The notes below the pieces were generated by a model. That model saw only the letters and a list, made by a program, of their open reading frames with translations. It was not told the origin of the DNA and did not search any database. The translations under genes were made by a program, and so were the position numbers. From the sequence record NC_129764.1: a stretch of 51,099 nucleotides of DNA. The stretch is one strand, 5' to 3'. Positions 1-51,099 of the stretch are shown piece after piece. The stretch's first letter is position 1. Each line of letters opens with the position of its first letter. This DNA comes from a phage.

Positions 1-530
1 ATTGCATGGTGTGCAACAGTTGGTTGATTTGTTGCTGAGATTGCAATGATTGTGAGAGGGGGGATTTAGTGTTACCCGGTTCGCCTGGTGGTCATCTCCA
101 TTTTTAGCAAAACGTGCTATTCGTCTATGCGGTAGTTGTAATTGTCGTAATAGTTGTATACCATTAGGGGTGTTACAAAATGGCCCGAGAATCGATAGGC
201 CTATAGATAATAAAATATCTATATATAATAATAAGATAGATAATATATATTTATTTATTTATTATATTATATATTGGTATGTAATCGGCGTAATAGGTGC
301 AACCGCATTTTTTGAGGGTGGCATATATTTCGTGATGCATAGTATAAAAAACATACTATTCCGCGCGCATAAATAGATGTTCTTACTTTTATAGAAAAAG
401 TCGGTTGCATCGGTTGCACTGGTTACAAAAATAAAAAATGCAGCTATAGACATTGACGCGCCTGACGTTGTAGCTGTAACATGTTTTTCGAAGTTGAAAG
501 TTACACCCATAGACAACGAGGTATAGACAA
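1..530. promoter_or_regulatory. AT-rich non-coding control region with GTTACA/GTTGCA-type repeats and (TATAGATAATA)-like tracts
   Basis: No convincing ORF; AT tracts 200-290; repeated gttaca/gttgca/tgtaac words; shares GGTGTTACAAAAT (169-181) with the region at 30868-30881. Confidence 0.5.
103..121 (-). promoter_or_regulatory. dyad motif copy (rc reads AATAGCACGTTTTGCTAAA), minus orientation
   Basis: Direct sequence match to the recurrent motif; points toward window start. Confidence 0.5.
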
Positions 531-1106
531 GTGAAAACTCAGCTTAAAGAAGTGACAGAATTTGAACTCAACCTGCCGGACTATATTCGAAAGGCGATTG
601 AAATCCACCAATCAGGCGGTGAGTTCTCAATCACCGGAAAGCAAATGGTTGAAGTGTACGTCAATGAGCAGGCCGAGATTGTAAAGGCTACTCAGGGCGT
701 GGAACTTAACGATGACCAGATCGATGAGGCAGTCGTTAACGAGTACACATCTCGATCAGCCTGGTTGCTCGAGCGACTCACCGCGTCGTACGTGTCCAAT
801 ATCATCAAGCGCCACATGCTCAAGGCGCACAATAAGGCCGTATCTGTGCGAATCAACCGCGATCAGGTTGACGGGGTGACGATATTCATAACCGAACTCG
901 AAGGCGAGGAAGCAGAGAAGGCCATAGGCGAAGCTAAACAGGGCAAGAGAGGTCGCAAGCGAAAGAGCATAGCCGACACGTTCAATGCTAAGGTTGAGGC
1001 GTTCAGAATCGATTTGAGGGATTTTGAAGGTAGCAATATCTCGGTATCCGATCTCAATAAGCTGGTCGAGCAATTCCGCTCGCATTTACTGGATGAGGAG
1101 AAATAA
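531..1106 (+). CDS. hypothetical early protein (191 aa), GTG start
   Basis: Long ORF, GAGG 10 nt upstream, acidic with KRGRKRK basic patch. Confidence 0.55.
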   Translation: MKTQLKEVTEFELNLPDYIRKAIEIHQSGGEFSITGKQMVEVYVNEQAEIVKATQGVELNDDQIDEAVVNEYTSRSAWLLERLTASYVSNIIKRHMLKAHNKAVSVRINRDQVDGVTIFITELEGEEAEKAIGEAKQGKRGRKRKSIADTFNAKVEAFRIDLRDFEGSNISVSDLNKLVEQFRSHLLDEEK

Positions 1107-1108
1107 TC

Positions 1109-1348
1109 ATGAGCAAAATTAAGCATGACGACCTGAAAGGTGTATTAATGCAACTCAATCCAGGTCAAGCATTCCAACTTAACCCCGAGACGTTCGGATT
1201 CAATGGGAGCTATCGCACAACATTTGAGTTCATCCGGTATGTAAAGAGGGAGTTAGGAATTGATGTTATTCAAGCTGGGCTTATTAATGGCATTCAAACA
1301 TTCATATTTAAGCCAAGCGAGATTCGTTGCCTCACTCTGATGAAATAG
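1109..1348 (+). CDS. hypothetical protein (79 aa)
   Basis: ORF with RBS ggagaaataatcATG; stop TAG lies inside the dyad motif. Confidence 0.55.
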   Translation: MSKIKHDDLKGVLMQLNPGQAFQLNPETFGFNGSYRTTFEFIRYVKRELGIDVIQAGLINGIQTFIFKPSEIRCLTLMK

Positions 1349-1364
1349 CACTTTTTGTTAAAGC
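1344..1364 (+). promoter_or_regulatory. dyad motif copy AATAGCACTTTTTGTTAAAGC
   Basis: Sequence match; intergenic. Confidence 0.6.
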
Positions 1365-1420
1365 CCGGTCGAGCGGATCGGGTATTATCTTTTCATCGAC
1401 ACGATACAGAGGAAACGAAG

Positions 1421-1615
1421 ATGGAAACGCAAATTGATGCGGTTGTTGTTCAGCGCGACTCAACTCACGAAAAGGGTCTATTCAAGAAAGGAACCGAAAT
1501 CACGATCGACCTTGAGGATATGGTTGCATATCACTCGGGCCTTACCTGGAACGTGGTGCGCGTAGGCAGCGACTACAAACTCAAAGGCTTTAACACTTAC
1601 TTTGCGGAGGTTTAA
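1421..1615 (+). CDS. hypothetical protein (64 aa)
   Basis: ATG with RBS gaggaaacgaagATG; the track ORF at 1355 begins at TTG inside the motif. Confidence 0.5.
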   Translation: METQIDAVVVQRDSTHEKGLFKKGTEITIDLEDMVAYHSGLTWNVVRVGSDYKLKGFNTYFAEV

Positions 1616-1617
1616 TC

Positions 1618-2088
1618 ATGGCGACAATTACCGTATTCCTGGCTAAAGATGAGATTGACGATGAAATGTCATTCTTCGCATTCGAGCACAAAACCGGATC
1701 GCACTGGCACACTTACAGCCATTACACGGTTATCCCAATCGAAGCGTACGACGGCGAACTGCTCACTGATAAACTTAGTAATTTCATTGAAGATGTTAAT
1801 GCTAGCGGTGGCTGCGAGTGGAAAGAAGATCACGAAGTTATTCGAATGCTTGAGATGGTCAACCCGGTCCGTCTTGAGTCGTTCGAGCTTGATGCTGATG
1901 TGTCTATTAAGGTGAGAAAGTCTGGTGAGTTATTGCCAGGGATGCGCGTGCTGACTGGTTACTCGGGCCGTAAAGTGTGGCGCACTGTGTCGAAGGTTCG
2001 CCAGCGTTCAGAAACATGCTACAGCATATTCTTTGAGGATGGCTGGAATGTGATGGCTGGTAGCGAAGTAAAATATCTCACCAAATAG
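1618..2088 (+). CDS. hypothetical protein (156 aa)
   Basis: ORF; stop TAG is part of the motif at 2084. Confidence 0.6.
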   Translation: MATITVFLAKDEIDDEMSFFAFEHKTGSHWHTYSHYTVIPIEAYDGELLTDKLSNFIEDVNASGGCEWKEDHEVIRMLEMVNPVRLESFELDADVSIKVRKSGELLPGMRVLTGYSGRKVWRTVSKVRQRSETCYSIFFEDGWNVMAGSEVKYLTK

Positions 2089-2104
2089 CACGAATTGTTA
2101 AAAC
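2084..2104 (+). promoter_or_regulatory. dyad motif copy AATAGCACGAATTGTTAAAAC
   Basis: Sequence match; followed by hairpin ggggta-N12-tacccc containing TGATATAGT. Confidence 0.65.
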
Positions 2105-2166
2105 CGGATCGGGGTATCTTGATATAGTTACCCCATCGAAAAGAGATACCAATCAGAGGATTCACC

Positions 2167-2397
2167 ATGTCAATCGTCAAGAACCAACAAGCCATCGACT
2201 CAACCAATAACAACCGCTTTGCTATCTTCATCACGTCGATAGGTCGTCGCTTTGCAGTCAAGGCCGTGCCGGGCGGGTGCAAAACCTACATGGAGGATAA
2301 CGGGAAGTGGGTGTGGTGCGAAAACTTGGCAAACTTCCTGGTATGGAATGCAGACCTTCAGGGATTCGACGATATCAGCACTTTAATTGAGGAATAA
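2167..2397 (+). CDS. hypothetical protein (76 aa)
   Basis: ORF with RBS context accaatcagaggattcaccATG. Confidence 0.55.
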   Translation: MSIVKNQQAIDSTNNNRFAIFITSIGRRFAVKAVPGGCKTYMEDNGKWVWCENLANFLVWNADLQGFDDISTLIEE

Positions 2398-2403
2398 ATA
2401 ATT

Positions 2404-2631
2404 ATGCCACGTTACAATAAGCAGACTAAACTAACCCGCGTAAACGGGTGCACGATTCCGGCAGAATCCACTCACTACGCTATGGGCGCAAAGCACGGAG
2501 TCTATTTCAAGTGGCGCGGTCAATGGAACTTCACGGCGGTGAGTAATTTCTACATGCGCGTCCCAGGTGAAGACCCGCAATCGGTAGTCGAGAACTCAAT
2601 CGGAAACAACAAGATCGAGGTGCTAAAATGA
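2404..2631 (+). CDS. hypothetical protein (75 aa)
   Basis: ORF, RBS gaggaataaataattATG. Confidence 0.55.
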   Translation: MPRYNKQTKLTRVNGCTIPAESTHYAMGAKHGVYFKWRGQWNFTAVSNFYMRVPGEDPQSVVENSIGNNKIEVLK

Positions 2632-2738
2632 ACTTCAATACAATAGCGCTATGGTCTGCCGTCTGGTTCTTCTGCATGGGTCACACCATTGTTGGGATCG
2701 TAATAATGTTGTTACTTTGTGCAGGAGCGTTCGAATGA
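2628..2738 (+). CDS. small hydrophobic peptide (36 aa), putative membrane peptide
   Basis: ATGA overlap with upstream stop; hydrophobic translation MNFNTIALWSAVWFFCMGHTIVGIVIMLLLCAGAFE; below track size cutoff. Confidence 0.3.
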   Translation: MNFNTIALWSAVWFFCMGHTIVGIVIMLLLCAGAFE

Positions 2739-2908
2739 TGCGCATTCTGATTTGCATGATGGCGGCGGTCGCCCTGGCTATCCTGGTAGTGTCCGGCTGC
2801 GGCGAGGTCAAAGAGCGATGCCATGAAACTGGGAACCAGGTTACTACTTTCGTGATGGTTGGTAACGTATTGCTACCAATCACATCAAATGAAATCACTT
2901 GCGAATAG
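2735..2908 (+). CDS. small putative lipoprotein (57 aa)
   Basis: ATGA overlap start; N-terminal signal-like segment with lipobox-like VVSGC. Confidence 0.45.
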   Translation: MMRILICMMAAVALAILVVSGCGEVKERCHETGNQVTTFVMVGNVLLPITSNEITCE

Positions 2909-2917
2909 GATGTTAAA

Positions 2918-3109
2918 ATGGCTGATTTTATGCACCAAATGATTGCAGTATTCAAAGGCAGCGATGACCAGGAGGTGAAAGAGTGCTTTACTGTCGATAA
3001 GCCTTATAACGCATCGCTAACCAGCTTCGGGAATATCTCATTGCTTGATGATAATGGCGACCCCTGGATATTCGACGAAGATACTGATTGCTTCGAAATT
3101 AAAGAATAG
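2918..3109 (+). CDS. small acidic protein (63 aa)
   Basis: ORF, RBS ggatgttaaaATG; stop TAG in motif. Confidence 0.5.
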   Translation: MADFMHQMIAVFKGSDDQEVKECFTVDKPYNASLTSFGNISLLDDNGDPWIFDEDTDCFEIKE

Positions 3110-3125
3110 CACTTTTTGTTAAAAC
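3105..3125 (+). promoter_or_regulatory. dyad motif copy AATAGCACTTTTTGTTAAAAC
   Basis: Sequence match; downstream hairpin ggggtt-N-aacccc with TATAGT. Confidence 0.65.
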
Positions 3126-3180
3126 TAAATATAGGGGTTGCGCTATAGTAACCCCATCGACAACGAACGAGGACGATAGC

Positions 3181-3669
3181 ATGAAAATCAAATTACTTTG
3201 CACTGGCGGTTACAAGGGCTTTACCCGAGATCTGGAAGCAGACCCTATCGTGGTTGATGCGGTGAAGTGTGATTCCAGTACCGGAGGCTACCGCGTTAAG
3301 GTTGACGATCTGGTTAAAGCTGGCGTGTACGATCTGGACTATGGACTTTCGGTTAGCCCTGTATTTGGTCCGGCTGACTTTAACGAGAATGACGGAACGA
3401 TGTTCTTCTTCGAATGGGAAGTCCAAGCAAATCCTAAGCCGCGCAAGGTTCGACTTCTCAGTAATGGCGGCTACCCGCTGCGACAAGGCTATGAGAACCG
3501 CACATTCCCAGTTATCGTGGACTTTGAAGAAATTACTAGCAATCTGGCATACGTTAACGATGAGCAGTTGCGAGCCGTTGGATTTGTCGGCGGGATGAAT
3601 AAAGAGCCGCTATGCTTCTTCCATTGTAAAGCCGAGCCGTTCGATATTGAGTGCGAGTTAGTATACTAA
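3181..3669 (+). CDS. hypothetical protein (162 aa)
   Basis: ORF, RBS gaggacgatagcATG. Confidence 0.6.
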   Translation: MKIKLLCTGGYKGFTRDLEADPIVVDAVKCDSSTGGYRVKVDDLVKAGVYDLDYGLSVSPVFGPADFNENDGTMFFFEWEVQANPKPRKVRLLSNGGYPLRQGYENRTFPVIVDFEEITSNLAYVNDEQLRAVGFVGGMNKEPLCFFHCKAEPFDIECELVY

Positions 3670-3686
3670 GCACGAATTGTTAAAAT
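3666..3686 (+). promoter_or_regulatory. dyad motif variant CTAAGCACGAATTGTTAAAAT
   Basis: Sequence match; followed 22 nt later by TGGTATAAT. Confidence 0.6.
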
Positions 3687-3740
3687 GGGATTTGTCCTGA
3701 CTGGTATAATCCCCACATCAACCACTAATAGGAAAGCATC

Positions 3741-4226
3741 ATGTTAAAATTAAAAGATATTCAGTTCCCTGTAGTATTTACCACTATTAGCTGCGGTAAA
3801 ATAACCTGCCACAGCAAAGATCGCGCAACAGATTCATCATTCAATGAGTGCCACCCGTCTATTGTTGGTAATCTTATTGAGCTTCATAACAATCACAATC
3901 CTGATAACATCCCATCTCTTCCATATTATGTTGAGGGGGTCGGGCCTGGTTGGAAGGTTGGTCGCTCCATCTTCCATGCAGCAAAGCCAGAAATCAAGCC
4001 AGCGCTACAATGCACTCAGATCGAGAACATGCCATTGAGCGCGACACTAAAAGGTGTCCAACTTGATAGCGAATCTTGGATCGATATTACCGCCACGCCT
4101 AAAACTATTGAGGTACACGATGATGTGGTGATTCTCCTATTGCATTACGGCAGCTTTAAGCACAAAACGGTATCAGGTGAAATAAGCATTAAGCGCGGAA
4201 CGCTTGTACGCTATGAGGTGAAATAA
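3741..4226 (+). CDS. hypothetical protein (161 aa)
   Basis: ORF, RBS taggaaagcatcATG. Confidence 0.6.
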   Translation: MLKLKDIQFPVVFTTISCGKITCHSKDRATDSSFNECHPSIVGNLIELHNNHNPDNIPSLPYYVEGVGPGWKVGRSIFHAAKPEIKPALQCTQIENMPLSATLKGVQLDSESWIDITATPKTIEVHDDVVILLLHYGSFKHKTVSGEISIKRGTLVRYEVK

Positions 4227-4375
4227 TGACTGCATGGGTTTTGATTATCTTAATGAGTACCGGGCCAGATCACGTATACATGGAAAGCCAACAATCATGC
4301 AACAAGGCACGGGAAGTTATCGCAGAAAATAAGCCGTTCGGATATGAAGTAAAAACTATGTGTGTTAAACGATAG
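4226..4375 (+). CDS. small protein (49 aa)
   Basis: TAATG overlap with upstream stop; hydrophobic N-terminus; stop TAG in motif; below track cutoff. Confidence 0.3.
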   Translation: MTAWVLIILMSTGPDHVYMESQQSCNKAREVIAENKPFGYEVKTMCVKR

Positions 4376-4390
4376 CACGAATTGCTAAAC
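4372..4390 (+). promoter_or_regulatory. dyad motif copy ATAGCACGAATTGCTAAAC
   Basis: Sequence match; downstream hairpin aaggcca-tttgatatag-tggcctt. Confidence 0.65.
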
Positions 4391-4455
4391 CTTCCGCAAG
4401 GCCATTTGATATAGTGGCCTTATTGAAGCAGAGCAACCAATCAGAGGAATCGGCT

Positions 4456-4662
4456 ATGGCTACACGACTAACTCAGTGGCAGATTTACGACAAGGCCTCA
4501 CGCCTTCGTGAATCGCTTCGCGGACTGACGCCGAATGACCGAATGGAGATTATCGGGCACGCATTGCACGAACTAACATCTCAGGACGTAATCTATCATT
4601 CATGCGGCAATAAATTCTGGAACGTGACATTCGAGGTAAAGAAAGATGAGCAAGCGTCATAA
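4456..4662 (+). CDS. hypothetical protein (68 aa)
   Basis: ATG with RBS context aaccaatcagaggaatcggctATG. Confidence 0.5.
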   Translation: MATRLTQWQIYDKASRLRESLRGLTPNDRMEIIGHALHELTSQDVIYHSCGNKFWNVTFEVKKDEQAS

Positions 4663-4933
4663 GTTAAAAATCGCCCCGGTCCATTTCATCGGTGTAATGA
4701 ACGGAACTAAAACGGCTGAGTTCCGCATCAATGACCGCAACTTCCAGCTTGGCGATATCCTGGAGCTATGCGAGTTCGATCGTGGAGAGTTTACCGGATT
4801 GGAAGCGCACGCCAGGGTGTCAGATGTTACCGACGTGACGCCGTACATCAATCGCGGATATGATGAGCAAGAATGCGACTTCACGCAGTACGTCATGTTA
4901 TCAATCAAGGTGTACAGGCTGGTGAAGCCATAA
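4646..4933 (+). CDS. DUF3850/ASCH-like small protein (95 aa)
   Basis: Translation HKLKIAPVHFIGVMNGTKTAEFRINDRNFQLGDILEL resembles the DUF3850 (ASCH-like) signature from memory. Confidence 0.5.
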   Translation: MSKRHKLKIAPVHFIGVMNGTKTAEFRINDRNFQLGDILELCEFDRGEFTGLEAHARVSDVTDVTPYINRGYDEQECDFTQYVMLSIKVYRLVKP

Positions 4934-5023
4934 AAATATATCTTCCATCGAATCGTGGATGGTGTTAAATTTAACGACGTAATTGAAGCAATCAACCAAC
5001 TACATAATAAAGAGGTAAAAACT

Positions 5024-5398
5024 ATGAAATTCGAATGTATCAGTGATAACACAAAAAAATTTACCGTCGGCAAAATTTACGACGTTCCCTCTGAGCACGC
5101 TAAGCACACGGCTGTAATTACCGACGATACAGGCCGCAACCGCATTGCAACCGTAACGCACAACGGCGAGGGTCTTCGCTGGAACAGCGGCGGCACCAAG
5201 TTCGCAACGTTCGGCAAGAAGCGCAAGCGAGCTTTCCGCGTCAATGGCAAGATCAACACCAGCAAGATTAGCAACGTCAAGCCTATTAATGTTGACCGCA
5301 AGCCAGCACTGAAGTTTGAAGAGAAAGCGGATTTGTCTGGCCTAGCTATCGCTCTTGTTCTCCTGGTCGCTTCGATTTCGCTGATGTTCATCATGTAA
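5024..5398 (+). CDS. hypothetical protein with C-terminal transmembrane anchor (124 aa)
   Basis: ATG with RBS aagaggtaaaaactATG; C-terminal LSGLAIALVLLVASISLMFIM. Confidence 0.5.
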   Translation: MKFECISDNTKKFTVGKIYDVPSEHAKHTAVITDDTGRNRIATVTHNGEGLRWNSGGTKFATFGKKRKRAFRVNGKINTSKISNVKPINVDRKPALKFEEKADLSGLAIALVLLVASISLMFIM

Positions 5399-5405
5399 TT
5401 TTAAC

Positions 5406-5439
5406 GGGGAATCGGCTCTGAGCGGTTCCCCTTTCTTTT
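5406..5439 (+). terminator. putative intrinsic terminator or attenuator
   Basis: ggggaa-N14-ttcccc stem followed by tttcttttg. Confidence 0.35.
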
Positions 5440-5546
5440 GGAGAAAACACTATGCCAGACTTTTCCAACTGGAATAACGAGCCGCCATCATTTCAGGAGT
5501 TGCTATTCTGCCTCCTGGTCCTGACATTATCTCTTAAGGGTGTTTT

Positions 5547-5765
5547 ATGGCTACTATCATGACAGCAGAAGATGCAGCGCGTGACGCAGTGGAAGGAATG
5601 CGCCCAAATACCTCCAGAATCGCACACTACTACAAATCTGAGGTGTCGGCAGTGCAATTGGTCCACGAAATTTTAAGGCTCCCACAAGTCGATTCAGCGC
5701 GCGTGGTGACGTGCTTAAAAAATTATTTTTGCATCACTATTAAAACGAATAGCACGAATTGCTAA
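5547..5765 (+). CDS. hypothetical protein (72 aa)
   Basis: ORF; overlaps an alternative 36-aa ORF at 5452-5562. Confidence 0.35.
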   Translation: MATIMTAEDAARDAVEGMRPNTSRIAHYYKSEVSAVQLVHEILRLPQVDSARVVTCLKNYFCITIKTNSTNC

Positions 5766-5768
5766 AAC
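5748..5768 (+). promoter_or_regulatory. dyad motif copy AATAGCACGAATTGCTAAAAC
   Basis: Sequence match; hairpin ggggaatgcgctatgattcccc downstream. Confidence 0.65.
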
Positions 5769-5822
5769 CTATCAAGGGGAATGCGCTATGATTCCCCTAC
5801 ACCAAAAAACGAGGGAACACTC

Positions 5823-6269
5823 ATGAAACATTTGATTTGCATTGAAACGCCTAACGATGAATACACCCTGCACGGCATCGGAATGTTCAAAGGTCACTAC
5901 ATGACAGCAAGTATTTATGATGCGCGTCGCGGCGATGGCGATCTGATGATTACCTCAAAAGAGGTTAATCCGTACATCATGCAGAATCTTGGAAATAACG
6001 AATATATGGCCTACGGCTGCAACGCGGTGTATAAGCATATCAAGATCCGCAAGCGTGTCGTGCGAGCATTCAAGAAAATTGCAATGAAACACTGGAAGAT
6101 GAGCAAGAAAGATGCCGGACATTGGGCGCGTAACGTTGCAGATTCATACTTCTACCGTAACGGCGAGTCATGCTACTTCCTGATCGATGAAATGATGGAA
6201 AATTATAGCGGCACATTCTGCCAAAGTGATTTTGACGCCTGGGCTGACTACGAGGTCGATTGCTGGTAA
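5823..6269 (+). CDS. hypothetical protein (148 aa)
   Basis: ATG with RBS gagggaacactcATG. Confidence 0.55.
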   Translation: MKHLICIETPNDEYTLHGIGMFKGHYMTASIYDARRGDGDLMITSKEVNPYIMQNLGNNEYMAYGCNAVYKHIKIRKRVVRAFKKIAMKHWKMSKKDAGHWARNVADSYFYRNGESCYFLIDEMMENYSGTFCQSDFDAWADYEVDCW

Positions 6270-6288
6270 TAGCACGAATTGCTAAAAC
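6268..6288 (+). promoter_or_regulatory. dyad motif copy AATAGCACGAATTGCTAAAAC
   Basis: Sequence match; hairpin aagggca-tttgttagaa-tgccctt. Confidence 0.65.
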
Positions 6289-6352
6289 TTGCTCAAGGGC
6301 ATTTGTTAGAATGCCCTTCGTTGAGTTAAGCAACCAATCAGAGGAATAAATC

Positions 6353-6886
6353 ATGGATAAAATCACAATTTGGGGCCAGACAATCAACCTGTTTCTCGGC
6401 ACGCGCCGAGTGGCAATCTTTGACTTTGACGGGACACTTAGCGATGGATCTGGTCGACTTCACCTGCTGCCAACAAAGGATTTGCACTTGACTGAAAGCT
6501 GGTCCGAGTTTAACCGCGCGGCAATATTTGACAACCCAATCCAGAGCACGATCGATGTGATGAACTCTATGTTTGCCGCTGGGTATCATGTGATCATTTT
6601 AACCGGGAGAAGTGATGAGGTGCGTTACGCATCTGAGTTATGGCTTAAGCATCACGGCGCTCGATATGATTACTTAGTCATGCGACCGCATACCGACAAC
6701 CGAAAAGACACGGTAATGAAAGAAGAGGCAGTGCGCGCGATCGGCATTGAGAACATTCTGGCGGCATGGGATGACTCACCGCAAATTATTCCATTATTCC
6801 GGTCGCTTGGAATAACCACTTACGCTGTAGTTGACTATGGCGATAAAGTTCACGAACATTTAAAATCTCACGGGGTAGATGAATGA
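6353..6886 (+). CDS. HAD-superfamily phosphatase (177 aa)
   Basis: HAD motif I FDFDGTL, motif II-like ILTGR, C-terminal acidic DD motif. Confidence 0.65.
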   Translation: MDKITIWGQTINLFLGTRRVAIFDFDGTLSDGSGRLHLLPTKDLHLTESWSEFNRAAIFDNPIQSTIDVMNSMFAAGYHVIILTGRSDEVRYASELWLKHHGARYDYLVMRPHTDNRKDTVMKEEAVRAIGIENILAAWDDSPQIIPLFRSLGITTYAVVDYGDKVHEHLKSHGVDE

Positions 6887-6994
6887 ACCTGTACGAATTT
6901 ATTTCAGCACATCCGGTATTAACGGTTATCATCCTGTTAATCATCAATCACACTATCATCAATGTGGCAAAATTATTTTTAGGGAGATGCTAAC

Positions 6995-7567
6995 ATGAAA
7001 ACAGCTATCATTTTAAACGGCGCGCCGGGCGCAGGCAAAGACACTATCGGATGCATCCTGGCCGACACTTACGATCACGTAGCGCTACGCAGCTTCAAGG
7101 CGCCAATGTTTGAGATTGCCCGAGCAATATTGGGTGAGACTAATTTCGAATACTTCATGTTCTTGTATGAGGACCGTCGATATAAAGAAGAGCCAGCATC
7201 AATCCTGAACGGTAAAAGCCCGCGCCAGTTTATGATCTGGATTAGCGAGGAGGTCATCAAGCCGCAGTTCGGAAATCGCTTCTTCGGTATGCGAGCGGAA
7301 AGCAAGGTGAAAGAGTCTCACTCCCTTTCGGTATTTACTGACGGTGGATTCAAAGACGAGATCTTGCAGATGATTGAAGGTGATATCCAGGTAAAGCTAT
7401 GTCGAATCCATCGCAACGGTTGCAACTTTGACAACGACAGCCGCGACTATATCTATCTTGACGATATGATCGGGGTCAACGGTTATCAGGAATGTGACTT
7501 CTTTTCTGTCGAAGGCCATCCAGAAATTACCGCCCAGCACATAGCCGCCACGTTCATCAACAAATAG
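6995..7567 (+). CDS. P-loop kinase (190 aa), possibly polynucleotide or nucleotide kinase
   Basis: Walker A GAPGAGKDT at N-terminus. Confidence 0.6.
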   Translation: MKTAIILNGAPGAGKDTIGCILADTYDHVALRSFKAPMFEIARAILGETNFEYFMFLYEDRRYKEEPASILNGKSPRQFMIWISEEVIKPQFGNRFFGMRAESKVKESHSLSVFTDGGFKDEILQMIEGDIQVKLCRIHRNGCNFDNDSRDYIYLDDMIGVNGYQECDFFSVEGHPEITAQHIAATFINK

Positions 7568-7583
7568 CACGAATTGCTAAAAC
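7563..7583 (+). promoter_or_regulatory. dyad motif copy AATAGCACGAATTGCTAAAAC
   Basis: Sequence match; stop TAG embedded. Confidence 0.65.
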
Positions 7584-7639
7584 GTCGGTGGGGTGATTTG
7601 ATATAGTTACCTCATCGACAACGAAGAGAGAAAATCGAA

Positions 7640-7849
7640 ATGATGGTATCAACTGATAAGTTTTTCACTTGCACTAAAACTTCTGAAGTATTCGAACTGG
7701 TTCATACTGATAATGGTGACTTCATGCATGACGGTTGCGATGTTTTCATTGAAGTGAAAGAAAGCGACTATGACGATGGGGTTTATTATAACCCGGCAGT
7801 GAACACTCAGTTTTTTACCCCGATCGAAGATGAGGGAGAAGAAGCATGA
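7640..7849 (+). CDS. hypothetical acidic protein (69 aa)
   Basis: ORF downstream of motif and leader catcgacaacgaagagag. Confidence 0.5.
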   Translation: MMVSTDKFFTCTKTSEVFELVHTDNGDFMHDGCDVFIEVKESDYDDGVYYNPAVNTQFFTPIEDEGEEA

Positions 7850-8190
7850 TCACGATTAACCTGTCAGATAAACAAGCGCGTGAAATCCTCGACACTATCG
7901 GCGAACAGCTTCACGTAAAAGGCGCTACCGCTGAGATTCTTAACCAGATCGAAAGACAACTTACCCCAGCATCAACCAACCAAGCGGAGTTTGCAGCCTG
8001 GAAAAGTGAGCGAATCCTGCCAAATATCATCAAGGCATGGAAGCGCAAGCATAAAAAAGAAATCAATGTTGAGGATTTATTTTCCGATGAATTAAGTCCT
8101 TCAAAGGTTGCTCAATACCAGTTGCGATACATGGAATCAGTTTGCAAACAGGTTTTAGGTGTTAACGTTTCATTTGGGAGAGGTAAATAA
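7846..8190 (+). CDS. hypothetical protein (114 aa)
   Basis: ATGA overlap with upstream gene. Confidence 0.55.
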   Translation: MITINLSDKQAREILDTIGEQLHVKGATAEILNQIERQLTPASTNQAEFAAWKSERILPNIIKAWKRKHKKEINVEDLFSDELSPSKVAQYQLRYMESVCKQVLGVNVSFGRGK

Positions 8191-8420
8191 TGTTCGGTTT
8201 AAGCGAAGTGGAGTGGAATGTTGTAAAGCGTGCCGCGAAGGAATTGAATAAATTCGTTAGCGGAATGAAGAAAGAAGATCGCAAAAACGAAAAGATTATG
8301 ATTGATGTGATCTCAACTCATCACAAAAAGGTTGAGCTACTCATTGACCGATACAAGTTTGTATGGACCGCCGGATATATTGCAGGGCGCGTAGGTAATA
8401 AAGAGTGGGATTACGAATAA
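8190..8420 (+). CDS. hypothetical protein (76 aa)
   Basis: ORF, RBS gggagaggtaaataATG. Confidence 0.5.
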   Translation: MFGLSEVEWNVVKRAAKELNKFVSGMKKEDRKNEKIMIDVISTHHKKVELLIDRYKFVWTAGYIAGRVGNKEWDYE

Positions 8421-8623
8421 TGGCTAACTTACCGAAGAAAGGCGATCAGGTTCGATGCATTACATCACGCAATAGTGATGCTTTCTCAGCGGGATGCTTG
8501 TATGACGTTGAAAAAGTAAGTAAAGCAAAGAGACTCGTATTTGTATACGGAGACGATGGAAACATTCATGAGATTGATTACCCGCAGGATATGACTAAGG
8601 GACAATTCGAAATTAATGATTGA
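8420..8623 (+). CDS. hypothetical protein (67 aa)
   Basis: TAATG overlap start (MANLPKKG); the track start at 8405 is GTG. Confidence 0.5.
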   Translation: MANLPKKGDQVRCITSRNSDAFSAGCLYDVEKVSKAKRLVFVYGDDGNIHEIDYPQDMTKGQFEIND

Positions 8624-8787
8624 CCTGAATCGCTGAGCGGTGATAGTATTAATCCCGTAGACAGACGAGGCGCAAAGAAGCGCAACGCGTGAGACGATTC
8701 TCACACTTCCAGCTAACAAGCTCGGTTGCATAGTGGTTAAGCAACGCCGCAGACCCGTAAGCGGCAACAATTCCAGAGGATTGCATA

Positions 8788-8949
8788 ATGCAAAATATCA
8801 AAGACGAATCAGTCAAAATCGAAATTAAAGTAACTCGCAACGGCAAAACGACTCGTTATAAAAAGCGGTTAAATCCTGGAGAGGCCGTTATTGGTCGCAT
8901 CGATGGCGTTATGATTAAGGCGCAAGAAGATGAAGCGATTCAAAGTTAA
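8788..8949 (+). CDS. small basic protein (53 aa)
   Basis: ATG with RBS ccagaggattgcataATG; below track cutoff. Confidence 0.4.
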   Translation: MQNIKDESVKIEIKVTRNGKTTRYKKRLNPGEAVIGRIDGVMIKAQEDEAIQS

Positions 8950-9115
8950 GTTAATCATTAGAAAGATGGGGATGTTTTGCCAATCATGCAAACAATCTTT
9001 CGAGACTGAATTATCAGCAACCAGTCAGGCAGAAGCCATCACGAAAGCCAAAAAACTTTCAGGCGCTAACCTCGACACTCACAAAATAAACATTGAATTA
9101 ATTAAGGAGATTTAA
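8930..9115 (+). CDS. hypothetical small protein (61 aa or shorter from internal ATG 8966)
   Basis: ORF overlapping the previous small gene. Confidence 0.35.
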   Translation: MKRFKVKLIIRKMGMFCQSCKQSFETELSATSQAEAITKAKKLSGANLDTHKINIELIKEI

Positions 9116-9116
9116 C

Positions 9117-9344
9117 ATGACAGTTTTTTTATTGATTATCGCTGGTGTCATTATTTTTGGTGCTGGTTTGTTTGCTGGATTCGCGCTTGTTGCGGCTGCA
9201 ATTGCGATGGACGCGAAGGATAAAACTGGTGTATGGCTTACCTACTCACCAAAGAAGGACCAATGGGAAATGATTGGCGATCTTGCTCACTGCTACGCTA
9301 AAGCGCAGACCCACCCTAAAGGCATTAAACGACGATTATCGTGA
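9117..9344 (+). CDS. small membrane protein (75 aa)
   Basis: N-terminal hydrophobic helix LLIIAGVIIFGAGLFAGFALVAAAIA. Confidence 0.5.
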   Translation: MTVFLLIIAGVIIFGAGLFAGFALVAAAIAMDAKDKTGVWLTYSPKKDQWEMIGDLAHCYAKAQTHPKGIKRRLS

Positions 9345-9354
9345 TAAATACTAA

Positions 9355-9376
9355 CCCGCCTCGGCGGGTTTTTTTA
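9355..9376 (+). terminator. intrinsic terminator
   Basis: cccgcc-tcg-gcggg stem followed by T7 run. Confidence 0.7.
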
Positions 9377-9393
9377 TGCCTGCAATATGCTAA

Positions 9394-9413
9394 AATAGCA
9401 CTAAATGTTAAAC
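9394..9413 (+). promoter_or_regulatory. dyad motif variant AATAGCACTAAATGTTAAAC
   Basis: Sequence match upstream of packaging genes. Confidence 0.55.
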
Positions 9414-9428
9414 AAAGAGGATTGATTT

Positions 9429-9953
9429 ATGAGTGAACCTAAGAACGCTCCCGTAGTTCAGGGAGGTAATTTCAAAGAGCTATACAAGAAAAAGTTTGGC
9501 ACTGTTCTTGCGAAGAATCGGGCAATGACTCCTGAGCAATTATTCGATCTGTCAGTGAAGTATTTTGAATGGGCCGAAGATAATGCGATCAAGGCGTCAG
9601 AATCAGCCAGCTTCCAGGGTGGCGTTTACGAGTCACTTGTTCATAAGCCGCGCGTCTTCACTTGGACCGGATACCGACTATTCATAGGAGCAAGCGAGGC
9701 CGCAATCATTAAATGGAAACGAGAGGAAGAATACAGTGAGGTTATGGAGTTCGTGGAATCTGTAATCAACGAGCAAAAATTCCAGCTTGCTGCCAACGGT
9801 GTGATTAACGCTTCCTTTATCGGTAAGGATTTGGGAATCGATAAGCCAGCCTCAATCAATATCGAAAACTCGTCAGCTTCCGCATCGACAGTAGTCGCCA
9901 CTACTGAGGATGCAATGAAAGAGGCAGTAAACAGCATTCTTGATATGCTTTAA
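9429..9953 (+). CDS. putative terminase small subunit (174 aa)
   Basis: Position immediately upstream of the large terminase. Confidence 0.5.
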   Translation: MSEPKNAPVVQGGNFKELYKKKFGTVLAKNRAMTPEQLFDLSVKYFEWAEDNAIKASESASFQGGVYESLVHKPRVFTWTGYRLFIGASEAAIIKWKREEEYSEVMEFVESVINEQKFQLAANGVINASFIGKDLGIDKPASINIENSSASASTVVATTEDAMKEAVNSILDML

Positions 9954-9991
9954 CGTTAGGGGCGCGCAAGCGCCCATACAGGAGAATTGAT

Positions 9992-11560
9992 ATGATTCAA
10001 TGGGAAGAACTCGACGCAACTCAGAAGTTAGCGATCAAGAAAATGAGCGAGGCCAATTTCGAAAAAATGATTCGGATCTGGTTCCAGCTTATGCAGGCGC
10101 AGCAGTTCCAGCCTAACTGGCATCACCTTTACCTATGCCACGAAGTGGAGGAAATTATTGCAGGCCGACGCGGGAATACTATCTTTAACGTCACGCCCGG
10201 TTCCGGTAAGACTGAGGTGTTCTCAATCCACCTTCCGGTTTACGCGATGCTCAAGTGTAAGAAGGTGCGAAACCTTAACGTGTCGTTTGCCGATAGCCTG
10301 GTTAAGCGTAACAGTAAGCGAGTGCGTGAGATTATCAGCAGCAACGAGTTCCAGGAGCTATGGCCCTGTAAGTTCGGCACATCAAAAGACGAAGAGATGC
10401 AAGTCCTTAACAGCGACGGTAAGGTCTGGTTCGAACTAATCTCCGCAGCGGCTGGCGGTCGAATTACAGGTTCGCGTGGCGGCTACATGACGCCAGGATT
10501 CTCCGGGATGGTAATGCTCGACGATATAGACAAGCCTGACGATATGTTCTCAAAGGTTAAGCGTGAGCGTACTCACATGCTATTAAAGAACACCATACGA
10601 TCCCGTCGTATGCACAACGAGACGCCGATTATCGCAATCCAGCAGCGACTGCACGCGCAGGATTCAACTTGGTTTATGATGAATGGAGGTATGGGTATTG
10701 AGTTTGATCAGATCTCGATTCCGGCACTAGTAACTGAGGAATACGGAAAGACGCTTCCTGACTGGTTACAACCATACTTCGAGCGCGACGTTTTGTCGTC
10801 TGAGTATGTGGAATTGGATGGAGTTAAGCATTACTCATTCTGGCCCAGCAAGGAGAGTGTTCACGACCTATTGGCTTTGCGCGAAGCGGACCAGTACACC
10901 TTTGATTCTCAGTATCAACAGAAGCCGATAGCGCTTGGTGGCTCCGTGTTTAACTCGGAGTGGTGGACTTATTACGGAAGCAGCCTTGACGCTGACGAGC
11001 CAGATCCGGGTAAATATGATTACCGTTTTATCACCGCTGATACCGCTCAGAAGACAGGTGAGCTAAACGACTACACAGTCTTTTGTTTATGGGGTAAGAA
11101 AAACGATAAGGTTTACTTTATCGACGGCATTCGCGGAAAGTGGGAAGCGCCTGATATGGAGAAACAATTTACCGCCTTCGTGAATCAGGCATGGAGGCAC
11201 AATAAATCAATGGGTGTGCTTCGCAAAATCTACGTGGAAGATAAGGCGAGCGGGACGGGCTTGATTCAGAACTTAAGGAAAAAGACTCCGATCTCAATCA
11301 CACCATTGCAGCGTAACAAAGATAAAGTTACCCGAGCTATGGATGCTCAGCCAGTAATTAAGGCCGGGCGCGTGGTTCTTCCAGAAGAGCACCCTATGCT
11401 TGCGGAAATCATCGCAGAACATAGCGCCTTCACTTACGATGACACCCATCCGCATGATGATATCGTCGATAACTTCATGGATGCGGCGAACATCGAATTG
11501 CTGACCATTGATGATCCTATCGAGAGAATGAAGCGACTCGCCGGGATGGTTAAGCGGTAA
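9992..11560 (+). CDS. terL: terminase large subunit (522 aa)
   Basis: Walker A-like TPGSGKT; size and position before portal. Confidence 0.85.
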   Translation: MIQWEELDATQKLAIKKMSEANFEKMIRIWFQLMQAQQFQPNWHHLYLCHEVEEIIAGRRGNTIFNVTPGSGKTEVFSIHLPVYAMLKCKKVRNLNVSFADSLVKRNSKRVREIISSNEFQELWPCKFGTSKDEEMQVLNSDGKVWFELISAAAGGRITGSRGGYMTPGFSGMVMLDDIDKPDDMFSKVKRERTHMLLKNTIRSRRMHNETPIIAIQQRLHAQDSTWFMMNGGMGIEFDQISIPALVTEEYGKTLPDWLQPYFERDVLSSEYVELDGVKHYSFWPSKESVHDLLALREADQYTFDSQYQQKPIALGGSVFNSEWWTYYGSSLDADEPDPGKYDYRFITADTAQKTGELNDYTVFCLWGKKNDKVYFIDGIRGKWEAPDMEKQFTAFVNQAWRHNKSMGVLRKIYVEDKASGTGLIQNLRKKTPISITPLQRNKDKVTRAMDAQPVIKAGRVVLPEEHPMLAEIIAEHSAFTYDDTHPHDDIVDNFMDAANIELLTIDDPIERMKRLAGMVKR

Positions 11561-11577
11561 TAAATGAGATATAATCA

Positions 11578-11604
11578 AGGCTGTCAATTGACGGCCTTTT
11601 TTTA
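11578..11604 (+). terminator. hairpin plus T-run between terminase and portal (attenuator-like)
   Basis: ggctgtcaattgacggcc near-palindrome followed by ttttttt. Confidence 0.4.
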
Positions 11605-11617
11605 TTGGAGGGAAAGT

Positions 11618-12901
11618 ATGAAAATTGTTAAGCATGATGGTTATAACGATATCTTTAACGGCGGCGCGGACGGCTCACCTAAACCATTTTTTATGGTTGA
11701 TGCGTCATATAACGTCGGCTCATTCTATAACGATAACGCGACAGCGAAAAGAATTGTAGACGTGATCCCTGAAGAGATGGTTACGGCTGGTTTTAAAATA
11801 TCAGGAGTCAAGGATGAAAAGGAGTTCAAATCTCTGTGGGATAGTTACAAAATTGATCCTAGCTTGGTTGATGTTCTTTGCTGGGAGCGCCTATACGGTG
11901 GAGCGGCTATTGTAGCGATCATTAATGACAACAGAATGTTAACCAGCCCTGTTAAACCTGGAGCTAAACTTGAAGGTGTGCGTGTTTATGATAGATTCGC
12001 AATTACAATCGAAAAAAGAGTAACTAATGCTCGATCGCCTCGCTATGGTGAACCTGAGATCTATAAGGTGTCTCCTGGTGACAATATTCAACCTTACTTA
12101 ATCCACCACACAAGAATTTTTATTGCTGATGGTGAGCGAGTAACACCTCAGATTCGAAAGCAGAATCAAGGGTGGGGTGCTTCAGTTTTGAATAAGTCAC
12201 TGATTGATGCGATCTGCGATTACGACTACTGCGAATCTCTAGCGACTCAGATCCTGAGGCGTAAGCAGCAGGCGGTATGGAAAGTCAAAGGTCTTGCTGA
12301 AATGTGTGATGATGATGATGCTCAGTATGCAGCGCGCTTGAGACTGGCTCAGGTTGACGATAATTCAGGTGTTGGCCGTGCGATCGGTATCGATGCCGAG
12401 ACGGAAGAATACGACGTTTTAAACTCTGATATCAGCGGAGTTCCTGAGTTCCTATCAAGCAAGATGGACCGCATTGTCTCGCTTTCTGGTATCCATGAGA
12501 TTATCATCAAGAATAAGAACGTAGGCGGCGTATCAGCGAGCCAAAACACAGCGCTTGAGACTTTCTATAAGCTAGTCGATCGCAAGCGAGAGGAAGATTA
12601 CAGGCCGCTTCTTGAGTTCTTGTTGCCGTTCATTGTTGACGAAGAAGAGTGGTCCATCGAGTTTGAGCCGCTGTCGGTCCCGAGCAAGAAAGAAGAATCC
12701 GAGATCACGAAGAACAACATTGAGTCGGTAACGAAAGCTATCACCGAGCAAATCATCGATCTGGAAGAAGCTCGCGACACGTTACGATCCATTGCGCCTG
12801 AGTTCAAACTCAAGGATGGTAATAACATCAACATTCGCGAACCGGAAGAAACAACAGAGCCGGAACCGGGATTAGGGGGGAAGTTAGAAGATGAAAATTA
12901 A
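11618..12901 (+). CDS. portal protein (427 aa)
   Basis: ATG with RBS ggagggaaagtATG; large ORF directly after terminase. Confidence 0.75.
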   Translation: MKIVKHDGYNDIFNGGADGSPKPFFMVDASYNVGSFYNDNATAKRIVDVIPEEMVTAGFKISGVKDEKEFKSLWDSYKIDPSLVDVLCWERLYGGAAIVAIINDNRMLTSPVKPGAKLEGVRVYDRFAITIEKRVTNARSPRYGEPEIYKVSPGDNIQPYLIHHTRIFIADGERVTPQIRKQNQGWGASVLNKSLIDAICDYDYCESLATQILRRKQQAVWKVKGLAEMCDDDDAQYAARLRLAQVDDNSGVGRAIGIDAETEEYDVLNSDISGVPEFLSSKMDRIVSLSGIHEIIIKNKNVGGVSASQNTALETFYKLVDRKREEDYRPLLEFLLPFIVDEEEWSIEFEPLSVPSKKEESEITKNNIESVTKAITEQIIDLEEARDTLRSIAPEFKLKDGNNINIREPEETTEPEPGLGGKLEDEN

Positions 12902-13652
12902 TGGCGTTGCAACACAGTGGCGCTATCCTGAAATGAGCGAGCGCGCAATGTCGCGCCCCTTACAGGATGTTGCAGCCAGACTAACAGAAAGAATGCGTGA
13001 CGAATTAAAGCCGATGAAATTTGACGCTACCGACGAAGAGATAGATCAGACAGAAAGGTCATTGCTTGATTACGTCGAATCACTCATCGCTCCGATTATT
13101 GGTTCTCTATCATCCGTTGCGCTCGCGATCTATAAATTCAACTCTAAGCAGTGGCTGCGCATCGCTCGCAATGCTGGAGGTAAGAAGAATCAAGCCGTGA
13201 TGCTACTTGCCCTGATTGGTCCTACCGCTGCCGAAAGCTGGTACTCAGGACAATATAATCTGTGGCGATCGCAGGTGACTACTTCTATCAGGAAATTTGC
13301 CGCCAACATGGTTACTGATTTCACTGATAAACTTCGTGCGGCATCCGGTCAGGGTAAAAGCAAGGATTTTGTTGTTGAACTTGCTAAGGAGCGATTTGGT
13401 ATTTACCGTAGCTGGGCCAAAAATAGAGCGTCGGGAATTGTCGGAACCTGGAACAGTAGACTGATGCGGCAGCGCATAAAAGACGCTGGTGTATCTTACT
13501 ATTTCTGGCGCGGGGTGATGGATTTACGCGAACGTGAAAAACATGTAAGATGGGAAGGTAAGCGCATAGCGGTAGATTCCGATCACGTATTCCCGGGTGA
13601 AGAATACAACTGCCGCTGTTGGGCTGTTCCAGACTTTTCTACAGGAGATTAA
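12891..13652 (+). CDS. minor head / head morphogenesis protein (253 aa)
   Basis: Synteny after portal; overlaps portal stop. Confidence 0.55.
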   Translation: MKINGVATQWRYPEMSERAMSRPLQDVAARLTERMRDELKPMKFDATDEEIDQTERSLLDYVESLIAPIIGSLSSVALAIYKFNSKQWLRIARNAGGKKNQAVMLLALIGPTAAESWYSGQYNLWRSQVTTSIRKFAANMVTDFTDKLRAASGQGKSKDFVVELAKERFGIYRSWAKNRASGIVGTWNSRLMRQRIKDAGVSYYFWRGVMDLREREKHVRWEGKRIAVDSDHVFPGEEYNCRCWAVPDFSTGD

Positions 13653-13654
13653 AA

Positions 13655-14767
13655 ATGAAGGCAAAGCAAAGATTCGATTCAGTAAAAATCAAGGCTCACT
13701 TTGATGATAACGGTTTTTTAGTTGACCGCCCAATCGTGGCGCGAATCGGCGCTCAGGTTTACAAAACGCCGCACGGCGATCGAGTTGAGTTCCGTCCGGC
13801 GTCCGAAGTTTTCAAGCAAGATTCCTTGCAAAGTTTTGCAGGCAAGCCGATCACAGTCGGTCACGTAACTGTGACTCCGCAAAATGCTAAGGACGTTGTT
13901 GTAGGATCGTGCGCTGGCGCTGGTATTGCTTCAGGCGTTGGAGTTGAAGTCCCTTTGAGCATTTACAGCGACTACGCGATCAGCAAGGCTAAAGCAAAAG
14001 AAGCTGGTGAATTATCTGTTGGCTACACGTCAGTAGATATTGATAAGCCGGGATGGGGTTCAAATGAGACTGGAGAATATATCTTCGAAGAGGATATGAA
14101 ACAGGACGAAGCGCCGCCTGAAGGTTGGGTTAAATTCGATGCTGTTCAAACAAACATCAAGGTAAACCACATTGCACTTGTTTTCAAGGGTCGCGCTGGA
14201 ATTGCTAAATTAAACCTTGATGCAGAGCAGGAGTTCCCGTATGATAATAACGTTCAATTAACTAACGAGGACAAGCAAATGAAAAAAATTAAGATCGACT
14301 CAGTTGATGTGGAAGTGACCGAAGATGTTGCGAACCATATCGAAAAATTAACCGCGCAGATTGCCGCCATTCAGGGGAAAGCTGATGGCTTCGAAGCTGA
14401 GCGCGATGCGCTGAAGGTTAAGGTTGACTCCCTGCCGGAACTGGTGAAGGCCGAAGTAGAGAAGCAAAAAGCTGACGCCGCAGCGCGTGCTGAAGTCACC
14501 GCAGTAGCGGAAACCGCAGGCGTTAAGCATGATGGTCTTGATATCAAAGACGTTAAGGTAGCTGTTGTCAAAGCCATGCTTGATAAAGATGTTAGCGAAA
14601 AATCAGACGCATATATCGACGCTATGTTTGATGTTGCTAAGGATTCTGATATTATGGCTATTCAGCGTAAGGCGGTAAAAGGCGATTCTATCGAAGGCGG
14701 TAAGCCGGAAGAGAAAAACGACGCCGCACCTGTTACGCCAAATTCACGTTTAAGCAAAGTAATGTAA
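13655..14767 (+). CDS. putative scaffold or prohead protease-scaffold protein (370 aa)
   Basis: Position before capsid; Ala/Lys/Glu-rich predicted coiled-coil C-terminal half. Confidence 0.5.
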   Translation: MKAKQRFDSVKIKAHFDDNGFLVDRPIVARIGAQVYKTPHGDRVEFRPASEVFKQDSLQSFAGKPITVGHVTVTPQNAKDVVVGSCAGAGIASGVGVEVPLSIYSDYAISKAKAKEAGELSVGYTSVDIDKPGWGSNETGEYIFEEDMKQDEAPPEGWVKFDAVQTNIKVNHIALVFKGRAGIAKLNLDAEQEFPYDNNVQLTNEDKQMKKIKIDSVDVEVTEDVANHIEKLTAQIAAIQGKADGFEAERDALKVKVDSLPELVKAEVEKQKADAAARAEVTAVAETAGVKHDGLDIKDVKVAVVKAMLDKDVSEKSDAYIDAMFDVAKDSDIMAIQRKAVKGDSIEGGKPEEKNDAAPVTPNSRLSKVM

Positions 14768-14778
14768 GGGGAAATATC

Positions 14779-15255
14779 ATGGCACAGATTAATGCATCTT
14801 ATCAGCGAGACATGGCTATTGCGCTTCCGGGTATGGTTGCGGATACTTCGAAGTATAATATTGATGGCGCTTGCGTCGTTAACGAAGGTGATGTTTTTGT
14901 TGGCGCTGCCGTACAGGTTGTTCAAGCCCAAGCCGTTGACGGCCATAAATTGGTTAAGGCTATGGAATCGTCTAAAGTGCCGTATGGCGTAGCTATTCGA
15001 TCTCACTGGCAGACTGTGAACAAAGATAATCAGATGATTTACGAAGATGGCGGTGCTATCAACGTCATGACCTCCGGGCGAGTCTGGATGCTTTCCAAAT
15101 CAGAAGAAGCACCAACTTTCGGGACCGCTGTAAAACTTGACGTTGACGGTCAAGAGAAATCTGATGGTACGATCGAAACAACTTGGACCTACGCTGGCGG
15201 CTGGACCAAATATAAAGACATTCAGCTTGTTGAAGTTCAGTTGCATCAACTGTAA
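14779..15255 (+). CDS. capsid-associated protein, paralogue 1 (158 aa)
   Basis: Paralogous to the next ORF (TSKYNIDGACVV vs TSTYNIDGSCVA; PYGVAIRS vs PYGIAFRS). Confidence 0.5.
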   Translation: MAQINASYQRDMAIALPGMVADTSKYNIDGACVVNEGDVFVGAAVQVVQAQAVDGHKLVKAMESSKVPYGVAIRSHWQTVNKDNQMIYEDGGAINVMTSGRVWMLSKSEEAPTFGTAVKLDVDGQEKSDGTIETTWTYAGGWTKYKDIQLVEVQLHQL

Positions 15256-15270
15256 TTAGTGTTTAATATG

Positions 15271-15300
15271 GGGACTATCCTTTTGGGTAGTCCTTTTTTT
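15271..15300 (+). terminator. intrinsic terminator
   Basis: gggactatcc-tttt-gggtagtcc stem followed by T7. Confidence 0.6.
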
Positions 15301-15314
15301 ATGGAGAAAATACT

Positions 15315-16082
15315 ATGCCTTACGAAAATTTAATGTTACGCCCGGCGTGCCCTGGTAATCTTTCGGATACTTCAACCTACAATATTGATGGATCTTGTGT
15401 TGCCCAAGGCGATATTGAGTTCGGCTCCGCTGTTAAAGTTATCGGTATTGTTGACGGCGTTAAGGTTGTTTCCACGCTTACTGATGGTGAAACACCTTAC
15501 GGAATCGCTTTCCGTTCCCAATATGAACACCTGAGCGGTAAAATCCTCGACGGTGAAGTTTGCAACGTCGTTTCTCATGGTCGCGTGTGGACGCTAACTT
15601 CTCTTGATGAAGCTCCGGCCTTGTTCTCAAAGTTACAATTTGGATCTGGTGGTGTTGTTACTGGTAGCTCTGGTTCCGTAGGTTGGACTTTTGCTGGTGG
15701 ATTTGTTAAGCACGAGGACGGGTACATTATTGAGGTTCAGGTTAAGCAAAATGCCTTTATTGTTCCACCTCCACCCCCTCCCGTGGTTCTTGTTGAGTCT
15801 GCGACGATTACAACTAACAAGGAGAGTCCTCAGCCAAACAATGCACCTGTGCAATTTAACGTTGCTGTAAAACCTGACAATGCCACCGATAAAACTGGCG
15901 TGTGGTCTGTTGATGCTGAAAATATTGCGACAATAGATCCAAAATCTGGCGTTCTTACTCCAATTGGTGGAGATGCGGCAGGTAGCGTAATCGTAAATTG
16001 GACGGCTAACGATGCCAGCAAAACTAAAGAATCGATCACTTATGTTTTTGATGCTGCGCCAACCGAAGAAGAAGAGTCATAA
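15315..16082 (+). CDS. capsid-associated protein, paralogue 2, with poly-Pro linker and Ig-like (Big_2-like) C-terminal domain (255 aa)
   Basis: Paralogue of 14779-15255; PPPPPPVV linker; C-terminal segment resembles bacterial Ig-like domain. Confidence 0.5.
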   Translation: MPYENLMLRPACPGNLSDTSTYNIDGSCVAQGDIEFGSAVKVIGIVDGVKVVSTLTDGETPYGIAFRSQYEHLSGKILDGEVCNVVSHGRVWTLTSLDEAPALFSKLQFGSGGVVTGSSGSVGWTFAGGFVKHEDGYIIEVQVKQNAFIVPPPPPPVVLVESATITTNKESPQPNNAPVQFNVAVKPDNATDKTGVWSVDAENIATIDPKSGVLTPIGGDAAGSVIVNWTANDASKTKESITYVFDAAPTEEEES

Positions 16083-16101
16083 CACAAAAATACTTTGACG
16101 C

Positions 16102-16120
16102 TTTAACAAAAAGTGCTATT
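16102..16120 (-). promoter_or_regulatory. dyad motif copy, reversed (plus strand TTTAACAAAAAGTGCTATT)
   Basis: Sequence match; lies between TTGACG and TATTAT upstream of the capsid gene. Confidence 0.55.
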
Positions 16121-16126
16121 ATTGAA

Positions 16127-16153
16127 GCCGTGAACATAATCACGGCTTTTTTT
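16127..16153 (+). terminator. intrinsic terminator or attenuator in capsid gene leader
   Basis: gccgtgaacataatcacggc stem followed by T7. Confidence 0.6.
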
Positions 16154-16174
16154 ATTAACTAAGGAGAAGTAATC

Positions 16175-17134
16175 ATGACTACTAAAAAATTTGATGAAGC
16201 AGATAAGAGCAATGTTGAAATGTATCTGATCCAGGCTGGCGTAAAACAGGATGCAGCCGCAACGATGGGTATCTGGACCGCTCAGGAACTACACCGCATC
16301 AAAAGCCAGTCCTATGAAGAAGACTACCCGGTAGGCTCCGCACTTCGAGTATTCCCGGTTACTACCGATCTATCTCCGACCGACAAGACGTTTGAGTATA
16401 TGACCTTTGATAAGGTTGGTACTGCGCAGATTATCGCTGACTATACAGATGACCTGCCTCTGGTTGATGCGCTTGGTACTTCTGAGTTCGGTAAGGTGTT
16501 CCGCTTGGGTAACGCGTACCTGATTTCAATCGACGAAATCAAAGCAGGTCAGGCAACTGGCCGACCGCTGTCAACCCGCAAGGCAAGCGCGTGTCAGTTA
16601 GCGCATGACCAACTGGTTAACCGTCTGGTGTTCAAAGGTTCCGCGCCGCACAAGATCGTGTCCGTGTTCAACCATCCGAACATCACCAAAATTACCTCCG
16701 GTAAGTGGATGAATGTCTCAACTCCGAAGCCGGAAACGGCTGAAGCGGAATTGACTCAGGCGATTGAAACCATCGAGACGATTACTCGCGGTCAGCATCG
16801 TGCAACCAACATTCTGATCCCGCCGTCCATGCGTAAGGTTCTGGCGATCCGTATGCCTGAAACTACCATGTCTTACCTGGACTATTTCAAGTCTCAGAAT
16901 GCTGGTATCGAAATCGACTCTATCGCAGAGCTTGAAGATATCGACGGTGCGGGTACTAAAGGCGTACTGGTGTACGAAAAAAATCCGATGAATATGTCCA
17001 TCGAGATCCCGGAAGCATTTAACATGCTGCCAGCGCAGCCGAAAGACCTTCACTTTAAAGTGCCTTGCACCTCCAAGTGTACTGGCCTTACAATTTATCG
17101 TCCGATGACTATTGTCTTAATCACTGGCGTGTAA
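16175..17134 (+). CDS. major capsid protein (319 aa)
   Basis: Strong RBS aaggagaagtaatcATG; flanked by terminators; position in head module. Confidence 0.7.
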   Translation: MTTKKFDEADKSNVEMYLIQAGVKQDAAATMGIWTAQELHRIKSQSYEEDYPVGSALRVFPVTTDLSPTDKTFEYMTFDKVGTAQIIADYTDDLPLVDALGTSEFGKVFRLGNAYLISIDEIKAGQATGRPLSTRKASACQLAHDQLVNRLVFKGSAPHKIVSVFNHPNITKITSGKWMNVSTPKPETAEAELTQAIETIETITRGQHRATNILIPPSMRKVLAIRMPETTMSYLDYFKSQNAGIEIDSIAELEDIDGAGTKGVLVYEKNPMNMSIEIPEAFNMLPAQPKDLHFKVPCTSKCTGLTIYRPMTIVLITGV

Positions 17135-17141
17135 TATTATA

Positions 17142-17168
17142 GGGACTAACTTAGTTGGTCCCTTTTTT
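17142..17168 (+). terminator. intrinsic terminator after capsid gene
   Basis: gggactaac-tta-gttggtccc stem followed by T6. Confidence 0.7.
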
Positions 17169-17183
17169 ATTGGAGAAATCAAA

Positions 17184-17474
17184 ATGGCTAAAGAAAAAAC
17201 TGTTGTTATCGTAAACGTTGGTGTAGCGCTTCAGATGTTCCGTCTTGAAGATGGCTCATTCGCAAAGGTTCTCCCGGATGAAGAGGTGACACTCCCAGCA
17301 TCCGCACTTGAATTGCCCGGGCTGCGTTGCTTGATTGCTCGCGAAGAAATCGAAGTAAAAGACGACAGTGCCACCAACCGGGAAATCCGCGCAGAGATGG
17401 CTAAACTTAAAAAACCTGATCCGTGGGATAAGATGAGCGTAAAAGAGCTTGAAGACGGCGGCGAATACTATTAA
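17184..17474 (+). CDS. hypothetical head-associated protein (96 aa)
   Basis: ORF with RBS ggagaaatcaaaATG. Confidence 0.5.
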   Translation: MAKEKTVVIVNVGVALQMFRLEDGSFAKVLPDEEVTLPASALELPGLRCLIAREEIEVKDDSATNREIRAEMAKLKKPDPWDKMSVKELEDGGEYY

Positions 17475-17481
17475 TCAACAA

Positions 17482-17504
17482 GGCGCTTAATGCGCCTTTT
17501 TTTT
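17482..17504 (+). terminator. intrinsic terminator
   Basis: ggcgcttaatgcgcc stem followed by T8. Confidence 0.7.
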
Positions 17505-17517
17505 ATAGGTGGAAATT

Positions 17518-17931
17518 ATGGATCAAGAAACATTAAACAAAGTGGTCGAGCAAATGAGAAAGCTGGTTCCGGCACTTCGCAAGGTTCCAGACGAAACGCT
17601 TTATGCATGGGTAGAAATGGCTGAGCTATTTGTATGCCAGAAGACCTTTAAAGATGCATACGTCAAGGCGCTTGCTCTTTATGCATTGCACCTTGCTTTC
17701 CTTGATGGGGCGCTAAAAGGTGAAGATGAGGATCTTGAATCGTACTCACGACGCGTTACGTCATTCTCCCTGAGCGGTGAATTTAGCCAGACTTTTGGAG
17801 AGGTGACGAAGAACCAGTCAGAGAACATGATGCTTTCGACGCCGTGGGGTAAGATGTTCGAACAGCTTAAAGTGCGACGCCGTGGTCGATTCGCATTAAT
17901 GACAGGACTCCGTGGAGGATGCCACCAATGA
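17518..17931 (+). CDS. head completion / head-tail connector protein (137 aa)
   Basis: Synteny; ATG with RBS aggtgg. Confidence 0.5.
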   Translation: MDQETLNKVVEQMRKLVPALRKVPDETLYAWVEMAELFVCQKTFKDAYVKALALYALHLAFLDGALKGEDEDLESYSRRVTSFSLSGEFSQTFGEVTKNQSENMMLSTPWGKMFEQLKVRRRGRFALMTGLRGGCHQ

Positions 17932-18299
17932 ACTACTCACAGATCGAAAGGATGGCTCGCAAAGGCGTGGCTTTCTTCACCGATGCATCAAGACCTATGA
18001 ACCTGATAAAGCAAGGTGAATACGGATATGATGAAAACGGATTCGAGATCCCACCGATGGAACAGGTTATTCCAATATCCGGCGCGACGCGAAGACCGAA
18101 CGCGCGTGAGATTGACGGGGAGACTATCCGCGCCTCAGACCTTTTGGGGATCTTCAATAACGACCATGAAATAAACGAAGGTGACTATATAGAGATTGAC
18201 GGCGTTCGTCATGTTGTCGTTGATGCTCGCCCGGTTCAGGCGTCACTGAAACCAGTCGCCTATCGCCCAGTATTGCGGAGGGTATCAGTAGGTGGCTAA
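17919..18299 (+). CDS. head-tail joining protein (126 aa)
   Basis: Synteny; overlapping start. Confidence 0.5.
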   Translation: MPPMNYSQIERMARKGVAFFTDASRPMNLIKQGEYGYDENGFEIPPMEQVIPISGATRRPNAREIDGETIRASDLLGIFNNDHEINEGDYIEIDGVRHVVVDARPVQASLKPVAYRPVLRRVSVGG

Positions 18300-18735
18300 T
18301 TATCAGATTCGTAGATTTCAAGGTGAGATTGATGCGTGGATTAAGGCCGCTGAAAGCACGTTAGAACATTCCATTGAGATATTTGTAAGGGATGTTCACG
18401 ACGCGCTCGTTAGCCGTTCTCCCGTCGACACGGGGCGCTTTAAGGGTAACTGGCAGATAACTTTTAACGAAATCCCTAACTACGCATTAAATCGATACGA
18501 TAAAACTGGCGGCGTCGTCCGTAGTGAGGAGCAAGCCAAAACTTATGGCATGTTCAGCCGTGGGGGCGCGATAACATCCGTTCACTTCTCAAACATGTTG
18601 ATTTATGCAAACTCTCTTGAGTACGGTCATTCACAACAAGCACCAAACGGCGTCGTCGGGCTGGTTGCATTGAGATTGCGATCGTATATGGCAGACGCAA
18701 TAAAGCAAGCAAGGAGACAACAAAATGCACTATGA
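18292..18735 (+). CDS. tail completion protein (147 aa), GTG start
   Basis: Synteny. Confidence 0.5.
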   Translation: MANYQIRRFQGEIDAWIKAAESTLEHSIEIFVRDVHDALVSRSPVDTGRFKGNWQITFNEIPNYALNRYDKTGGVVRSEEQAKTYGMFSRGGAITSVHFSNMLIYANSLEYGHSQQAPNGVVGLVALRLRSYMADAIKQARRQQNAL

Positions 18736-19123
18736 GTTATCAGCGGCGGCGCGAGCCGCCTTTCTGTCGAAGTATAGAGACTTTCCTCACTACATGGAAA
18801 ACAGGAACTTTACACCACCGAAGGATGGCGGCATGTGGCTAAGGTTCAACTACATTGAAGGGGATACGCTTTATCTATCAATTGACAGAAAGTGTAAATC
18901 TTACATTGCAATAGTTCAGATCGGAGTTGTGTTCCCTCCTGGTTCCGGCGTTGATGAGGCAAGATTGAAAGCAAAAGAGATTGCTGATTTTTTCAAAGAT
19001 GGTAAAATGCTTAACGTTGGTTATATTTTCGAAGGTGCAATCGTGCATCAAATTGTTAAACACGAAAGCGGATGGATGATTCCGGTTCGCTTTACAGTAC
19101 GAGTAGATACAAAGGAGACTTAA
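18725..19123 (+). CDS. tail terminator-like protein (132 aa)
   Basis: Synteny directly upstream of major tail gene. Confidence 0.5.
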   Translation: MHYELSAAARAAFLSKYRDFPHYMENRNFTPPKDGGMWLRFNYIEGDTLYLSIDRKCKSYIAIVQIGVVFPPGSGVDEARLKAKEIADFFKDGKMLNVGYIFEGAIVHQIVKHESGWMIPVRFTVRVDTKET

Positions 19124-19124
19124 T

Positions 19125-19793
19125 ATGCACTTACCAAATGGCGCGCAAATTTTCGTGGAAACCTCTCGCGGAGAAGAGATCGAGGCGACCGCTGTCACTA
19201 ACGCAAAAAATCCTGTTGCTACAGTTGCATCTAAGGGCGACTTGGCAAAAGGTGATTACGTTATTGTAACTCAGTCAACTTGGGCTAAGATGGTTAGTCG
19301 AGTACTTATTGTTACCGATGCTCAGGAAACAAGCATTACTCTTGCTGGAATTGACACTACTGATACTCTTGTTTTCCCGGCTGGCGGTACGATGAGCTTT
19401 GCAAAAGTTACTGGCTGGACTGAGATTCCTTGCGTACAGGAGATTGGTCAGGACGGCGGTGAGCAGCAGTACTACACTTATCAGTGTTTGTCAGACGATA
19501 AAGAGCAGCAGATCCCGACGTTTAAATCTGCAATCTCGCTAACTTACACCTTCGCGCACGAATTTGATAACCCGATCTACCCTATTCTGCGTAAGCTGGA
19601 TTCTTCTGGTCAGGTAACTGCGGTTCGTATGTATGTTCCAAAAGCGAACGAGATGCGCATGTGGGCTGGCATCTTGTCTTTTAACGACATTCCGTCTACG
19701 CAAGTAAACGAAATGGAAACGGTACAACTAGCCGTATCCCTGAAGGGTGATTTCACTTTCGTTTCATCCTCTCTGGCATCACCTGGTGCCTAA
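19125..19793 (+). CDS. major tail protein (222 aa)
   Basis: Position before chaperone and tape measure; followed by terminator. Confidence 0.6.
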   Translation: MHLPNGAQIFVETSRGEEIEATAVTNAKNPVATVASKGDLAKGDYVIVTQSTWAKMVSRVLIVTDAQETSITLAGIDTTDTLVFPAGGTMSFAKVTGWTEIPCVQEIGQDGGEQQYYTYQCLSDDKEQQIPTFKSAISLTYTFAHEFDNPIYPILRKLDSSGQVTAVRMYVPKANEMRMWAGILSFNDIPSTQVNEMETVQLAVSLKGDFTFVSSSLASPGA

Positions 19794-19805
19794 ATCATAT
19801 CCACA

Positions 19806-19826
19806 GGGGGCTTGCGCCCCCTTATT
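19806..19826 (+). terminator. intrinsic terminator
   Basis: gggggcttgcgccccc stem followed by ttatt. Confidence 0.6.
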
Positions 19827-19866
19827 CATTTCTGTAAAATCATCGTATCAACTTTTCACTATTCTC

Positions 19867-19886
19867 TTTTAACAAAAAGTGCTATT
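19867..19886 (-). promoter_or_regulatory. dyad motif copy, reversed (plus strand TTTTAACAAAAAGTGCTATT)
   Basis: Sequence match directly abutting the RBS aaccaatcaggag of the tail chaperone gene. Confidence 0.55.
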
Positions 19887-19906
19887 AACCAATCAGGAGA
19901 AATATC

Positions 19907-20224
19907 ATGGCTAAATTTAATTTCGTTCTTGGTCAACTTCCAGACTTCAAACTTCCAGTCACCTTCACCATGCCTAACGGTGAAGATGCAACGATCATTT
20001 TCACTGTACGCCACCTTTCCAGTAAAGAAGTTCAGGATATGTATGCCAACCAGGGAGAAATGAACGATAGCGAGTTCATTACCAAGATCGCGTCAGGATG
20101 GAACCTTGAAGAAGAATTTAACGAAGAAAATGCGCGAAAACTGGTTCAGTATTATCCTTCAGCAGCGTACAATCTGACAGCGACTTACATCAAGGCTCTC
20201 GCCGGACACCGCGCAAAAAACTAA
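19907..20224 (+). CDS. tail assembly chaperone (G-like, 105 aa)
   Basis: Position between major tail and tape measure; ends at slippery site. Confidence 0.65.
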   Translation: MAKFNFVLGQLPDFKLPVTFTMPNGEDATIIFTVRHLSSKEVQDMYANQGEMNDSEFITKIASGWNLEEEFNEENARKLVQYYPSAAYNLTATYIKALAGHRAKN

Positions 20225-20541
20225 AAAGGGCGGTCTATCTGTTATATCAGAAGCCGCCAACAGAGGAACAATTGCGATCGGTTGGCTTAAGTCTTTCCGA
20301 CTATGAAGACGAGGAGCCTGAAACGATAATTGGCGACGCTGAAATGGTGAAGGCTTGGAATGTTTTTACATCAATGCTCACCCAGTGGAGAAGTTCAGGC
20401 GCTGGCGCTTACGGTCTTGATTATAATGTTTTGCCTATGTTGTTTAAAATCTATAAAATAGAAGATGAAGAACTGGCATTGCAGGACGTTAGGATCATGG
20501 AAGCGAAAGCGCTTGAAATGATTGCTAAGCAGAATAACTAA
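19907..20541 (+). CDS. tail assembly chaperone -1 frameshift fusion product (GT-like)
   Basis: The -1 frame is open from 20110 to 20541 and overlaps the G-like ORF; heptamer A_AAA_AAC at 20215-20221. Confidence 0.5.
20215..20221 (+). other. putative -1 programmed ribosomal frameshift slippery heptamer AAAAAAC
   Basis: X_XXY_YYZ pattern in zero frame just before the G-like stop; conserved strategy in tailed phages. Confidence 0.5.
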
Positions 20542-20542
20542 G

Positions 20543-20563
20543 CCGCCGTTTGGCGGTTTTTTT
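20543..20563 (+). terminator. weak intrinsic terminator
   Basis: ccgcc-gttt-ggcgg stem followed by T7. Confidence 0.5.
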
Positions 20564-20580
20564 GTATATAAGGGGGTTAT

Positions 20581-23454
20581 ATGGTTGATAAGGTAGCAGG
20601 TCTATCGCTTGACGTTGATGTGTCGACAGTACAGCGCGCCGTCAAGTCATTGAAAGAGTTTTCAAAAGCTAACGACCAAGCCGCTGACTCTATGGGGTCT
20701 TTAATCAATGAGGCCGAGGTTGCAAAACAGAAGGCTAAAGAACACGCTGAGCAACTTAAGCGCCAGCGCAAAGAGTACGAGGCTGTAGAAAAGGCAATCG
20801 ATCCTACAGTATCAAAAATGGAAAGGCTGAAGATTGCATCTCAGCAGCTTGATAAACTCTGGCAAAAGGGCATTGTTCCAGATGAAACATTTTTCCGTTT
20901 GGGTGAAATGCTGGACATGCAAAATGCAAAACTTGCTCGCAGCCGGGCCATGCTTACTGAAGAGGGGCAGGCAGCATTGCAGGAAGCGAAAGCAAAAGAG
21001 CAGGCAGCAGCGAAAAACAAAGCGTTCATGGATTCCCTTAACAGTCAGGTTAACGCTATTGGCAAAACTCACGCAGAGTTAATGGAACTGAAAGCGGCTC
21101 AGCTTGGGCTATCAAATGAAGCAGCGCCACTGATCGCAAAACTGAAAGAGCAGGGTCGAGCCATGAATGCCGCAGGTATTAGCGCGGGGCAATATAGGCA
21201 GGCAATGCGAATGCTTCCTGCACAGATTACCGACGTCGTTACATCTCTTGCGTCCGGTATGCCAGTTTGGATGGTTGCCATCCAGCAAGGCGGTCAAATT
21301 AAGGACTCGTTCGGAGGGATCGGGAATACGTTTAAGGTATTGCTCAGCTATATTAATCCGGTCACAGTTGGCGTTGGTGTTCTTGTCGGCTCTTTAGGAC
21401 TTCTTGCGAAAGCTGGTTATGACTCTTACAAGTCAATAACTGATATGCAGAAGGCTCTTGTTGAGACTGGAGGTTACGCAGGAGTCACGGCTGAAGAACT
21501 TGATTCTGTTGCTAAAAAGGTGGCTCAGACGAGCAACTCAACAATTTCAAGCATTCGTGAGATTGTTACTGAACTTGCCAGTACGGGGAAGTATACGCGA
21601 GAGCAGATTCAGAACATCACAAAGGCTACCGCTGAGTGGTCGACAGCAACCGGAAAATCAGCAAGTAAAATCATCGCTGAGTTCGATAAAATCGCAAGCG
21701 ATCCTGTAAAGGGTCTGGCTAAACTTAACGAGCAATACAACTTTTTAGAAAAAGGTCAACTGACATATATCGATACGCTAAGCCGTACTAAGGGTGAAAC
21801 GGAGGCAGTGTCTGAAGCAACAAAATTATTCGCCGAAGTTATGGAGAAGCGAATGAAGTCGATCGCAGACAATGCCACTCCTCTTGAAAAAATGTGGAAC
21901 GATATTAAGCAGTGGGCCTCTGATGCGTGGGGGTGGGTTGGGGATCATACTCTCGGAGCATTAAACCTGATTATTGACGTAGTTCAGGGTACGGTAATTC
22001 AGGTAAAAATGATTCTGGCGAAGGGCGATGAGTACATCTCAAACTTTATAGCCTCTGCAATTAAGGCTACGCAGTCTCTGCCTGGAATGAGTGATTTCGG
22101 CGCTGATGTACTAAAGGAACAGGAGAATATTGTAAAAAGTTCTCGTGACAACTACGATCAGTTAGCTTCAGAGCTTGATGCCATCAACGCCCGTGTTGAA
22201 AAAGGTGAGATGGGATACATTGAAGCAATGAAGCAGCGCCGTACTCTTGAAAAGCAGTATAGCCAGGAAACTAAGGACGCTATCAAGGAAGAAGCTGAAG
22301 AGATCGAAAAGCGAAACCGTGAACGAAATAAGCAGTCGAAAATTTTACGCTCACCTACAGAGCAATTCGATAAGGAGTTAATTTCACTCAAAGCACAGCT
22401 TAAGGTTTTGCAGGAGCACAAGGAGATAGGGCAAAAACTATCAGCACAGAGAAAGGCGCTGTTTACGACTGAGGCTACAATTGCCGTTCTTAGAGAAGCT
22501 AGTTCTAAGCGTCAGTTATCTGCGGAAGAAAAAGCACTACTTGCAAACCAGGAGAAAGTTTTAGAGCTTGCGAAACAAAAGGCCGAGATTGGCGATCAGA
22601 TTGTTAAGCAGCAGCAGTTGAACGCTCTTACTGATAAATCACTGAAGTTTGTCAATGATTTGACGGCAGCTACAGAGCAGCTAAACGCGTCTCGCGGGAT
22701 GAGCACCCGAGAAATGGAGCGACAAGCGGAGTTGGCTAAGATCACCACTGACTATATTAATGCGGGTGGCAGCGAAGGGGATGAAAAACTCCAGAACATG
22801 ATCAAGGCGCAAAATGATTACTATGCTGCGGAAGATGCCAAGCGTGCTGACTGGTTGGCAGGTGCTGAAAGCGCATTTGCAGATTACGGCGATTCCGCAA
22901 TGGATATGTATGGTAACGTATATGATATAGCGTCAAGTTCACTTAACGGAATGAGTGATATGATGACCCAATTCCTGACTACAGGTAAGGCAAACTTTGA
23001 GGACTTTGCGAAAAACATCATTAGCATGATTATAAAGATGATTGCTCAGATGGTAATCTTCAATACGATCTCAGGCATGATGGGCGGTAAGACGTGGAGC
23101 TTTGCTGGAGTGGCGTCGTCTGGTGCTTCTGTGGCATCACAGGCAACCCCTACGCCTGCCGCCTCCGGTTTTAGGTCTTTATCATCGGGCGTTGCTGTTA
23201 CCTCGCTTGCTGCCGCGGCTGGTAGTGTGGCAACATCTGGATTTAACGCATCTAAAGCAGCGCCGAAGGCAGTAAACCAATCAGCAGGTGGGACGGTCGT
23301 TGACGTTAGGGGCATGGAGGTTAAAGTTGACAATGGTTCAGATCCGAGAGGAATTTCTCAGGGCGTAGAGATGATGTTCAAAAAAATGATTCGCGAATCT
23401 TGTTCTCAGGGCGGTGAGGTTTACAATTACATTCAGGAAAAAACAGGAGGCTAA
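20581..23454 (+). CDS. tail tape measure protein (957 aa)
   Basis: Very long alpha-helical, coiled-coil-rich ORF with Gly/Ser/Ala-rich C-terminal region. Confidence 0.9.
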
Positions 23455-23456
23455 TA

Positions 23457-23810
23457 ATGGCGGCACTTGATACTTTTAGTTGGTGTACGCAGGTTCAAGG
23501 GGGCGGCGGCTCCCTCACCACTACCAACAATGACAGATCCATACAGTTTGGCAACGGCTACATGCAGCTTGCATCTTCTGGATTTAACACCACGAGACGC
23601 GAGTATTCGGTTGTCTACGCTGGTGATGATTTCATGGCTGTTTACAACTTCTGTGATTCTCATCGAATTAAACCTTTCGCATGGACACCTCCAGACGGGA
23701 AGATCGGGGTATGGGTAGTTAAGCCAAATAGTTTGGGAGCGAAACCTGTATCACGGGACGTGATGGAAATTAACGTAACGTTTATGGAGCAGTTTACATC
23801 TATGCAATAG
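23457..23810 (+). CDS. minor tail protein (M-like, 117 aa)
   Basis: Synteny after tape measure. Confidence 0.65.
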   Translation: MAALDTFSWCTQVQGGGGSLTTTNNDRSIQFGNGYMQLASSGFNTTRREYSVVYAGDDFMAVYNFCDSHRIKPFAWTPPDGKIGVWVVKPNSLGAKPVSRDVMEINVTFMEQFTSMQ

Positions 23811-23826
23811 CACTTAGTGACAAAAG
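23806..23826 (+). promoter_or_regulatory. dyad motif variant AATAGCACTTAGTGACAAAAG
   Basis: Partial match; stop TAG embedded. Confidence 0.4.
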
Positions 23827-23848
23827 CCCGCCTTGCGCGGGTTTTTTT
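23826..23848 (+). terminator. intrinsic terminator (cccgccttgcgcggg family)
   Basis: Perfect stem followed by T7; followed by TAGAATGG. Confidence 0.7.
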
Positions 23849-23889
23849 GTAGCTGTAGAATGGTTGCAACTAAACAAGAGGAAAAGAAA

Positions 23890-24672
23890 ATGAGCGGAAA
23901 CAAAAAACTTTATGATGAAGAAAGCGGAAAGAGCCTGTTTCATAACTGCCTTCAGTCACTGTATCCAGGGGAGATAATCACCCTTATTGAAGTTGATGGT
24001 AGCAAGTTCGGCGCTCAGGTGTATCGATTCCACGGAGAGAACATCCAGTACACTCCAGAGGAAATCATGCAGGCCCAGCAAACTGGAACGCTGCCGCCGA
24101 AAGAAATTACATTCCGTGGCGAGCAATACGGAGCGCGACCGTTCGGTATATCCGGGATCTCGTTCGACAGTTCCGGTAAGGCCACAAAACCACAGTTGAC
24201 GGTGGCGAACATTGATAGCCGAGTATCTGCAATGATTCGATCATATAACGGATTGATGCAAGCTAAGGTGACAATCTGGATCACTCAAAAGGACTTAATT
24301 CAACCTGACGGCTCAATAGCTGACGGCGCTTACCGCAAACTGGTATACTATATCGAACGCCCGAGCTATGTCGATAAGAGCGTCGCCCGATTCGATCTCA
24401 CGTCGCCGTATGATATGGATGGCATCATGATCCCGTCTCGACTAACGCAAAGCGTTTGCTATTGGGCGCAGCGGGGATGGTATAAAACCGGGAAAGGCTG
24501 CGGATACAACGGGCAAAACGGTTATTTTGACAAAGACAACAACAAGGTAGGCGATCCATCCCTAGACTTCTGCCCTGGAACGGTAACTGCGTGCCGACTT
24601 AGATTTGGTGCAAATAATGAATTGGATTTTGGCGGTTGTGCTGTCGCTTCACTACAGAGGAAAAATCAATGA
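23890..24672 (+). CDS. minor tail protein (L-like, 260 aa)
   Basis: Synteny; C-terminal Cys cluster (CYWAQ...GKGCGY...DFCPG...TACR). Confidence 0.7.
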   Translation: MSGNKKLYDEESGKSLFHNCLQSLYPGEIITLIEVDGSKFGAQVYRFHGENIQYTPEEIMQAQQTGTLPPKEITFRGEQYGARPFGISGISFDSSGKATKPQLTVANIDSRVSAMIRSYNGLMQAKVTIWITQKDLIQPDGSIADGAYRKLVYYIERPSYVDKSVARFDLTSPYDMDGIMIPSRLTQSVCYWAQRGWYKTGKGCGYNGQNGYFDKDNNKVGDPSLDFCPGTVTACRLRFGANNELDFGGCAVASLQRKNQ

Positions 24673-25403
24673 TTAATGCAAAAATTAAACTTGAAATCAT
24701 GACTCACGCTCAAGAAGAATACCCCCGAGAATGCTGCGGGGTAGTTACCCAAAAAGGACGCGTGCAAAAATACCATCGCATTGATAACGTGCATCGCGAT
24801 CCTGAGAATCATTTCATGATGGACGCAGTGCAATACGCATGTATTGAGGATGACGCAGACTCAACCACGATTGCGATCGTTCACAGCCACACAGGAGACG
24901 GGGCTACAACTCTTCCCAGTGCTCACGACACATGCATGTGCAACGAGATGGAAGTTACCTGGATTATTGTTAGCGTACCGGAAGGAGATATGCGATTTGT
25001 TAAGCCTGAGAAATTACCTCTGATTGGTCGACCGTGGTCGTTAGGCTCATTTGACTGTTACGGTCTAGTAATGGCGTGGCACAAAGAGCACGGCGTAGAG
25101 TTACGCGATCGCCGATTGAATTTTGAATGGTGGAAACCTGAGTACGGAATTAATCTCTATCAGGATTATTACAAGCAAGATGGATTCGTTGAGATTCCAG
25201 ATCAGAACAACCCATCATTCGGGGATATGGTAATCATGCAGATAGGGCAAAATGTTCCGGTATGGAACCACGCAGGGATTTACCTGGGTGATAATCAGAT
25301 CTTGCATCACGCCTTTGGCAAACTTTCGAGACGTGATATCTATTCCGGCTGGTATCAGGATCATACTGTTTTAATTGTTCGCCATAAGGATCTTAAATTA
25401 TGA
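24669..25403 (+). CDS. tail assembly protein (K-like; MPN/JAB plus NlpC/P60-like, 244 aa)
   Basis: ECCGVV and HSHT segments N-terminally; synteny; ATGA overlap start. Confidence 0.75.
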   Translation: MINAKIKLEIMTHAQEEYPRECCGVVTQKGRVQKYHRIDNVHRDPENHFMMDAVQYACIEDDADSTTIAIVHSHTGDGATTLPSAHDTCMCNEMEVTWIIVSVPEGDMRFVKPEKLPLIGRPWSLGSFDCYGLVMAWHKEHGVELRDRRLNFEWWKPEYGINLYQDYYKQDGFVEIPDQNNPSFGDMVIMQIGQNVPVWNHAGIYLGDNQILHHAFGKLSRRDIYSGWYQDHTVLIVRHKDLKL

Positions 25404-25999
25404 ATGATGTAAAAGTAATCAAATTATCCGGTTCACTTGGAAGGCGCTTCGGCGTCTTCCACCGATTCGCTGTTGACTCTTACCCGGAAGCTATCAGGGC
25501 GTTATCCAGTCAGGTAGATGGATTTAAAGAATACATGCAAAGCGAGGTCGGCTCGCGTAGCAAGTTTGCAATATTTGTGGACGGCGTTAACGTAGGCCAC
25601 CATGAAGAGGAAAAATTCAAGTGTGCTAAAGAGATAAGAATCGTCCCGATCCCGACTGGCTCTAAGTCTGGAGGTCTATTCCAGGTAGTATTGGGCGCGG
25701 CAATAATGGTTGCCGCATTCTATACTGGCGGCGCATCTCTGGCGTTAATGGGTACAATGTCATCATCTCTGTTTATGATGGGCGGCGCTATGGTGCTGGG
25801 AGGTGTAATGCAGATGATTTCACCGCAGCCGGGTGGCGCAAATTTTGAGGTTCAGTCCAGTAAAAACAAGCCTTCGTACGCATTCGGCGGTGCTGTCAAT
25901 ACGACGGCAGCGGGATACCCCCTTCCGGTCCCGTATGGATATCGTGCTGGAGGTGGCGCAACATTCTCGGCAGGTTCTTACGCTGAGGATATGAGTTAA
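25400..25999 (+). CDS. tail assembly protein (I-like, 199 aa)
   Basis: Synteny; Gly/Ala-rich hydrophobic C-terminal half. Confidence 0.65.
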   Translation: MNDVKVIKLSGSLGRRFGVFHRFAVDSYPEAIRALSSQVDGFKEYMQSEVGSRSKFAIFVDGVNVGHHEEEKFKCAKEIRIVPIPTGSKSGGLFQVVLGAAIMVAAFYTGGASLALMGTMSSSLFMMGGAMVLGGVMQMISPQPGGANFEVQSSKNKPSYAFGGAVNTTAAGYPLPVPYGYRAGGGATFSAGSYAEDMS

Positions 26000-26005
26000 A
26001 ACCAA

Positions 26006-26028
26006 CCCGCCTTGCGCGGGTTTTTTTT
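26006..26028 (+). terminator. intrinsic terminator (cccgccttgcgcggg family)
   Basis: Same stem as 23827; T8 run; followed by TATAATGG. Confidence 0.7.
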
Positions 26029-26076
26029 CGCCTGTATAATGGGTTAACCGATAAACAGCACAAAAAGGTAAACATC

Positions 26077-29000
26077 ATGATTCAAAAAGTGATAAGTGGT
26101 TCGAAAGGCGGCTCTCCTAAGCCTCACAATCCAGTTGAAATGGAAGATAACCTGATCTCAATCAACAAAATAAAGATTCTTCTGGCAGTATCTGATGGCG
26201 AGATTGACGAAACATTCAACCTCAAGCAGCTGATGTTTAACTCAGTCCCGGTGCAAAACGAGGATGGCTCTTTCAACTTTGAAGGCGTAACGGCAGAGTT
26301 CAGGTCGGGCACGCAAACTCAGGAATATATCAAGGGGATGGAAGATAGCTCTAGTGAGGTAACTGTAAACCGTGAGGTTACTACAGATAACCCATACACG
26401 ATCTCAGTAACCAACAAAACGCTTTCGGCAATCCGTATCAAAATGTTTATGCCTCGCGGCGTACGAATTGAGAGCAACGGAGACAAAAACGGCGTTCGAG
26501 TTGAGTACGAAGTGCAGCAAGCGGTTGATGGCGGTTCGTTTGAAAAGGTTCTATCTGACGTAATCGAAGGCAAAACAATGTCAGGTTATGATCGAAGCCG
26601 ACGCATAAACCTTCCGAGCTTCAACAATCAGGTGATATTCAGAGTCGTTCGTAAAACTCCAGACTCTAGCGACTCGAACGTTGTTGACGCGATTCAGGTA
26701 AAGAGCTATGCCGAGGTGATTGATGCAAAATTCCGTTACCCTCTGACTGGTCTTCTTTTCGTCGAGTTCGATTCGAAGATGTTCCCAAACCAGTTACCTA
26801 CGATCTCAATTCGTAAGCGATGGAAGATTGTAAACGTTCCTTCGAACTACGATCCAGAATCACGAACTTATAACGGGAATTGGGATGGAACTTTTAAGAA
26901 GGCGTGGACGAATAATCCGGCTTGGGTGCTTTATGACCTGATGATTAATCAGCGTTATGGTCTGGATCAGAAGGAGCTTGGAATATCTGTCGATAAATGG
27001 GCGCTATATGAGGCGGCGCAATATTGCGACCAGATGGTCCCTGACGGCAAAGGCGGCACAGAGCCTCGCTACCTTTGCGACGTGATAATTCAATCTCAGA
27101 CTGATGCGTACAAGGTGATTCGAGATATTTGCTCAATCTTCCGTGGAATGAGTTTTTGGAATGGTGAAAGCATTTCGGTAATCATCGACAGGCCACGTGA
27201 GCCTGCGTACATCTTCACTAACGACAACGTTGTTAACGGTGACTTCTCCTATACTTTCGCAAGCGAGAAAAGTATGTACACGACGTGCAACGTGATGTTT
27301 GATGATGAACAAAACATGTATCAGCAGGACGTTGAGCCAGTATTCGATCGAGAAGCCACTCTACGGTTCGGGAATAACGTAACAAGCATTACAGCGATCG
27401 GTTGCACACGTCGAAGTGAAGCTAACCGTCGCGGACGATGGATTCTGAAAACAAACCTTCGCAGCACTACGGTAAACTTTGCTACCGGGCTTGAGGGTAT
27501 GATTCCGACAATTGGAGATGTTGTAGCGATAGCTGATAACTTCTGGTCAAGTAACTTGACTATGAACCTGTCAGGGCGTTTGCTCGAAGTGTCTGGAAGT
27601 CAGATTTTCCTGCCGTTCCGCGTTGATGCTCGCGCAGGTGACTTTATTATCGTAAATAAGCCCGATGGCAAGCCCGTGAAGCGCACAATCTCAAGTGTTA
27701 GTGCGGATGGTAAGACTATAGAGGTTAACATCGGCTTTGGCTTTCCTGTGAAGCCTAACACGGTATTCGCAATCGACCGTACCGACATTGCGTTGCAGCA
27801 GTACATCGTGACCAAAATCGACAAGGGTGATGATGATGAGGAATTTACCTACAAAATCACGGCAGTGGAGTACGATCCTAACAAGTACGATGAGATTGAT
27901 TACGGAGTTAACATCGACGACCGACCGACGAGCATCGTTGAGCCAGATCAGATCCCTAAACCGGAAAACGTGAAAGTGTCCTCAGAGTCGAGAATCGTTC
28001 AGGGGATGAGCGTAGAAACGATGATTGTTAGCTGGGATAAAGTGCCTTACGCAGTTTTCTATGACGTCCAGTGGCGAAAGGATAACGGCAACTGGCAAAA
28101 TGTACCGCAGACGGCAAATAAAGAGGTATACGTTGAAGGCATTTACGCTGGAAACTATCAGGTTCGCGTGCGATCCGTCGCTGGTTCAGGCACGACTTCA
28201 GGTTGGTCAAATATCGTAGCTGCGACGCTGACGGGTAAACAAGGTGAGCCGGGACGACCGATTAACCTTACAGCTACGGATGATGTTGTTTTTGGTATCC
28301 GTACAAAATGGGGGTTCTCTGATGGTTCTGGAGATACGGCCTACACGGAGTTGCAGCAGTCACCGGATGGAACAGTGGATAGCGCAAGTTTGCTTTCTTT
28401 GATTCCGTATCCGCAGCATGAGTATTATCACTCACCGATGCCTGGAGGGAATATTGTGTGGTATCGGGTAAGGACGGTTGACAGGATCGGTAACGTATCT
28501 CAGTGGACTGATTTTGTCAGAGGCATGGCATCAACAAACGTTGACGATATCATCGGAGAGATTTCTGTCGATATCGAAAACTCGCCGGGTTACGAGTGGC
28601 TTGTTGATAACGCAACAGACAACGCGGCGCAGAACGCAGCTAACGCAGAGGCAGCAATAGAAAACGCGCTCGCCAATGACAAAGATGCGATCTACATGAA
28701 GAAGGAGAACGGAAAACGAAAAGCTGAGTACACGAAATCACTTAAACTTATTGCTGATGAGACGCAGGCGCGAGTGACGTCGATCGAGCAGTTGAAGGCA
28801 AGTTTTGACGATCAGATTAGCGCAAGCAATAGCGAGTTGCGTGAAGTTATAGCGACCGAGACTGGAGCGATATCGCGTGAAATTGACCAACTCAAGGCTC
28901 AGATTGGTGACGATATTCAGGCGAGCTTGACAGATATCCGAGAGGCTATCGCAAACGAGACTGAGGCCAGAACTCAGGCCGACTTAACGTTAAACGCGAG

Positions 29001-29529
29001 GCTTGGAAATAACGAGGCGGCACTTGCTCAAAAACTTGACTCTTGGAGTAATGCGAGTTCTACCGGGGCGATGTACGGCGTTAAGCTGGGGCTGAAATAC
29101 AACGGGCAGGAATACAGCGCAGGAATGGCTATGTCCCTGATTGGTTCCGGCGCGGCTGTTAAGGCTCAGATTCTTTTTGAGGCGTCACGATTTGCAATCA
29201 TGACCGGGATGAATGGAAAGACACAATACCCGTTTGTTGTTGAGAATGGTCAGGTTATTTTAAGTAGCGCGATCATTAAAAACGGATTCATCACTAATGC
29301 TATGATTGGAAACGTTATTCAATCGAATAACTTCTCTTCAGGTAGTGCTGGATGGATGGTTAACAAGAATGGATCGGCTGAGTTTAATGCGGTTACTGTC
29401 AGAGGCAAACTTTACGCAAGTAACGGTGAGTTTGCATTCAACGGAACGGGTAATACCGTTCAGATTAACAATAACGGCATCACGGTAAACTTACCTGGTG
29501 GCGGGAAAGTTGTAGTGGGGAGGTGGTAA
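26077..29529 (+). CDS. tail tip / host specificity protein (J-like, 1150 aa)
   Basis: Size and position after the I-like gene. Confidence 0.85.
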   Translation: MIQKVISGSKGGSPKPHNPVEMEDNLISINKIKILLAVSDGEIDETFNLKQLMFNSVPVQNEDGSFNFEGVTAEFRSGTQTQEYIKGMEDSSSEVTVNREVTTDNPYTISVTNKTLSAIRIKMFMPRGVRIESNGDKNGVRVEYEVQQAVDGGSFEKVLSDVIEGKTMSGYDRSRRINLPSFNNQVIFRVVRKTPDSSDSNVVDAIQVKSYAEVIDAKFRYPLTGLLFVEFDSKMFPNQLPTISIRKRWKIVNVPSNYDPESRTYNGNWDGTFKKAWTNNPAWVLYDLMINQRYGLDQKELGISVDKWALYEAAQYCDQMVPDGKGGTEPRYLCDVIIQSQTDAYKVIRDICSIFRGMSFWNGESISVIIDRPREPAYIFTNDNVVNGDFSYTFASEKSMYTTCNVMFDDEQNMYQQDVEPVFDREATLRFGNNVTSITAIGCTRRSEANRRGRWILKTNLRSTTVNFATGLEGMIPTIGDVVAIADNFWSSNLTMNLSGRLLEVSGSQIFLPFRVDARAGDFIIVNKPDGKPVKRTISSVSADGKTIEVNIGFGFPVKPNTVFAIDRTDIALQQYIVTKIDKGDDDEEFTYKITAVEYDPNKYDEIDYGVNIDDRPTSIVEPDQIPKPENVKVSSESRIVQGMSVETMIVSWDKVPYAVFYDVQWRKDNGNWQNVPQTANKEVYVEGIYAGNYQVRVRSVAGSGTTSGWSNIVAATLTGKQGEPGRPINLTATDDVVFGIRTKWGFSDGSGDTAYTELQQSPDGTVDSASLLSLIPYPQHEYYHSPMPGGNIVWYRVRTVDRIGNVSQWTDFVRGMASTNVDDIIGEISVDIENSPGYEWLVDNATDNAAQNAANAEAAIENALANDKDAIYMKKENGKRKAEYTKSLKLIADETQARVTSIEQLKASFDDQISASNSELREVIATETGAISREIDQLKAQIGDDIQASLTDIREAIANETEARTQADLTLNARLGNNEAALAQKLDSWSNASSTGAMYGVKLGLKYNGQEYSAGMAMSLIGSGAAVKAQILFEASRFAIMTGMNGKTQYPFVVENGQVILSSAIIKNGFITNAMIGNVIQSNNFSSGSAGWMVNKNGSAEFNAVTVRGKLYASNGEFAFNGTGNTVQINNNGITVNLPGGGKVVVGRW

Positions 29530-29536
29530 AATATAA

Positions 29537-29558
29537 GGGGCCGAGTGGCCCCTTTTTT
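29537..29558. terminator. bidirectional intrinsic terminator
   Basis: ggggccgagtggcccc stem with T-run on plus and A-run upstream; sits between convergent genes. Confidence 0.7.
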
Positions 29559-30531
29559 AATACATGTTCGGAAGAACTATCAACGGAGATTGAATTGCTA
29601 TGTTCCTGTTAGGCATCACGAATTGCTGTCGAGAGTAGTTACCAACAACCTTGTTTTTAGCGACTCTTATTTTGTTACCTGCCATTCTGATCCCGTTCAT
29701 CCTTACGTGGTTGTATCCCCCATTGCTTTCAATCAAAGCGCCGCAGTATGATAGCTGAATAAGGCTGTTCCCTATATCCTGATCCCCTGTGCCGATATTG
29801 ATTACGCGGTTGTAAACGAATGGCTTATTTACTGTAGAGAAAGTAACCTGACCTTGCTTGTTGGTCATAGTTATACCGTTACCGCCACGCGGTGGAGTGT
29901 TATTGAATATCACCAAATCCATAGTAACAGAAGCCGTAACGTCATCTCTTCCCCCGTATGATGCATTCCTTACCGTGATGTTTGAACCGTCAAATCCAAC
30001 GCTTACATTAGGATCGTTCCATCTAGCGAAAGGAATGCCGCTTACTGGCAATTTCATGTTTCCATTAACAGTTATTCGATTTGAATATTGGCACGTCATT
30101 AATTTTGCCACGTTTGATATAGCGGTGAAGTCAGTCGAGTTTGCAACAAGTAGACCCTCATTTCTTGTGCCGACTGGTAATATCTCCATGACAGTACCAG
30201 CCCACTGAGGTAGCCCGGTATATGCACTCAATGCATCCTCACCTCTAATTATCACTCCGCTATTGCCATTCCTTGATACCGTCGTCGCATAAAACGGATC
30301 TGGTATTACAAGAGTCTGGTCAAATACCTCAATAACATCAACAGGTTTTGTGAAAACAACAACAACCTGAGATCCTGGCGTCAATGGAGTATTAACAGTC
30401 AACGTTTTATTTGATTGCGCCCTCTGATTAAAGTTAGCGCAGAATGACGGTGCGCGAAGCCCTGCCGTTATTTGCATCGCTGGTCGTCCGTCATTGTAGT
30501 TTACATATATCCCCTCACCCATAATTACCAC
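29557..30531 (-). CDS. hypothetical protein (324 aa), co-transcribed with lipoprotein; possible receptor-binding or exclusion accessory
   Basis: Long minus-strand ORF overlapping the lipoprotein gene end; function unassigned. Confidence 0.5.
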   Translation of the reverse strand: MVIMGEGIYVNYNDGRPAMQITAGLRAPSFCANFNQRAQSNKTLTVNTPLTPGSQVVVVFTKPVDVIEVFDQTLVIPDPFYATTVSRNGNSGVIIRGEDALSAYTGLPQWAGTVMEILPVGTRNEGLLVANSTDFTAISNVAKLMTCQYSNRITVNGNMKLPVSGIPFARWNDPNVSVGFDGSNITVRNASYGGRDDVTASVTMDLVIFNNTPPRGGNGITMTNKQGQVTFSTVNKPFVYNRVINIGTGDQDIGNSLIQLSYCGALIESNGGYNHVRMNGIRMAGNKIRVAKNKVVGNYSRQQFVMPNRNIAIQSPLIVLPNMY

Positions 30532-30755
30532 TCCTTAGTTTTGACTGAGATCTTACCGCTAAAGTTGCCCTGATTGTCGTCTGATGAAAGGCCTTTGAAT
30601 CGCATGTCAACTTCTCCAGCAGGTACTTTCTTACCGTCAACGAATCGCATCATGCAAGATCCGTAAGCGTAAGTAACACAGTCGCCATTCTTAAGATTCT
30701 GAGCGCAACCAGTCAGGATGAACGCAGCGGCGATAATGGTGATTAACTTTTTCAT
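30525..30755 (-). CDS. lipoprotein, Cor/Llp-like superinfection exclusion candidate (76 aa)
   Basis: Signal peptide with lipobox LTGC; small size; location next to tail genes as in FhuA-dependent phages. Confidence 0.55.
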   Translation of the reverse strand: MKKLITIIAAAFILTGCAQNLKNGDCVTYAYGSCMMRFVDGKKVPAGEVDMRFKGLSSDDNQGNFSGKISVKTKEW

Positions 30756-31282
30756 TTGTATGCCCTCGTCGTTAGTGTGTTTGAATTGTATGTCGCATTT
30801 ACTTTTATTGCAATAGTTCGATTACAATTTTTTTCGCGTAACAGGTGTCTATTTTTGTAACTGGAAGTGGTGTTACAAAATCGACCTCATTCGACCGCAG
30901 GTAGATATGATAAAAACTCTATATAATATATATAGATAGATAATATTTAATTTTAGCTTTATATATATAATTATTGCTGTGTAACAGTTGTCTATCATGT
31001 AACAGGTGATTTGATTGATTCGTCAAATTTCTATCATATATGTTCAAAATTTAATCAATCTTGGTTCTATTCATGGATATCTGTGTATTTATAAGAAAAA
31101 GCGGTTACAAGTGTTACACAATATACACCACATAAAATCAGTGTTAATCTATTGATTCCATTGATGCTGGTTGTAACTTGAGCGATATAGACACACGATT
31201 ACACACCAATTACATGTATTCGATTGACTAAACGCTGTTAATGGCTATAATGAATTCATCGTAAACGAAGGAGATAAACGAA
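30756..31282. promoter_or_regulatory. AT-rich divergent control region with GTAACA/GTTACA repeats and TATAGATAATA tracts
   Basis: No ORF; AT tract 30900-30980; repeats gtaacag/gttacaa; GTGGTGTTACAAAAT at 30868-30881 matches 169-181. Confidence 0.55.
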
Positions 31283-32347
31283 ATGTTCCAGGTATTCACA
31301 TCAAACCAGCTTTCTAATGACGAGTATCATAGCAATGAAGGTTGGGCGGCAGAGTATGTAAGCGGATCGAGCCTTGCAGAAATTTATCAGACCTGCCCGG
31401 CTAACTGGCGATTCAAGAAAAACGAGACAACGAAAGCGCTGGAGTTCGGTACTCAGTCTCATACCAACTTCGAGAGTCGCGATCTGTTTACTGCAACTTA
31501 TGCTCGTTGTCCGGCTCCGTCAGAGTTTAAAGATCTCATTACTTCGCAAGCCGCTCTGGCATCGAAATTAAAATCATTCGGCCTGAAAGGTACATCCGGT
31601 AAGCAGTACCCCGATCTCATCAAAATGATGGTTGATTGTGGTGAGGAACTAAACGTTCAATACCTGATTGAACTGATCGCAGAAGCTGAGGCGCGCGCTG
31701 AAGGAAAGAAACTCGTTGACGCTGACAAATACGATGCATGCATGAAAATGAGAGCCATTCTTGAGCAAAACCCGGATCATGAAGCGTGCATCAACAGTGA
31801 AACGGCGCAGCGTGAGATTTCAATCTTCGGTGAGATATCCGGCGTCAAAGTTAAGGTTCGACTCGATCATCTTGACTACAAAGAGAATGTCCCGGGTCGT
31901 GTGCTGACTGGTTATGATGAGAATGGCGATCCGGTTTATGAAGACGTAATTTTCCCGGAAGCGCTGATTATAACTGACTTCAAAACCACGATGAGCGCCA
32001 ACCCGTTAGAGTTCCCGAGACTGGCATACAATCACGGGTATTATCTGAAAATGGCCTTGCAGCATGACCTGCTACGACGCGCAATCCAGGCTGGCGCTTT
32101 TGAGGGTAACTTCCCGGAAGATATCCCGATCGTAGTTCGATTGCTGGCTCAGGAGAAAAAAGAGCCTTACATCGCACTTGCTTACCGTATGACTATGGAG
32201 CAAATCAGGATCGGTCGTAGCCAGTATGTTAGCGTAGTCCACACTTACAAGGCTTGCTCTGAAATGGATGTTTGGCCTGGGTACGCTGGCGACGCAAGCG
32301 AGATTGAACTTGAAACGCCATCATGGGTGCGTTACCAAAATAAGTAA
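31283..32347 (+). CDS. putative recombination exonuclease (PD-(D/E)XK-like, 354 aa)
   Basis: Position upstream of Erf and SSB; D-x-K-like segment ITDFKTT. Confidence 0.5.
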   Translation: MFQVFTSNQLSNDEYHSNEGWAAEYVSGSSLAEIYQTCPANWRFKKNETTKALEFGTQSHTNFESRDLFTATYARCPAPSEFKDLITSQAALASKLKSFGLKGTSGKQYPDLIKMMVDCGEELNVQYLIELIAEAEARAEGKKLVDADKYDACMKMRAILEQNPDHEACINSETAQREISIFGEISGVKVKVRLDHLDYKENVPGRVLTGYDENGDPVYEDVIFPEALIITDFKTTMSANPLEFPRLAYNHGYYLKMALQHDLLRRAIQAGAFEGNFPEDIPIVVRLLAQEKKEPYIALAYRMTMEQIRIGRSQYVSVVHTYKACSEMDVWPGYAGDASEIELETPSWVRYQNK

Positions 32348-32421
32348 ACGGCACAAATAGCTAAACAAATAATTAATGAGGTGTTATAATGCACCTCATA
32401 CACCAATCAGGAGAAGTTAAG

Positions 32422-33069
32422 ATGCAATTATCACCAGAAACAAACGAAATTCTTCCCGCACTGTTCAATGCTCGCAACAAATTTGCTAAAGCAAAGAAGG
32501 ACGCAAAAAACAATCACCTGAAAAATTCATACGCAACCCTTGATGCAATGATGGCGGCCGTTAGCCCGGCGCTCACCGATAACGATATTATGATCCTGCA
32601 ATCAATGCTTGACACCAGCACGGAAACAACCTTCCATCTTGAAACGATGCTGATTCACAAATCCGGGCAATGGGCCAAGTTCTTCATGATGATGCCTATT
32701 GCAAAGCGCGATCCTCAAGGTGTAGGTTCAGCGATGACGTATGCTCGGCGTTACTCATTAGCCGCAGCGCTGGGGATTAGCCAGAGTGATGACGATGCTC
32801 AACTTGCAGTGAAATCTGTCAAGGACTGGAAAAAAGAACTTGATGCGTGCGAAGATATCGAATCACTGAAAGAGGTATGGGCTAACGCTTACCGACAGAC
32901 GGACACGGCAAGCAAGTCAATCATTCAGGATCACTACAACGCACTTAAGGCTAAGTTTGAGATCGGTAAAGCTCGCGGCATTCGCCCGGCGCAACCGGAA
33001 CAGAAAAAACAGGTTGAAGCAACGAGCGCGAAGCCTGTACAATCTCAATCAATCACCAACTTCGAATAA
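32422..33069 (+). CDS. erf: Erf-like single-strand annealing protein (215 aa)
   Basis: ERF-family-like sequence (AMTYARRYSLAAALGI); RBS context caatcaggagaagttaagATG. Confidence 0.6.
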   Translation: MQLSPETNEILPALFNARNKFAKAKKDAKNNHLKNSYATLDAMMAAVSPALTDNDIMILQSMLDTSTETTFHLETMLIHKSGQWAKFFMMMPIAKRDPQGVGSAMTYARRYSLAAALGISQSDDDAQLAVKSVKDWKKELDACEDIESLKEVWANAYRQTDTASKSIIQDHYNALKAKFEIGKARGIRPAQPEQKKQVEATSAKPVQSQSITNFE

Positions 33070-33115
33070 TCATCAGGGCGGCTTCGGTCGCCCATAAATT
33101 TTAGGAGAGAAAATT

Positions 33116-33538
33116 ATGCATATTATAACTGGCGAGATCCGAAAAGAACCTAAGATTCTGGAACGTAACGGCGGCAATACTTACATCATCGAACTGGCAG
33201 AAAGCTACAAGCCTCGTGATGGGGATCGCGAATACACCAACTACACATTCTTTTTCAGCGACGGTGGAAAGCCCGGCCTTGCTGACTGGTATCGTGATGC
33301 GTTCCAGGTTGGTCGAGTCATTTCAGTATCGTGCGAAACGTTGAAGATCTCATCCCGTGAGCACAACGGAACTGTTTACAATTCATTGCAGGCGGCTGAC
33401 TTCCCCAAACTTGTTTTCAGTCAACGAGGTCAAGGTAATCAGCAACAACGAGCGCTGAATCAACAGCAACGCACTCAACAGCAATCACAACCAAAACCAA
33501 ATCCTCAGTCAACTTTCGACGACGATATTCCGTTTTAA
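33116..33538 (+). CDS. ssb: single-stranded DNA-binding protein (140 aa)
   Basis: C-terminal acidic tail DDDIPF preceded by Gln-rich linker. Confidence 0.8.
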   Translation: MHIITGEIRKEPKILERNGGNTYIIELAESYKPRDGDREYTNYTFFFSDGGKPGLADWYRDAFQVGRVISVSCETLKISSREHNGTVYNSLQAADFPKLVFSQRGQGNQQQRALNQQQRTQQQSQPKPNPQSTFDDDIPF

Positions 33539-33540
33539 TA

Positions 33541-33575
33541 AGAAAGCCCCGCATTGCGGGGCTTTCTTTTATTCT
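33541..33575. terminator. bidirectional intrinsic terminator
   Basis: aaagccccgcattgcggggcttt stem with flanking T-run. Confidence 0.7.
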
Positions 33576-35695
33576 TCTTTGCAACCTGTTGCGTGTGCTT
33601 CCTCCCACTCGCTTCTTTTTGCCCCGTTTCTTACTTCTCGCTCCATCCTTTCTAATTCGGTGTTGTAAATGCTGTTAGGTGGCATTTCAACACGGATGCT
33701 AACGAAAACATCATTCGGTATGTCGATCGGATCGCCGTTCGAATAACCTTCCTTATCGTTCCTTGCGAACTTCGGCGCACTCTCATGCGTTCGATGGAAT
33801 GTTTTAAGGATTATTGATCCATCGGCGTTTACTTCATAATCAACCCACAATAGCGGCTGCTTGTTTATGTCAACCGGGATTTCGATTCCACCACTAATGC
33901 CACCCCAAGCAAGATCGGAGTTCAATCCTGTGCATCCTTCAATAAGGTACTCGCCAACCCCGATTCGCTGAACGGTGCAGCCCTCAGATTCGTCGTTGGT
34001 TTCGAAAGAATCCCTCTTAACCCTCACGATCGGTGAAGCTCGCTTGATAAATCCATTGCCATCTACGGTTGTGTTTTTAGTTCCCCATAGAGCATTGACT
34101 TGAACCACGCCACTATTGAGGCCGCTATTGTTCGCGCCGATAGAGTAAACGTTAGCATTCCTGTAGTCAACTGAAAGCAATCCGAATGTATCACCTGCAA
34201 GCATGTAGATAGCTGCGTTATGCTGGAAGTTAGCTCCACCTGCAGAAGCCGCACCAGTATTACGCATAACCCTAGAACCTCCAGTATCGCGCATTCCCTT
34301 AATCCAAGCTCCAATATTTGGTTGATTTATATCCTTACCAGCACCTATTACCATAGTCTTATCACTATCTATTATAACCCTTCCGTCATATGCAACAGAG
34401 CTATCATCTCTCAACTGTAGTGCTCTATTAGACGTTCCGTTTTTAAAATAAACATCATTTCCACCAACACCAATATAACCAGATTGATTTGGCCTTCCCT
34501 GATCGGAACGCTTAATTGTAATTCCGTATTCTACACTTGGGGATGCGCTAGTTAGAACCTCCTTCCACGCACCATAATTACCATTATTCATACATCTGAA
34601 CATCATCCTTCCAGAACTTGAGTAAGATCCAGAGAGTTGAAATTTGTAATTATTGCCCTTAGTGCAATTAAATGTTACAACACCCAAAAACTGACCATCA
34701 CCAATACCGAATGGCTTTCCAAAGTTACCCCCTTCACCAACATAGAATCCATTTGCCAGATTAACAGAATTACCCTCAGATAATGAGTTTACAAGTCCAG
34801 CACTTGATTGAAGGCCAAGCCCAAACTTATCTATATCAAGATTTGTTCTTGCAACGCTTTTGTTTGTCAATCCACTAAGATTACCATCCTTCGTTAACAG
34901 GTTGTCAGCGTTAATGCTATTAGCTGCGTCCTTTGCTTCCTGAGCGCTAACCGATGCCGCATCTTTTGCACTAACAGCATCGTCACGAGCCGCCTGTGCG
35001 TCGTTTTTTGCTGAGGTTGCAGTTTGCGCCGCCGCCTGGGCGTTGTTAACGTAACCTGACAGATCTCCTTTGGCGTCATTGATTGCTTTAATGGCTGCTT
35101 TCTCTTCCGTGTCGATGTGCGTAATCGCCGCTGATTCTTTAGAGCCTACATCTGTGATCGCTTGTTCTTTTGCTGCATTGATGCTACCGACAGCCCCGTC
35201 AACAATTTGCTGAACTTGGCCTTTGGTGGCTTTAGCTTCGTCACGTGCTGCATTCGCTGAGTCGCGAGCAAGTTCCGCTTGATTCTGTGCAGATTCAGCG
35301 GCTGATTTGTTCGCCTTAATTTCTTCAACGATGCGGTTAAGGTTATCCATATCCAGACTCGCAATGATATCCATTGCCCCGGCAATCTCAGTCTCTTTGC
35401 TTTGATAGTATCGAAGCGTCTCAGCGACGTTTTGAGCCAATCCGTTAACAGTCAGTGAATCGTTAAGCAAGATCACATACTTACCGTCAGAGGCAGTCTG
35501 ACCGTCGGTAGAGATAGCCTTTAATTCTGTGTCGCTAACGATATCGCTAATCACCGCCAGCTTAATTGGTTGCTCAAGGAACACGATAGTTGCACCTACG
35601 CGAATAAGAGCAAGCTGATCTTTCCATTTTGTATCGGTTCCGTGAACCGTTCCGTCTGCATCCATTGATGCCGTACCGCGTCTGTATAAAGCCAT
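33569..35695 (-). CDS. tail fibre protein (708 aa)
   Basis: Long ORF with Ala/Lys/Asp-rich coiled-coil N-terminal part and Gly/Asn-rich distal region. Confidence 0.65.
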   Translation of the reverse strand: MALYRRGTASMDADGTVHGTDTKWKDQLALIRVGATIVFLEQPIKLAVISDIVSDTELKAISTDGQTASDGKYVILLNDSLTVNGLAQNVAETLRYYQSKETEIAGAMDIIASLDMDNLNRIVEEIKANKSAAESAQNQAELARDSANAARDEAKATKGQVQQIVDGAVGSINAAKEQAITDVGSKESAAITHIDTEEKAAIKAINDAKGDLSGYVNNAQAAAQTATSAKNDAQAARDDAVSAKDAASVSAQEAKDAANSINADNLLTKDGNLSGLTNKSVARTNLDIDKFGLGLQSSAGLVNSLSEGNSVNLANGFYVGEGGNFGKPFGIGDGQFLGVVTFNCTKGNNYKFQLSGSYSSSGRMMFRCMNNGNYGAWKEVLTSASPSVEYGITIKRSDQGRPNQSGYIGVGGNDVYFKNGTSNRALQLRDDSSVAYDGRVIIDSDKTMVIGAGKDINQPNIGAWIKGMRDTGGSRVMRNTGAASAGGANFQHNAAIYMLAGDTFGLLSVDYRNANVYSIGANNSGLNSGVVQVNALWGTKNTTVDGNGFIKRASPIVRVKRDSFETNDESEGCTVQRIGVGEYLIEGCTGLNSDLAWGGISGGIEIPVDINKQPLLWVDYEVNADGSIILKTFHRTHESAPKFARNDKEGYSNGDPIDIPNDVFVSIRVEMPPNSIYNTELERMEREVRNGAKRSEWEEAHATGCKEE

Positions 35696-35714
35696 AATAT
35701 AAACTCCTTAAGTA

Positions 35715-35734
35715 AATAGCACGAATTGCTAAAT
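35715..35734 (+). promoter_or_regulatory. dyad motif copy AATAGCACGAATTGCTAAAT (reads reversed relative to the tail fibre gene)
   Basis: Sequence match about 20 nt upstream of the tail fibre start; TTGCAA-N17-TAAAAT on minus strand just upstream. Confidence 0.55.
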
Positions 35735-35774
35735 ACAGATTTTATCATTGTGCTATGGGTCTTGCAACGTGCAA

Positions 35775-35796
35775 TAAAAAACCGCCAGAAGGCGGT
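35775..35796 (-). terminator. intrinsic terminator after primase gene
   Basis: accgccagaaggcggt stem with A6 on plus (T-run on minus). Confidence 0.65.
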
Positions 35797-36731
35797 TAGA
35801 GTAGGTCGCTTGCTGAGAATAATTTGGCTTGCATTCCTGAGCGGTATCCTCCCGGATTTGGGATGATTATCTTCAATTGTCGATCGTCTGCCATATACAA
35901 AGTCTCTTTGTCTGAAGGTTCGCACGCCACGCGCATCTCCCGATCCCCTTTGTATCTGTACGCAACCATTTCTAGATTCTCAGGAGTAAAGCAGGCCCAT
36001 ACCTCTTGCTTTGTGTGAAAGGAAATGTGCTGAGCATCAATCCAGTTCAGGCATAAGTAGATCGCCTTTTCTGTTTTACCAGTCACGGCAACCGAGCAAC
36101 TCGTGTATTTCTTCGCGTAAAATGACTCCCTTCCTTCATCATCAATAATCAAAATATTGCAAAACTCGTCATCAAGCCCATCCTCATGCACAAGTTGACA
36201 CGGGATAGTGTGAAATATGCTCTCCCCGCCATCTTCGCGGCGTTTTACACCAACGTCGAATGACTCAGTGGGTAGTGACTCAAACACGCTCAACGGCGTA
36301 TTTACACGCTTCTCTGTGCGCTCCATAACCTTCATCACCGCCTCATGTTCAGCCATCATGACATTGACACCTGACACCGGAGTCCTGCGTGCTTTCTTGT
36401 TTGCCTTAACAATGTATTCCTGAGGAACCTTTCCGAGAAATCTCCCCAGGATGTTTATACATTCACTGTACGGCATACCAGTTAATTTCATCAACCAACC
36501 GATCCCGGAGTCGTTGCCGCATGAGTTGCAGATCGCGCCTCCGTCACCGGGGGCATTAAGTTTATCCGTCCATCGAAAACGGTCTTTCCCACCGCAGTGA
36601 GGGCAAGGTTGGTGCTTCTTATTGAAAACCTCGTTCTGCAATCCGCATATGGACTGTAACGCCTCGCGCCACATCCCTTTCATGTAAGGCAAAACATCCT
36701 CTTTCTGAAACATCATAAACTCTTCGTTCAC
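35796..36731 (-). CDS. putative DNA primase with N-terminal zinc ribbon (311 aa)
   Basis: CPHCGG...CNSCG primase-type zinc ribbon pattern. Confidence 0.55.
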   Translation of the reverse strand: MNEEFMMFQKEDVLPYMKGMWREALQSICGLQNEVFNKKHQPCPHCGGKDRFRWTDKLNAPGDGGAICNSCGNDSGIGWLMKLTGMPYSECINILGRFLGKVPQEYIVKANKKARRTPVSGVNVMMAEHEAVMKVMERTEKRVNTPLSVFESLPTESFDVGVKRREDGGESIFHTIPCQLVHEDGLDDEFCNILIIDDEGRESFYAKKYTSCSVAVTGKTEKAIYLCLNWIDAQHISFHTKQEVWACFTPENLEMVAYRYKGDREMRVACEPSDKETLYMADDRQLKIIIPNPGGYRSGMQAKLFSASDLL

Positions 36732-36788
36732 TTCCAGATCTCCAAATAAAAAACGCGTAGAAGGATGTTAACCCGCTACGCGTCGTTT

Positions 36789-36809
36789 GTTTTAACTAAA
36801 AATGCTATT
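36789..36809 (-). promoter_or_regulatory. dyad motif variant (minus strand AATAGCATTTTTAGTTAAAAC)
   Basis: Sequence match; encodes the C-terminal NSIFS-stop of the upstream gene; followed on minus strand by hairpin acgcgtag/ctacgcgt plus T-run. Confidence 0.55.
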
Positions 36810-37244
36810 GGTCGTTCCGATATCTTCCTTCTTCACAACCCGCATGAATTTCTTGTTCTTGCATCGCTTCTCAAGGCACTTTCCGTTACCATCAAACTTG
36901 AGGTCGAATCTCAGCCATGCTGCGCGGTATCCTTTACACCCCTGTCGGCGGTAAGCGCGATGTGCAGCCTCAGCGCCTTGCCACGAAATCATGTTGCGTT
37001 CTTTCCAGCCTTGCACCGTCTGATTCGTTACTTTTAGTGCCTTTGCGCAGGCCGCAGGGCCACCATAATATTCGATAAGCGCATCAAGTCGTGCTCGCAA
37101 TCCGGCGCGTGTTTCTTCCTTATGAATATAGAACCCGCAGCGCTGTCGTGGCTTTTTGTCTTTACCGCGTCGAGTTCCGTTGTTACCATTGATGTGACGT
37201 TTATCGATTTCACCAGTTGACTCCGCGATGCGTTGAATACTCAT
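36792..37244 (-). CDS. putative DNA-binding protein with Cro/YdaS-like HTH (150 aa)
   Basis: ATG with RBS aggagaattaagATG; segment GGPAACAKALKVTNQTVQGWKERNMISWQGA resembles Cro/YdaS-type HTH. Confidence 0.5.
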   Translation of the reverse strand: MSIQRIAESTGEIDKRHINGNNGTRRGKDKKPRQRCGFYIHKEETRAGLRARLDALIEYYGGPAACAKALKVTNQTVQGWKERNMISWQGAEAAHRAYRRQGCKGYRAAWLRFDLKFDGNGKCLEKRCKNKKFMRVVKKEDIGTTNSIFS

Positions 37245-37256
37245 CTTAATTCTCCT

Positions 37257-37277
37257 ATAGCACTTTTTGCTAAAAAC
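37257..37277 (+). promoter_or_regulatory. dyad motif copy ATAGCACTTTTTGCTAAAAAC
   Basis: Sequence match at the divergent junction between the HTH gene and helicase. Confidence 0.6.
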
Positions 37278-37338
37278 GTTTACTGTATGCCGTGTATTAT
37301 ATCGTAAACGATACAACGATTCAAAGGATTAAATAGCC

Positions 37339-39357
37339 GTGACAATTAACATCAAAAAGCAAATCGCATTACTTGGCGAGGACTATATAAAACGCACTCA
37401 AGAACGATTCACTGTTGGTGAGGTAGTTCCGTATCCGTACCAGGTTGTTGCTTATGCTGAGATCGCAAAACGCCTATCAAATTATGAGCATCCATTCTTT
37501 GTTAAAGCGTCAGTATCGGCGGGTAAGACCATCATTTTTGCTATGGTTGCAAAGCAGTGTCAAAAAATGGGCTTGAAAATGCTCGTGCTGGCACGCCAGG
37601 GTGAGATTGTCGATCAGGATAGTGAAGAGATCGACAATTTCGGAGTGACTAACTCTATATTCTCAGCGTCACTTGGAATCAAGTCTTGCTACTTCCCGAT
37701 CGTGGTAGGCTCTGAGGGCACTGTTGCAAATGGTTTAAATAATGAGTTGGCTGATTTTGTCCCTCACGTAATCGGGATAGATGAATGTCACCAGGTGGAT
37801 TGGGAAGACCTTGCGCAAGCCATAGACGGAAAGGAAACAATGGAACAGATGCGGGGAGAGAAAGGGAAAATTATCATGGACGGTGATACTCCTCTGATTG
37901 GTAATGATGGAAAGCCTCTTCTTGGAACTAAGCGCAGTCAGTACACGATCGTAATCATGGAAATGATGCGACGCTGTAAAGAGGTTCACGGTCACGACCT
38001 TAGAATATTTGGTATGACTGGATCTGAATTTAGGGGTGTAGTTCCTATTCTTGTTGAGAATCCAAAGGCGTTAGGCTTCTGGCGTGAGCGCGTTACTGAT
38101 ATAGACACCAACTACCTTATTGAGTTTGGCTCAGTCGTTCCGACTATATTCGGCTCGACGGACGGAGTTCACTACGATCTTGATAAATTTAAGGCATCAA
38201 GCGAGGATGGGGTACAGGACTTCACAGAGAAAGATATGAAGGCAATGGAAGATGAGATCCTTCATGATAAATCTCTTACCCAGCGAATCATGCAAATGGT
38301 TGCCAAAAAGGCTGAAGAGCGTAACGCAGTTCTGATTACATGCGCCGGGGTGCGTCACTGCAAAGAGGCGGCGGCGGCACTACCACCAGGAAGCACATAT
38401 GCAATTATTACTGGCGACACAGACACTAAAACGCGCAAGAAGATTCTTGATGATGTGAGGGCCGGGAAAATTAAATATACCTTTCAGGTCATGGCGCTAA
38501 CTACTGGAGTTAACGTTCCAAATTGGGATTTTAGTGTAATACTTCGCAAGATAGGATCTCTTACCTTGCTGATTCAGCTTTTGGGTAGGGGTATGCGACT
38601 TCTTAAATCCTGGCAGGTTGCTGAAGGAATGGTTAAGCAAGATCATCTGGTATGGGATTTTGCTGGTACGATGGACGAGTTGGGGCAGCTTTATTTCGAT
38701 CCTATACTTGAGCAGGCTCAGTTCCAGAAGCGATTTGAGAACGGAAAAGACCCGAAAACGTGTCCGAAATGTGGTTGCGTAAATAGCTTCTATGCTCGCC
38801 GATGCGTTAACGTTATCGACGGTGAGCGCTGTGATCATTTCTGGACTTCTCAGATTTGCGAGGACCAGGTTGATGAGCGCACTGGGAAAATTCTTGTTAA
38901 AGGGTGCGGTGCCGAGAATGACGTTGTGGCCAGAGTCTGTCGCTGTTGCGATGTTTCTCTTGTTGATCCTAACCTTAAGTTATCCGGTAAGGCGTACACT
39001 AAGAATGACTGGTACGAGGTCAAGAATTTTGAGGTTACGTTAACCAAAAACCAAAAAGGCGTGATATACAAATACACGCTTATTAACGATGAAGGTGATG
39101 AGTTCAAAGCGTATGAAAAATTCTTCCCTGAGTCAGACTCTAAGATCTGCGGTACTCTATGGAAAACGAAAGGCGTACTTCCTCATGTGTCAGATCCTAA
39201 AATGCGTCGCTACTTTATCGGAATGAAGAATGCTATCAAGATCGTGCAATACTCACATCATATAGCGCATCCGGTACGCGTCACCCATAGACGCAACCAG
39301 AAGAAAGAAGATATTATTTCACGCAAAGACTTCGGTATGGAGGATATCCCGGAATGA
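37339..39357 (+). CDS. SF2 DNA helicase (672 aa), GTG start
   Basis: Walker A SAGKT, DECH box GIDECHQ, C-terminal Cys clusters. Confidence 0.8.
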   Translation: MTINIKKQIALLGEDYIKRTQERFTVGEVVPYPYQVVAYAEIAKRLSNYEHPFFVKASVSAGKTIIFAMVAKQCQKMGLKMLVLARQGEIVDQDSEEIDNFGVTNSIFSASLGIKSCYFPIVVGSEGTVANGLNNELADFVPHVIGIDECHQVDWEDLAQAIDGKETMEQMRGEKGKIIMDGDTPLIGNDGKPLLGTKRSQYTIVIMEMMRRCKEVHGHDLRIFGMTGSEFRGVVPILVENPKALGFWRERVTDIDTNYLIEFGSVVPTIFGSTDGVHYDLDKFKASSEDGVQDFTEKDMKAMEDEILHDKSLTQRIMQMVAKKAEERNAVLITCAGVRHCKEAAAALPPGSTYAIITGDTDTKTRKKILDDVRAGKIKYTFQVMALTTGVNVPNWDFSVILRKIGSLTLLIQLLGRGMRLLKSWQVAEGMVKQDHLVWDFAGTMDELGQLYFDPILEQAQFQKRFENGKDPKTCPKCGCVNSFYARRCVNVIDGERCDHFWTSQICEDQVDERTGKILVKGCGAENDVVARVCRCCDVSLVDPNLKLSGKAYTKNDWYEVKNFEVTLTKNQKGVIYKYTLINDEGDEFKAYEKFFPESDSKICGTLWKTKGVLPHVSDPKMRRYFIGMKNAIKIVQYSHHIAHPVRVTHRRNQKKEDIISRKDFGMEDIPE

Positions 39358-39770
39358 TTACAGACAAAGGCGATTACTTAGAGTTTTACGAGCGAGATCC
39401 TAGCGACACGAGAAAGGAGGACGCTCATCAAGTAGATTGCGTATCCTGGTTGAAATACAATTTTCCTCAGCTTCTATTTTGGCACACAGTTAATGAAGGT
39501 GAAAAAACAATAACGTCGGCGCTAAGGGATGAACAGTCTGGATTACTCAAAGGTGTGTCAGACTTTGTTATTCTGATTGGTATAAACTCACGCTACCCGT
39601 TTGCAGCTATCGAACTAAAGAGGGTTAATAAGTCCGGCAAAGGAAAGGCATCACCAGTCAGCGATAAGCAAAGGGAGTTTCTCAAAAAGGTTCGTGATCG
39701 CGGAGGATTCTCTGCCGTCGCATACGGATTTGAGCAATTCAAGCTGGCAATATACGATTTAACGAAATAG
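39354..39770 (+). CDS. VRR-NUC domain nuclease (138 aa)
   Basis: GVSDFVIL ... AIELKR ... SDKQREFL pattern typical of VRR-NUC. Confidence 0.6.
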   Translation: MITDKGDYLEFYERDPSDTRKEDAHQVDCVSWLKYNFPQLLFWHTVNEGEKTITSALRDEQSGLLKGVSDFVILIGINSRYPFAAIELKRVNKSGKGKASPVSDKQREFLKKVRDRGGFSAVAYGFEQFKLAIYDLTK

Positions 39771-39786
39771 CACTTTTTGTTAAAAC
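39766..39786 (+). promoter_or_regulatory. dyad motif copy AATAGCACTTTTTGTTAAAAC
   Basis: Sequence match; stop TAG embedded; hairpin tgccggaatggaatctggca downstream. Confidence 0.65.
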
Positions 39787-39837
39787 TGCCGGAATGGAAT
39801 CTGGCATTATTATCTCACCGAAACGAGAGGATTAAAA

Positions 39838-40551
39838 ATGAAAGACTTTAATGATATCGAAACAATCGACTTTGCAGAAACTGGGTGCTCATTCACTCGC
39901 GAAGCAATAGCATCAGGAGGTTATTATCAAGCATTGAAAACGCCAACCTGCAAAGAGATTTCAGGACGTCGATACAAGGGAACCAATACACCTGACGCAG
40001 TTCGTGATTTATGGTCAACCCCACGCGAGGTTATCGCATACCTTGAGGGTCGCTACGGAAAATATGATCTCGACGCTGCGGCAAGCGAAGAAAATAAAGT
40101 TTGCGAGAAGTTTTATTCCCAGGAAACAAACTGCTTAAAACGTTGGTGGGGTAAAAATAAGCACGTATGGTTAAATCCTCCTTACAGTCGACCTGATATA
40201 TTCGTCAAGAAAGCGATTGAGCAAATGGAGCACAACAACCAGATCGATATTCTTTTACCTGCCGATAACTCGACGGCGTGGTTTACTGAGGCTCGACAGC
40301 ACGCGGCTGAAATCATCTGGATTGAAGCTGATTTGACTGAGGATATTGACGGCAATGAATACGCACGATCCGGTCGTCTGGCTTTCATATCCGGTGAAAC
40401 TGGAAAAGCTGTAGACGGCAACAACAAAGGTTCGGTTATTTTTATTATGCGCGAACTTAAAGAAGGTGAGACGCAACAGACTCACTACATCCCAATCACA
40501 AGCATTTGTCCTTCCGTTAAAAACAAACGAGCAAAGGTGAGAAAAGTATGA
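39838..40551 (+). CDS. dam: DNA N6-adenine methyltransferase (phage Dam-like, 237 aa)
   Basis: NPPY catalytic motif (WLNPPYS). Confidence 0.75.
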   Translation: MKDFNDIETIDFAETGCSFTREAIASGGYYQALKTPTCKEISGRRYKGTNTPDAVRDLWSTPREVIAYLEGRYGKYDLDAAASEENKVCEKFYSQETNCLKRWWGKNKHVWLNPPYSRPDIFVKKAIEQMEHNNQIDILLPADNSTAWFTEARQHAAEIIWIEADLTEDIDGNEYARSGRLAFISGETGKAVDGNNKGSVIFIMRELKEGETQQTHYIPITSICPSVKNKRAKVRKV

Positions 40552-40799
40552 TGAGCGAAAAAATGGTTCCTGTTAAATTAACTGATCAAGGGTTATGGCT
40601 TCTTTATCGCGCTACGTGCTGCGAAATTATGGAGCGAAACGGATTAACTCAAGATGTTATTGGTTGCGATTTATGGGAGTTTACAAGTTCTCTTGATATG
40701 TCGTTCGATGAGATAAAGAATAAACATATCGAGCATTGGCCTTCAATCATTCAGAAAGACGTAGAAGAACTTAAATCCGACACGATCTTACAGCACTAA
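40548..40799 (+). CDS. hypothetical protein (83 aa)
   Basis: ATGA overlap with methylase gene. Confidence 0.5.
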   Translation: MMSEKMVPVKLTDQGLWLLYRATCCEIMERNGLTQDVIGCDLWEFTSSLDMSFDEIKNKHIEHWPSIIQKDVEELKSDTILQH

Positions 40800-40809
40800 T
40801 TGCTAAAAC
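40791..40809 (+). promoter_or_regulatory. dyad motif variant CAGCACTAATTGCTAAAAC
   Basis: Sequence match; hairpin acccggcgaaagtcgggt followed by TATAGT. Confidence 0.55.
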
Positions 40810-40865
40810 TACCCGGCGAAAGTCGGGTATAGTTATTTCATCAAAACGAAATGAGGAATAAGAAT

Positions 40866-41075
40866 ATGGCCCGCATTAACGCAAACTTTTTCAATATCGC
40901 TCAGCAGTCTGCAAAAATGGCTGTTCATATCACTGACAAGCAAGGCGGCAATTTTGATTGGGATATTGCTATGAACTTCCTTAAAATGGCTTACTATCGC
41001 TGCTCAGTCAAAGATGTTGAGTATTTTATTGAAAGCGTGGAGAAATTAACCAATGTTGATAAAAAAACAAGGTAA
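40866..41075 (+). CDS. hypothetical protein (69 aa)
   Basis: ATG with RBS gaggaataagaatATG. Confidence 0.5.
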   Translation: MARINANFFNIAQQSAKMAVHITDKQGGNFDWDIAMNFLKMAYYRCSVKDVEYFIESVEKLTNVDKKTR

Positions 41076-41325
41076 ACGCGAGGTTTGGGAGCACGCGAAG
41101 GAGTGCGGGATCTCAGGTGATATAGCACTAATAGCCAAATATTTCGATATAAAGGATGTTAGCATTATCTCAAATGGCAAGATTTCATTTATGGAAGATA
41201 TGCCGAGAAAAATGCATAGAGTGCCAGCCACCCCATCACTTGAATTTTATCGTGAAGAAGGAAAGAGAATTGAGAGAGAACGAAAAACAGCAAAGAACAA
41301 TAAGTCTTCCAGGATTAAACATTAA
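41053..41325 (+). CDS. hypothetical protein (90 aa); possibly the 5' part of a frameshifted gene continuing to 41557
   Basis: ORF with RBS; an overlapping ORF in another frame (41156-41557) has a protein-like 3' half without a plausible start. Confidence 0.35.
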   Translation: MLIKKQGKREVWEHAKECGISGDIALIAKYFDIKDVSIISNGKISFMEDMPRKMHRVPATPSLEFYREEGKRIERERKTAKNNKSSRIKH

Positions 41326-41635
41326 CGAAGACGATTACCAGACCATATGGATCGGAAAGAAGCAGGTTAAGAAAATACCTTTCTCTGATTGGTTGCCTCC
41401 TGACTTCGCAAACGTGCTGTGTACCATAGGGATCGATCAGGAGTTGCATATAGGTTATTACTCACCTGGTAGAAACAGTATGATGCTTGAGGTTGACGGA
41501 AAGCTGGTTGAGTTTAAATCGTCAGATCTAGGATTCTGGTTAAAGGCTGTGGCATGAATCTTTATTTTGCTGTAGTATTAACACCGCTAATTTCATTTTC
41601 AGTAATGTATTTCATTATCATGTAAGGATTAAAAT

Positions 41636-42787
41636 ATGTCACAAGCTAAAATCACTACCGAGCAACTTATCGAAGAGCGCATGAGCGGCCTTACACTTCG
41701 CGAGATTGCGGAAAAGTACGGTATGCACATCCGCACTGTTGAAGCTCGTCACGCAAAACTTGCAAAGGAAGGTCACTTCCACGGTAACGAGCATGTTGCT
41801 AAGAACGTACCGGAAGGATTCATGGTAAAAGGCACATCAACGATGATTCGCGGCGATGGGACCGAGGTAGTGCGATGGGTTAAGACCGATCAGGACCGTG
41901 AGAAGATTGCGGCAATGATGGAAGCAGCGCGTATTGCATTCTGTGAAGACTTGCCGCGAGCAAAACCAACTGAGCTACTCACATCGCAAGGGCTTACAAC
42001 CGCTATTGGCAAGCTGGCACTCTACCCGGTGTTCGATCTTCACATTGGCGCGCTTGCTCACAAGCATGAATGCGGAGAGAACTACTCTACAGACGTAGCG
42101 GAAAAAGTGCTGAATGACTTCTTTAACTACGCGATCGATATTGCCCCGAACGCAGAGAAGGCTGTTCTGTTAATCGGCGGCGACTTCCTTCACTCAGACG
42201 GTCTTGATGCTGTTACCCCGGCAAGCGGTCACGTTCTGGATCAGGATTCACGATATGCGAAATTGGTGCATGTGGCTATTCGATCGGTGCGACGAGCTAT
42301 CGACAAAATGCTGACTAAACACAAAGAGGTCGAAGTTCAGGTTATCGAAGGGAACCACGACCAGGCCGGAATGATTTGGCTACGCGCTGCAATGGCTGCA
42401 TACTATGAGGACGAGCCGCGAGTATTCGTTGACGTTAGTCCTATGATTCTGCATAAGACCCGCTGGGGAAATACCTTGTTGGGATACACTCACGGTCACA
42501 CGATGAAAAAGGCAGACACGCGACTTGCAGCGATGGCGGCAGACTTCCGTGCAGACTTCGGTGAAAGCAAATACGTGTATACTCACAGTGGACACTGGCA
42601 CCATCAAACAATCACAGAACACTCGTTAGGTATTGATGAGGTTCACGGGCAGTTAGGCGCGAAAGATGCATACGCCGCGCGAGGCGGGTGGCGCTCATAT
42701 CGCCAGGCGGCGGTAATCGTTTACGATAAACAGTTTGGTGAAATCGGTCGATTCATCTATCGTCCAGAAATGACAGGATCGCACTAA
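41636..42787 (+). CDS. metallophosphoesterase (calcineurin-like) with N-terminal HTH-like segment (383 aa)
   Basis: Motifs GDFLHSDG, GNHD, GH; N-terminal LTLREIAEKYGMHIRTVEA. Confidence 0.55.
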   Translation: MSQAKITTEQLIEERMSGLTLREIAEKYGMHIRTVEARHAKLAKEGHFHGNEHVAKNVPEGFMVKGTSTMIRGDGTEVVRWVKTDQDREKIAAMMEAARIAFCEDLPRAKPTELLTSQGLTTAIGKLALYPVFDLHIGALAHKHECGENYSTDVAEKVLNDFFNYAIDIAPNAEKAVLLIGGDFLHSDGLDAVTPASGHVLDQDSRYAKLVHVAIRSVRRAIDKMLTKHKEVEVQVIEGNHDQAGMIWLRAAMAAYYEDEPRVFVDVSPMILHKTRWGNTLLGYTHGHTMKKADTRLAAMAADFRADFGESKYVYTHSGHWHHQTITEHSLGIDEVHGQLGAKDAYAARGGWRSYRQAAVIVYDKQFGEIGRFIYRPEMTGSH

Positions 42788-42798
42788 TCGCAAAAAAC
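42778..42798 (+). promoter_or_regulatory. degenerate dyad motif ATCGCACTAATCGCAAAAAAC
   Basis: About 14 of 21 positions match; followed by hairpin cccgaagggattcggg and TATATT. Confidence 0.3.
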
Positions 42799-42850
42799 TC
42801 CCGAAGGGATTCGGGTATATTGACCACATAGAAAACAAAGAGGGTATTTC

Positions 42851-43027
42851 ATGAAACGAGTTAAGTGCATCCGAAATGATTCCAAAACGCTTCCATTCCG
42901 CGTAAATCAGATCTATAGTGTTGGTTATGATTTCGGAGGTGGATTGTTTGAGATTTACGATGGTAGAGGTTCAACAATCCAAGCTCCTCTGAACGGTCAT
43001 TACCTGGAATTTATTGAGCTAGATTAA
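42851..43027 (+). CDS. small protein (58 aa)
   Basis: ATG with RBS aagagggtatttcATG; below track cutoff. Confidence 0.4.
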   Translation: MKRVKCIRNDSKTLPFRVNQIYSVGYDFGGGLFEIYDGRGSTIQAPLNGHYLEFIELD

Positions 43028-43145
43028 CAATATCATTCATAACCTTACGGGCTGGCATGGTTTACATGCTGGCCTTTTTGCGTTGTATCAAGTAAATTTG
43101 AAGGTTAAAATCAACTCACTTGTTCAAAAAATATATGGTGAGATT

Positions 43146-43361
43146 ATGAAAGAATTTTTAACAGCGGCTACGTCCAGCACGGGCGGCGCTTCATTGGTAG
43201 GGGCGGCGACAGGGCAACTTTATATTGCTGGCGCTACATTCATTTGCTTTCTGCTTTTTGGTGCATGGGGCGCATACTGGAAGTATCGTGATAGTAAGGC
43301 AATTCAGGAAGCGTTAAACGATGGCGATCTAAATAAGGCGCTTAAGATTAGGGGGAGATAA
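43146..43361 (+). CDS. holin (71 aa)
   Basis: Small hydrophobic protein with charged C-terminus directly upstream of endolysin. Confidence 0.6.
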
Positions 43362-43849
43362 TGAGTTTAAAAAATAACGTTATAGGCGCATCGATCGGGG
43401 CCGCTTTGACGTTGACGCCTACTCTACTGGAACGAATCGAAGGTATAGAGTACGAGGTGTATTACGATATCGCCGGAGTACCTACCGTATGCAGCGGAAT
43501 AACCGGGCCTGACGTAATACTTGGTAAGAAATACACTAAGCGAGAATGCGATGCATTGCTGATAAAACATATCGGAGTCGCTCAGCGATACGTTGACAAA
43601 AAGGTGAATGTTGATATTCCGGTAACGATGCGCGCGTCACTGTACAGCTTCACTTTCAACGTTGGTACTGGCGCGTTCGGATCTTCTACAATGCTTAAGC
43701 TAATAAATCAGAGTAAGCACAAGGAAGCGTGCAATCAGTTATGGCGATGGGTATACTACTACAACCCAAAAACCAAAAGGCGCGAAGTGTCTAGAGGACT
43801 CAAGAATCGACGCGCTGAAGAATACGCGTATTGCGTTAAGGAATTATGA
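43361..43849 (+). CDS. SAR endolysin (GH24-type lysozyme, 162 aa)
   Basis: N-terminal Gly/Ala-rich weakly hydrophobic segment; catalytic E-x8-D-x5-T ([16 protein letters not shown]). Confidence 0.8.
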
Positions 43850-44250
43850 TGAAACTGAAGAAAACGTGCATTGCGATTGCAGTGGCTGTTGGTGTTATTT
43901 CTCTATCCGGTTGCTCGACGGCATCTGCTCTGAGCGGTTTACTTTCTGACTCCCCGGATGTTACTGCGCAGGTTGGCGCTGAGAACACGAAGCAACTGGC
44001 GGGAGTTACTGCAAAGGCCGACGATAAGCGAGAAGTGAAGGTGAGTGATTCAAATATTGGCAAGATTGACTCATCCGTCAAGAAGTCTGTAGAAGTGTCA
44101 ACCATTCAGGCTAACACGGTTAACGCTGAAAGCATCACGGTAACAAAACCGGGGAACTGGTACGATGCAATTGTAGGGTGGACTCTCGTTTTTATTGGCC
44201 TGTTGATGGTTTATTTTTCAATTCGTAAGTACGAAAAAAAGGAGGCGTAA
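43846..44250 (+). CDS. unimolecular spanin (134 aa)
   Basis: Lipoprotein signal with lipobox LSGC plus C-terminal transmembrane helix [13 protein letters not shown]. Confidence 0.7.
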
Positions 44251-44262
44251 GCCTCCATTCTT

Positions 44263-44478
44263 TTATGCATCAGCCCACATGTAACTTTCGTTCGTGAGTT
44301 TTGCGTATTCTCGAACTTCAATCTCGCAGGTGTCGCCGTACATCTCAGCGACCTTCTTCTCGTTCGCTACCGCCGTTTCTTCAGTCCATCCATCGGCCTT
44401 GCTGTAAAGGGTGGGAATCTCACTGCTAGTGCCGTTAGAGTGGTTGTAAACGCGAACTACTAAAAATTTGTTAGCCAT
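44263..44478 (-). CDS. hypothetical protein (71 aa)
   Basis: ATG (MANKF) with RBS aaggaaagcattATG downstream of a motif copy. Confidence 0.5.
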   Translation of the reverse strand: MANKFLVVRVYNHSNGTSSEIPTLYSKADGWTEETAVANEKKVAEMYGDTCEIEVREYAKLTNESYMWADA

Positions 44479-44539
44479 AATGCTTTCCTTCGGGTCGCCT
44501 CGTTTCGATGAAACAAATATACCCGATACGAGATCGGGT

Positions 44540-44560
44540 GTTTTAACAAAAAGTGCTATT
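44540..44560 (-). promoter_or_regulatory. dyad motif copy (minus strand AATAGCACTTTTTGTTAAAAC)
   Basis: Sequence match; hairpin acccgatctcgtatcgggt followed by TATATT. Confidence 0.65.
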
Positions 44561-44667
44561 TGTACCTTTTTACGTGAAGGAGTAACTCCCCCTCCTTGTC
44601 GCAAAGATTATGCTCGCTTTCGTTACTGGCCCTCATTGAAGTGAGTAACAGACTCAACAACCCTTGC

Positions 44668-45075
44668 TCAAATTCTTCTTTCGTAAGATGGAGCCTTGCG
44701 CACAATTCGACGTTCCGATCTATCAATGTTTCTACGTTCGCCAAACAAATCTTCATCACTCATCTCTCCAATGTGCATCATTTCCCACGTATACCGATTG
44801 TTGTAGCCATCAATACACATCAGCTTCATCATTACCGGGCGCTTAATCTTTCCCTTGCACCAGTAAACTCCATCCTTGCGATCTAAGTAACCCTCAGTCA
44901 CGCAACGAGCGCAAAACTCCTTAGATAGCGCGCTTGTAAATTCACGGCGAGTCATTCCAGCAGCCTTAGCAAATCGCTCACTTTCCTTGTGGGCGTATAT
45001 AAATTTCGCTATGTGCTGTCGAGTGTATTTATCGTAACCTTCGCAGAACCTGAACAGATCTAAAAGAAGAAGCAT
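44668..45075 (-). CDS. hypothetical protein (135 aa)
   Basis: ORF; weak RBS, start uncertain. Confidence 0.45.
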   Translation of the reverse strand: MLLLLDLFRFCEGYDKYTRQHIAKFIYAHKESERFAKAAGMTRREFTSALSKEFCARCVTEGYLDRKDGVYWCKGKIKRPVMMKLMCIDGYNNRYTWEMMHIGEMSDEDLFGERRNIDRSERRIVRKAPSYERRI

Positions 45076-45079
45076 GTTG

Positions 45080-46648
45080 TTAACCCATTAGTCGAGGATT
45101 GATGAAAACAATATCATCAATGCGGCAAGTGTAGTTCATCTCTTCGAGCGTGATCAGTAGGCTATCGATTCGCTCAGATACTTTCTGTTGACCGTTGAAC
45201 GGAGTAACGTTCCGGCACTTTGCAACAATACTATGAATAGGCGCGCGCCCTTTGTTCTTCTTTGCGATCTCAGTGATAACATCAATCAGCTTACGAGATT
45301 CAGCCTCATCACCTGCATACCCGGCAGCGCTGGCAGATGACAGGTAAGTCCTGGAAAGCTCATTGAAAATCATGATCGCTTCTTGCATTGTTTCAAGGTC
45401 AATCTCACGGTTGGATCGGTTCGGTGATTCGCCTTCCCAATTCTTGATCGTGTGTAGAACTGAAGCAATACGCAAAGCGTGCTTATCGAACTTGCCGAGA
45501 TGACCGCGAAGCATTGAGTGAGAGTATTTTCCCCCGGCGGCGAAATCAGGCTCCATCGCCTGGCGTGCAAGGTTTAATTCACGCATAGCATTACGGCTCA
45601 CAGAGAGAACAACGTTGTCCTCCTTCATGATGTTGTGCACGAGTCTGTAATATTTGCTAACCAGTCCGCGATCGACTTCTTTATACAGTGCATCACCATT
45701 TTCATCACAAAGAATACGAGTACCTAAAAGCGGTTCCTCTCGAACCAGGAGGAAACGCTCAGATACACCGATACCGCGCTGGCCTGCGTCCATGATACCC
45801 TTGATTGTTTCATCCTGAGCAATTACGCAGATTGAACCGACCGGGCATAGAGATAAGTTGTTATCCTGGTTGGAACGAGCGACCTCCATATGGTTTTTAT
45901 CCCACGCCTTAAGGATAAGCTCACTGTTAGATTTCTTATCTGAACCGCCATACGTAAGCCCGAGCAATGTATTGATTGCCGTTGCCTCGTCAGATATTAC
46001 GGAAAAGTGACCTTGCACTGCCGCCACTTTCGCAAGACCTTCAGGTGTAGGATCTGATACCGCGAAAACAATATCAGCCATCTTCTTGATCTTCTCTTCC
46101 AGTTTTTCTTTGTCCTCGTACAGTGCCGCCGTAGTGTTGCCTTTAGGATCATTCTTGATTTCCTTCTCAACCTGGCGTAGCTGACTGGTTAAACGGATAC
46201 GTTCCTTTTTGCGCTCTTCATTCAGTCGCTGAATCTCCGCACGCATAGGTGTAATCGCCGCTGAGTTAATCGCGGACTTACCTGTTGATGGTGGCTGGCT
46301 GATTACCATGTAAAGCGCGGTCGGCTGTTCCTCTCCGTGATATTGCACCCAAAACTTCCCTAGCATCGCGGCTGAGATGCAACCGATAAAATGAGCATAC
46401 GCGGATGAAACCGGGAACTGGACTGATTCAGCTTTTGCTTTTGCATATTCGAATACCAGGTTATCGCCACCTAACGAAATCAGAGGGAACTTATCGTTGC
46501 CGCTATTAATATCGATCGGGTCTTGCCAAAACGAAACGGAATCACCGTAGCTGTTTTCACGAATTGCGATCGCCACCGGGTTAACTCCAGTGCTATTGGC
46601 GATCTCAATAATCTGTTGGTAATTCAGTTTTGGCTTAATGTTAAACAT
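45080..46648 (-). CDS. putative P-loop NTPase (522 aa)
   Basis: ATG with RBS aaggagtttattgtgATG; Walker A-like PPSTGKS; central coiled-coil. Confidence 0.55.
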   Translation of the reverse strand: MFNIKPKLNYQQIIEIANSTGVNPVAIAIRENSYGDSVSFWQDPIDINSGNDKFPLISLGGDNLVFEYAKAKAESVQFPVSSAYAHFIGCISAAMLGKFWVQYHGEEQPTALYMVISQPPSTGKSAINSAAITPMRAEIQRLNEERKKERIRLTSQLRQVEKEIKNDPKGNTTAALYEDKEKLEEKIKKMADIVFAVSDPTPEGLAKVAAVQGHFSVISDEATAINTLLGLTYGGSDKKSNSELILKAWDKNHMEVARSNQDNNLSLCPVGSICVIAQDETIKGIMDAGQRGIGVSERFLLVREEPLLGTRILCDENGDALYKEVDRGLVSKYYRLVHNIMKEDNVVLSVSRNAMRELNLARQAMEPDFAAGGKYSHSMLRGHLGKFDKHALRIASVLHTIKNWEGESPNRSNREIDLETMQEAIMIFNELSRTYLSSASAAGYAGDEAESRKLIDVITEIAKKNKGRAPIHSIVAKCRNVTPFNGQQKVSERIDSLLITLEEMNYTCRIDDIVFINPRLMG

Positions 46649-46702
46649 CACAATAAACTCCTTAGTTGACGGTGTGAATGATACACCGCCAATGTTACAC
46701 GC

Positions 46703-46722
46703 GTTTTGCAAAAAGTGCTATT
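46703..46722 (-). promoter_or_regulatory. dyad motif variant (minus strand AATAGCACTTTTTGCAAAAC)
   Basis: Sequence match about 55 nt upstream of the P-loop gene. Confidence 0.55.
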
Positions 46723-46724
46723 GG

Positions 46725-47141
46725 TTATAAGTATTTGGCCTCAAAGGTTGTGCCGTCAGCAATACTAAAACCAACCTCTTCGCGGAATAATGTCCAGCGG
46801 CAACCGTCCTCATCAAAGATGTAACCAGCCACTCCACCGAGAGCGCGACCGCTTTCCACCTGGTAACGCTTGCCAACTTTGAATGATTTTTTCATTGGGT
46901 TGCGATGGTCAAGCCCTGTACACTTGAGTGTTTTGGTTTTAAGTTCAGTGAATTTTGCGAAGAAGATTTCATCAGATCCGTGAATCTGTAATTCATCGTG
47001 CTTTTCAAGTTTTAAATACTTACCACACTTTAACTTAACCTCGCGAGTACCATCGTATCGCTCTCGACCTTTGTACAGGTTGTTAACTTCAAATCCTGTG
47101 ATTTTGTCTGCGGAAGTACACTTAAGTTTGATGGATTTCAT
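46725..47141 (-). CDS. hypothetical protein (138 aa)
   Basis: RBS context aaccaatcaggagttaacgcaATG. Confidence 0.55.
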   Translation of the reverse strand: MKSIKLKCTSADKITGFEVNNLYKGRERYDGTREVKLKCGKYLKLEKHDELQIHGSDEIFFAKFTELKTKTLKCTGLDHRNPMKKSFKVGKRYQVESGRALGGVAGYIFDEDGCRWTLFREEVGFSIADGTTFEAKYL

Positions 47142-47200
47142 TGCGTTAACTCCTGATTGGTTATCTTGAATAAGGTCACTTTATCAAATGACCTTACGGC

Positions 47201-47223
47201 AATATTAACAAATCGTGCTATTT
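47201..47223 (-). promoter_or_regulatory. dyad motif variant (minus strand AAATAGCACGATTTGTTAATATT)
   Basis: Sequence match; hairpin aaggtca-tttgataaag-tgacctt. Confidence 0.6.
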
Positions 47224-47434
47224 ACCAGGGAATATAATCGTCGTCGTCATTATCACCAATATCATCGTCTGGTATCTCGAAGTCGGGATTATATTCACTT
47301 TCTGCGTCCATATCCATATTCCCTAGTGCTTCGTCAAGCGTAATTTCTTTATATGCAACCTTGATACACCATTCCGCACTAAGCCCGGCATCGAGCGCGG
47401 CAAAATAACGGGTCCAGAAATTATCCTGTTCCAT
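47222..47434 (-). CDS. small acidic protein (70 aa)
   Basis: ORF; highly acidic C-terminus. Confidence 0.5.
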   Translation of the reverse strand: MEQDNFWTRYFAALDAGLSAEWCIKVAYKEITLDEALGNMDMDAESEYNPDFEIPDDDIGDNDDDDYIPW

Positions 47435-47437
47435 TAA

Positions 47438-47662
47438 TTAGCTCCATGAATTAATGTAAATCGAGTTAGCCTCAAGCGTTGCGCGAACATCCGCATCTGT
47501 TGCATTTACTAAGCGCGATCCTGGTGTGCTGCCAATAACATTATTACCGTTCCGAGCCTTAGTTACCGTCATTGAAATAAAACCGGAAGACTTATCCATT
47601 TTGATAACTACACGCCCTTTCGCGTTCAGATGCTTGATGATATTCTCAACTTTAATGCTCAT
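47438..47662 (-). CDS. hypothetical protein (74 aa)
   Basis: ORF. Confidence 0.5.
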   Translation of the reverse strand: MSIKVENIIKHLNAKGRVVIKMDKSSGFISMTVTKARNGNNVIGSTPGSRLVNATDADVRATLEANSIYINSWS

Positions 47663-47879
47663 TTTTAATTCCTTTGTTTCGTTTGGTGTGGGAGTAATAT
47701 ACCTTACTCCATATTTATTGTCTTTAGCAATTGGTGCTATCAGTATTCTGAAATTACTTTACACTCTTTGATTGTTCCACCTAGCACTACTTTCTGCATC
47801 ATTGCTTTTTGGTGGCTATCATAAACGCGAACATTTTTTACGCTGTTAAATTTGCCAGTATAGAAAGTGTGAATATAAA

Positions 47880-48200
47880 TCATTTTTTACCGTCCCATGT
47901 TTGATATGCCGTCACAAGGTTAATGCTATGGTCGAACTCGTCAATGCTAAGCGATCCGATTCGAACCAGTTCTTTATCATGCTTAATATCGATCATCCGG
48001 CTATATGGATGACCTGGCACATATTTGAATAGTCGCTTGCTGTCAGCAATGTCTGCGTTGATTCCATAGAATCTTCCTACTGCCGCCTTCACGCGCTCCA
48101 TGATGTTTTTTTCGTGGATTGCTGCCGCGTTATTCAATGCCGCGACCGTGCTTCCGTTAATCTTCGGTGATTTCGTTGTGATTTTATAAGTGTGGATCAT
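47880..48200 (-). CDS. hypothetical protein (106 aa)
   Basis: ATG (MIHTYK) with RBS agggggaataATG. Confidence 0.5.
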   Translation of the reverse strand: MIHTYKITTKSPKINGSTVAALNNAAAIHEKNIMERVKAAVGRFYGINADIADSKRLFKYVPGHPYSRMIDIKHDKELVRIGSLSIDEFDHSINLVTAYQTWDGKK

Positions 48201-48216
48201 TATTCCCCCTAACCAG

Positions 48217-48417
48217 TCAGGATAGCTTTCTCGCTTCATCAATGATAACAGGTTCGAGACGCTCAAGTCTAACTCGGAACGTGTTCATAAATCCTTCGTT
48301 ATTCTTCAGTAGCTCGAATGCGTCTGTTGCCTCAATTGCGCTATTTCCCATGTAGGCAACTACTCTCTTTTGCGTCTTGCGTGAGATCGCAACCACGCGG
48401 TAGATATTATCACTCAT
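48217..48417 (-). CDS. hypothetical protein (66 aa)
   Basis: ATG (MSDNIYR) with RBS aaggaggcattgtATG. Confidence 0.5.
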   Translation of the reverse strand: MSDNIYRVVAISRKTQKRVVAYMGNSAIEATDAFELLKNNEGFMNTFRVRLERLEPVIIDEARKLS

Positions 48418-48781
48418 ACAATGCCTCCTTAACACGATCGGCAATGCAGGAGTTTACAGTGATTGAGTAGTTAGCCACGCCCCATAATGCAATATTGCCA
48501 AGCTCGGTACGCATTGATGGATTGTTTAGCTGAATGATTGTCTCGCCAGTATCTTTATCGACGAAGCGAGACACGCCAGAATGGTCCATCACGCGCGTTA
48601 CTAGGTTCACGCACTCCATTACATCACTTACACCATAATAGGCGGTTAGAGCGGCTCTCACGGCCTTCTCTTGCTTATTGTAAATCTTGCGCGCGATGTT
48701 CTCGATCGCTACGCTTTCTTTCTCGTCAGTCTGGATTGCTGTGCTGGCTGAGAAGTCCAGATCTGTGAAATGCTTAAACAT
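48410..48781 (-). CDS. hypothetical protein (123 aa)
   Basis: ATG (MFKHF) with RBS gaggaaagagttATG. Confidence 0.55.
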   Translation of the reverse strand: MFKHFTDLDFSASTAIQTDEKESVAIENIARKIYNKQEKAVRAALTAYYGVSDVMECVNLVTRVMDHSGVSRFVDKDTGETIIQLNNPSMRTELGNIALWGVANYSITVNSCIADRVKEALYE

Positions 48782-48838
48782 AACTCTTTCCTCGCTTGCT
48801 GTTGATGGGATGACTATACCAGCCATCCCGGATGAGCG

Positions 48839-48857
48839 TTTAGCAAAAAGTGCTATT
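48839..48857 (-). promoter_or_regulatory. dyad motif copy (minus strand AATAGCACTTTTTGCTAAA)
   Basis: Sequence match; hairpin gggatggctggtatagtcatccc. Confidence 0.65.
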
Positions 48858-49026
48858 CGGTAATTTCCTTCTCAACAATCGTCGTGTAGTCGTACATGCT
48901 TTTTCCGGCGCGAATCTGTTCCTTCATTCTGTTTTCGTACTGCTTCGCCTTCTTCTCATCAAGGTGAACAGTCTCTACATATTCACCCTCATATGTAACG
49001 CCGCCCATAACGATATATACGATCAT
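48853..49026 (-). CDS. small protein (57 aa)
   Basis: ATGA overlap with upstream gene; RBS ggaggaaagattATG; below track cutoff. Confidence 0.4.
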   Translation of the reverse strand: MIVYIVMGGVTYEGEYVETVHLDEKKAKQYENRMKEQIRAGKSMYDYTTIVEKEITE

Positions 49027-49403
49027 AATCTTTCCTCCAGGATTTCACGGATACGGTTGATTGCGTCCATCTTGTCGCAATCCCAACGAGTCGTTCCGTT
49101 ATCCGGTCGCTCTTCGAACGCGAGACTCACCTCTTCGAGAAGGTTGTCAATGATAGCCTCCTTCTCGTCACCGTCCAGCCTTCCGAACTCAACCGATCCT
49201 ACGTAACGATTGATATAAGAAATCATGCTTTTATGCTCTTCAATGGTAAAGATATCCGTGATACTGATCCCGGTATCGCGTTGCGTGATAACAACCCGGT
49301 TGCTGGGGTGGATTATCCCGCCCACCAGGCGATTGCAAATCTCAACTGTGAATCCCTTCTCATTTGCGCGGTCAATTGCTGACTGAAGTTTTGAATCTGT
49401 CAT
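49023..49403 (-). CDS. hypothetical protein (126 aa)
   Basis: RBS context aaccaatcaggagaatgactagATG. Confidence 0.55.
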   Translation of the reverse strand: MTDSKLQSAIDRANEKGFTVEICNRLVGGIIHPSNRVVITQRDTGISITDIFTIEEHKSMISYINRYVGSVEFGRLDGDEKEAIIDNLLEEVSLAFEERPDNGTTRWDCDKMDAINRIREILEERL

Positions 49404-49458
49404 CTAGTCATTCTCCTGATTGGTTTATGTTGGAGTTATACCCTGATTAACCGGGCGT

Positions 49459-49479
49459 GTTTTAACAAAAAGTGCTATT
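49459..49479 (-). promoter_or_regulatory. dyad motif copy (minus strand AATAGCACTTTTTGTTAAAAC)
   Basis: Sequence match. Confidence 0.65.
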
Positions 49480-49664
49480 TAGAATTTTACATCCTCAACA
49501 AGCTCGACAAATTTGTATCCCAGGCGATATGAGTCGCCGAACAACAACAGACCCATAAATTCATCTCTGCTTATTGACTGCTTATCAACCGTCCTTAACT
49601 CTCCGTTGTGAATCACAGTATCGCCGATCTTGATTTCTGATTTATGCACTAATTTCGTTTTCAT
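49479..49664 (-). CDS. hypothetical protein (61 aa)
   Basis: ORF. Confidence 0.45.
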   Translation of the reverse strand: MKTKLVHKSEIKIGDTVIHNGELRTVDKQSISRDEFMGLLLFGDSYRLGYKFVELVEDVKF

Positions 49665-49679
49665 TTGTTAGCCCGTTAA

Positions 49680-49865
49680 TTAGAAGAATGCTACATAGTT
49701 TGCAATGCCTTTGGCATCGTCGTTAGGCATCGCCTTGACAGCAAGGTCGTAACCCGCCTCTACCTTTTGCTTTGCTGATTCTTCGTTGTATCCCCAAATA
49801 ACCAGGATTTTAACTACGTTTTCTTTATTCAGAACTTTAAGGTCTTTAGTGATGCGACGTGCCAT
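49680..49865 (-). CDS. hypothetical protein (61 aa)
   Basis: ATG (MARRITK) with RBS gaggaaaacaaaATG. Confidence 0.5.
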   Translation of the reverse strand: MARRITKDLKVLNKENVVKILVIWGYNEESAKQKVEAGYDLAVKAMPNDDAKGIANYVAFF

Positions 49866-49922
49866 TTTGTTTTTCCTCAATCTCGTTTCGATGAGGTAAT
49901 TATGCCAAATCACACCGATCGA

Positions 49923-49943
49923 GTTTTAACAAAAAGTGCTATT
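49923..49943 (-). promoter_or_regulatory. dyad motif copy (minus strand AATAGCACTTTTTGTTAAAAC)
   Basis: Sequence match; downstream hairpin and leader catcgaaacgag. Confidence 0.65.
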
Positions 49944-50630
49944 TGCGATTGCTTTGAAAAATCCACGCGGCGACAGCGATCGTATCAACTTCGTTTTGGC
50001 AGACTTGCCGCCCAGCTTGTTTTGCTGCGCAGAGTACCCGTCAGGCAGGCTTACTGGCTTTCTCTCCGGCATGACAAAATCGTCCGAGGTCCAAAGACAC
50101 GTCTTTTTCGGGTAAGCATCGCGCGGCGCAATATACATCGGGAACCAGGGATGCGCGTCATTCTCAGGAAGATAGCCGCCATACTCCCAGGGATTGAATG
50201 AGTGATCTGGTTTTCTCCAGGCAGATGACAGGACGCTAACCGGATTCTCAATGATGTAAGTCACGCCCAGGGCGTCGCCAATATTCGCAGCAATCCGTGC
50301 GGTGGCAACGGCCTTCTCCTGGAATAACGGATCACGTTCACGCTTGCTGGCAAAGTGGCGAGCACCACTAACAGCCAGGTCAGTACACGGAGGGAAGGCC
50401 ATAATAAAATCCGGCTTGCCATACACGCCAGCGATAGCATCACGCTCAAACGCTGCGTCAATGAAGACGTTCACATACTCAATGTTCGGATGCTCAACCC
50501 TGGCGTTATACTTTGCGTAATCTCCGTGATCGGCTCCGTCAAAGTTGAAGCACATCACCTTATGACCTTGCTTTGCCAGTTCATGACCAGCAAGGCCGGA
50601 ACCGTCGAATAGTGACCAAATTAATTTCAT
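49926..50630 (-). CDS. minimal C5-cytosine methyltransferase-like protein (234 aa)
   Basis: Motif I-like LFDGSG, motif IV PC (FPPCTDLAVSG), motif VI ENV-like (IENPVSVL); no obvious target recognition domain. Confidence 0.6.
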   Translation of the reverse strand: MKLIWSLFDGSGLAGHELAKQGHKVMCFNFDGADHGDYAKYNARVEHPNIEYVNVFIDAAFERDAIAGVYGKPDFIMAFPPCTDLAVSGARHFASKRERDPLFQEKAVATARIAANIGDALGVTYIIENPVSVLSSAWRKPDHSFNPWEYGGYLPENDAHPWFPMYIAPRDAYPKKTCLWTSDDFVMPERKPVSLPDGYSAQQNKLGGKSAKTKLIRSLSPRGFFKAIANSTFC

Positions 50631-50633
50631 TGC

Positions 50634-50798
50634 TTATTCCTCGCATCCTAATTGCTTGCAGTAGTGTCGCATTTTGCACCAGATCAAAAAGCTATGCCAT
50701 CCTGTGTATGATTGCGCACGTTTCTTTTTCTCGTTCACCACAGCACGCAAGAGAGACTTGCACTCCCCCTTGTTTGTGAATCGACGCATCAATTTCAT
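50634..50798 (-). CDS. small basic Cys-rich protein (54 aa)
   Basis: ATGA overlap with upstream gene; RBS ggagatcgcaaaATG; C-x-x-C-like spacing (WCKMRHYC, GC); below track cutoff. Confidence 0.45.
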   Translation of the reverse strand: MKLMRRFTNKGECKSLLRAVVNEKKKRAQSYTGWHSFLIWCKMRHYCKQLGCEE

Positions 50799-50938
50799 TT
50801 TGCGATCTCCTTTTTGTAGTGATTCAGTTTGTCGATGATTGACTTCGCCTTGTTAGCTAATGCCATGTCAGAGAACAGCGCTACGCGATAGATGTGTTCG
50901 TAACGACTAATGGTTGCGTTGATGTTTGCAGTTGTCAT
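50795..50938 (-). CDS. hypothetical protein (47 aa)
   Basis: ATG (MTTANI) with RBS context ccaatcaggagcaatcgacATG. Confidence 0.45.
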   Translation of the reverse strand: MTTANINATISRYEHIYRVALFSDMALANKAKSIIDKLNHYKKEIAK

Positions 50939-51006
50939 GTCGATTGCTCCTGATTGGTTGATGTGATGAATCATACCTAGTCGACATGGATGAGTCGTTA
51001 GCAAAA

Positions 51007-51025
51007 AATGCTATTCCAATAATTG
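51007..51025 (-). promoter_or_regulatory. dyad motif variant (minus strand AATAGCATTTTTTGCTAAC)
   Basis: Sequence match about 70 nt upstream of the 50938 start. Confidence 0.55.
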
Positions 51026-51099
51026 CTCATTATTCCATCAATACTGGAATAGGTGTAATAATCTTGATTGTTATTGATTACGAATGATGAAACGTGATT

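What the first reader, a model, noticed from the sequence alone, without database searches (positions are those of the whole stretch)
16091..16174. Reversed motif copies embedded in the promoter or leader of late structural genes
Upstream of the major capsid gene the motif is in reversed orientation and lies in the spacer of a sigma70-like promoter (TTGACG, 16 nt, TATTAT, where GTGCTATTAT also provides a TGn extended -10). It is followed by a terminator-like hairpin (16127-16153) inside the leader. Reversed copies also abut the RBS of the tail chaperone gene (19867-19886) and the tail fibre gene (35715-35734, read on the minus strand). A factor binding the dyad would overlap RNA polymerase here, so the same protein could activate early cassettes yet repress or time late genes. 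The leader hairpin suggests attenuation control of capsid expression.
Basis: inference. Interest (0 to 1): 0.6.

Follow-up and report, generated by a model that had tools for sequence, protein, structure and literature searches.

The report
Host stress-regulator boxes inside phage late promoters
The repeated motif of this T1-like phage matches the binding site of the host stress regulators MarA/SoxS/Rob, and its position suggests it turns early genes on and holds back the capsid, tail and fibre promoters, which offers a testable answer to what these repeats do.

Summary
At 16095-16122 there is a near-consensus sigma-70 promoter (TTGACG, 16 nt, TGcTATTAT). Its spacer is a reversed copy of the phage's roughly 20-nt repeat. 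This layout is conserved in 63 related loci, down to 57% capsid identity.

The repeat is the known T1/TLS "21-nt direct repeat" of unknown function. It is not a true dyad. It is an exact match to the published marbox (GCANNWWNTGNNAAA), the asymmetric site bound by MarA/SoxS/Rob/RamA monomers: 24 exact matches against 0.9 expected.

About 20 forward copies lie exactly 20 nt upstream of an extended -10 with no -35. That is the class II geometry of E. coli micF. The reversed capsid copy sits in the same register as the marbox-like sequence in the E. coli rob promoter, a promoter reported to be repressed by MarA. The fibre copy covers about -2 to +18 of its promoter. The tail-chaperone copy drives a conserved antisense class II promoter that overlaps the late promoter.

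The phage encodes no AraC-type protein. A related Pantoea phage with the same boxes encodes a MarA homologue.

The "leader hairpin" is the upstream terminator. The predicted transcription start lies inside it, so attenuation is not supported. Factor binding and the sign of regulation remain inferred.

The parts
16081..16094 (+). Conserved TAACACAAAAA tract just upstream of the -35. It resembles a proximal UP element and contains the stop codon of the upstream gene.
   Evidence: it stays in a fixed register relative to the -35 across genera even where the upstream gene differs.
16095..16100 (+). -35 hexamer TTGACG of the major capsid promoter.
   Evidence: Relatives have TTGCAC, TTGAAC or TTGACC, and the spacer is always 16 nt.
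16101..16120 (-). Reversed (backward) marbox-type repeat, AATAGCACTTTTTGTTAAAG on the minus strand. It fills the spacer and overlaps the extended -10.
   Evidence: exact match to GCANNWWNTGNNAAA at 16102-16116, minus strand. It is near-invariant in the cross-genus alignment and lies in the same register as the rob promoter sequence.
16114..16122 (+). Extended -10, TGcTATTAT (hexamer at 16117-16122).
   Evidence: The -7 T is kept at the capsid site in all genera but not at the other reversed copies.
16129..16129 (+). Predicted transcription start, plus or minus 1-2 nt. It lies inside the 5' arm of the hairpin.
   Evidence: Inferred from a 7-nt distance after the hexamer. That same distance carries a conserved A in 116 of 129 early promoters.
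16124..16155 (+). Intrinsic terminator of the preceding transcription unit (stem 16124-16149, then a T-run).
   Evidence: 10 pairs plus T-run; -15.0 kcal/mol for the full hairpin, -6.5 from the predicted start; 5 of 8 pairs show compensatory changes.
16175..17134 (+). Major head protein gene.
   Evidence: phrog_264, E 5.5e-104.
19805..19822 (+). Terminator of the major tail gene. Its loop carries TTGCGC (19812-19817), which serves as the -35 of the next late promoter.
19835..19840 (+). -10 TAAAAT of the plus-strand late promoter for the chaperone and tape-measure genes. It lies 17 nt after TTGCGC, with a predicted start near 19847.
   Evidence: TAnAAT is conserved in all genera.
19842..19850 (-). 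Extended -10, TGaTACGAT, of an antisense class II marbox promoter. The predicted start is the A at 19835.
   Evidence: in 24 of 24 unique contexts TAnnnT lies exactly 20 nt from the box, 21 of 24 have TG, and 24 of 24 have A at +1.
19867..19886 (-). Reversed marbox-type repeat next to the Shine-Dalgarno sequence of the gene at 19907. It sits at about +21 to +40 of the late promoter and is forward for the antisense promoter.
35780..35797 (-). Terminator of the primase gene.
35739..35767 (-). Tail fibre promoter, TTGCAA, 17 nt, TGaTAAAAT. The predicted start is near 35732.
   Evidence: 9/12 with TG. Conserved in Tunavirus-like loci.
35715..35734 (+). Marbox-type repeat reversed relative to the minus-strand fibre gene. 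It covers about -2 to +18 of the fibre promoter and lies 5 nt before the Shine-Dalgarno sequence.
1344..1363 (+). Forward marbox of an early class II-type promoter.
   Evidence: The -10 TATTAT lies 20 nt after the 15-mer.
2084..2103 (+). Forward marbox, early promoter.
   Evidence: TGaTATAGT lies at 20 nt.
3105..3124 (+). Forward marbox, early promoter.
3666..3685 (+). Forward marbox, early promoter.
   Evidence: TGgTATAAT lies at 20 nt.
4371..4390 (+). Forward marbox, early promoter.
5748..5767 (+). Forward marbox, early promoter.
6268..6287 (+). Forward marbox, early promoter.
7563..7582 (+). Forward marbox, early promoter.
9394..9413 (+). Forward marbox next to the ribosome-binding site of the small terminase gene. 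No -10 follows it.
36790..36809 (-). Weaker forward box upstream of the primase gene, followed by TAACAT at the class II distance.
37256..37275 (+). Forward marbox of the helicase promoter. It also lies downstream of the divergent canonical promoter at 37324-37296.
39766..39785 (+). Forward marbox, early/middle promoter.
40789..40808 (+). Forward marbox, early/middle promoter.
44541..44560 (-). Forward marbox (minus-strand genes), early promoter.
46703..46722 (-). Forward marbox, early promoter.
47203..47222 (-). Forward marbox, early promoter.
47722..47741 (-). Forward marbox, early promoter.
48838..48857 (-). Forward marbox, early promoter.
49460..49479 (-). Forward marbox, early promoter.
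49924..49943 (-). Forward marbox, early promoter.
50996..51015 (-). Forward marbox, first promoter of the minus-strand early arm.
102..121 (-). Marbox copy with no -10 behind it. It shares a 14-nt identical run with the E. coli mar operator marbox.

Best explanation
Architecture. The stretch 16091-16174 is the major capsid gene's own strong sigma-70 promoter. It has an A-tract, a -35 TTGACG, a 16-nt spacer and an extended -10 TGcTATTAT. It is fused to the intrinsic terminator of the preceding unit. Capsid transcripts are predicted to start inside the terminator's 5' arm and so escape it, while read-through transcripts from upstream are stopped.

The motif. The promoter's spacer and extended -10 are a backward-oriented consensus marbox, the asymmetric 15-20 bp site bound by monomers of the AraC/XylS regulators MarA, SoxS, Rob and RamA. 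The same element in forward orientation lies exactly 20 nt upstream of extended -10 hexamers with no -35. That forms about 20 class II-type early promoters in this phage.

Proposed mechanism. A marbox-binding protein helps RNA polymerase at the early promoters. In this phage it is most likely a host protein, because no AraC-type gene is present. The same protein hinders RNA polymerase at three late promoters:
- Capsid: the box lies between -35 and -10, as in the E. coli rob promoter.
- Tail fibre: the box covers about -2 to +18.
- Tail chaperone and tape measure: the box drives an antisense class II promoter whose -10 abuts that of the late promoter.

Late promoters would open when free factor falls, for example through titration by replicating phage DNA that carries about 25 boxes per genome.

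Shown here: the sequence identity, the geometry, the conservation, and the overlap of terminator and promoter.
Inferred: that a protein binds, which protein it is, that its effect at late promoters is negative, and how the timing works.
For: Sequence match to the marbox:
- The published marbox GCANNWWNTGNNAAA has 24 exact matches in the window against 0.92 expected and a maximum of 3 in shuffles. Twenty-three of them are the repeat, including all three reversed copies.
- The commonest core, GCACTTTTTGTTAAA, also fits GCAHWWWWTGYYAAA exactly.
- The position profile of 129 unique copies is asymmetric. It varies only where the marbox consensus is degenerate.

Geometry of the forward copies:
- The distance from the box to TAnnnT peaks sharply at 20 nt (129 contexts, next best 32).
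- G at -14 occurs in 113 of 129 and A at +1 in 116 of 129, and there is no -35.
- E. coli micF has the same arrangement: a marbox, 20 nt, then TAGAAT.
- Published rules agree. Forward sites cluster near -41, and class II promoters lack a -35 but keep a canonical -10.

Comparison with E. coli promoters:
- The rob promoter reads CAGCAAAAAATGCTATTAT. The phage reads TAACAAAAAGTGCTATTAT, and L023 reads TAGCAAAAAATGCTATCAT, all in the same register relative to the -10.
- The mar operator marbox shares a 14-nt identical run with window 102-121.
- A marbox in a promoter spacer represses pbpG.

Conservation:
- The capsid promoter plus box is conserved in 63 loci down to 57% capsid identity, always with a 16-nt spacer.
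- The chaperone-site antisense promoter is conserved in 24 of 24 unique contexts.
- The fibre site is conserved in Tunavirus-like loci.

Who could read the box:
- No AraC-type domain was found in 30 window proteins, and tblastn found nothing.
- The Pantoea phage PSKM shares the T1-like head and replication modules. It has about 8 of the same box-20 nt-TAnnnT promoters and encodes a MarA-sized AraC protein. That protein hits Pfam HTH_18 at 3.7e-13, and its best solved-structure matches are MarA and RamA.
- No Drexlerviridae record encodes a homologue of it.

Terminator.
Against: - No binding, expression or transcription-start data exist for any of these sites.
- T1-like phages grow well on laboratory E. 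coli in which MarA and SoxS are low and Rob is largely sequestered. The boxes therefore cannot be strictly required, and the extended -10 may give factor-independent activity.
- The sign at the capsid promoter is not settled by position alone. MarA bound at -16 to -30 inside the sigma-28 flgB promoter activates it.
- Details of rob repression (backward marbox between -35 and -10) are recalled from a paper that is not held here.
- Rogunavirus phiKP26 has the early boxes but no reversed boxes at its late promoters, so the late-promoter link is not universal in the family.
Confidence: 0.5

Rival explanations
1. A phage-encoded helix-turn-helix regulator reads the repeat as a pseudo-dyad, TAGCA-N5-TGCTA. 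The candidate is the conserved Cro-like protein at 36795-37316 on the minus strand (phrog_2856). It would control the early and late promoters, and the resemblance to the marbox would be coincidental or convergent.
For: - The regulator exists and is conserved in Drexlerviridae and in the Pantoea phage PSKM.
- A 5-bp inverted repeat with a 5-bp spacer is present in many copies.
- One copy lies just downstream of the regulator operon's own promoter, as expected for autoregulation.
Against: - The conserved positions are asymmetric. GCAC faces TTG, and the dyad-breaking T in TTGTTA occurs in about 40% of copies, at a position where the marbox allows Y.
- A symmetric dimer does not explain the strict orientation rule.
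- The exact consensus match, the micF spacing, the rob-like register and the MarA homologue in PSKM would all have to be coincidences.
Confidence: 0.2
2. No trans-acting factor matters at the reversed copies. An inverted repeat copy was simply co-opted because its reverse complement supplies TGnTAT, an extended -10. At the chaperone and fibre genes it would only be an A/U-rich leader that helps translation.
For: - The reverse complement of AATAGCAC is GTGCTATT. The capsid site completes it to TATnAT with a conserved -7 T and adds a -35 at 16 nt.
- Rogunavirus does without reversed copies.
Against: - The whole 16-nt spacer is conserved across genera, including the distal TTTAA half, which RNA polymerase does not read. 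Only the positions that are degenerate in the marbox vary, for example AAAAA against ATTCG.
- The chaperone and fibre copies lack a -7 T, so they are not promoters in the sense direction, yet they are conserved in full.
Confidence: 0.15
3. The marbox factor activates the capsid promoter rather than repressing it. It would bind inside the core promoter and distort base pairing near the -10, as MarA does at flgBP2.
For: MarA bound at -16 to -30 of flgBP2 unpairs bases 5 bp either side of its site and activates transcription. The capsid box spans about -13 to -27.
Against: - The flgBP2 case is a sigma-28 promoter with a melting defect. The capsid promoter has a near-consensus -35 and an extended -10, so it should not need help.
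- The box overlaps the TG and TAT bases that sigma-70 must contact.
- The register equals that of the rob promoter sequence, which is reported to be repressed.
- Co-activation with early genes would give no temporal order.
Confidence: 0.1
4. The hairpin at 16124-16155 is a leader attenuator that tunes capsid expression.
For: It is a strong terminator-like hairpin between the promoter and the start codon, and it is structurally conserved.
Against: - It starts 1-2 nt after the -10 hexamer (0-3 nt across genera), so the predicted start lies in its 5' arm and only a stem of about 5 bp remains.
- No alternative antiterminator pairing was seen.
- Webervirus-like relatives place the terminator upstream of the promoter and have no leader hairpin.
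- The late region carries a terminator after almost every gene.
Confidence: 0.03

Closest known systems
E. coli rob promoter (repression by MarA/SoxS/Rob through a marbox between -35 and -10)
   Same: A backward marbox-like sequence abuts the -10 in the same register, and the extended -10 TGcTATTAT is identical. Sixteen of the 19 nt before and through the hexamer are identical to the window, and 17 of 19 to L023. It is a sigma-70 promoter.
   Different: The rob site lacks the AAA half, so the phage copies are better marboxes. The phage promoter has a stronger -35 and an A-tract. It drives a virion gene of a virulent phage. Repression of rob is recalled from Schneiders and Levy 2006, which is not held here.
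E. coli micF promoter and other class II MarA/SoxS/Rob/RamA promoters
   Same: A forward marbox, exactly 20 nt, then the -10 hexamer. There is no -35, and the box is centred near -41.
   Different: About 20 such promoters are packed into 51 kb. Nearly all have consensus boxes and mostly extended -10 elements, and they sit on a phage genome. Activation has not been shown.
21-nt direct repeats of phage TLS and other T1-like phages (German et al. 2024, PMC11447400)
   Same: The consensus is the same, aaATAGCACnnnTTGnTAAAA. The copies are intergenic and lie about 76 nt before start codons.
   Different: [quoted passage not shown] The inverted copies in late promoters and the marbox identity are not mentioned.
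Dibbivirus phages (Pantoea PSKM, AAM37; Xanthomonas DIBBI)
   Same: PSKM has the same box-20 nt-TAnnnT promoters in its early region, and T1-like head and replication modules.
   Different: They encode their own MarA-like protein, gp47. PSKM has no reversed box at its capsid gene. They are myoviruses.
MarA at the flgBP2 promoter (Klimova et al. 2026)
   Same: The marbox lies inside the core promoter, at -16 to -30.
   Different: It is sigma-28 dependent, the outcome is activation, and it sits 3 bp further from the -10.
Phage T4 middle promoters (MotA box replacing the -35; from general knowledge)
   Same: An activator box takes the place of the -35 in front of a good -10, giving a phage promoter class.
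   Different: T4 supplies MotA and AsiA itself, and the box position and sequence differ. No homologues were found here.

Membership tests
Marbox (MarA/SoxS/Rob/RamA binding site) | Matches the consensus GCANNWWNTGNNAAA / GCAHWWWWTGYYAAA. | tested here: met
   24 exact matches against 0.92 expected, including 16102-16116(-), 19868-19882(-) and 35719-35733(+).
Marbox (MarA/SoxS/Rob/RamA binding site) | Asymmetric site with a defined orientation (monomer binding). | tested here: met
   the profile is asymmetric (AATAGCAC against TTGYTAAAA). Variable positions coincide with the degenerate positions of the consensus.
Marbox (MarA/SoxS/Rob/RamA binding site) | Bound by MarA, SoxS, Rob or RamA protein. 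| not testable with these tools
   Needs gel-shift, footprinting or ChIP experiments. Indirect support: a related phage with the same boxes encodes a MarA homologue.
Class II MarA/SoxS/Rob promoter (forward copies) | Forward orientation, box centred near -41 and overlapping the -35 position. | tested here: met
   20 nt to the hexamer and a conserved A at +1 put the centre at about -40. micF has the identical spacing.
Class II MarA/SoxS/Rob promoter (forward copies) | No recognisable -35, canonical -10. | tested here: met
   low information at the -35 position. TAnnnT is present, with G at -14 in 113 of 129.
Class II MarA/SoxS/Rob promoter (forward copies) | Transcription increases when the factor is present. 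| not testable with these tools
   No expression data are available.
Marbox-repressed promoter (rob, pbpG, purA, hdeA type) | Marbox overlaps the core promoter or its spacer. | tested here: met
   the box spans about -27 to -13 of the capsid promoter.
Marbox-repressed promoter (rob, pbpG, purA, hdeA type) | Backward orientation between -35 and -10, as at rob. | tested here: met
   the register relative to TATTAT is the same. The published description of the rob marbox is recalled, not read.
Marbox-repressed promoter (rob, pbpG, purA, hdeA type) | The factor lowers transcription. | not testable with these tools
   The opposite outcome has a precedent at flgBP2.
T1/TLS 21-nt direct repeat | Consensus aaATAGCACnnnTTGnTAAAA. 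| tested here: met
T1/TLS 21-nt direct repeat | Oriented in the direction of transcription, about 76 nt before a start codon. | tested here: not met
   The three copies under study are inverted. Their near edge lies 54, 20 and 19 nt from the start codon.
Intrinsic terminator | G+C-rich hairpin followed by a T-run. | tested here: met
   16124-16149, 10 pairs, then TTTTATTAAC after the TTT that closes the stem. Covariation is shown.
Transcription attenuator | The transcript starts upstream of the complete terminator hairpin. | tested here: not met
   the predicted start lies in the 5' arm in every genus. This rests on a predicted start, not a mapped one.
Mycobacteriophage L5-type stoperator | Asymmetric sites inside transcription units, in one orientation, bound by the phage repressor. 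| tested here: inconclusive
   There is an orientation bias. However, most copies sit at a fixed promoter position, and the phage is virulent with no repressor identified.
Sigma-54 promoter (TGGCAC-N5-TTGCW) | GG and GC elements spaced as at -24 and -12. | tested here: not met
   Read from the sequence: TAGCAC-N3-TTGCT is 2 nt too short and lacks GG.

The most novel reading that the evidence does not exclude
T1-like phages wire their whole developmental programme to the host Mar/Sox/Rob stress regulators. About 25 consensus marboxes per genome recruit Rob, MarA or SoxS to fire the early promoters. The same factor blocks the capsid, fibre and tail promoters. As the phage DNA replicates, the growing number of boxes titrates the factor. 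That switches early genes off and late genes on, and it also drains the host's own mar/sox/rob regulon. The phage would thereby sense bile, oxidants or antibiotics through the host's own sensors.
Probability: 0.25. Interest if true: 0.85.

Novelty: new variant of a known kind. Interest (0 to 1): 0.72.

Why it matters
The function of the 21-nt repeats of T1-like phages is listed as an open question by the authors who described them. How T1, which has no RNA polymerase or sigma factor of its own, orders early and late transcription is also unknown.

Reading the repeat as a marbox turns both questions into simple experiments: gel shifts with MarA, SoxS and Rob, infection of a rob marA soxS mutant, and inducers such as salicylate, paraquat, dipyridyl or bile.

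If it holds, a classical and very common family of enterobacterial phages, many of them therapy candidates, would couple its gene expression to the host's antibiotic and stress-response regulators. That bears on combining phages with antibiotics and on phage behaviour in the gut.

It would also add a natural case in which one monomeric activator gives opposite outcomes purely through the position and orientation of its box.

Tried and rejected
- Other host-factor sites checked by eye against the repeat were rejected or left untested. These were IHF (WATCAANNNNTTR), Fis, the DnaA box, the NtrC site, sigma-54 (spacing 2 nt short) and Lrp (only the flanks of YAGHAWATTWTDCTR fit; recalled from memory and superseded by the exact marbox match).
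- Reading TTGYTA as a displaced -35 was rejected because 22 nt to the -10 is too far.
- An antisense promoter as a general explanation for the reversed copies was rejected. It holds at the chaperone site (24 of 24). At the capsid site only 2 of 33 contexts have a -7 T, and the fibre site is not conserved in this respect.
- A class I role for the reversed boxes was rejected. No promoter lies 50-70 nt downstream, because the coding sequence starts there.
- Phylogenetic profiling of the Cro-like regulator was uninformative, because it is present in both PSKM and Drexlerviridae.
- The fumC promoter comparison was ambiguous without a mapped start (19-20 nt).
- Schneiders and Levy 2006 could not be read.
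- Literature searches for transcriptomes of T1-like phages, or for any link between marboxes and these phages, found nothing.
- No terminal redundancy was found between the window ends.
Full report
**What the window is.** The 51,099-nt window is a T1-like siphovirus (Tunavirus, Drexlerviridae). The capsid region is 99.8% identical to Shigella phage ISF002 and Escherichia phage SA12KD. The gene at 16175-17134 is the major head protein. The gene at 19125-19793 is the major tail protein. The two small genes that follow it and precede the tape-measure gene occupy the position of the tail chaperone pair, although PHROGs labels their families 'tape measure'. The gene at 33569-35695 on the minus strand is a tail fibre.

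TTGACG lies at 16095-16100, followed by a 16-nt spacer and TGcTATTAT at 16114-22. The consensus scan rates it 10/12 with a TG, the only such site in 5.6 kb. The spacer holds a reversed copy of a repeated motif, a 20-mer at 16101-16120. Two more reversed copies lie just before the ribosome-binding sites of the gene at 19907 and of the fibre gene. The motif family is far beyond chance: 15 against 0.02 expected, and 24 against 1.5 expected.

**The motif is already described, but its function is not.** German et al. 2024 (PMC11447400) report a 21-nt direct repeat, aaATAGCACnnnTTGnTAAAA, in phage TLS. They also see it in T1, Rtp and Rogue1. [quoted passage not shown] They do not mention inverted copies.

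**Anatomy of the forward copies.** In the early arms of the window the motif points with the genes. It often overlaps the previous stop codon. It is followed at a fixed distance by a -10 hexamer. I pooled the window with the related loci and took unique contexts. The distance from the 15-nt core to TAnnnT has a sharp peak at 20 nt, with 129 contexts against 32 for the next best distance. G at -14 is present in 113 of 129. An A lies exactly 7 nt after the hexamer in 116 of 129, which fixes the likely start. There is no information at the -35 position. The motif therefore spans about -50 to -31 and is centred near -40.

**The motif is a marbox.** I first recalled this resemblance from memory and then tested it.
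- The published MarA ChIP-seq consensus is GCANNWWNTGNNAAA (PMC12052159), also written GCAHWWWWTGYYAAA (PMC6900184).
- Exact matches in the window number 24, against 0.92 expected and a maximum of 3 in 100 shuffles. Twenty-three are motif copies, including all three reversed ones.
- The commonest core, GCACTTTTTGTTAAA, fits both forms of the consensus exactly.
- The positions that vary among copies are those that are degenerate in the consensus. The conserved positions are asymmetric. That fits a site bound by a monomer with two helix-turn-helix motifs. It also explains why the motif looks like a dyad, since GCA-N5-TG is built into the consensus.
- As a rough after-the-fact correction, a random conserved 20-mer matches a given 11-position consensus at about 1e-6. 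Allowing for a few thousand factor, offset and strand trials, that is still about 0.004 (my own estimate). The geometry tests below are independent of it.

**Geometry tests against E. coli K-12.**
- At micF, the standard class II promoter, the marbox GCACTGAATGTCAAA is followed by exactly 20 nt and then TAGAAT. The annotated RNA 5' end lies 7 nt after the hexamer. This is the phage spacing.
- The papers state that class II sites are forward and overlap the -35, and that they cluster near -41. Class II promoters lack a -35 but keep a canonical -10. The phage early promoters meet all of these points.
- The mar operator marbox, GATTTAGCAAAACGTGGCAT, shares a 14-nt identical run with window 102-121.

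**The reversed copy at the capsid gene.** Relative to the predicted start, the 15-nt core spans about -27 to -13. Its GCAC end forms the TG of the extended -10, and the adjoining ATA supplies the TAT of the hexamer.
- The E. coli rob promoter has the same arrangement in the same register: CAGCAAAAAATGCTATTAT. The phage has TAACAAAAAGTGCTATTAT, and a related genus has TAGCAAAAAATGCTATCAT.
[quoted passage not shown] I could verify only the title.
- Repression of pbpG by a marbox in the promoter spacer is documented in a paper I could read.
- The whole promoter is conserved in 63 IMG/VR loci down to 57% capsid identity. The conserved parts are the A-tract, the -35, a spacer of invariably 16 nt that holds the box, and a -10 with its -7 T. 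In an alignment of 18 sequences from different genera, the first 28 columns are almost invariant while the rest averages 61%.
- The central bases of the box switch between AAAAA and ATTCG, just as the forward copies do. RNA polymerase does not read spacer sequence in this way, so something else constrains it.

**The other two reversed copies.**
- Fibre gene. A terminator is followed by TTGCAA, 17 nt and TGaTAAAAT. The box then covers about -2 to +18, the position of a classical operator.
- Gene at 19907. The terminator of the major tail gene carries TTGCGC in its loop. Seventeen nt later comes TAnAAT, conserved in all genera. The box follows 26 nt after that, next to the Shine-Dalgarno sequence.
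- Read on the other strand, the box at 19867-19886 is a complete class II promoter. TAnnnT lies at exactly 20 nt in 24 of 24 unique contexts. The middle of the hexamer varies freely. TG is present in 21 of 24 and A at +1 in 24 of 24.
- Its -10 lies one base from the -10 of the late promoter. The two predicted starts are about 12 bp apart and diverge, so the two polymerases would exclude each other.
- The same design, a marbox promoter one way and a -35 promoter the other, recurs at 37256-37324.
- The capsid and fibre sites have no conserved productive antisense -10.

**The hairpin.** It is a structurally conserved terminator, with 5 of 8 pairs showing compensatory changes. It begins 0-3 nt after the -10 hexamer in every genus. 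The predicted start falls in its 5' arm. Read-through RNA can form -11 to -15 kcal/mol in most genera (-15.0 in the window), while promoter-initiated RNA retains only -2 to -7.5 kcal/mol. Webervirus-like loci place the terminator before the promoter and have no leader hairpin. The late region has a terminator after almost every gene. I read the hairpin as the end of the upstream unit overlapping the start of the capsid unit, not as an attenuator. This rests on a predicted start.

**Who reads the box.**
- The window encodes no recognisable AraC-type protein. Pfam found none in 30 proteins, and tblastn found nothing.
- It does encode a conserved Cro-like regulator, which is the main rival reader.
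- The Pantoea phage PSKM (Dibbivirus) gives comparative support. It shares the T1-like head and replication genes and has about 8 promoters of the same box-20 nt-TAnnnT design. It also encodes a 136-residue AraC-family protein.
- That protein matches Pfam HTH_18 and HTH_AraC. Its best matches among solved structures are MarA and RamA. One box sits at its stop codon.
- Among 50,697 phage records this protein is found only in Dibbivirus and in unrelated phages, and in no Drexlerviridae.
- The Cro-like regulator is also present in PSKM, so it cannot be excluded on these grounds.
- Rogunavirus phiKP26 has 12 exact boxes in early regions but none at its late promoters. A distant Vibrio phage has none.

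**Mechanism and its limits.** The most likely reading is that a MarA-family monomer binds the boxes. In this phage it would be a host protein. Rob is constitutive and abundant but largely sequestered. MarA and SoxS are inducible and short-lived. The factor would aid RNA polymerase at early promoters and hinder it at the three late promoters. Relief could come from titration by replicating genomes or from loss of the unstable factors. This last step is inference only.

Arguments against:
- There are no binding or expression data.
- These phages grow on unstressed laboratory hosts, so the boxes cannot be essential.
- MarA inside a sigma-28 promoter activates it, so the sign at the capsid promoter is not settled.
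- The late-promoter boxes are not universal in the family.

**Novelty.** The held library contains no paper that links marboxes to these phages. The kind of element is known, and so is the repeat. What is new is their identity with each other, the inverted copies in late promoters, and the implied coupling of a virulent phage's programme to the host mar/sox/rob regulators.

Noticed in passing
window 2104-2140, 3125-3160, 4391-4420, 5768-5800, 6288-6315, 7583-7615, 47170-47200(-), 48800-48835(-): In about 12 of 20 early promoters the -10 hexamer sits in the loop of a G+C-rich inverted repeat whose 3' arm is the discriminator. In 4 others the hairpin lies between the box and the -10. None has a T-run. 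A relative's record annotates them as terminators. Transcripts from the promoter itself would lack the hairpin, while read-through transcripts would carry it. The purpose is unknown.
   Followed up: partly
window, just after early promoter starts, e.g. 2136-2147 and 7612-7623: A conserved leader, CATCGA(C/A)AACGA, begins at the predicted start of many early transcripts.
   Followed up: no
window 19835-19886: A fully conserved antisense class II marbox promoter points into the major tail gene. It shares its -10 region with the late promoter of the chaperone and tape-measure genes. It predicts an early antisense RNA over the 3' end of the major tail gene.
   Followed up: yes
window 37256-37324: This is a bidirectional promoter. 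A marbox-type promoter for the helicase gene (-10 TATTAT at 37298-37303) overlaps a canonical TTGAAT-17-TATAAT promoter on the other strand for the regulator and primase operon. The box lies just downstream of the start of the latter.
   Followed up: partly
window 16081-16094 and the homologous stretch in L002-L063: On the antisense strand of the capsid promoter, TGnTA lies at the class II distance from the box in 28 of 33 contexts, but the key -7 T is present in only 2 of 33. It may be a by-product of the stop codon and A-tract, or it may be an unproductive polymerase trap.
   Followed up: partly
window 9394-9413, 23806-23825, 26054-26073: Forward boxes also occur in the late region with no promoter at the class II distance. 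One abuts the ribosome-binding site of the small terminase gene. One lies at a stop codon, with TAGAAT 31 nt downstream beyond a terminator. A weak one abuts the ATG of the 1150-residue tail protein.
   Followed up: no
L087 (Pantoea phage PSKM) 36886-37296: A phage-borne MarA/RamA-like protein of 136 residues is followed directly by a marbox-type promoter. It is restricted to Dibbivirus among 50,697 phage records.
   Followed up: yes
L084 (E. coli K-12 rob promoter), minus strand, about 60-110 nt upstream of the rob ATG: The host rob promoter and the phage capsid promoter share the extended -10 TGCTATTAT and most of the preceding spacer. The rob upstream region also holds a micF-like forward box, CACTGAATGCTAAAAC.
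   Followed up: partly
window 36795-37316 (-): This is the only annotated-type transcriptional regulator of the phage. It has a Cro/YdaS-like helix-turn-helix and belongs to phrog_2856 (E 4e-76). It is conserved in Rogunavirus and in PSKM. Its true start is probably at 37244, as annotated in SA12KD.
   Followed up: partly
window 15270-20560: The late region carries an intrinsic terminator after almost every gene: 15270, 16124, 17141, 17480, 18745, 19805 and 20540. Expression of most structural genes must therefore rely on read-through or on promoters that overlap the terminators.
   Followed up: no

What the first reader, a model, noticed from the sequence alone, without database searches (positions are those of the whole stretch)
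20110..20541. Programmed -1 ribosomal frameshift producing a GT-like tail assembly chaperone fusion
The ORF 19907-20224 ends just after the heptamer A_AAA_AAC (20215-20221), a classical X_XXY_YYZ slippery sequence. The -1 frame is open from 20110 through 20541, so a shift here would fuse the chaperone to the 89-aa ORF annotated separately at 20272. A GC-rich inverted repeat follows (20228-20251). This matches the conserved frameshift strategy between major tail and tape measure genes in long-tailed phages, and it means 20272-20541 is probably not independently initiated.
Basis: partly seen in the sequence, partly recalled or inferred. Interest (0 to 1): 0.5.

Follow-up and report, generated by a model that had tools for sequence, protein, structure and literature searches.

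The report
T1-type phage tail-chaperone frameshift site

Summary
The window is a T1-like coliphage (Tunavirus, Drexlerviridae; 99.7% identical to vB_EcoS_SA30RD). ORF 19907-20224 is a Pfam Phage_TAC_4 tail assembly chaperone. It lies between the tail tube gene (19125-19793) and the tape measure gene (20581-23454). Its last two sense codons form the in-frame heptamer A_AAA_AAC (20215-20221), followed at once by TAA.

The -1 frame runs to 20541 and encodes a DUF1799 domain. The conceptual 211-aa fusion matches phrog_17368, a family of already-fused proteins, end to end (E 8e-87).

- **Site conserved:** of 67 related loci analysed (69 fetched), 56 carry the same heptamer plus stop. Two distant relatives (27-35% identity) carry G_GGA_AAC plus stop at the same place.
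- **Coding before any start:** 20225-20271 varies with third-codon-position periodicity in the -1 frame.
- **No own start:** 59 of 62 distinct loci have no start codon that could reach the conserved N-terminal T peptide. TTG 20272 is not conserved.

Two coordinates need correcting. The -1 frame opens at 20122, not 20110. The hairpin is 20229-20258 (-15.4 kcal/mol, z -4.0); it lacks covariation and is missing in several lineages.

Relatives already annotate this frameshift (Stevie 2015, Skenny 2019, U136B 2021). Verdict: interpretation supported, already known, low interest. No experiment confirms it for this phage.

The parts
19125..19793 (+). Tail tube (major tail) protein gene, upstream neighbour
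   Evidence: Pfam Phage_tail_3 (TTP), E 1.9e-70.
19805..19832 (+). Terminator-like hairpin plus T-rich tail, between the tube gene and the chaperone gene
   Evidence: Consensus scan. The equivalent site is annotated as a terminator in the SA30RD record. Function inferred.
19895..19899 (+). Shine-Dalgarno-like AGGAG, 7 nt before the ATG of the chaperone gene
   Evidence: Read from the sequence.
19907..20224 (+). G-like tail assembly chaperone ORF (105 aa, 11.9 kDa); zero-frame product
   Evidence: Pfam Phage_TAC_4, E 5.5e-37, full length. phrog_569 and phrog_17368. Mass.
20215..20221 (+). Slippery heptamer A_AAA_AAC in X_XXY_YYZ register; it forms the last two sense codons of G
   Evidence: The identical heptamer is found in 56 of the 67 related loci analysed.
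20222..20224 (+). Zero-frame stop TAA directly abutting the heptamer
   Evidence: A stop (TAA, TGA or TAG) abuts the heptamer in every locus that has a canonical heptamer, including the two distant G_GGA_AAC loci.
20221..20541 (+). -1 frame extension ('T' part, 106 aa plus stop), read only after the shift. The G+T fusion is 211 aa, 24.1 kDa.
   Evidence: Pfam DUF1799, E 1.3e-11. The fusion matches phrog_17368 at positions 1-212 of 213, E 8.3e-87. Third-position periodicity of variation in 20225-20271. Mass.
20229..20258 (+). Hairpin 7 nt downstream of the heptamer; candidate frameshift stimulator
   Evidence: -15.4 kcal/mol, z -4.0, 0 of 200 shuffles as stable. Present in Tunavirinae and Tempevirinae. 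Absent in Braunvirinae, Rogunavirus, Webervirus and L046-L048. No convincing covariation.
20272..20274 (+). TTG used by annotators as the start of the separate 89-aa ORF; not a conserved start
   Evidence: It is TTA in T1 and CTT in vojen. The first possible start in the T frame varies from codon 4 to codon 50 among 62 loci.
20540..20566 (+). Terminator-like hairpin plus T run, between the T stop and the tape measure start
   Evidence: Consensus scan. Annotated as a terminator in SA30RD. Function inferred.
20581..23454 (+). Tape measure protein gene, downstream neighbour
   Evidence: Pfam TMP_2, E 7.7e-75, and Tape_meas_lam_C, E 7e-25.

Best explanation
A programmed -1 ribosomal frameshift makes two tail assembly chaperones from one start codon.
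- Most ribosomes translate 19907-20221 and terminate at TAA 20222, giving the 105-aa G-like chaperone.
- A minority slip back one base on A_AAA_AAC (20215-20221). They then read CTA at 20221 and continue to 20541, giving a 211-aa G-T fusion of 24.1 kDa.
- By analogy with lambda gpG/gpGT, the shared G part coats the tape measure protein. The T part (DUF1799) recruits the tail tube protein, and the fixed low GT:G ratio is set by the slip frequency.

Shown here from sequence: the site, its register, its conservation, -1-frame coding before any start codon, and the lack of a conserved start.

Inferred: that slippage actually occurs, its efficiency, tandem versus single-tRNA slippage, any stimulatory role of the abutting stop codon or the 20229-20258 hairpin, and the binding partners.
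For: - **Identity and synteny:** Tunavirus, 99.7% identical to SA30RD. Order is tail tube gene, chaperone pair, tape measure gene.
- **Chaperone family:** G is Phage_TAC_4, E 5.5e-37. The -1 extension is DUF1799, E 1.3e-11.
- **Site conservation in annotated phages:** AAAAAAC plus stop is conserved at the G end in 12 of the 13 fetched Drexlerviridae loci L002-L014, which fall to about 65-70% nucleotide identity.
- **Site conservation in IMG/VR:** 43 of 52 loci have the same site. Two distant loci (35-37% identity to the T query by tblastn; 27-35% T and 25-28% G in the alignments) have G_GGA_AAC plus TAG or TGA at the same position.
- **Coding signature:** in 20225-20271, mean column entropy by -1-frame codon position is 0.46, 0.37 and 1.25. 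In bona fide G coding sequence it is 0.71, 0.51 and 1.68.
- **Conserved first residues:** the first T residues (L1, A4) are invariant even in the distant loci.
- **No start codon:** 59 of 62 distinct loci have no ATG, GTG or TTG in the T frame between the upstream stop and the first T codon. In 21 of 62 the first downstream start is not before codon 41.
- **Fusion family:** the conceptual fusion aligns in one stretch (residues 1-210) to phrog_17368 positions 1-212 of 213, E 8.3e-87.
- **Annotated homologues:** Stevie and Skenny carry joined frameshift CDSs of matching length. Their papers say so (PMC4319613, PMC6763657), as does the U136B paper (PMC8104045).
- **Hairpin:** 7 nt downstream, z -4.0.
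Against: - No experimental evidence exists for this phage or, as far as I could find, for T1 itself.
- A_AAA_AAC is reported to be much less shift-prone in E. coli than A_AAA_AAG (PMC5009743). This still fits a low GT:G ratio.
- The heptamer alone is not statistically unusual.
- The hairpin lacks covariation and is absent in several lineages.
- Rogunavirus and Webervirus relatives lack the canonical heptamer (GCA AAG GTC TAA; GCA AAA GTY TAA), so the full heptamer is not indispensable to the family.
- This phage has a TTG with an SD-like GAGGA at 20272 that could add an independent product.
Confidence: 0.88

Rival explanations
1. The downstream ORF is a separate gene, initiated on its own at TTG 20272 (or ATG 20344), as most GenBank records annotate it. 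The heptamer is incidental.
For: - In the window and its closest kin, TTG 20272 is preceded by GAGGA at a 5-nt spacing.
- Most Tunavirus records annotate two separate ORFs.
Against: - TTG is TTA in T1 and CTT in other genera.
- Annotated starts differ from record to record, or the ORF is left unannotated.
- The first possible start ranges from codon 4 to codon 50.
- The 17 codons upstream of TTG are conserved as protein and vary mainly at the third codon position.
- 59 of 62 loci have no start that could reach them.
Confidence: 0.05
2. The frame change is made by RNA polymerase, not the ribosome. Transcriptional slippage on the A6 run inserts one A in some mRNAs, which yields the same fusion frame.
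For: The site is a run of six A. An inserted A would give the same reading frame, with junction ...AKK-LKR... (read from the sequence).
Against: - From established knowledge, productive transcriptional slippage in bacteria usually needs longer homopolymer runs, about 8-9 or more.
- Distant relatives use G_GGA_AAC. Rogunavirus and Webervirus have only A3 or A4 at the site, yet keep the same two-frame architecture.
Confidence: 0.04
3. Chance juxtaposition or decaying remnant: the -1 ORF is not expressed as a fusion and has no function tied to G.
For: The heptamer alone is expected about 0.1 times in the overlap.
Against: - The site, its register and the -1 coding potential are conserved over four or more subfamilies and in two distant relatives.
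- A family of fused proteins already exists.
Confidence: 0.02

Closest known systems
Phage lambda gpG/gpGT programmed -1 frameshift (Levin, Hendrix & Casjens 1993; Xu, Hendrix & Duda 2004, 2013, 2014; summarised in PMC5009743)
   Same: - Gene order is tube gene, chaperone pair, tape measure gene.
- One start codon gives a short product and a -1 frameshift fusion.
[quoted passage not shown]
- Neither product is expected in virions.
   Different: - Different Pfam families: lambda is Phage_TAC_2 plus Phage_tail_T; this phage is Phage_TAC_4 plus DUF1799.
- No detectable sequence homology (hhalign probability 0.1% and 1.5%).
- From my own knowledge of lambda, its heptamer is G_GGA_AAG and its G stop lies a few codons after the site. 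Here the heptamer is A_AAA_AAC and the stop abuts it.
Citrobacter phage Stevie (Tlsvirus, KM236241) tape measure chaperone, joined CDS 10144..10775
   Same: - Homologous genes: G 54% and T 64% identical.
- Identical AAAAAAC-TAA site and same downstream hairpin type.
- The frameshift is annotated in the record and stated in the paper (PMC4319613).
   Different: Different genus and host. No TTG at a position with an SD-like motif. Also not verified experimentally.
Klebsiella phage Skenny (Webervirus, MK931444) tail assembly chaperone frameshift product, joined CDS 18116..18756
   Same: Homologous pair (47% identity in each part), annotated as a frameshift fusion (PMC6763657).
   Different: Its site is GCA AAA GTT TAA, with no X_XXY_YYZ heptamer. 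The MFE fold of its downstream 53 nt is a different structure from the window's hairpin, and the hairpin seen in its relative PWKp17 (GGGCTG/CAGCC) is not MFE-predicted for Skenny.
E. coli dnaX and IS-element -1 frameshift sites (A_AAA_AAG)
   Same: Both are Lys-codon-based -1 slippery sites read by E. coli ribosomes, with a downstream hairpin.
   Different: - The A-site codon here is AAC (Asn), reported to be far less shift-prone in E. coli than AAG (PMC5009743).
- No obvious upstream SD-like stimulator at 20195-20214.
Haloarchaeal virus HCTV-2 g-t frameshift
   Same: Uses A_AAA_AAC for the tail chaperone g-t frameshift (PMC5009743).
   Different: Archaeal host and unrelated proteins.

Membership tests
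G/GT-type tail assembly chaperone pair with programmed -1 frameshift (Xu et al. 2004 definition) | Located between the major tail (tube) gene and the tape measure gene | tested here: met
   Phage_tail_3 at 19125-19793. TMP_2 plus Tape_meas_lam_C at 20581-23454.
G/GT-type tail assembly chaperone pair with programmed -1 frameshift (Xu et al. 2004 definition) | Second reading frame lies in the -1 frame, is open across the end of the first ORF, and lacks a conserved start of its own | tested here: met
   -1 frame open 20122-20541. 59 of 62 loci have no upstream start, and downstream starts are not conserved.
G/GT-type tail assembly chaperone pair with programmed -1 frameshift (Xu et al. 2004 definition) | Canonical slippery heptamer X_XXY_YYZ in the zero-frame register inside the overlap | tested here: met
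   A_AAA_AAC at 20215-20221. It is the only such heptamer in the overlap.
G/GT-type tail assembly chaperone pair with programmed -1 frameshift (Xu et al. 2004 definition) | Site and two-frame architecture conserved among diverged relatives | tested here: met
   56 of the 67 loci analysed have the identical heptamer. Two distant loci have G_GGA_AAC. Two lineages have only A_AAR.
G/GT-type tail assembly chaperone pair with programmed -1 frameshift (Xu et al. 2004 definition) | First ORF belongs to a tail assembly chaperone family or fold | tested here: met
   Pfam Phage_TAC_4, E 5.5e-37. The fold itself could not be checked: single-sequence models had pLDDT 53.6 and 48.8, and no PDB relative was found.
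G/GT-type tail assembly chaperone pair with programmed -1 frameshift (Xu et al. 2004 definition) | Fusion protein is actually made at a low fixed ratio and is needed for tail assembly | not testable with these tools
   Needs western blot or mass spectrometry, and genetics.
G/GT-type tail assembly chaperone pair with programmed -1 frameshift (Xu et al. 2004 definition) | G part binds the tape measure protein; T part binds the tail tube protein | not testable with these tools
   Inferred from lambda only (PMC5009743).
Lambda gpG (PF06894) and gpT (PF06223) sequence families | Significant match to the lambda G and T profiles or sequences | tested here: not met
   The window proteins hit PF08748 and PF08809 instead. 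Lambda hits PF06894 and PF06223. hhalign probability is 0.1% and 1.5%. BLASTP found nothing.
phrog_17368 (T1-like fused chaperone proteins) | Full-length collinear match of the conceptual fusion | tested here: met
   Residues 1-210 match profile positions 1-212 of 213, E 8.3e-87.
-1 frameshift signals with a downstream stimulatory RNA structure | Stable structure 5-9 nt after the heptamer, supported by conservation or covariation | tested here: inconclusive
   Stable in the window (z -4.0) and in Tunavirinae and Tempevirinae. Absent in other lineages. 73% of cells paired, only 2 pairs with double changes, and a register slid by -1 scores as well.

The most novel reading that the evidence does not exclude
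In the T1 family the essential signal may not be the tandem heptamer. It may be a single-tRNA -1 slip on A_AAR (Lys) placed one or two codons before the stop, with the nearby stop codon as part of the signal (a 'shifty stop').
- This would explain why a stop abuts the heptamer in every canonical locus, including the distant G_GGA_AAC ones.
- It would also explain why Rogunavirus (GCA AAG GTC TAA) and Webervirus (GCA AAA GTY TAA) keep the fusion architecture after losing the A-site half of the heptamer.
Probability: 0.2. Interest if true: 0.35.

Novelty: already known. Interest (0 to 1): 0.13.

Why it matters
It matters mainly for annotation quality.
- Most Tunavirus records, including T1 isolates and this phage's nearest relatives, list two separate small ORFs with arbitrary starts, or omit the second one.
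- The correct model is one gene with a short product (105 aa) and a frameshift product (211 aa).

Tail assembly chaperones are also now known triggers of bacterial immune sensors: Avs17 (PMC12803255) and Schlafen pSlfn5 for T5-like phages (PMC13056530). Knowing both isoforms is therefore useful for T1-like phages used in defence screens and in therapy.

The comparative set gives a natural series of site variants (A_AAA_AAC, A_AAG_GTC, A_AAA_GTY, G_GGA_AAC; hairpin present or absent) for anyone measuring frameshift determinants in E. coli.

Tried and rejected
- **Protein homologue search:** The search for homologous proteins with the fusion returned only two T-frame ORF calls with arbitrary upstream starts. 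No natural in-frame fusions were seen there.
- **Structure prediction:** AlphaFold2 single-sequence models of the T and G parts were low confidence (pLDDT 48.8 and 53.6), so no fold search was run.
- **PDB searches:** sequence and profile searches found nothing.
- **Lambda comparison:** BLASTP and hhalign against lambda G and T showed no homology. There was only a weak 15-residue GL.Y.VL motif resemblance, E 0.035.
- **Other libraries:** NCBIfam gave no model. Rfam gave only a sub-threshold hit on the downstream terminator.
- **Hairpin covariation:** the test was not convincing.
- **Other heptamers with long -1 extensions:** those at 38884 and 38899 lie in a shadow frame of the real 672-aa gene 37339-39357.
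- **Literature:** the Xu 2004 and T1 genome papers are not held in the library. I therefore could not check whether T1 itself was listed there.
- **Distant relatives:** L065 has no match in the annotated phage collection.

Full report
**What the window is.** The region 19850-20600 is 99.7% identical to Escherichia phage vB_EcoS_SA30RD and 90% identical to T1. Both are Tunavirus, family Drexlerviridae. Around the finding, the + strand carries these genes:
- a tail tube gene at 19125-19793 (Pfam Phage_tail_3, E 1.9e-70);
- a 105-aa ORF at 19907-20224 (Phage_TAC_4 'phage tail assembly chaperone', E 5.5e-37, full length);
- an 89-aa ORF at 20272-20541;
- the tape measure gene at 20581-23454 (TMP_2 and Tape_meas_lam_C).

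The lambda-like tail tip genes follow.

**Checking the observation.** The sequence reads ...CGC GCA AAA AAC TAA at 20210-20224. AAAAAAC therefore sits at 20215-20221 in X_XXY_YYZ register, and the stop follows directly. ORF 20272-20541 is in the -1 frame, and that frame is uninterrupted from the heptamer to TAA 20539-20541.

Two details in the finding are wrong.
- The -1 frame has a TAA at 20119-20121, so it opens at 20122, not 20110.
- The inverted repeat is 20229-20258: GGCGGT/GCCGCC outer arms with an inner TCTG/CAGA stem. It is not 20228-20251.

The heptamer alone is not beyond chance. AAAAAAC occurs 24 times in the window against 15.4 expected. In-frame X_XXY_YYZ motifs occur at 0.0031 per codon, which predicts about 0.1 in the 34-codon overlap. 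The other heptamers with long -1 extensions are shadow frames of real genes.

**Comparative evidence.** I fetched annotated loci from Tunavirinae, Tempevirinae, Braunvirinae, Webervirus and an Erwinia phage. Nucleotide identity in this set falls to about 65-70%. I also fetched 52 IMG/VR loci with the -1-frame peptide as query. Of the 69 loci fetched, 67 were analysed; L033 and L043 were set aside because of an A-run problem described below.
- Of the 67 loci analysed, 56 have exactly AAAAAAC followed at once by a stop (TAA, twice TGA) at the end of the G homologue.
- Two distant loci, L065 and L066, have a different canonical heptamer, G_GGA_AAC, followed by TAG or TGA at the same position. They are 27-35% identical in T and 25-28% in G.
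- The peptide read in the -1 frame from the heptamer onward (KKLKRAVYL.YQKPPT...) is conserved. L1 and A4 of the T part are invariant even in the distant loci.

**Is 20225-20271 coding, and can it be reached without a shift?** This is the stretch between the G stop and the annotated TTG. Across 57 distinct sequences, mean column entropy by -1-frame codon position is 0.46, 0.37 and 1.25. Genuine G coding sequence just upstream shows the same third-position pattern (0.71, 0.51, 1.68).

In 59 of 62 distinct loci, including the window, there is no ATG, GTG or TTG in the T frame between the upstream in-frame stop and the first T codon. The first possible downstream start lies anywhere from codon 4 to codon 50, and in 21 loci not before codon 41. 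TTG 20272 is TTA in T1 and CTT in vojen.

Database records accordingly disagree. They give 89-aa, 65-aa or 54-aa ORFs, or no ORF at all. Two metagenomic gene calls start inside G. The conserved N-terminal part of T can therefore only be translated by ribosomes arriving from G in a shifted frame.

**The product.** The conceptual fusion is G residues 1-105 plus 106 residues from 20221-20538. It is 211 aa and 24.1 kDa, against 11.9 kDa for G alone. It carries Phage_TAC_4 followed by DUF1799. It aligns in one stretch (residues 1-210) to positions 1-212 of the 213-position profile phrog_17368, E 8.3e-87. That profile is a family of already-fused proteins. The shift uses the last two sense codons, so the whole of G is contained in GT.

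**Candidate stimulators.** A hairpin starts 7 nt after the heptamer. Its energy is -15.4 kcal/mol, z is -4.0, and none of 200 dinucleotide shuffles was as stable. Equivalent hairpins of -15 to -20 kcal/mol occur in most Tunavirinae and Tempevirinae sequences.

They are absent in Braunvirinae, Rogunavirus-like loci, Webervirus and the distant loci. They are also absent in L046-L048, which encode the same peptide KRAVYLFYQKPP with other codons. On a 38-sequence alignment, 73% of cells pair. Only two pairs show double changes, and a register slid by -1 scores as well. The hairpin is thus plausible but unproven.

The stop codon abuts the heptamer in every canonical locus. This is a family trait that may contribute; slow-to-decode A-site codons and 'shifty stops' are known to promote slippage (PMC5009743). 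That role is inference. I see no SD-like element upstream at 20195-20214.

**Rival explanations.**
- **Independent initiation.** TTG 20272 is preceded by GAGGA at a good spacing in this phage and its closest kin only. This cannot account for the conserved upstream codons. At most it adds a minor T-only product.
- **Transcriptional slippage on A6.** It would give the same frame. It is unlikely, because relatives with GGGAAAC, CAAAGG or CAAAAG keep the same architecture.
- **Chance.** It is excluded by the conservation described above.

**Comparison with known systems.** Functionally this is the lambda G/GT arrangement (PMC5009743, summarising Levin 1993 and Xu 2004-2014). In lambda, a G:GT ratio of about 30:1 is set by -1 slippage, the G part binds the tape measure, and the T part binds the tube protein.

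It is not a sequence relative of lambda G or T. Lambda hits Phage_TAC_2 and Phage_tail_T. hhalign probabilities against my G and T alignments are 0.1% and 1.5%.

The same frameshift in homologous genes is already annotated.
- Citrobacter phage Stevie has joined CDS 10144..10775 and the identical AAAAAAC-TAA site. [quoted passage not shown]
- Klebsiella phage Skenny has joined CDS 18116..18756 (PMC6763657).
- The E. coli phage U136B paper describes a chaperone encoded via a slippery sequence (PMC8104045).

A_AAA_AAC is reported as less shift-prone than A_AAA_AAG in E. coli, and it is used for g-t in haloarchaeal virus HCTV-2 (PMC5009743).

**Verdict.** The feature is already known for this phage family. 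The value here is corrective annotation: one gene with two products, instead of two ORFs. Interest is low.

The only mildly novel thread concerns two lineages that have lost the A-site half of the heptamer. These are Rogunavirus (GCA AAG GTC TAA) and Webervirus (GCA AAA GTY TAA). Together with the stop placed 0-1 codon after the site, this leaves room for a single-tRNA, stop-assisted slip as the family's core mechanism.

**What led nowhere.**
- The large protein search gave two hits.
- Single-sequence structure models were too poor to use.
- PDB, NCBIfam and Rfam gave nothing relevant.
- The Xu 2004 and T1 genome papers are not held in the library.

Noticed in passing
L060-L064 pos. ~1499-1510 (Rogunavirus/JK06-like: Sf12, e4/1c, C119, Jk06); L014 1836-1847 and L067 18431-18442 (Webervirus PWKp17, Skenny): These lineages lack the X_XXY_YYZ heptamer at the G end. 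They read GCA AAG GTC TAA and GCA AAA GTY TAA, keeping only an A_AAR tetramer one codon before the stop. They still conserve the -1 peptide K(G/S)L(K/R)RAVYL, and Skenny is still annotated with a joined frameshift CDS. This suggests a single-tRNA(Lys) slip in these groups.
   Followed up: partly
L033 (Citrobacter phage HCF1) and L043, around 1495-1510: The A run is 5 instead of 6 (GTAAAAACTAA), which puts T in the +1 frame relative to G rather than the -1 frame. HCF1 also has a second 1-nt deletion about 20 nt upstream. The likely cause is homopolymer sequencing error, but the A5 run is shared by two diverged genomes.
   Followed up: partly
window 19805-19832 and 20540-20566 (+): Terminator-like GC hairpins with T runs flank the chaperone pair: one after the tail tube gene, one between the T stop and the tape measure start. 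They are annotated as terminators in SA30RD. They may grade transcription from tube to chaperones to tape measure.
   Followed up: partly
L065 1498-1507 and L066 1372-1381 (IMG/VR contigs 3300031417_000015 and 2765236085_000002): These distant relatives of the pair (27-35% identity) use G_GGA_AAC plus TAG or TGA at the homologous position. L065 has no match in the annotated phage collection, so its taxon is unknown.
   Followed up: partly
window 20263-20274: GAGGA lies 5 nt before TTG 20272. It is present only in the window's close kin. It could allow a minor independently initiated 89-aa (10.1-kDa) T-only product in this sublineage.
   Followed up: partly
window T part residues 63-77 vs lambda T residues 54-68 (L069 1216-1650): There is a weak motif resemblance between AYGLDYNVLPMLF and FSGLTYTVLSLFF (hhalign E 0.035, probability 1.5%). 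This is a hint, not evidence, that DUF1799 and lambda Phage_tail_T might be remotely related.
   Followed up: no
L046-L048 pos. 1511-1545: These loci encode the same peptide (KRAVYLFYQKPP) as the hairpin-bearing phages, but with codons CGC GCC GTC that abolish the hairpin. This is a natural 'synonymous hairpin knockout' that could be used to test the structure's role.
   Followed up: no
window 38884 and 38899 (+): In-frame heptamers GGGAAAA and AAAGGGT have long -1 extensions, but they lie in a shadow ORF (38792-39043) of the real 672-aa gene 37339-39357. They are not frameshift candidates.
   Followed up: yes

What the first reader, a model, noticed from the sequence alone, without database searches (positions are those of the whole stretch)
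23826..23870. Triplicated terminator-promoter unit (cccgcc-loop-gcggg, T-run, TAnAATGG)
The same stem (cccgccttgcgcggg) with a T-run occurs at 23827-23848 and 26006-26028, and a close variant (cccgcctcggcggg) at 9355-9376. In each case a -10-like TAGAATGG, TATAATGG or AATATG follows within about 10 nt. These duplicated units sit at boundaries within the tail gene block and before the packaging genes. They may partition transcription, terminating upstream messages and re-initiating, to set stoichiometry between tape measure, tip proteins and the J-like protein.
Basis: seen in the sequence. Interest (0 to 1): 0.4.

Follow-up and report, generated by a model that had tools for sequence, protein, structure and literature searches.

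The report
Terminator hairpins fused to promoters
In this T1-like coliphage, four gaps between late genes carry a transcription stop signal fused to a host-type start signal; the stop signals are already annotated in phage T1, so the finding is real but largely ordinary.

Summary
The window is a T1-like phage (Drexlerviridae, Tunavirus). The 20-mer CCCGCCTTGCGCGGGTTTTT occurs exactly at 23827 and 26006, with a variant at 9355. Each copy is a GC hairpin plus a T-run, followed by a -10-like hexamer.

In about 100 distinct orthologous sequences from relatives, three things hold:
- The stems change by compensatory and G.U substitutions in the + sense.
- The T-run persists.
- The near-invariant bases are a TTG in the hairpin loop, the T-run and TAnAAT.

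The TTG lies exactly 17 nt upstream of TAnAAT, although T-run and linker lengths vary. The -35 therefore sits inside the terminator loop and the T-tract serves as promoter spacer. The unit before terS lacks the loop TTG and has a conserved extended -10 (TGnTAAAAT).

This idea is already published for T1 as "transcriptons". The three terminators are annotated in T1's GenBank record; the promoters after them are not. Nothing has been tested experimentally. Interest is low to moderate.

The parts
9353..9375 (+). Unit C terminator. Hairpin AACCCGCCTCGGCGGGTT plus T7, 9 nt after the stop codon of the last gene of the left early block (9117-9344).
   Evidence: -13.0 kcal/mol, z -3.65. The ortholog is annotated as a rho-independent terminator in T1 (AY216660 8322-8344). 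It is conserved in 17 relatives.
9383..9396 (+). Unit C promoter elements. A weak CAATAT (9383-9388) sits at the position homologous to the -10 of A and B. It overlaps the extended -10 TGcTAAAAT (9388-9396). Predicted start is near 9403. There is no loop TTG here.
   Evidence: TGnTAAAAT is conserved in the 15 close relatives and in L093 and L094; L097 has TGtTATAAT. TLS has TATAAT at the equivalent place.
9396..9412 (+). Copy of the Drexlerviridae direct repeat (TAGCACTAAATGTTAAA), lying over the predicted start and 5' UTR of terS (ATG at 9429).
   Evidence: It has no -10 at the 22-nt distance seen at the early copies.
19805..19840 (+). Hairpin AGGGGGCTTGCGCCCCCT (19805-19822) after the major tail protein gene. 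-35 TTGCGC at 19812-19817 in the loop and 3' arm, a 17-nt spacer, and -10 TAAAAT at 19835-19840. The T-run is degenerate in this lineage (TTATTCATTT). Predicted start is near 19847.
   Evidence: (-14.6 kcal/mol). Relatives keep hairpin + T5-T9 + TAnAAT with TTG at 17 nt in 24 of 28 unique sequences.
23822..23848 (+). Unit A terminator. Core hairpin CCCGC-CTTGC-GCGGG at 23827-23841, extended by A-U and G.U pairs from 23822, plus T7 at 23842-23848. It lies 12 nt after the gpM stop codon (23810).
   Evidence: -13.7 kcal/mol. The ortholog is annotated as a terminator in T1 (22793-22816), SA12KD and TLS T46. Covariation is shown.
23833..23861 (+). Unit A promoter. -35 TTGCGC at 23833-23838 (hairpin loop and 3' arm), a 17-nt spacer made of the 3' arm, the T-run and GTAGCTG, and -10 TAGAAT at 23856-23861. 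Predicted start is near 23868. Shine-Dalgarno at 23877-23882; gpL ATG at 23890.
   Evidence: In orthologs from 80 loci, 20 of 36 unique sequences have TTG at 17 nt, and the large Klebsiella-type group has TTTACG at 17 nt. A -10 is present in all lineages except L046 and L051.
26004..26028 (+). Unit B terminator. Hairpin AACCCGCCTTGCGCGGGTT plus T8 (26021-26028), 5 nt after the gpI stop codon (25999).
   Evidence: -11.0 kcal/mol. The ortholog is annotated as a terminator in T1 (24972-24994), SA12KD and TLS T49. Covariation is shown.
26012..26040 (+). Unit B promoter. -35 TTGCGC at 26012-26017, a 17-nt spacer, and consensus -10 TATAAT at 26035-26040. Predicted start is near 26047. gpJ ATG at 26077.
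   Evidence: TAnAAT is present in every lineage that has no insertion at this site. TTG lies at 17 nt in 29 of 43 unique sequences.
26056..26072 (+). Degenerate copy of the direct repeat (CAGCACAAAAAGGTAAA) in the predicted 5' UTR of gpJ. It includes the weak Shine-Dalgarno AAGG.
   Evidence: Relatives have ATAGCACAAAAGGTTAAA. It is listed as DR8 after T49 in TLS.

Best explanation
Each unit is a composite of an intrinsic (Rho-independent) terminator and a sigma-70 promoter that share the same bases.

On RNA made from upstream, the GC hairpin plus U-tract releases at least part of the polymerases. This step is inferred.

On DNA, the TTG in the hairpin loop acts as the -35. The 3' arm, the T-tract and a short linker form the 17-bp spacer. 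TAnAAT is the -10. Host RNA polymerase therefore restarts about 20 nt past the release point: near 23868 for gpL-K-I, near 26047 for gpJ and near 19847 for the tape-measure chaperones, tape measure protein and gpM. These start positions are inferred.

The unit before terS marks the boundary between early and late genes. It uses an extended -10 (TGnTAAAAT, start near 9403) instead of a loop -35.

The terminator shields each promoter from incoming polymerases and uncouples the output of neighbouring blocks. Together with the promoter-less attenuator hairpins, this cuts the 20-kb late region into separately dosed transcription units.

Shown here: the sequence anatomy, conservation of the structure and conservation of the promoter geometry. 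Not shown: termination, initiation, their strengths or their timing.
For: Identity of the window:
- It is a Tunavirus, 96.7% identical to vB_EcoS_SA12KD.
- The gene order is terS...MTP | G/GT-TMP-M | L-K-I | J.

Terminator half:
- Stable hairpins with 7-8 T at A, B and C.
- All 120 unique orthologous sequences fold at -9.5 kcal/mol or better.
- Wobble pairs are G.U on the + strand. Examples: -14.0 vs -4.7 and -20.5 vs -13.1 kcal/mol for sense vs antisense.
- RNAalifold finds both-sides-changed pairs at 5 of 6 positions.
- The same sites are annotated as terminators in T1, SA12KD, SA32RD and TLS.

Promoter half:
- TTGCGC-N17-TANAAT occurs 3 times against 0.05 expected.
- Among 107 unique A, B and D orthologs anchored on the -10, TTG starts at the 17-nt register in 73. 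No neighbouring register (14-19 nt) has more than 3.
- T-run length (3-9) and linker length (3-10) vary, yet 3' arm + T-run + linker always sums to 17.
- In a 34-sequence cross-lineage alignment, nearly all the near-invariant columns are TTG, the T-run and TAnAAT.
- Many lineages add TGn before the -10.
- Site C keeps TGnTAAAAT in all close relatives.

Context:
- Most of the other late hairpins abut the Shine-Dalgarno sequence and have no -10.
- Literature: T1 late-region 'transcriptons', and no phage RNA polymerase or sigma factor in TLS.
Against: - There are no transcript data for any T1-like phage in the library searched.
- The -35 matches the consensus at only 3 of 6 positions (TTGCGC), and the consensus scan did not call these promoters.
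- The G directly before the -10 (cTG-TAnAAT) is one base off the canonical extended -10 in this lineage.
- The Klebsiella-type group lacks a clear TTG at site B (TAGCCT).
- Two lineages (L046, L051) have the site A hairpin with no -10, so the promoter is dispensable there.
- Unit D has no real T-run in this window.
- Careful curators of TLS accepted only three sigma-70 promoters genome-wide and would not affirm transcriptons.
- The sequences compared are related, so the counts are not independent events.
Confidence: 0.72

Rival explanations
1. They are terminators or attenuators only. On this view the TAnAAT and loop TTG are conserved for another reason, such as AT-rich UTR composition, a ribosome standby site or a processing site. 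All late genes would then be read from far-upstream promoters by read-through.
For: - The terminator half is the only part annotated in T1, SA12KD, SA32RD and TLS.
- The consensus scan does not call these promoters.
- Five other late hairpins clearly work without a following promoter, so read-through must occur in this operon anyway.
- L046 and L051 lack the -10 at site A.
Against: - The 17-nt TTG-to-TAnAAT spacing is fixed while its components vary in length. That is the signature of a sigma-70 promoter, not of a UTR element.
- Nearly all the near-invariant columns are the canonical -35 and -10 bases and the T-run.
- TGn extended -10 motifs appear independently in several lineages.
- Only these four hairpins are followed by long gaps of 41-66 nt before the start codon.
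Confidence: 0.13
2. They are promoters whose inverted repeat is a DNA operator for a dimeric regulator overlapping the -35. On this view they are not RNA terminators.
For: The inverted repeat is centred on the -35, a classic repressor position. The phage has an unexplained repeat system that suggests unknown DNA-binding regulators.
Against: - The stem sequence is not conserved, only the pairing.
- Wobble pairs are G.U in the sense RNA and would be A-C mismatches in the antisense strand.
- A T-run of 5-9 follows the stem in most lineages.
- The hairpin starts 5-12 nt after a stop codon.
Confidence: 0.04
3. The units are mainly conserved linker cassettes for homologous recombination, working like PeSL elements. 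They would allow exchange of tail modules between phages or between sites, with regulation as a by-product.
For: - A and B are identical over 22 nt in the Tunavirus clade, whereas their orthologs differ from each other in other genera such as TLS.
- The linker GTAGCTG is shared by site A of Tunavirus and site B of L037.
- Homing-endonuclease-type insertions sit exactly at these gaps in L039/L040 (HNH_3, E 2e-24) and L049.
Against: - At 200-nt resolution, identity profiles against 14 close relatives show breakpoints scattered inside genes, with no clear clustering at 23.8 or 26.0 kb.
- The units flank conserved core genes, not variable ORFans.
- The shared repeat of 22-40 nt is short.
Confidence: 0.08

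Closest known systems
Phage T1 late-region 'transcriptons' (Roberts, Martin & Kropinski 2004, as summarised in PMC11447400) and the terminators annotated in T1 GenBank AY216660
   Same: These are the orthologous elements in the type phage. Rho-independent terminators are annotated before terS, gpL and gpJ. The published idea is that the late region is a series of modules flanked by terminators and containing RpoD promoters.
   Different: The promoters directly after these hairpins are not annotated in T1, SA12KD, SA32RD or TLS. The TLS authors say they cannot affirm transcriptons. I did not find the -35-in-loop geometry or the fourth unit in the accessible literature. The 2004 paper itself could not be read.
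PeSL (promoter-early stem-loop) composite promoter/terminator cassettes of T4-type phages (PMC2839356, PMC4122927)
   Same: Both are small, repeated, intergenic cassettes that combine a sigma-70-type promoter with a terminator stem-loop. In both the proposed role is to isolate neighbouring genes transcriptionally.
   Different: In PeSLs the stem-loop lies between -35 and -10 or over the -10. They carry an AT-rich upstream region, flank ORFans in hyperplastic early regions and demonstrably recombine. Here the stem-loop encloses the -35, a T-tract forms the spacer, the units flank core late genes, and recombination is not shown. The early DR promoters of this phage, where a hairpin surrounds the -10, resemble PeSLs more closely.
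Lambda late operon (single PR' transcript with Q antitermination); from general knowledge
   Same: The same order of tail genes (M, L, K, I, J homologs) is expressed late by host RNA polymerase (annotation).
   Different: Lambda reads the whole block from one promoter and sets ratios mainly by translation. This phage interrupts the block with hairpin/T-run sites and internal promoters. No Q-like system was identified or tested here.
Drexlerviridae 21-nt direct repeat aaATAGCACnnnTTGnTAAAA (PMC11447400)
   Same: Units B and C each carry a copy just downstream of their -10. TLS DR8 is the site B copy.
   Different: At about 16 early copies a -10 lies exactly 22 nt after TTGnTA. The late copies have none, and two of them are inverted. 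The repeat is a neighbour of the terminator-promoter unit, not part of it.

Membership tests
Intrinsic (Rho-independent) terminator | Stable GC-rich stem-loop in the sense RNA | tested here: met
   -13.7 (A), -11.0 (B), -13.0 (C) and -14.6 (D) kcal/mol, with z-scores -2.6 to -3.7. All 120 unique orthologs fold at -9.5 kcal/mol or better.
Intrinsic (Rho-independent) terminator | U-tract directly 3' of the stem | tested here: met
   T7 at A, T8 at B and T7 at C. This is NOT met for unit D in this window (TTATTCATTT), although D orthologs in other genera have T5-T9.
Intrinsic (Rho-independent) terminator | Structure kept by compensatory or wobble changes on the transcribed strand | tested here: met
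   Five of 6 consensus pairs show both-sides changes. G.U pairs make the sense hairpin up to 9 kcal/mol more stable than the antisense one. The largest reverse difference is 2.6 kcal/mol.
Intrinsic (Rho-independent) terminator | Transcripts actually end in the U-tract | not testable with these tools
   No transcript 3'-end data were found for any T1-like phage.
Sigma-70 promoter | -10 hexamer with A at position 2 and T at position 6 | tested here: met
   TAGAAT (A), TATAAT (B), TAAAAT (D) and TAAAAT (C). The hexamer is conserved in nearly all lineages.
Sigma-70 promoter | -35 TTGnnn at 17 +/- 1 bp from the -10 | tested here: met
   A, B and D have TTGCGC at exactly 17. Among 107 unique orthologs, 73 have TTG at 17. 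Unit C does not meet this; it has a TGn extended -10 instead.
Sigma-70 promoter | Primary transcripts start about 7 nt after the -10 | not testable with these tools
   No 5'-end mapping is available. Predicted starts are near 23868, 26047, 19847 and 9403.
T1 'transcripton' boundary elements | Orthology to the terminators at the terS, gpL and gpJ boundaries of T1 | tested here: met
   T1 loci L013 and L086 carry near-identical units. They are annotated as terminators at 8322-8344, 22793-22816 and 24972-24994 of AY216660.
T4-type PeSL | [quoted passage not shown] | tested here: not met
   Here the stem-loop encloses the -35 and lies upstream of the spacer.
T4-type PeSL | Flanks variable ORFans and mediates recombination or indels | tested here: inconclusive
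   The units flank conserved core genes. Breakpoints are not visibly clustered at them. However, HNH-type insertions occur at these gaps in three loci.
Drexlerviridae 21-nt direct repeat | Match to ATAGCACnnnTTGnTAAA with a -10 placed 22 nt downstream | tested here: not met
   The sequence matches at 9396 (0 mismatches) and 26056 (2 mismatches). Neither copy has a -10 at 22 nt, unlike 16 early copies.

The most novel reading that the evidence does not exclude
The terminator-promoter fusion may be more than compaction. It may be one half of a family-wide regulatory code in Drexlerviridae.

The same 17-nt repeat (ATAGCAC-N5-GTTAAA) sits at about -42 of roughly 16 early promoters that have only a -10 or an extended -10. 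In the late region it lies over the transcription start or 5' UTR of the terS and gpJ promoters. It is inverted just before the major capsid and tape-measure-chaperone genes.

One unknown DNA-binding factor, from the phage or the host, could therefore switch early promoters one way and these late units the other way. That would give temporal control to a phage that has no RNA polymerase or sigma factor of its own.

A second, independent possibility concerns the geometry. Release of RNA polymerase inside the spacer of the next promoter may favour its direct re-use (recycling) at that promoter.
Probability: 0.15. Interest if true: 0.6.

Novelty: already known. Interest (0 to 1): 0.27.

Why it matters
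T1-like phages are common laboratory contaminants and phage-therapy candidates, and they rely entirely on the host RNA polymerase. How they time and dose late genes is still unresolved. The most recent curated analysis, of TLS, could not affirm internal late promoters.

The comparative evidence here shows four late promoters whose -35 lies inside a terminator loop, conserved across the family. This gives exact coordinates and point mutations for testing.

It also offers very compact, insulated terminator/promoter parts of about 40 bp for engineering.

As a discovery it adds detail to an idea published for T1 in 2004. It is not a new kind of element.

Tried and rejected
1. Rfam scan of the whole window found no family at gathering score.

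2. Generic promoter/terminator scan. Promoter-like hits were at chance level (35 vs 33, 39 vs 33, 18 vs 20). The scan missed these promoters because TTGCGC matches only 3 of 6 positions, and it missed terminator A on the + strand. It was used only as a map of the hairpins.

3. I first read the ATAGCAC...TTGnTAAA repeat as the -35 of the early promoters. I rejected that: the -10 lies 22 nt, not 17 nt, after TTGnTA in 16 of 19 copies.

4. I tested whether the late-region copies of the repeat are promoters in either orientation. There is no -10 with a final T at the right distance.

5. I tested whether recombination breakpoints cluster at the units, using 200-nt identity profiles against 14 relatives. 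The result was inconclusive, with mosaicism everywhere.

6. The original T1 genome paper is not held.

7. Searches for transcriptomes of T1-like phages found none.

8. The promoter annotated near site A in SA32RD lies upstream of the hairpin, inside the end of gpM. It is not the element discussed here.

Full report
**What the window is.** The 6-kb stretch around the finding is 96.7% identical to Escherichia phage vB_EcoS_SA12KD. It is 91-93% identical to many Shigella and Escherichia phages of the genus Tunavirus, family Drexlerviridae. Window coordinates equal SA12KD coordinates plus 9428. Annotation of SA12KD and of T1 itself gives the late gene order on the + strand: terS 9429, terL, portal, head genes, major capsid 16175, connectors, major tail protein 19125-19793, tape-measure chaperones 19907, tape measure 20581-23454, gpM 23457-23810, gpL 23890, gpK, gpI to 25999, and gpJ 26077-29529.

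**Observation.**
- CCCGCCTTGCGCGGGTTTTT occurs exactly at 23827 and 26006 and nowhere else, even with three mismatches allowed. None of 100 shuffles gave a match.
- The variant at 9355 differs in the loop.
- As RNA the three hairpins fold at -13.7, -11.0 and -13.0 kcal/mol and are followed by 7-8 U.
- TAGAAT (23856-61) and TATAAT (26035-40) follow 7 and 6 nt after the T-run.

**Two corrections.**
- The late operon has about a dozen hairpin/T-run sites. Most of them (11577, 15270, 17141, 17480, 20540) are followed within 8-13 nt by the Shine-Dalgarno sequence and start codon, so they have no room for a promoter.
- There is a fourth unit of the same build at 19805-19840, after the major tail protein gene. 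The pattern TTGCGC-N17-TANAAT matches exactly three times in 51 kb (19812, 23833, 26012). All three are on the + strand in late intergenic gaps, against 0.05 expected.

**Anatomy.** In units A, B and D the TTG of a -35-like hexamer lies in the hairpin loop. The 3' arm, the T-run and a short linker make up a 17-nt spacer, and TAnAAT follows. The terminator and the promoter therefore overlap physically.

**Comparative evidence, promoter half.** I fetched 80 loci with gpL relatives at 65-98% protein identity, including T1 (L013) and TLS (L024). I also fetched 17 loci with terS relatives and 53 with major-tail-protein relatives, and extracted the orthologous gaps.
- Nearly every lineage has a GC hairpin, a T-run and a -10 hexamer (TATAAT, TACAAT, TAGAAT, TAAAAT or TATGAT).
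- I anchored 107 unique A, B and D sequences on the -10. TTG starts at the 17-nt-spacer register in 73 of them, and no register from 14 to 19 nt other than 17 has more than 3.
- T-runs vary from 3 to 9 and linkers from 3 to 10, but 3' arm + T-run + linker always sums to 17.
- In a 34-sequence alignment across sites and lineages, nearly all the near-invariant columns are TTG, the T-run and T-A-n-A-A-T.
- Several lineages carry TGn directly upstream of the -10.

**Comparative evidence, terminator half.**
- Stem sequences differ between lineages (CCCGC/GCGGG, GCCGC/GCGGC, CCCCGC/GCGGGG, GCGCCC/GGGTGC, GGGGC/GCCCC, GGGGAAGC/GCTTCCCC and others), yet all 120 unique sequences fold at -9.5 kcal/mol or better.
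- Where wobble pairs occur they are G.U in the + sense. This makes the sense hairpin up to 9 kcal/mol more stable than the antisense one. The reverse advantage never exceeds 2.6 kcal/mol.
- RNAalifold finds both-sides-changed pairs at 5 of 6 positions.
- This points to an RNA hairpin on late-sense transcripts, not to a DNA operator.

**Unit C.** In the Tunavirus relatives the loop has no TTG. The hexamer at the position homologous to the -10 of A and B is weak (CAATAT). An extended -10, TGnTAAAAT (9388-9396 in the window), is conserved in the 15 close relatives and in L093 and L094; L097 has TGtTATAAT. TLS has TATAAT at the equivalent place. Unit C sits between the last gene of the left early block and terS, so it marks the early/late boundary.

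**Exceptions.**
- L046 and L051 have the site A hairpin followed directly by the Shine-Dalgarno sequence, with no -10.
- The hairpin at site B is destroyed in L012.
- L039 and L040 carry a 563-nt insertion at site B with a reverse-strand HNH_3 endonuclease gene. L049 carries a 526-nt insertion at site A.
- The Klebsiella-type group has TTTACG at site A but only TAGCCT at site B.

**Mechanism (inferred).** Transcripts from upstream end in the U-tract. Host sigma-70 RNA polymerase initiates about 20 nt further on, near 23868, 26047, 19847 and 9403. The terminator protects the promoter from incoming polymerases and uncouples neighbouring blocks. No transcript data could be found.

**Comparison with what is known.**
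[quoted passage not shown] It lists the orthologous terminators T28, T46 and T49.
- The T1 GenBank record annotates terminators at all three orthologous sites. SA12KD and SA32RD annotate the orthologs of A and B.
- The promoters directly after the hairpins are not annotated in any of these records. The TLS authors accepted only three sigma-70 promoters and would not affirm transcriptons.
- The nearest named analogue is the PeSL composite promoter/terminator cassette of T4-type phages. There, however, the stem-loop lies between -35 and -10 or over the -10, and the cassettes flank variable ORFans and recombine. Units A-D fail that placement test.
- A 200-nt identity scan against 14 relatives shows mosaicism everywhere and no clear clustering of breakpoints at the units.

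**Verdict.** It is orthologous to annotated T1 elements, and the concept was published in 2004. The new detail is the conserved -35-in-loop geometry, the fourth unit and the extended -10 at the terS unit. Interest is low to moderate.

Noticed in passing
window 1346, 2086, 3107, 3668, 4373, 5750, 6270, 7565, 35717, 37258, 39768, 40791 (+ strand); 44542, 46704, 47204, 47723, 48839, 49461, 49925 (- strand): The pattern TAGCAC-N5-G(T/C)TAAA occurs 30 times against 4.2 expected. It is the 21-nt direct repeat reported for TLS with unknown function. At the early copies, which follow gene direction, a -10 hexamer lies exactly 22 nt (not 17) after TTGnTA in 16 of 19 cases. The -10 is often preceded by TGn and usually sits in the loop or 3' arm of a small hairpin. 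The repeat is therefore a fixed upstream site centred near -42 of promoters that lack a -35, a PeSL-like layout. The TAG of the repeat is often the stop codon of the upstream gene.
   Followed up: partly
window 9396-9412 (+), 26056-26072 (+), 16102-16118 (-), 19868-19884 (-): Four copies of the same repeat lie in the late region without a -10 at 22 nt. Two are forward, over the predicted start or 5' UTR of terS and gpJ. Two are inverted, just before the ribosome-binding sites of the major capsid and tape-measure-chaperone genes. The inverted copy before the chaperone gene and the forward copy before gpJ are conserved in distant genera. Independence from orientation suggests a DNA-binding factor rather than an RNA element.
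   Followed up: partly
window 16095-16149: This is the best consensus promoter in the late region: TTGACG-16-TGcTATTAT, matching 10 of 12 positions plus TG. It ends 2 nt before the hairpin and T-run at 16124-16149, upstream of the major capsid gene. The predicted start near 16129 falls inside the 5' arm. Transcripts from this promoter would therefore lack the full hairpin and escape termination, whereas read-through transcripts would not. This is the reverse arrangement to units A-D.
   Followed up: no
window 11577-11605, 15270-15302, 17141-17170, 17480-17506, 20540-20566: These are hairpin/T-run sites between essential late genes, directly abutting the next Shine-Dalgarno sequence, with no promoter. 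The downstream genes (portal, connectors, tape measure) must be expressed by read-through. These sites must therefore be leaky attenuators, or antiterminated.
   Followed up: no
L039 and L040 5477-6040; L049 3474-4000: Relatives carry insertions exactly at the site B and site A gaps. One is a reverse-strand HNH_3 endonuclease gene (Pfam E 2e-24). The other is a Cys-rich 163-aa ORF with no Pfam hit. The terminator-promoter gaps appear to be landing sites for homing-type genes.
   Followed up: partly
L012 about 6117-6194 (site B ortholog): The 3' arm of the hairpin is replaced (CCCGCTCCGCATTCATTTTTTTT) while the -10 and the repeat are intact. This is either a natural terminator-less variant or an assembly error.
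   Followed up: no
window 23849-23855 versus L037 site B: The linker GTAGCTG between the T-run and the -10 is shared by site A of the Tunavirus clade and site B of a distant lineage (L037). In addition, A and B are identical only within Tunavirus. This hints at sequence exchange between units.
   Followed up: no
window 29535-29554 and 33540-33568: These are strong two-way hairpins with T-runs on both strands. They lie at the convergent end of the late operon (after gpJ) and after the recombination genes, and are annotated as bidirectional terminators in SA12KD.
   Followed up: no

What the first reader, a model, noticed from the sequence alone, without database searches (positions are those of the whole stretch)
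29557..30755. Minus-strand lipoprotein (Cor/Llp-like) plus 324-aa protein operon convergent on the tail tip gene
A 76-aa lipoprotein (lipobox LTGC) and an overlapping 324-aa protein are transcribed antisense to the tail genes from the AT-rich region and end at a bidirectional terminator shared with the J-like gene. Small outer-membrane lipoproteins encoded next to tail or receptor-binding genes are known to block the phage receptor and protect lysing cells from superinfection. The partner protein is uncharacterised and could be the matching receptor-binding or exclusion component.
Basis: partly seen in the sequence, partly recalled or inferred. Interest (0 to 1): 0.5.

Follow-up and report, generated by a model that had tools for sequence, protein, structure and literature searches.

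The report
LptD receptor-binding and exclusion gene pair
These two minus-strand genes are the already described host-recognition cassette of T1-like phages: a tail-tip protein that most likely binds the bacterial LPS exporter LptD, and a small lipoprotein that blocks LptD from inside the infected cell. The finding is real but ordinary.

Summary
Both ORFs, the lipobox, the shared bidirectional terminator and the AT-rich upstream region are present as described. The window is a Tunavirus (T1-like, Drexlerviridae), about 94% identical in DNA to phage vB_EcoS_SA12KD.

- **The "324-aa partner".** It most likely starts at ATG 30522 (321 aa) and does not overlap the lipoprotein gene. It belongs to Pfam DUF6453. 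It is 78% identical over its full length to the phage Oekolampad receptor-binding protein (RBP), whose cryo-EM structure bound to LptDE is solved (PDB 9RPT).
- **The 76-aa lipoprotein.** It belongs to Pfam PF24052 and is homologous to Rtp45 (PDB 9RPS), the superinfection-exclusion (SE) lipoprotein that binds the periplasmic face of LptD. The disulfide cysteine pair is conserved.
- **Cor and Llp.** The pair works like T5 pb5/Llp and the T1 FhuA locus/Cor but is not homologous to them. Only the 17-residue signal peptide is identical to that of T1 Cor.

The one small addition is a nested mosaic. Compared with T1, the swapped cassette runs from the J C-terminal tip to the mature lipoprotein. Compared with SH6-type Tunaviruses, only the RBP body (residues ~29-316) is replaced and the lipoprotein is kept. 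Novelty is low. Receptor use and exclusion are inferred by homology and were not tested for this phage.

The parts
29374..29529 (+). C-terminal tip (about 52 codons) of the J-like tail-tip protein; the part of J that travels with the receptor cassette
   Evidence: DNA homology to T1 (FhuA-type locus) stops at 29373. The C-terminal tail GEFAFNGT.NTVQINNNGITVNLP.GG.VVVG.W is shared with SH6 and Rtp and largely with Oekolampad, which all carry DUF6453-type loci, but not with T1. bioRxiv 10.64898/2026.04.02.716166 reports the GpJ C-terminal tip as a specificity-associated feature.
29535..29554 (.). Bidirectional intrinsic-terminator-like hairpin between the convergent J and RBP genes
   Evidence: The hairpin has 8 pairs, 6 of them G-C, with T-rich tails on both strands. 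Both terminators are annotated at the same place in SA12KD.
29557..30522 (-).
   Evidence: Pfam PF20051 E=6e-123. PDB 9rpt_C (Oekolampad RBP in complex with LptDE) E=7e-172 over residues 1-321. Identity is 78% to Oekolampad, 42% to SH6 gp49 and 34% to Rtp44, with full coverage in each case. There is no hydrophobic segment: the maximum 19-aa Kyte-Doolittle hydropathy is 1.19.
30438..30522 (-). Conserved N-terminal ~28 codons of the RBP, retained from the Tunavirus backbone; candidate J-docking segment (inference)
   Evidence: DNA homology to SH6 resumes at 30438. Residues 1-30 are 73% identical to SH6, against 20% for residues 31-60. A search with the N-terminal 35 aa found it in 334 phage records; the 60 listed are phages or lineages that also appear among the full-length DUF6453 hits.
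30531..30536 (-). Ribosome-binding site AAGGAG for the RBP gene, inside the last codons of the lipoprotein gene
   Evidence: Read directly from the sequence. There are 8 nt between the site and ATG 30522.
30525..30755 (-). Superinfection-exclusion lipoprotein precursor, 76 aa (signal peptide 30705-30755; mature 60 aa from Cys17), Rtp45 family
   Evidence: Pfam PF24052 E=7e-25. PDB 9rps_D (Rtp45) E=8e-10. Identity is 95% to SH6 gp50, 68% to Oekolampad bas18_0026 and 41% to Rtp45. Cys26 and Cys34 align with the Rtp45 disulfide Cys30-Cys38 (PMC12685063).
30756..31282 (.). AT-rich divergent intergenic region with candidate promoters for the minus-strand pair and for the plus-strand recE-like gene
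   Evidence: GC is 30.9%. Promoter-like sites lie at 31147-31120 (-) and 30813-30785 (-), and at 31224-31251 (+, 11/12 matches). Matching promoter annotations exist in SA12KD. The count of promoter-like sites is not above chance.

Best explanation
This is the receptor-specificity cassette of a T1-like (Tunavirus) siphophage, in its LptD-targeting version.

[quoted passage not shown] By homology to the Oekolampad RBP, its body inserts into the extracellular mouth of the LptD barrel in an open state. There it contacts extracellular loops EL3-5 and EL11, which commits the phage to irreversible adsorption and DNA ejection.

**Lipoprotein (76-aa precursor).** It is exported and lipidated at Cys17. 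With Ala at position +2 it should be sorted to the inner leaflet of the outer membrane. By homology to Rtp45, it binds the periplasmic face of LptD between LptE and LptM and pushes a hairpin up the barrel lumen. This displaces loop EL4, so LptD on an infected cell, or on its debris, can no longer bind the RBP.

**Expression.** The two genes form one minus-strand unit (a 2-nt spacer, with the RBP ribosome-binding site inside the lipoprotein gene). It is driven from the AT-rich divergent promoter region and stops at the hairpin shared with J.

**Shown here:** gene structure, family membership, full-length homology to the two solved proteins, conserved cysteines, synteny and mosaic boundaries.
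**Shown elsewhere, for homologues only:** LptDE binding and the structural mechanism.
**Inferred for this phage:** LptD use, exclusion, docking on J, co-transcription and timing.
For: **RBP.**
- Pfam DUF6453, E=6e-123.
- PDB 9rpt_C, E=7e-172, 78% identity over 321/321 residues, no indels.
- The window protein has Gln at position 299, aligned with Oekolampad Gln299, which hydrogen-bonds LptD Ser350.
- The same family includes Rtp44 (34%), AugustePiccard, JeanPiccard, HK578, TheodorHerzl and Bas83-85.
- Published work assigns this family to LptD, using >30% identity and >99% coverage as the family criterion.

**Lipoprotein.**
- PF24052, E=7e-25.
- Rtp45, PDB 9rps_D, E=8e-10.
- Lipobox, the Cys26/Cys34 pair and the VPAGEVD.R motif are conserved.

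**Synteny.** The lipoprotein-RBP pair is convergent on gpJ in SA12KD, SH6, Rtp and Oekolampad.

**J tip.** It is of the type seen in the other DUF6453-locus phages and differs from T1.

**Terminator and ribosome-binding site:**
Against: - No experiment exists for this phage or for its five near-identical relatives, which are annotated only as 'hypothetical' or 'membrane protein'.
- 22% of RBP residues differ from Oekolampad. I could not map these onto the LptD interface because no coordinates or usable model were available.
- RBP families can change receptor at low identity. The T5 pb5 homologues that bind FhuA versus BtuB are about 30% identical.
- In the text I read, the exclusion role of Rtp45 rests on a co-purified complex and its structure. 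I saw no plating or adsorption assay.
- Identity of the lipoprotein to Rtp45 is only 41%.
- Promoter predictions are not above chance.
Confidence: 0.9

Rival explanations
1. The 321-aa protein is an RBP of this fold family but recognises an outer-membrane protein other than LptD. The lipoprotein then blocks that other receptor.
For: It is 22% diverged from the nearest experimentally characterised member. Receptor switching within an RBP family is known for the pb5 homologues of T5-like phages. Two alleles only 42% identical to each other coexist in Tunaviruses.
Against: Every member of this family with an experimentally determined receptor uses LptD, across identities down to ~33%. The accompanying lipoprotein belongs to the LptD-binding Rtp45 family. 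The J C-terminal tip matches the other DUF6453-locus phages.
Confidence: 0.05
2. The lipoprotein is a Cor-type protein that inactivates FhuA, as in T1, phi80 and N15. The pair is then unrelated to LptD.
For: PHROG 1119 'Cor superinfection exclusion protein' matches at E=5.6e-6. BLASTP against T1 Cor gives E=2e-10, with the first 17 residues identical. The gene sits at the same genome position as T1 cor.
Against: The PHROG match covers only residues 1-33. Beyond the signal peptide, 7 of 36 aligned residues match T1 Cor. The window protein scores 87 bits on PF24052 (cut-off 27), whereas T1 Cor scores 17.7, below the cut-off. DNA homology to T1 ends exactly at the signal-peptide/mature junction, 30705. 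The T1 locus has different partner genes, ST31 and ST32, on the other strand, with no similarity to the 321-aa protein.
Confidence: 0.03
3. The 321-aa protein is a non-structural membrane protein or 'moron', as the PHROG and RefSeq labels say. It would act in the infected cell as a second exclusion component rather than as part of the virion.
For: PHROG 1265 is labelled 'membrane protein; moron, auxiliary metabolic gene and host takeover'. RefSeq labels several homologues 'membrane protein'. The gene is transcribed antisense to the tail operon, together with an exclusion gene.
Against: It has no signal peptide or hydrophobic segment: maximum 19-aa hydropathy is 1.19. The 78%-identical homologue was purified as a soluble protein that binds the extracellular face of LptDE. 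Allelic variants of this gene track receptor specificity across families. The labels are automatic annotations, not tests.
Confidence: 0.02

Closest known systems
Oekolampad (Bas18, Dhillonvirus) bas18_0025 RBP and bas18_0026 SE lipoprotein; PDB 9RPT/9RPW/9RQI (Dunbar et al., PNAS 2025, PMC12685063)
   Same: The gene order, orientation and position downstream of the J-like gene are the same. The RBP is 78% identical over the full length with no indels. The lipoprotein is 68% identical.
   Different: The phage backbone differs: Tunavirus here, Dhillonvirus there. At DNA level the cassettes are only ~68% identical. The lipoprotein here is of the SH6/Tunavirus type rather than the Dhillonvirus type. 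No experiment exists for the window allele.
Phage Rtp rtp44 (RBP) and rtp45 (SE lipoprotein); PDB 9RPS
   Same: Same two Pfam families, the same arrangement, the same conserved Cys pair and the same J C-terminal tail.
   Different: Identity is only 34% for the RBP and 41% for the lipoprotein. In Rtp the two genes overlap by one base in the annotation (2771-3001 and 3001-3936). Here they are separated by 2 nt.
SH6/Sfin-1-type Tunavirus locus (SH6 gp49 and gp50)
   Same: Same backbone, with ~90% DNA identity on both sides. The lipoprotein is 95% identical. The RBP N-terminal ~28 residues, the C-terminal end and the J tip are the same.
   Different: The RBP body (window 29573-30437) has no detectable DNA homology and only 42% protein identity. 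The SH6-type allele has no experimentally determined receptor that I found.
T5 pb5 (oad) and Llp
   Same: The logic is the same: a monomeric RBP on the central fibre tip, and an adjacent small periplasmic lipoprotein that disables the receptor from inside (PMC9586334, cited).
   Different: There is no sequence similarity: Llp gives no alignment and pb5 E=1.9. The receptor is FhuA. Llp acts by long-range allostery, whereas Rtp45 acts by steric displacement of EL4. The T5 genes are divergent, not co-oriented.
T1 FhuA-type locus (ST32, ST31, Cor)
   Same: It occupies the same genomic slot between J and recE. The lipoprotein gene is on the minus strand with an identical signal peptide and the same upstream region.
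   Different: T1 has two plus-strand genes in place of one minus-strand RBP gene. The mature Cor, ST31 and the J C-terminal ~35 residues are unrelated or strongly diverged.

Membership tests
LptD-specific RBP family of small siphoviruses (Pfam PF20051 DUF6453; Rtp44 / Oekolampad RBP) | Scores above the Pfam gathering threshold for PF20051 | tested here: met
   410 bits against a cut-off of 25, E=6e-123, covering profile positions 1-290 of 291.
LptD-specific RBP family of small siphoviruses (Pfam PF20051 DUF6453; Rtp44 / Oekolampad RBP) | >30% identity with >99% coverage to members of experimentally known LptD specificity (the criterion of bioRxiv 10.64898/2026.04.02.716166) | tested here: met
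   78.2% identity over 100% of the length to Oekolampad, and 33.8% over 100% to Rtp44. PDB 9rpt_C E=7e-172.
LptD-specific RBP family of small siphoviruses (Pfam PF20051 DUF6453; Rtp44 / Oekolampad RBP) | Encoded directly downstream of, and convergent with, the gpJ homologue, next to a small lipoprotein gene | tested here: met
   Shown. The layout is the same in SA12KD, Rtp, SH6 and Oekolampad.
LptD-specific RBP family of small siphoviruses (Pfam PF20051 DUF6453; Rtp44 / Oekolampad RBP) | Binds LptDE; infection is lost on lptD loop mutants | not testable with these tools
   This needs plating on lptD mutants or a pull-down. It has been shown only for the homologue.
LptD-specific RBP family of small siphoviruses (Pfam PF20051 DUF6453; Rtp44 / Oekolampad RBP) | Same three-dimensional fold as the solved RBP | tested here: inconclusive
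The fold is inferred from 78% identity without indels.
Rtp45-type superinfection-exclusion lipoprotein (Pfam PF24052 Phage_lipoprotein) | Scores above the Pfam gathering threshold for PF24052 | tested here: met
   87.2 bits against a cut-off of 27, E=7e-25. PDB 9rps_D (Rtp45) E=8e-10.
Rtp45-type superinfection-exclusion lipoprotein (Pfam PF24052 Phage_lipoprotein) | Lipoprotein signal peptide with a lipobox cysteine and an outer-membrane sorting residue | tested here: met
   The lipobox is LTG|C17 and the +2 residue is Ala, not Asp. The sorting rule comes from established knowledge of the E. coli Lol pathway.
Rtp45-type superinfection-exclusion lipoprotein (Pfam PF24052 Phage_lipoprotein) | Conserved disulfide pair (Rtp45 Cys30-Cys38) and core motif | tested here: met
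   Cys26 and Cys34 are invariant in the four-sequence alignment, as are G41, V44, P45, A46, G47, D50 and R52. The disulfide is described in PMC12685063.
Rtp45-type superinfection-exclusion lipoprotein (Pfam PF24052 Phage_lipoprotein) | Binds the periplasmic face of LptD and prevents RBP binding or phage adsorption | not testable with these tools
   Structure is available for Rtp45 only. I saw no plating assay in the text I read.
Cor (T1 / phi80 / N15 FhuA-inactivating lipoprotein) | Homology of the mature protein to Cor | tested here: not met
   Identity to T1 Cor is 17/17 in the signal peptide and 7/36 after it. The PHROG 1119 match covers residues 1-33 only.
Llp (T5 FhuA-inactivating lipoprotein) | Sequence homology to T5 Llp | tested here: not met
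   BLASTP finds no alignment at E<=100. No Llp chain appears in the PDB search at E<=1.

The most novel reading that the evidence does not exclude
The locus is a two-level exchangeable cassette with fixed junctions.

- **Outer swap.** An exchange between receptor classes (LptD type versus the FhuA type of T1) is bounded by the last ~52 codons of J on one side and by the signal-peptide/mature junction of the lipoprotein on the other.
- **Inner swap.** An exchange within the LptD class replaces only RBP residues ~29-316. It keeps the N-terminal ~28 residues, which would be the J-docking adaptor, and keeps the resident exclusion lipoprotein.

If true, one lipoprotein protects against two RBP lineages that are only 42% identical. 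The short conserved junctions would be usable as splice points for engineering receptor specificity.
Probability: 0.45. Interest if true: 0.3.

Novelty: already known. Interest (0 to 1): 0.15.

Why it matters
It allows an in-silico receptor call (LptD) for this phage and for five near-identical GenBank phages whose genes are labelled only 'hypothetical' or 'membrane protein'. It also shows that the PHROG and RefSeq label 'membrane protein / moron' for this family is out of date. LptD is essential and conserved, so phages that use it are of practical interest. However, published work already shows that resistance arises through single loop mutations with no major outer-membrane defect. The fine mapping of recombination junctions may help anyone who wants to swap receptor modules between T1-like phages. 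Nothing here changes current understanding.

Tried and rejected
- **Structure prediction.** The single-sequence AlphaFold2 run gave mean pLDDT 30 and pTM 0.18. I discarded it and ran no fold search. I ran no further search on a deeper alignment, because the PDB sequence match already settles the family.
- **Defence and naming libraries.** PADLOC gave no hit. NCBIfam gave only a sub-threshold signal-peptide match.
- **Direct comparisons with the classical analogues.** T5 Llp gave no alignment, T5 pb5 E=1.9 and T1 ST31 E=0.1. Homology is rejected in all three cases.
- **Is the conserved RBP N-terminus an adaptor shared with other RBP families?** A 35-aa tblastn search found 334 records. The 60 listed are phages or lineages that also appear among the full-length DUF6453 hits. 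I did not cross-check the other 274. There is therefore no support from other RBP bodies. The single 'N-terminus only' hit (Citrobacter phage HCF1) is a truncated remnant in an unverified assembly.
- **Experimental receptor data for the SH6-type allele.** Phage JNUWD, which has lptD resistance mutations, is related to CY1_Cui-2023, a ~43-kb phage whose allele hits resemble Rtp and Msk. It is not SH6-like.
- **Promoter scan.** Sites exist, but their number equals the chance expectation. Promoter assignments therefore remain tentative.

Full report
**What is there.** One search confirms two co-oriented minus-strand ORFs. One spans 30525-30755 (76 aa, beginning MKKLITIIAAAFILTGC). The other spans 29557-30531 (324 aa from a GTG start). 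The upstream plus-strand gene, 26077-29529, is a 1150-aa J-like tail-tip protein with the Pfam domains FNIII-A_GpJ, Phage-tail_3 and Phage_Tail_Tip. An 8-bp GC-rich hairpin at 29535-29554 lies between the convergent stop codons and scores as terminator-like on both strands. The 527-bp region upstream of the lipoprotein gene has 30.9% GC, against 45.5% for the window.

One correction concerns the start codon. The GTG at 30531 lies at the edge of an AAGGAG ribosome-binding site, whereas the ATG at 30522 lies 8 nt downstream of it. The ATG gives 321 aa, as annotated in relatives, and leaves a 2-nt gap rather than an overlap.

**Whose genome.** The region is 95% identical in DNA to Escherichia phages vB_EcoS_SA12KD and SA30RD, which are Drexlerviridae, Tunavirinae, Tunavirus. 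An 8.1-kb stretch aligns to SA12KD at 93.9%. Downstream on the plus strand lie recE-like and erf-like genes, as in T1.

**What the proteins are.**
- *The 321-aa protein.* It is a full-length member of Pfam DUF6453 (E=6e-123). Against all PDB chains it has one hit: 9rpt_C, labelled 'Tail fiber protein', E=7e-172, residues 1-321 aligned to 1-321 without gaps. That chain is the receptor-binding protein of phage Oekolampad (Bas18). [quoted passage not shown] Single lptD mutations (Y671N, D352Y) abolish both binding and infection. Identity is 78% to Oekolampad, 42% to SH6 gp49 and 34% to Rtp44, each with full coverage.
- *The 76-aa protein.* It belongs to Pfam PF24052 (E=7e-25) and matches PDB 9rps_D (E=8e-10). 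[quoted passage not shown] Rtp45 has a hairpin that rises through the barrel lumen and displaces loop EL4 by up to 20 Å, which is incompatible with RBP binding. The window protein keeps the lipobox cysteine. It also keeps the two cysteines that align with the Rtp45 Cys30-Cys38 disulfide, and a VPAGEVD.R motif.

**Context in the literature.** Maffei et al. [quoted passage not shown] Its allelic types match FhuA, BtuB, YncD or LptD specificity, and it is frequently transferred horizontally. A 2026 preprint confirmed four unrelated RBP families at the locus. It defined each by >30% identity and >99% coverage, and noted that the GpJ C-terminal tip co-varies with specificity. The window locus meets the LptD-family criteria. 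That reading is supported, and the system is already known.

**What it is not.**
- T5 Llp gives no alignment at all.
- T5 pb5 and T1 ST31 show no significant similarity to the RBP.
- The PHROG 'Cor' match (E=5.6e-6) covers only residues 1-33.
- Against T1 Cor, the first 17 residues (the signal peptide) are identical, and then only 7 of 36 aligned residues match.

'Cor/Llp-like' is therefore a functional analogy, not family membership. The PHROG and RefSeq label 'membrane protein' for the RBP is unsupported. The protein has no hydrophobic segment, and its homologue is a soluble protein that binds LptD from outside.

**Mosaic structure (the only modest addition).**
- *Against T1.* DNA homology (~92%) stops at 29373, inside the last ~52 codons of J. 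It resumes at 30705, exactly after the 17 signal-peptide codons of the lipoprotein gene. The unit that differs between the FhuA-type and LptD-type Tunaviruses is therefore the J tip, the terminator, the RBP and the mature lipoprotein.
- *The J tail.* The C-terminal tail of J (…GEFAFNGT.NTVQINNNGITVNLP.GG.VVVG.W) is shared with SH6 and Rtp, and in more diverged form with Oekolampad. It is replaced in T1.
- *Against SH6.* SH6 is a Tunavirus with the same lipoprotein (95% identical). Homology (~90%) runs through J, the terminator and the last few RBP codons to 29572, and resumes at 30438. Only RBP residues ~29-316 are replaced, by a body whose nearest relatives are Dhillonvirus alleles (75-78% protein identity, ~68% DNA identity).
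- *The RBP N-terminus.* The first ~28 residues are the best-conserved part of the family (73% to SH6, against 20% in the next 30 residues). A 35-aa search returned 334 records. All 60 records listed were phages or lineages that also appear among the full-length DUF6453 hits. The Gordonclarkvirinae homologues align only over residues ~111-315 and so lack it.

A role for these residues in docking on J is a reasonable inference but is untested. The lipoprotein follows the backbone rather than the RBP allele. That pattern makes sense if it acts on the receptor and both alleles use LptD.

**Limits.**
- Nothing has been tested for this phage.
- I could not map the 22% sequence differences onto the binding interface.
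- In the text I read, the exclusion function of Rtp45 rests on structure, with no plating assay seen.
- The SH6-type allele has no experimentally determined receptor that I found.
- Promoter calls are not above chance.

**Verdict.** This is a real, correctly read feature: a member of a published and structurally characterised module, the LptD-type RBP plus exclusion lipoprotein of small siphoviruses. Interest is low. Confidence in the assignment is about 0.9.

Noticed in passing
Not in the window. L007:2659-3690 and L008:2441-2722 (phage EP335, NC_070979); L009:5059-6090 (phage SU10, NC_027395): Gordonclarkvirinae podoviruses (Kuravirus and relatives) carry distant homologues of both proteins, but unlinked. 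The first is a 343-aa DUF6453 protein (EP335 ORF19: Pfam E=2e-23, PDB 9rpt_C E=1.5e-10; SU10 gp19: E=7e-13 against the window RBP). It is encoded directly after the SU10 tail-needle gene gp18. The second is a 93-aa PF24052 lipoprotein (E=3.5e-36) in the early-gene region. This suggests LptD as a terminal receptor for these podoviruses. No paper in the searchable library links Kuravirus and LptD.
   Followed up: partly
window 30705-30755 (-): The 17-residue signal peptide of the lipoprotein is identical to that of T1 Cor, although the mature proteins are unrelated. DNA homology to T1 resumes exactly at this junction, so the signal-peptide coding segment serves as a recombination joint between receptor cassettes. 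It also explains the misleading PHROG 'Cor' hit.
   Followed up: yes
window 29573-30437: Relative to SH6-type Tunaviruses, only the body of the RBP gene is replaced. Both ends of the gene and the lipoprotein gene are retained at ~90% DNA identity.
   Followed up: yes
window 30823-31181: The AT-rich divergent promoter region holds 8 copies of GTAAC/GTTAC in ~340 bp (19 per kb, against 2.3 per kb in the window). It also holds a 15-mer, GTAACAG(G/T)TGTCTAT, present twice (30838, 30981) inside a 30-nt direct repeat. The 15-mer occurs nowhere else in the window (0.11 matches expected by chance). It is conserved in SA12KD (2 copies) and SH6 (1 copy). It may be a regulator binding site.
   Followed up: partly
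L005:3272-3602 (Citrobacter phage HCF1, MN545971, an UNVERIFIED_ASMBLY record): This record has a lipoprotein gene followed by only the first ~34 codons of a DUF6453 RBP, abutting the J gene. It is either a deleted RBP or an assembly error.
   Followed up: partly
Database records found: Alleles of this RBP at 65-78% identity sit in records named after unlikely hosts: Campylobacter phages A127/A134, Acinetobacter phage NJ01, Aeromonas phage SD04 and Sodalis phage SO-1. These genomes are of E. coli Dhillonvirus-like size (44-60 kb). The host labels may be wrong or may reflect contaminating coliphages.
   Followed up: no
PHROG 1265 and RefSeq annotations of homologues: The DUF6453 RBP family is labelled 'membrane protein; moron, auxiliary metabolic gene and host takeover' in PHROGs and 'membrane protein' in RefSeq. 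This conflicts with the solved structure of a member acting as a virion receptor-binding protein.
   Followed up: yes
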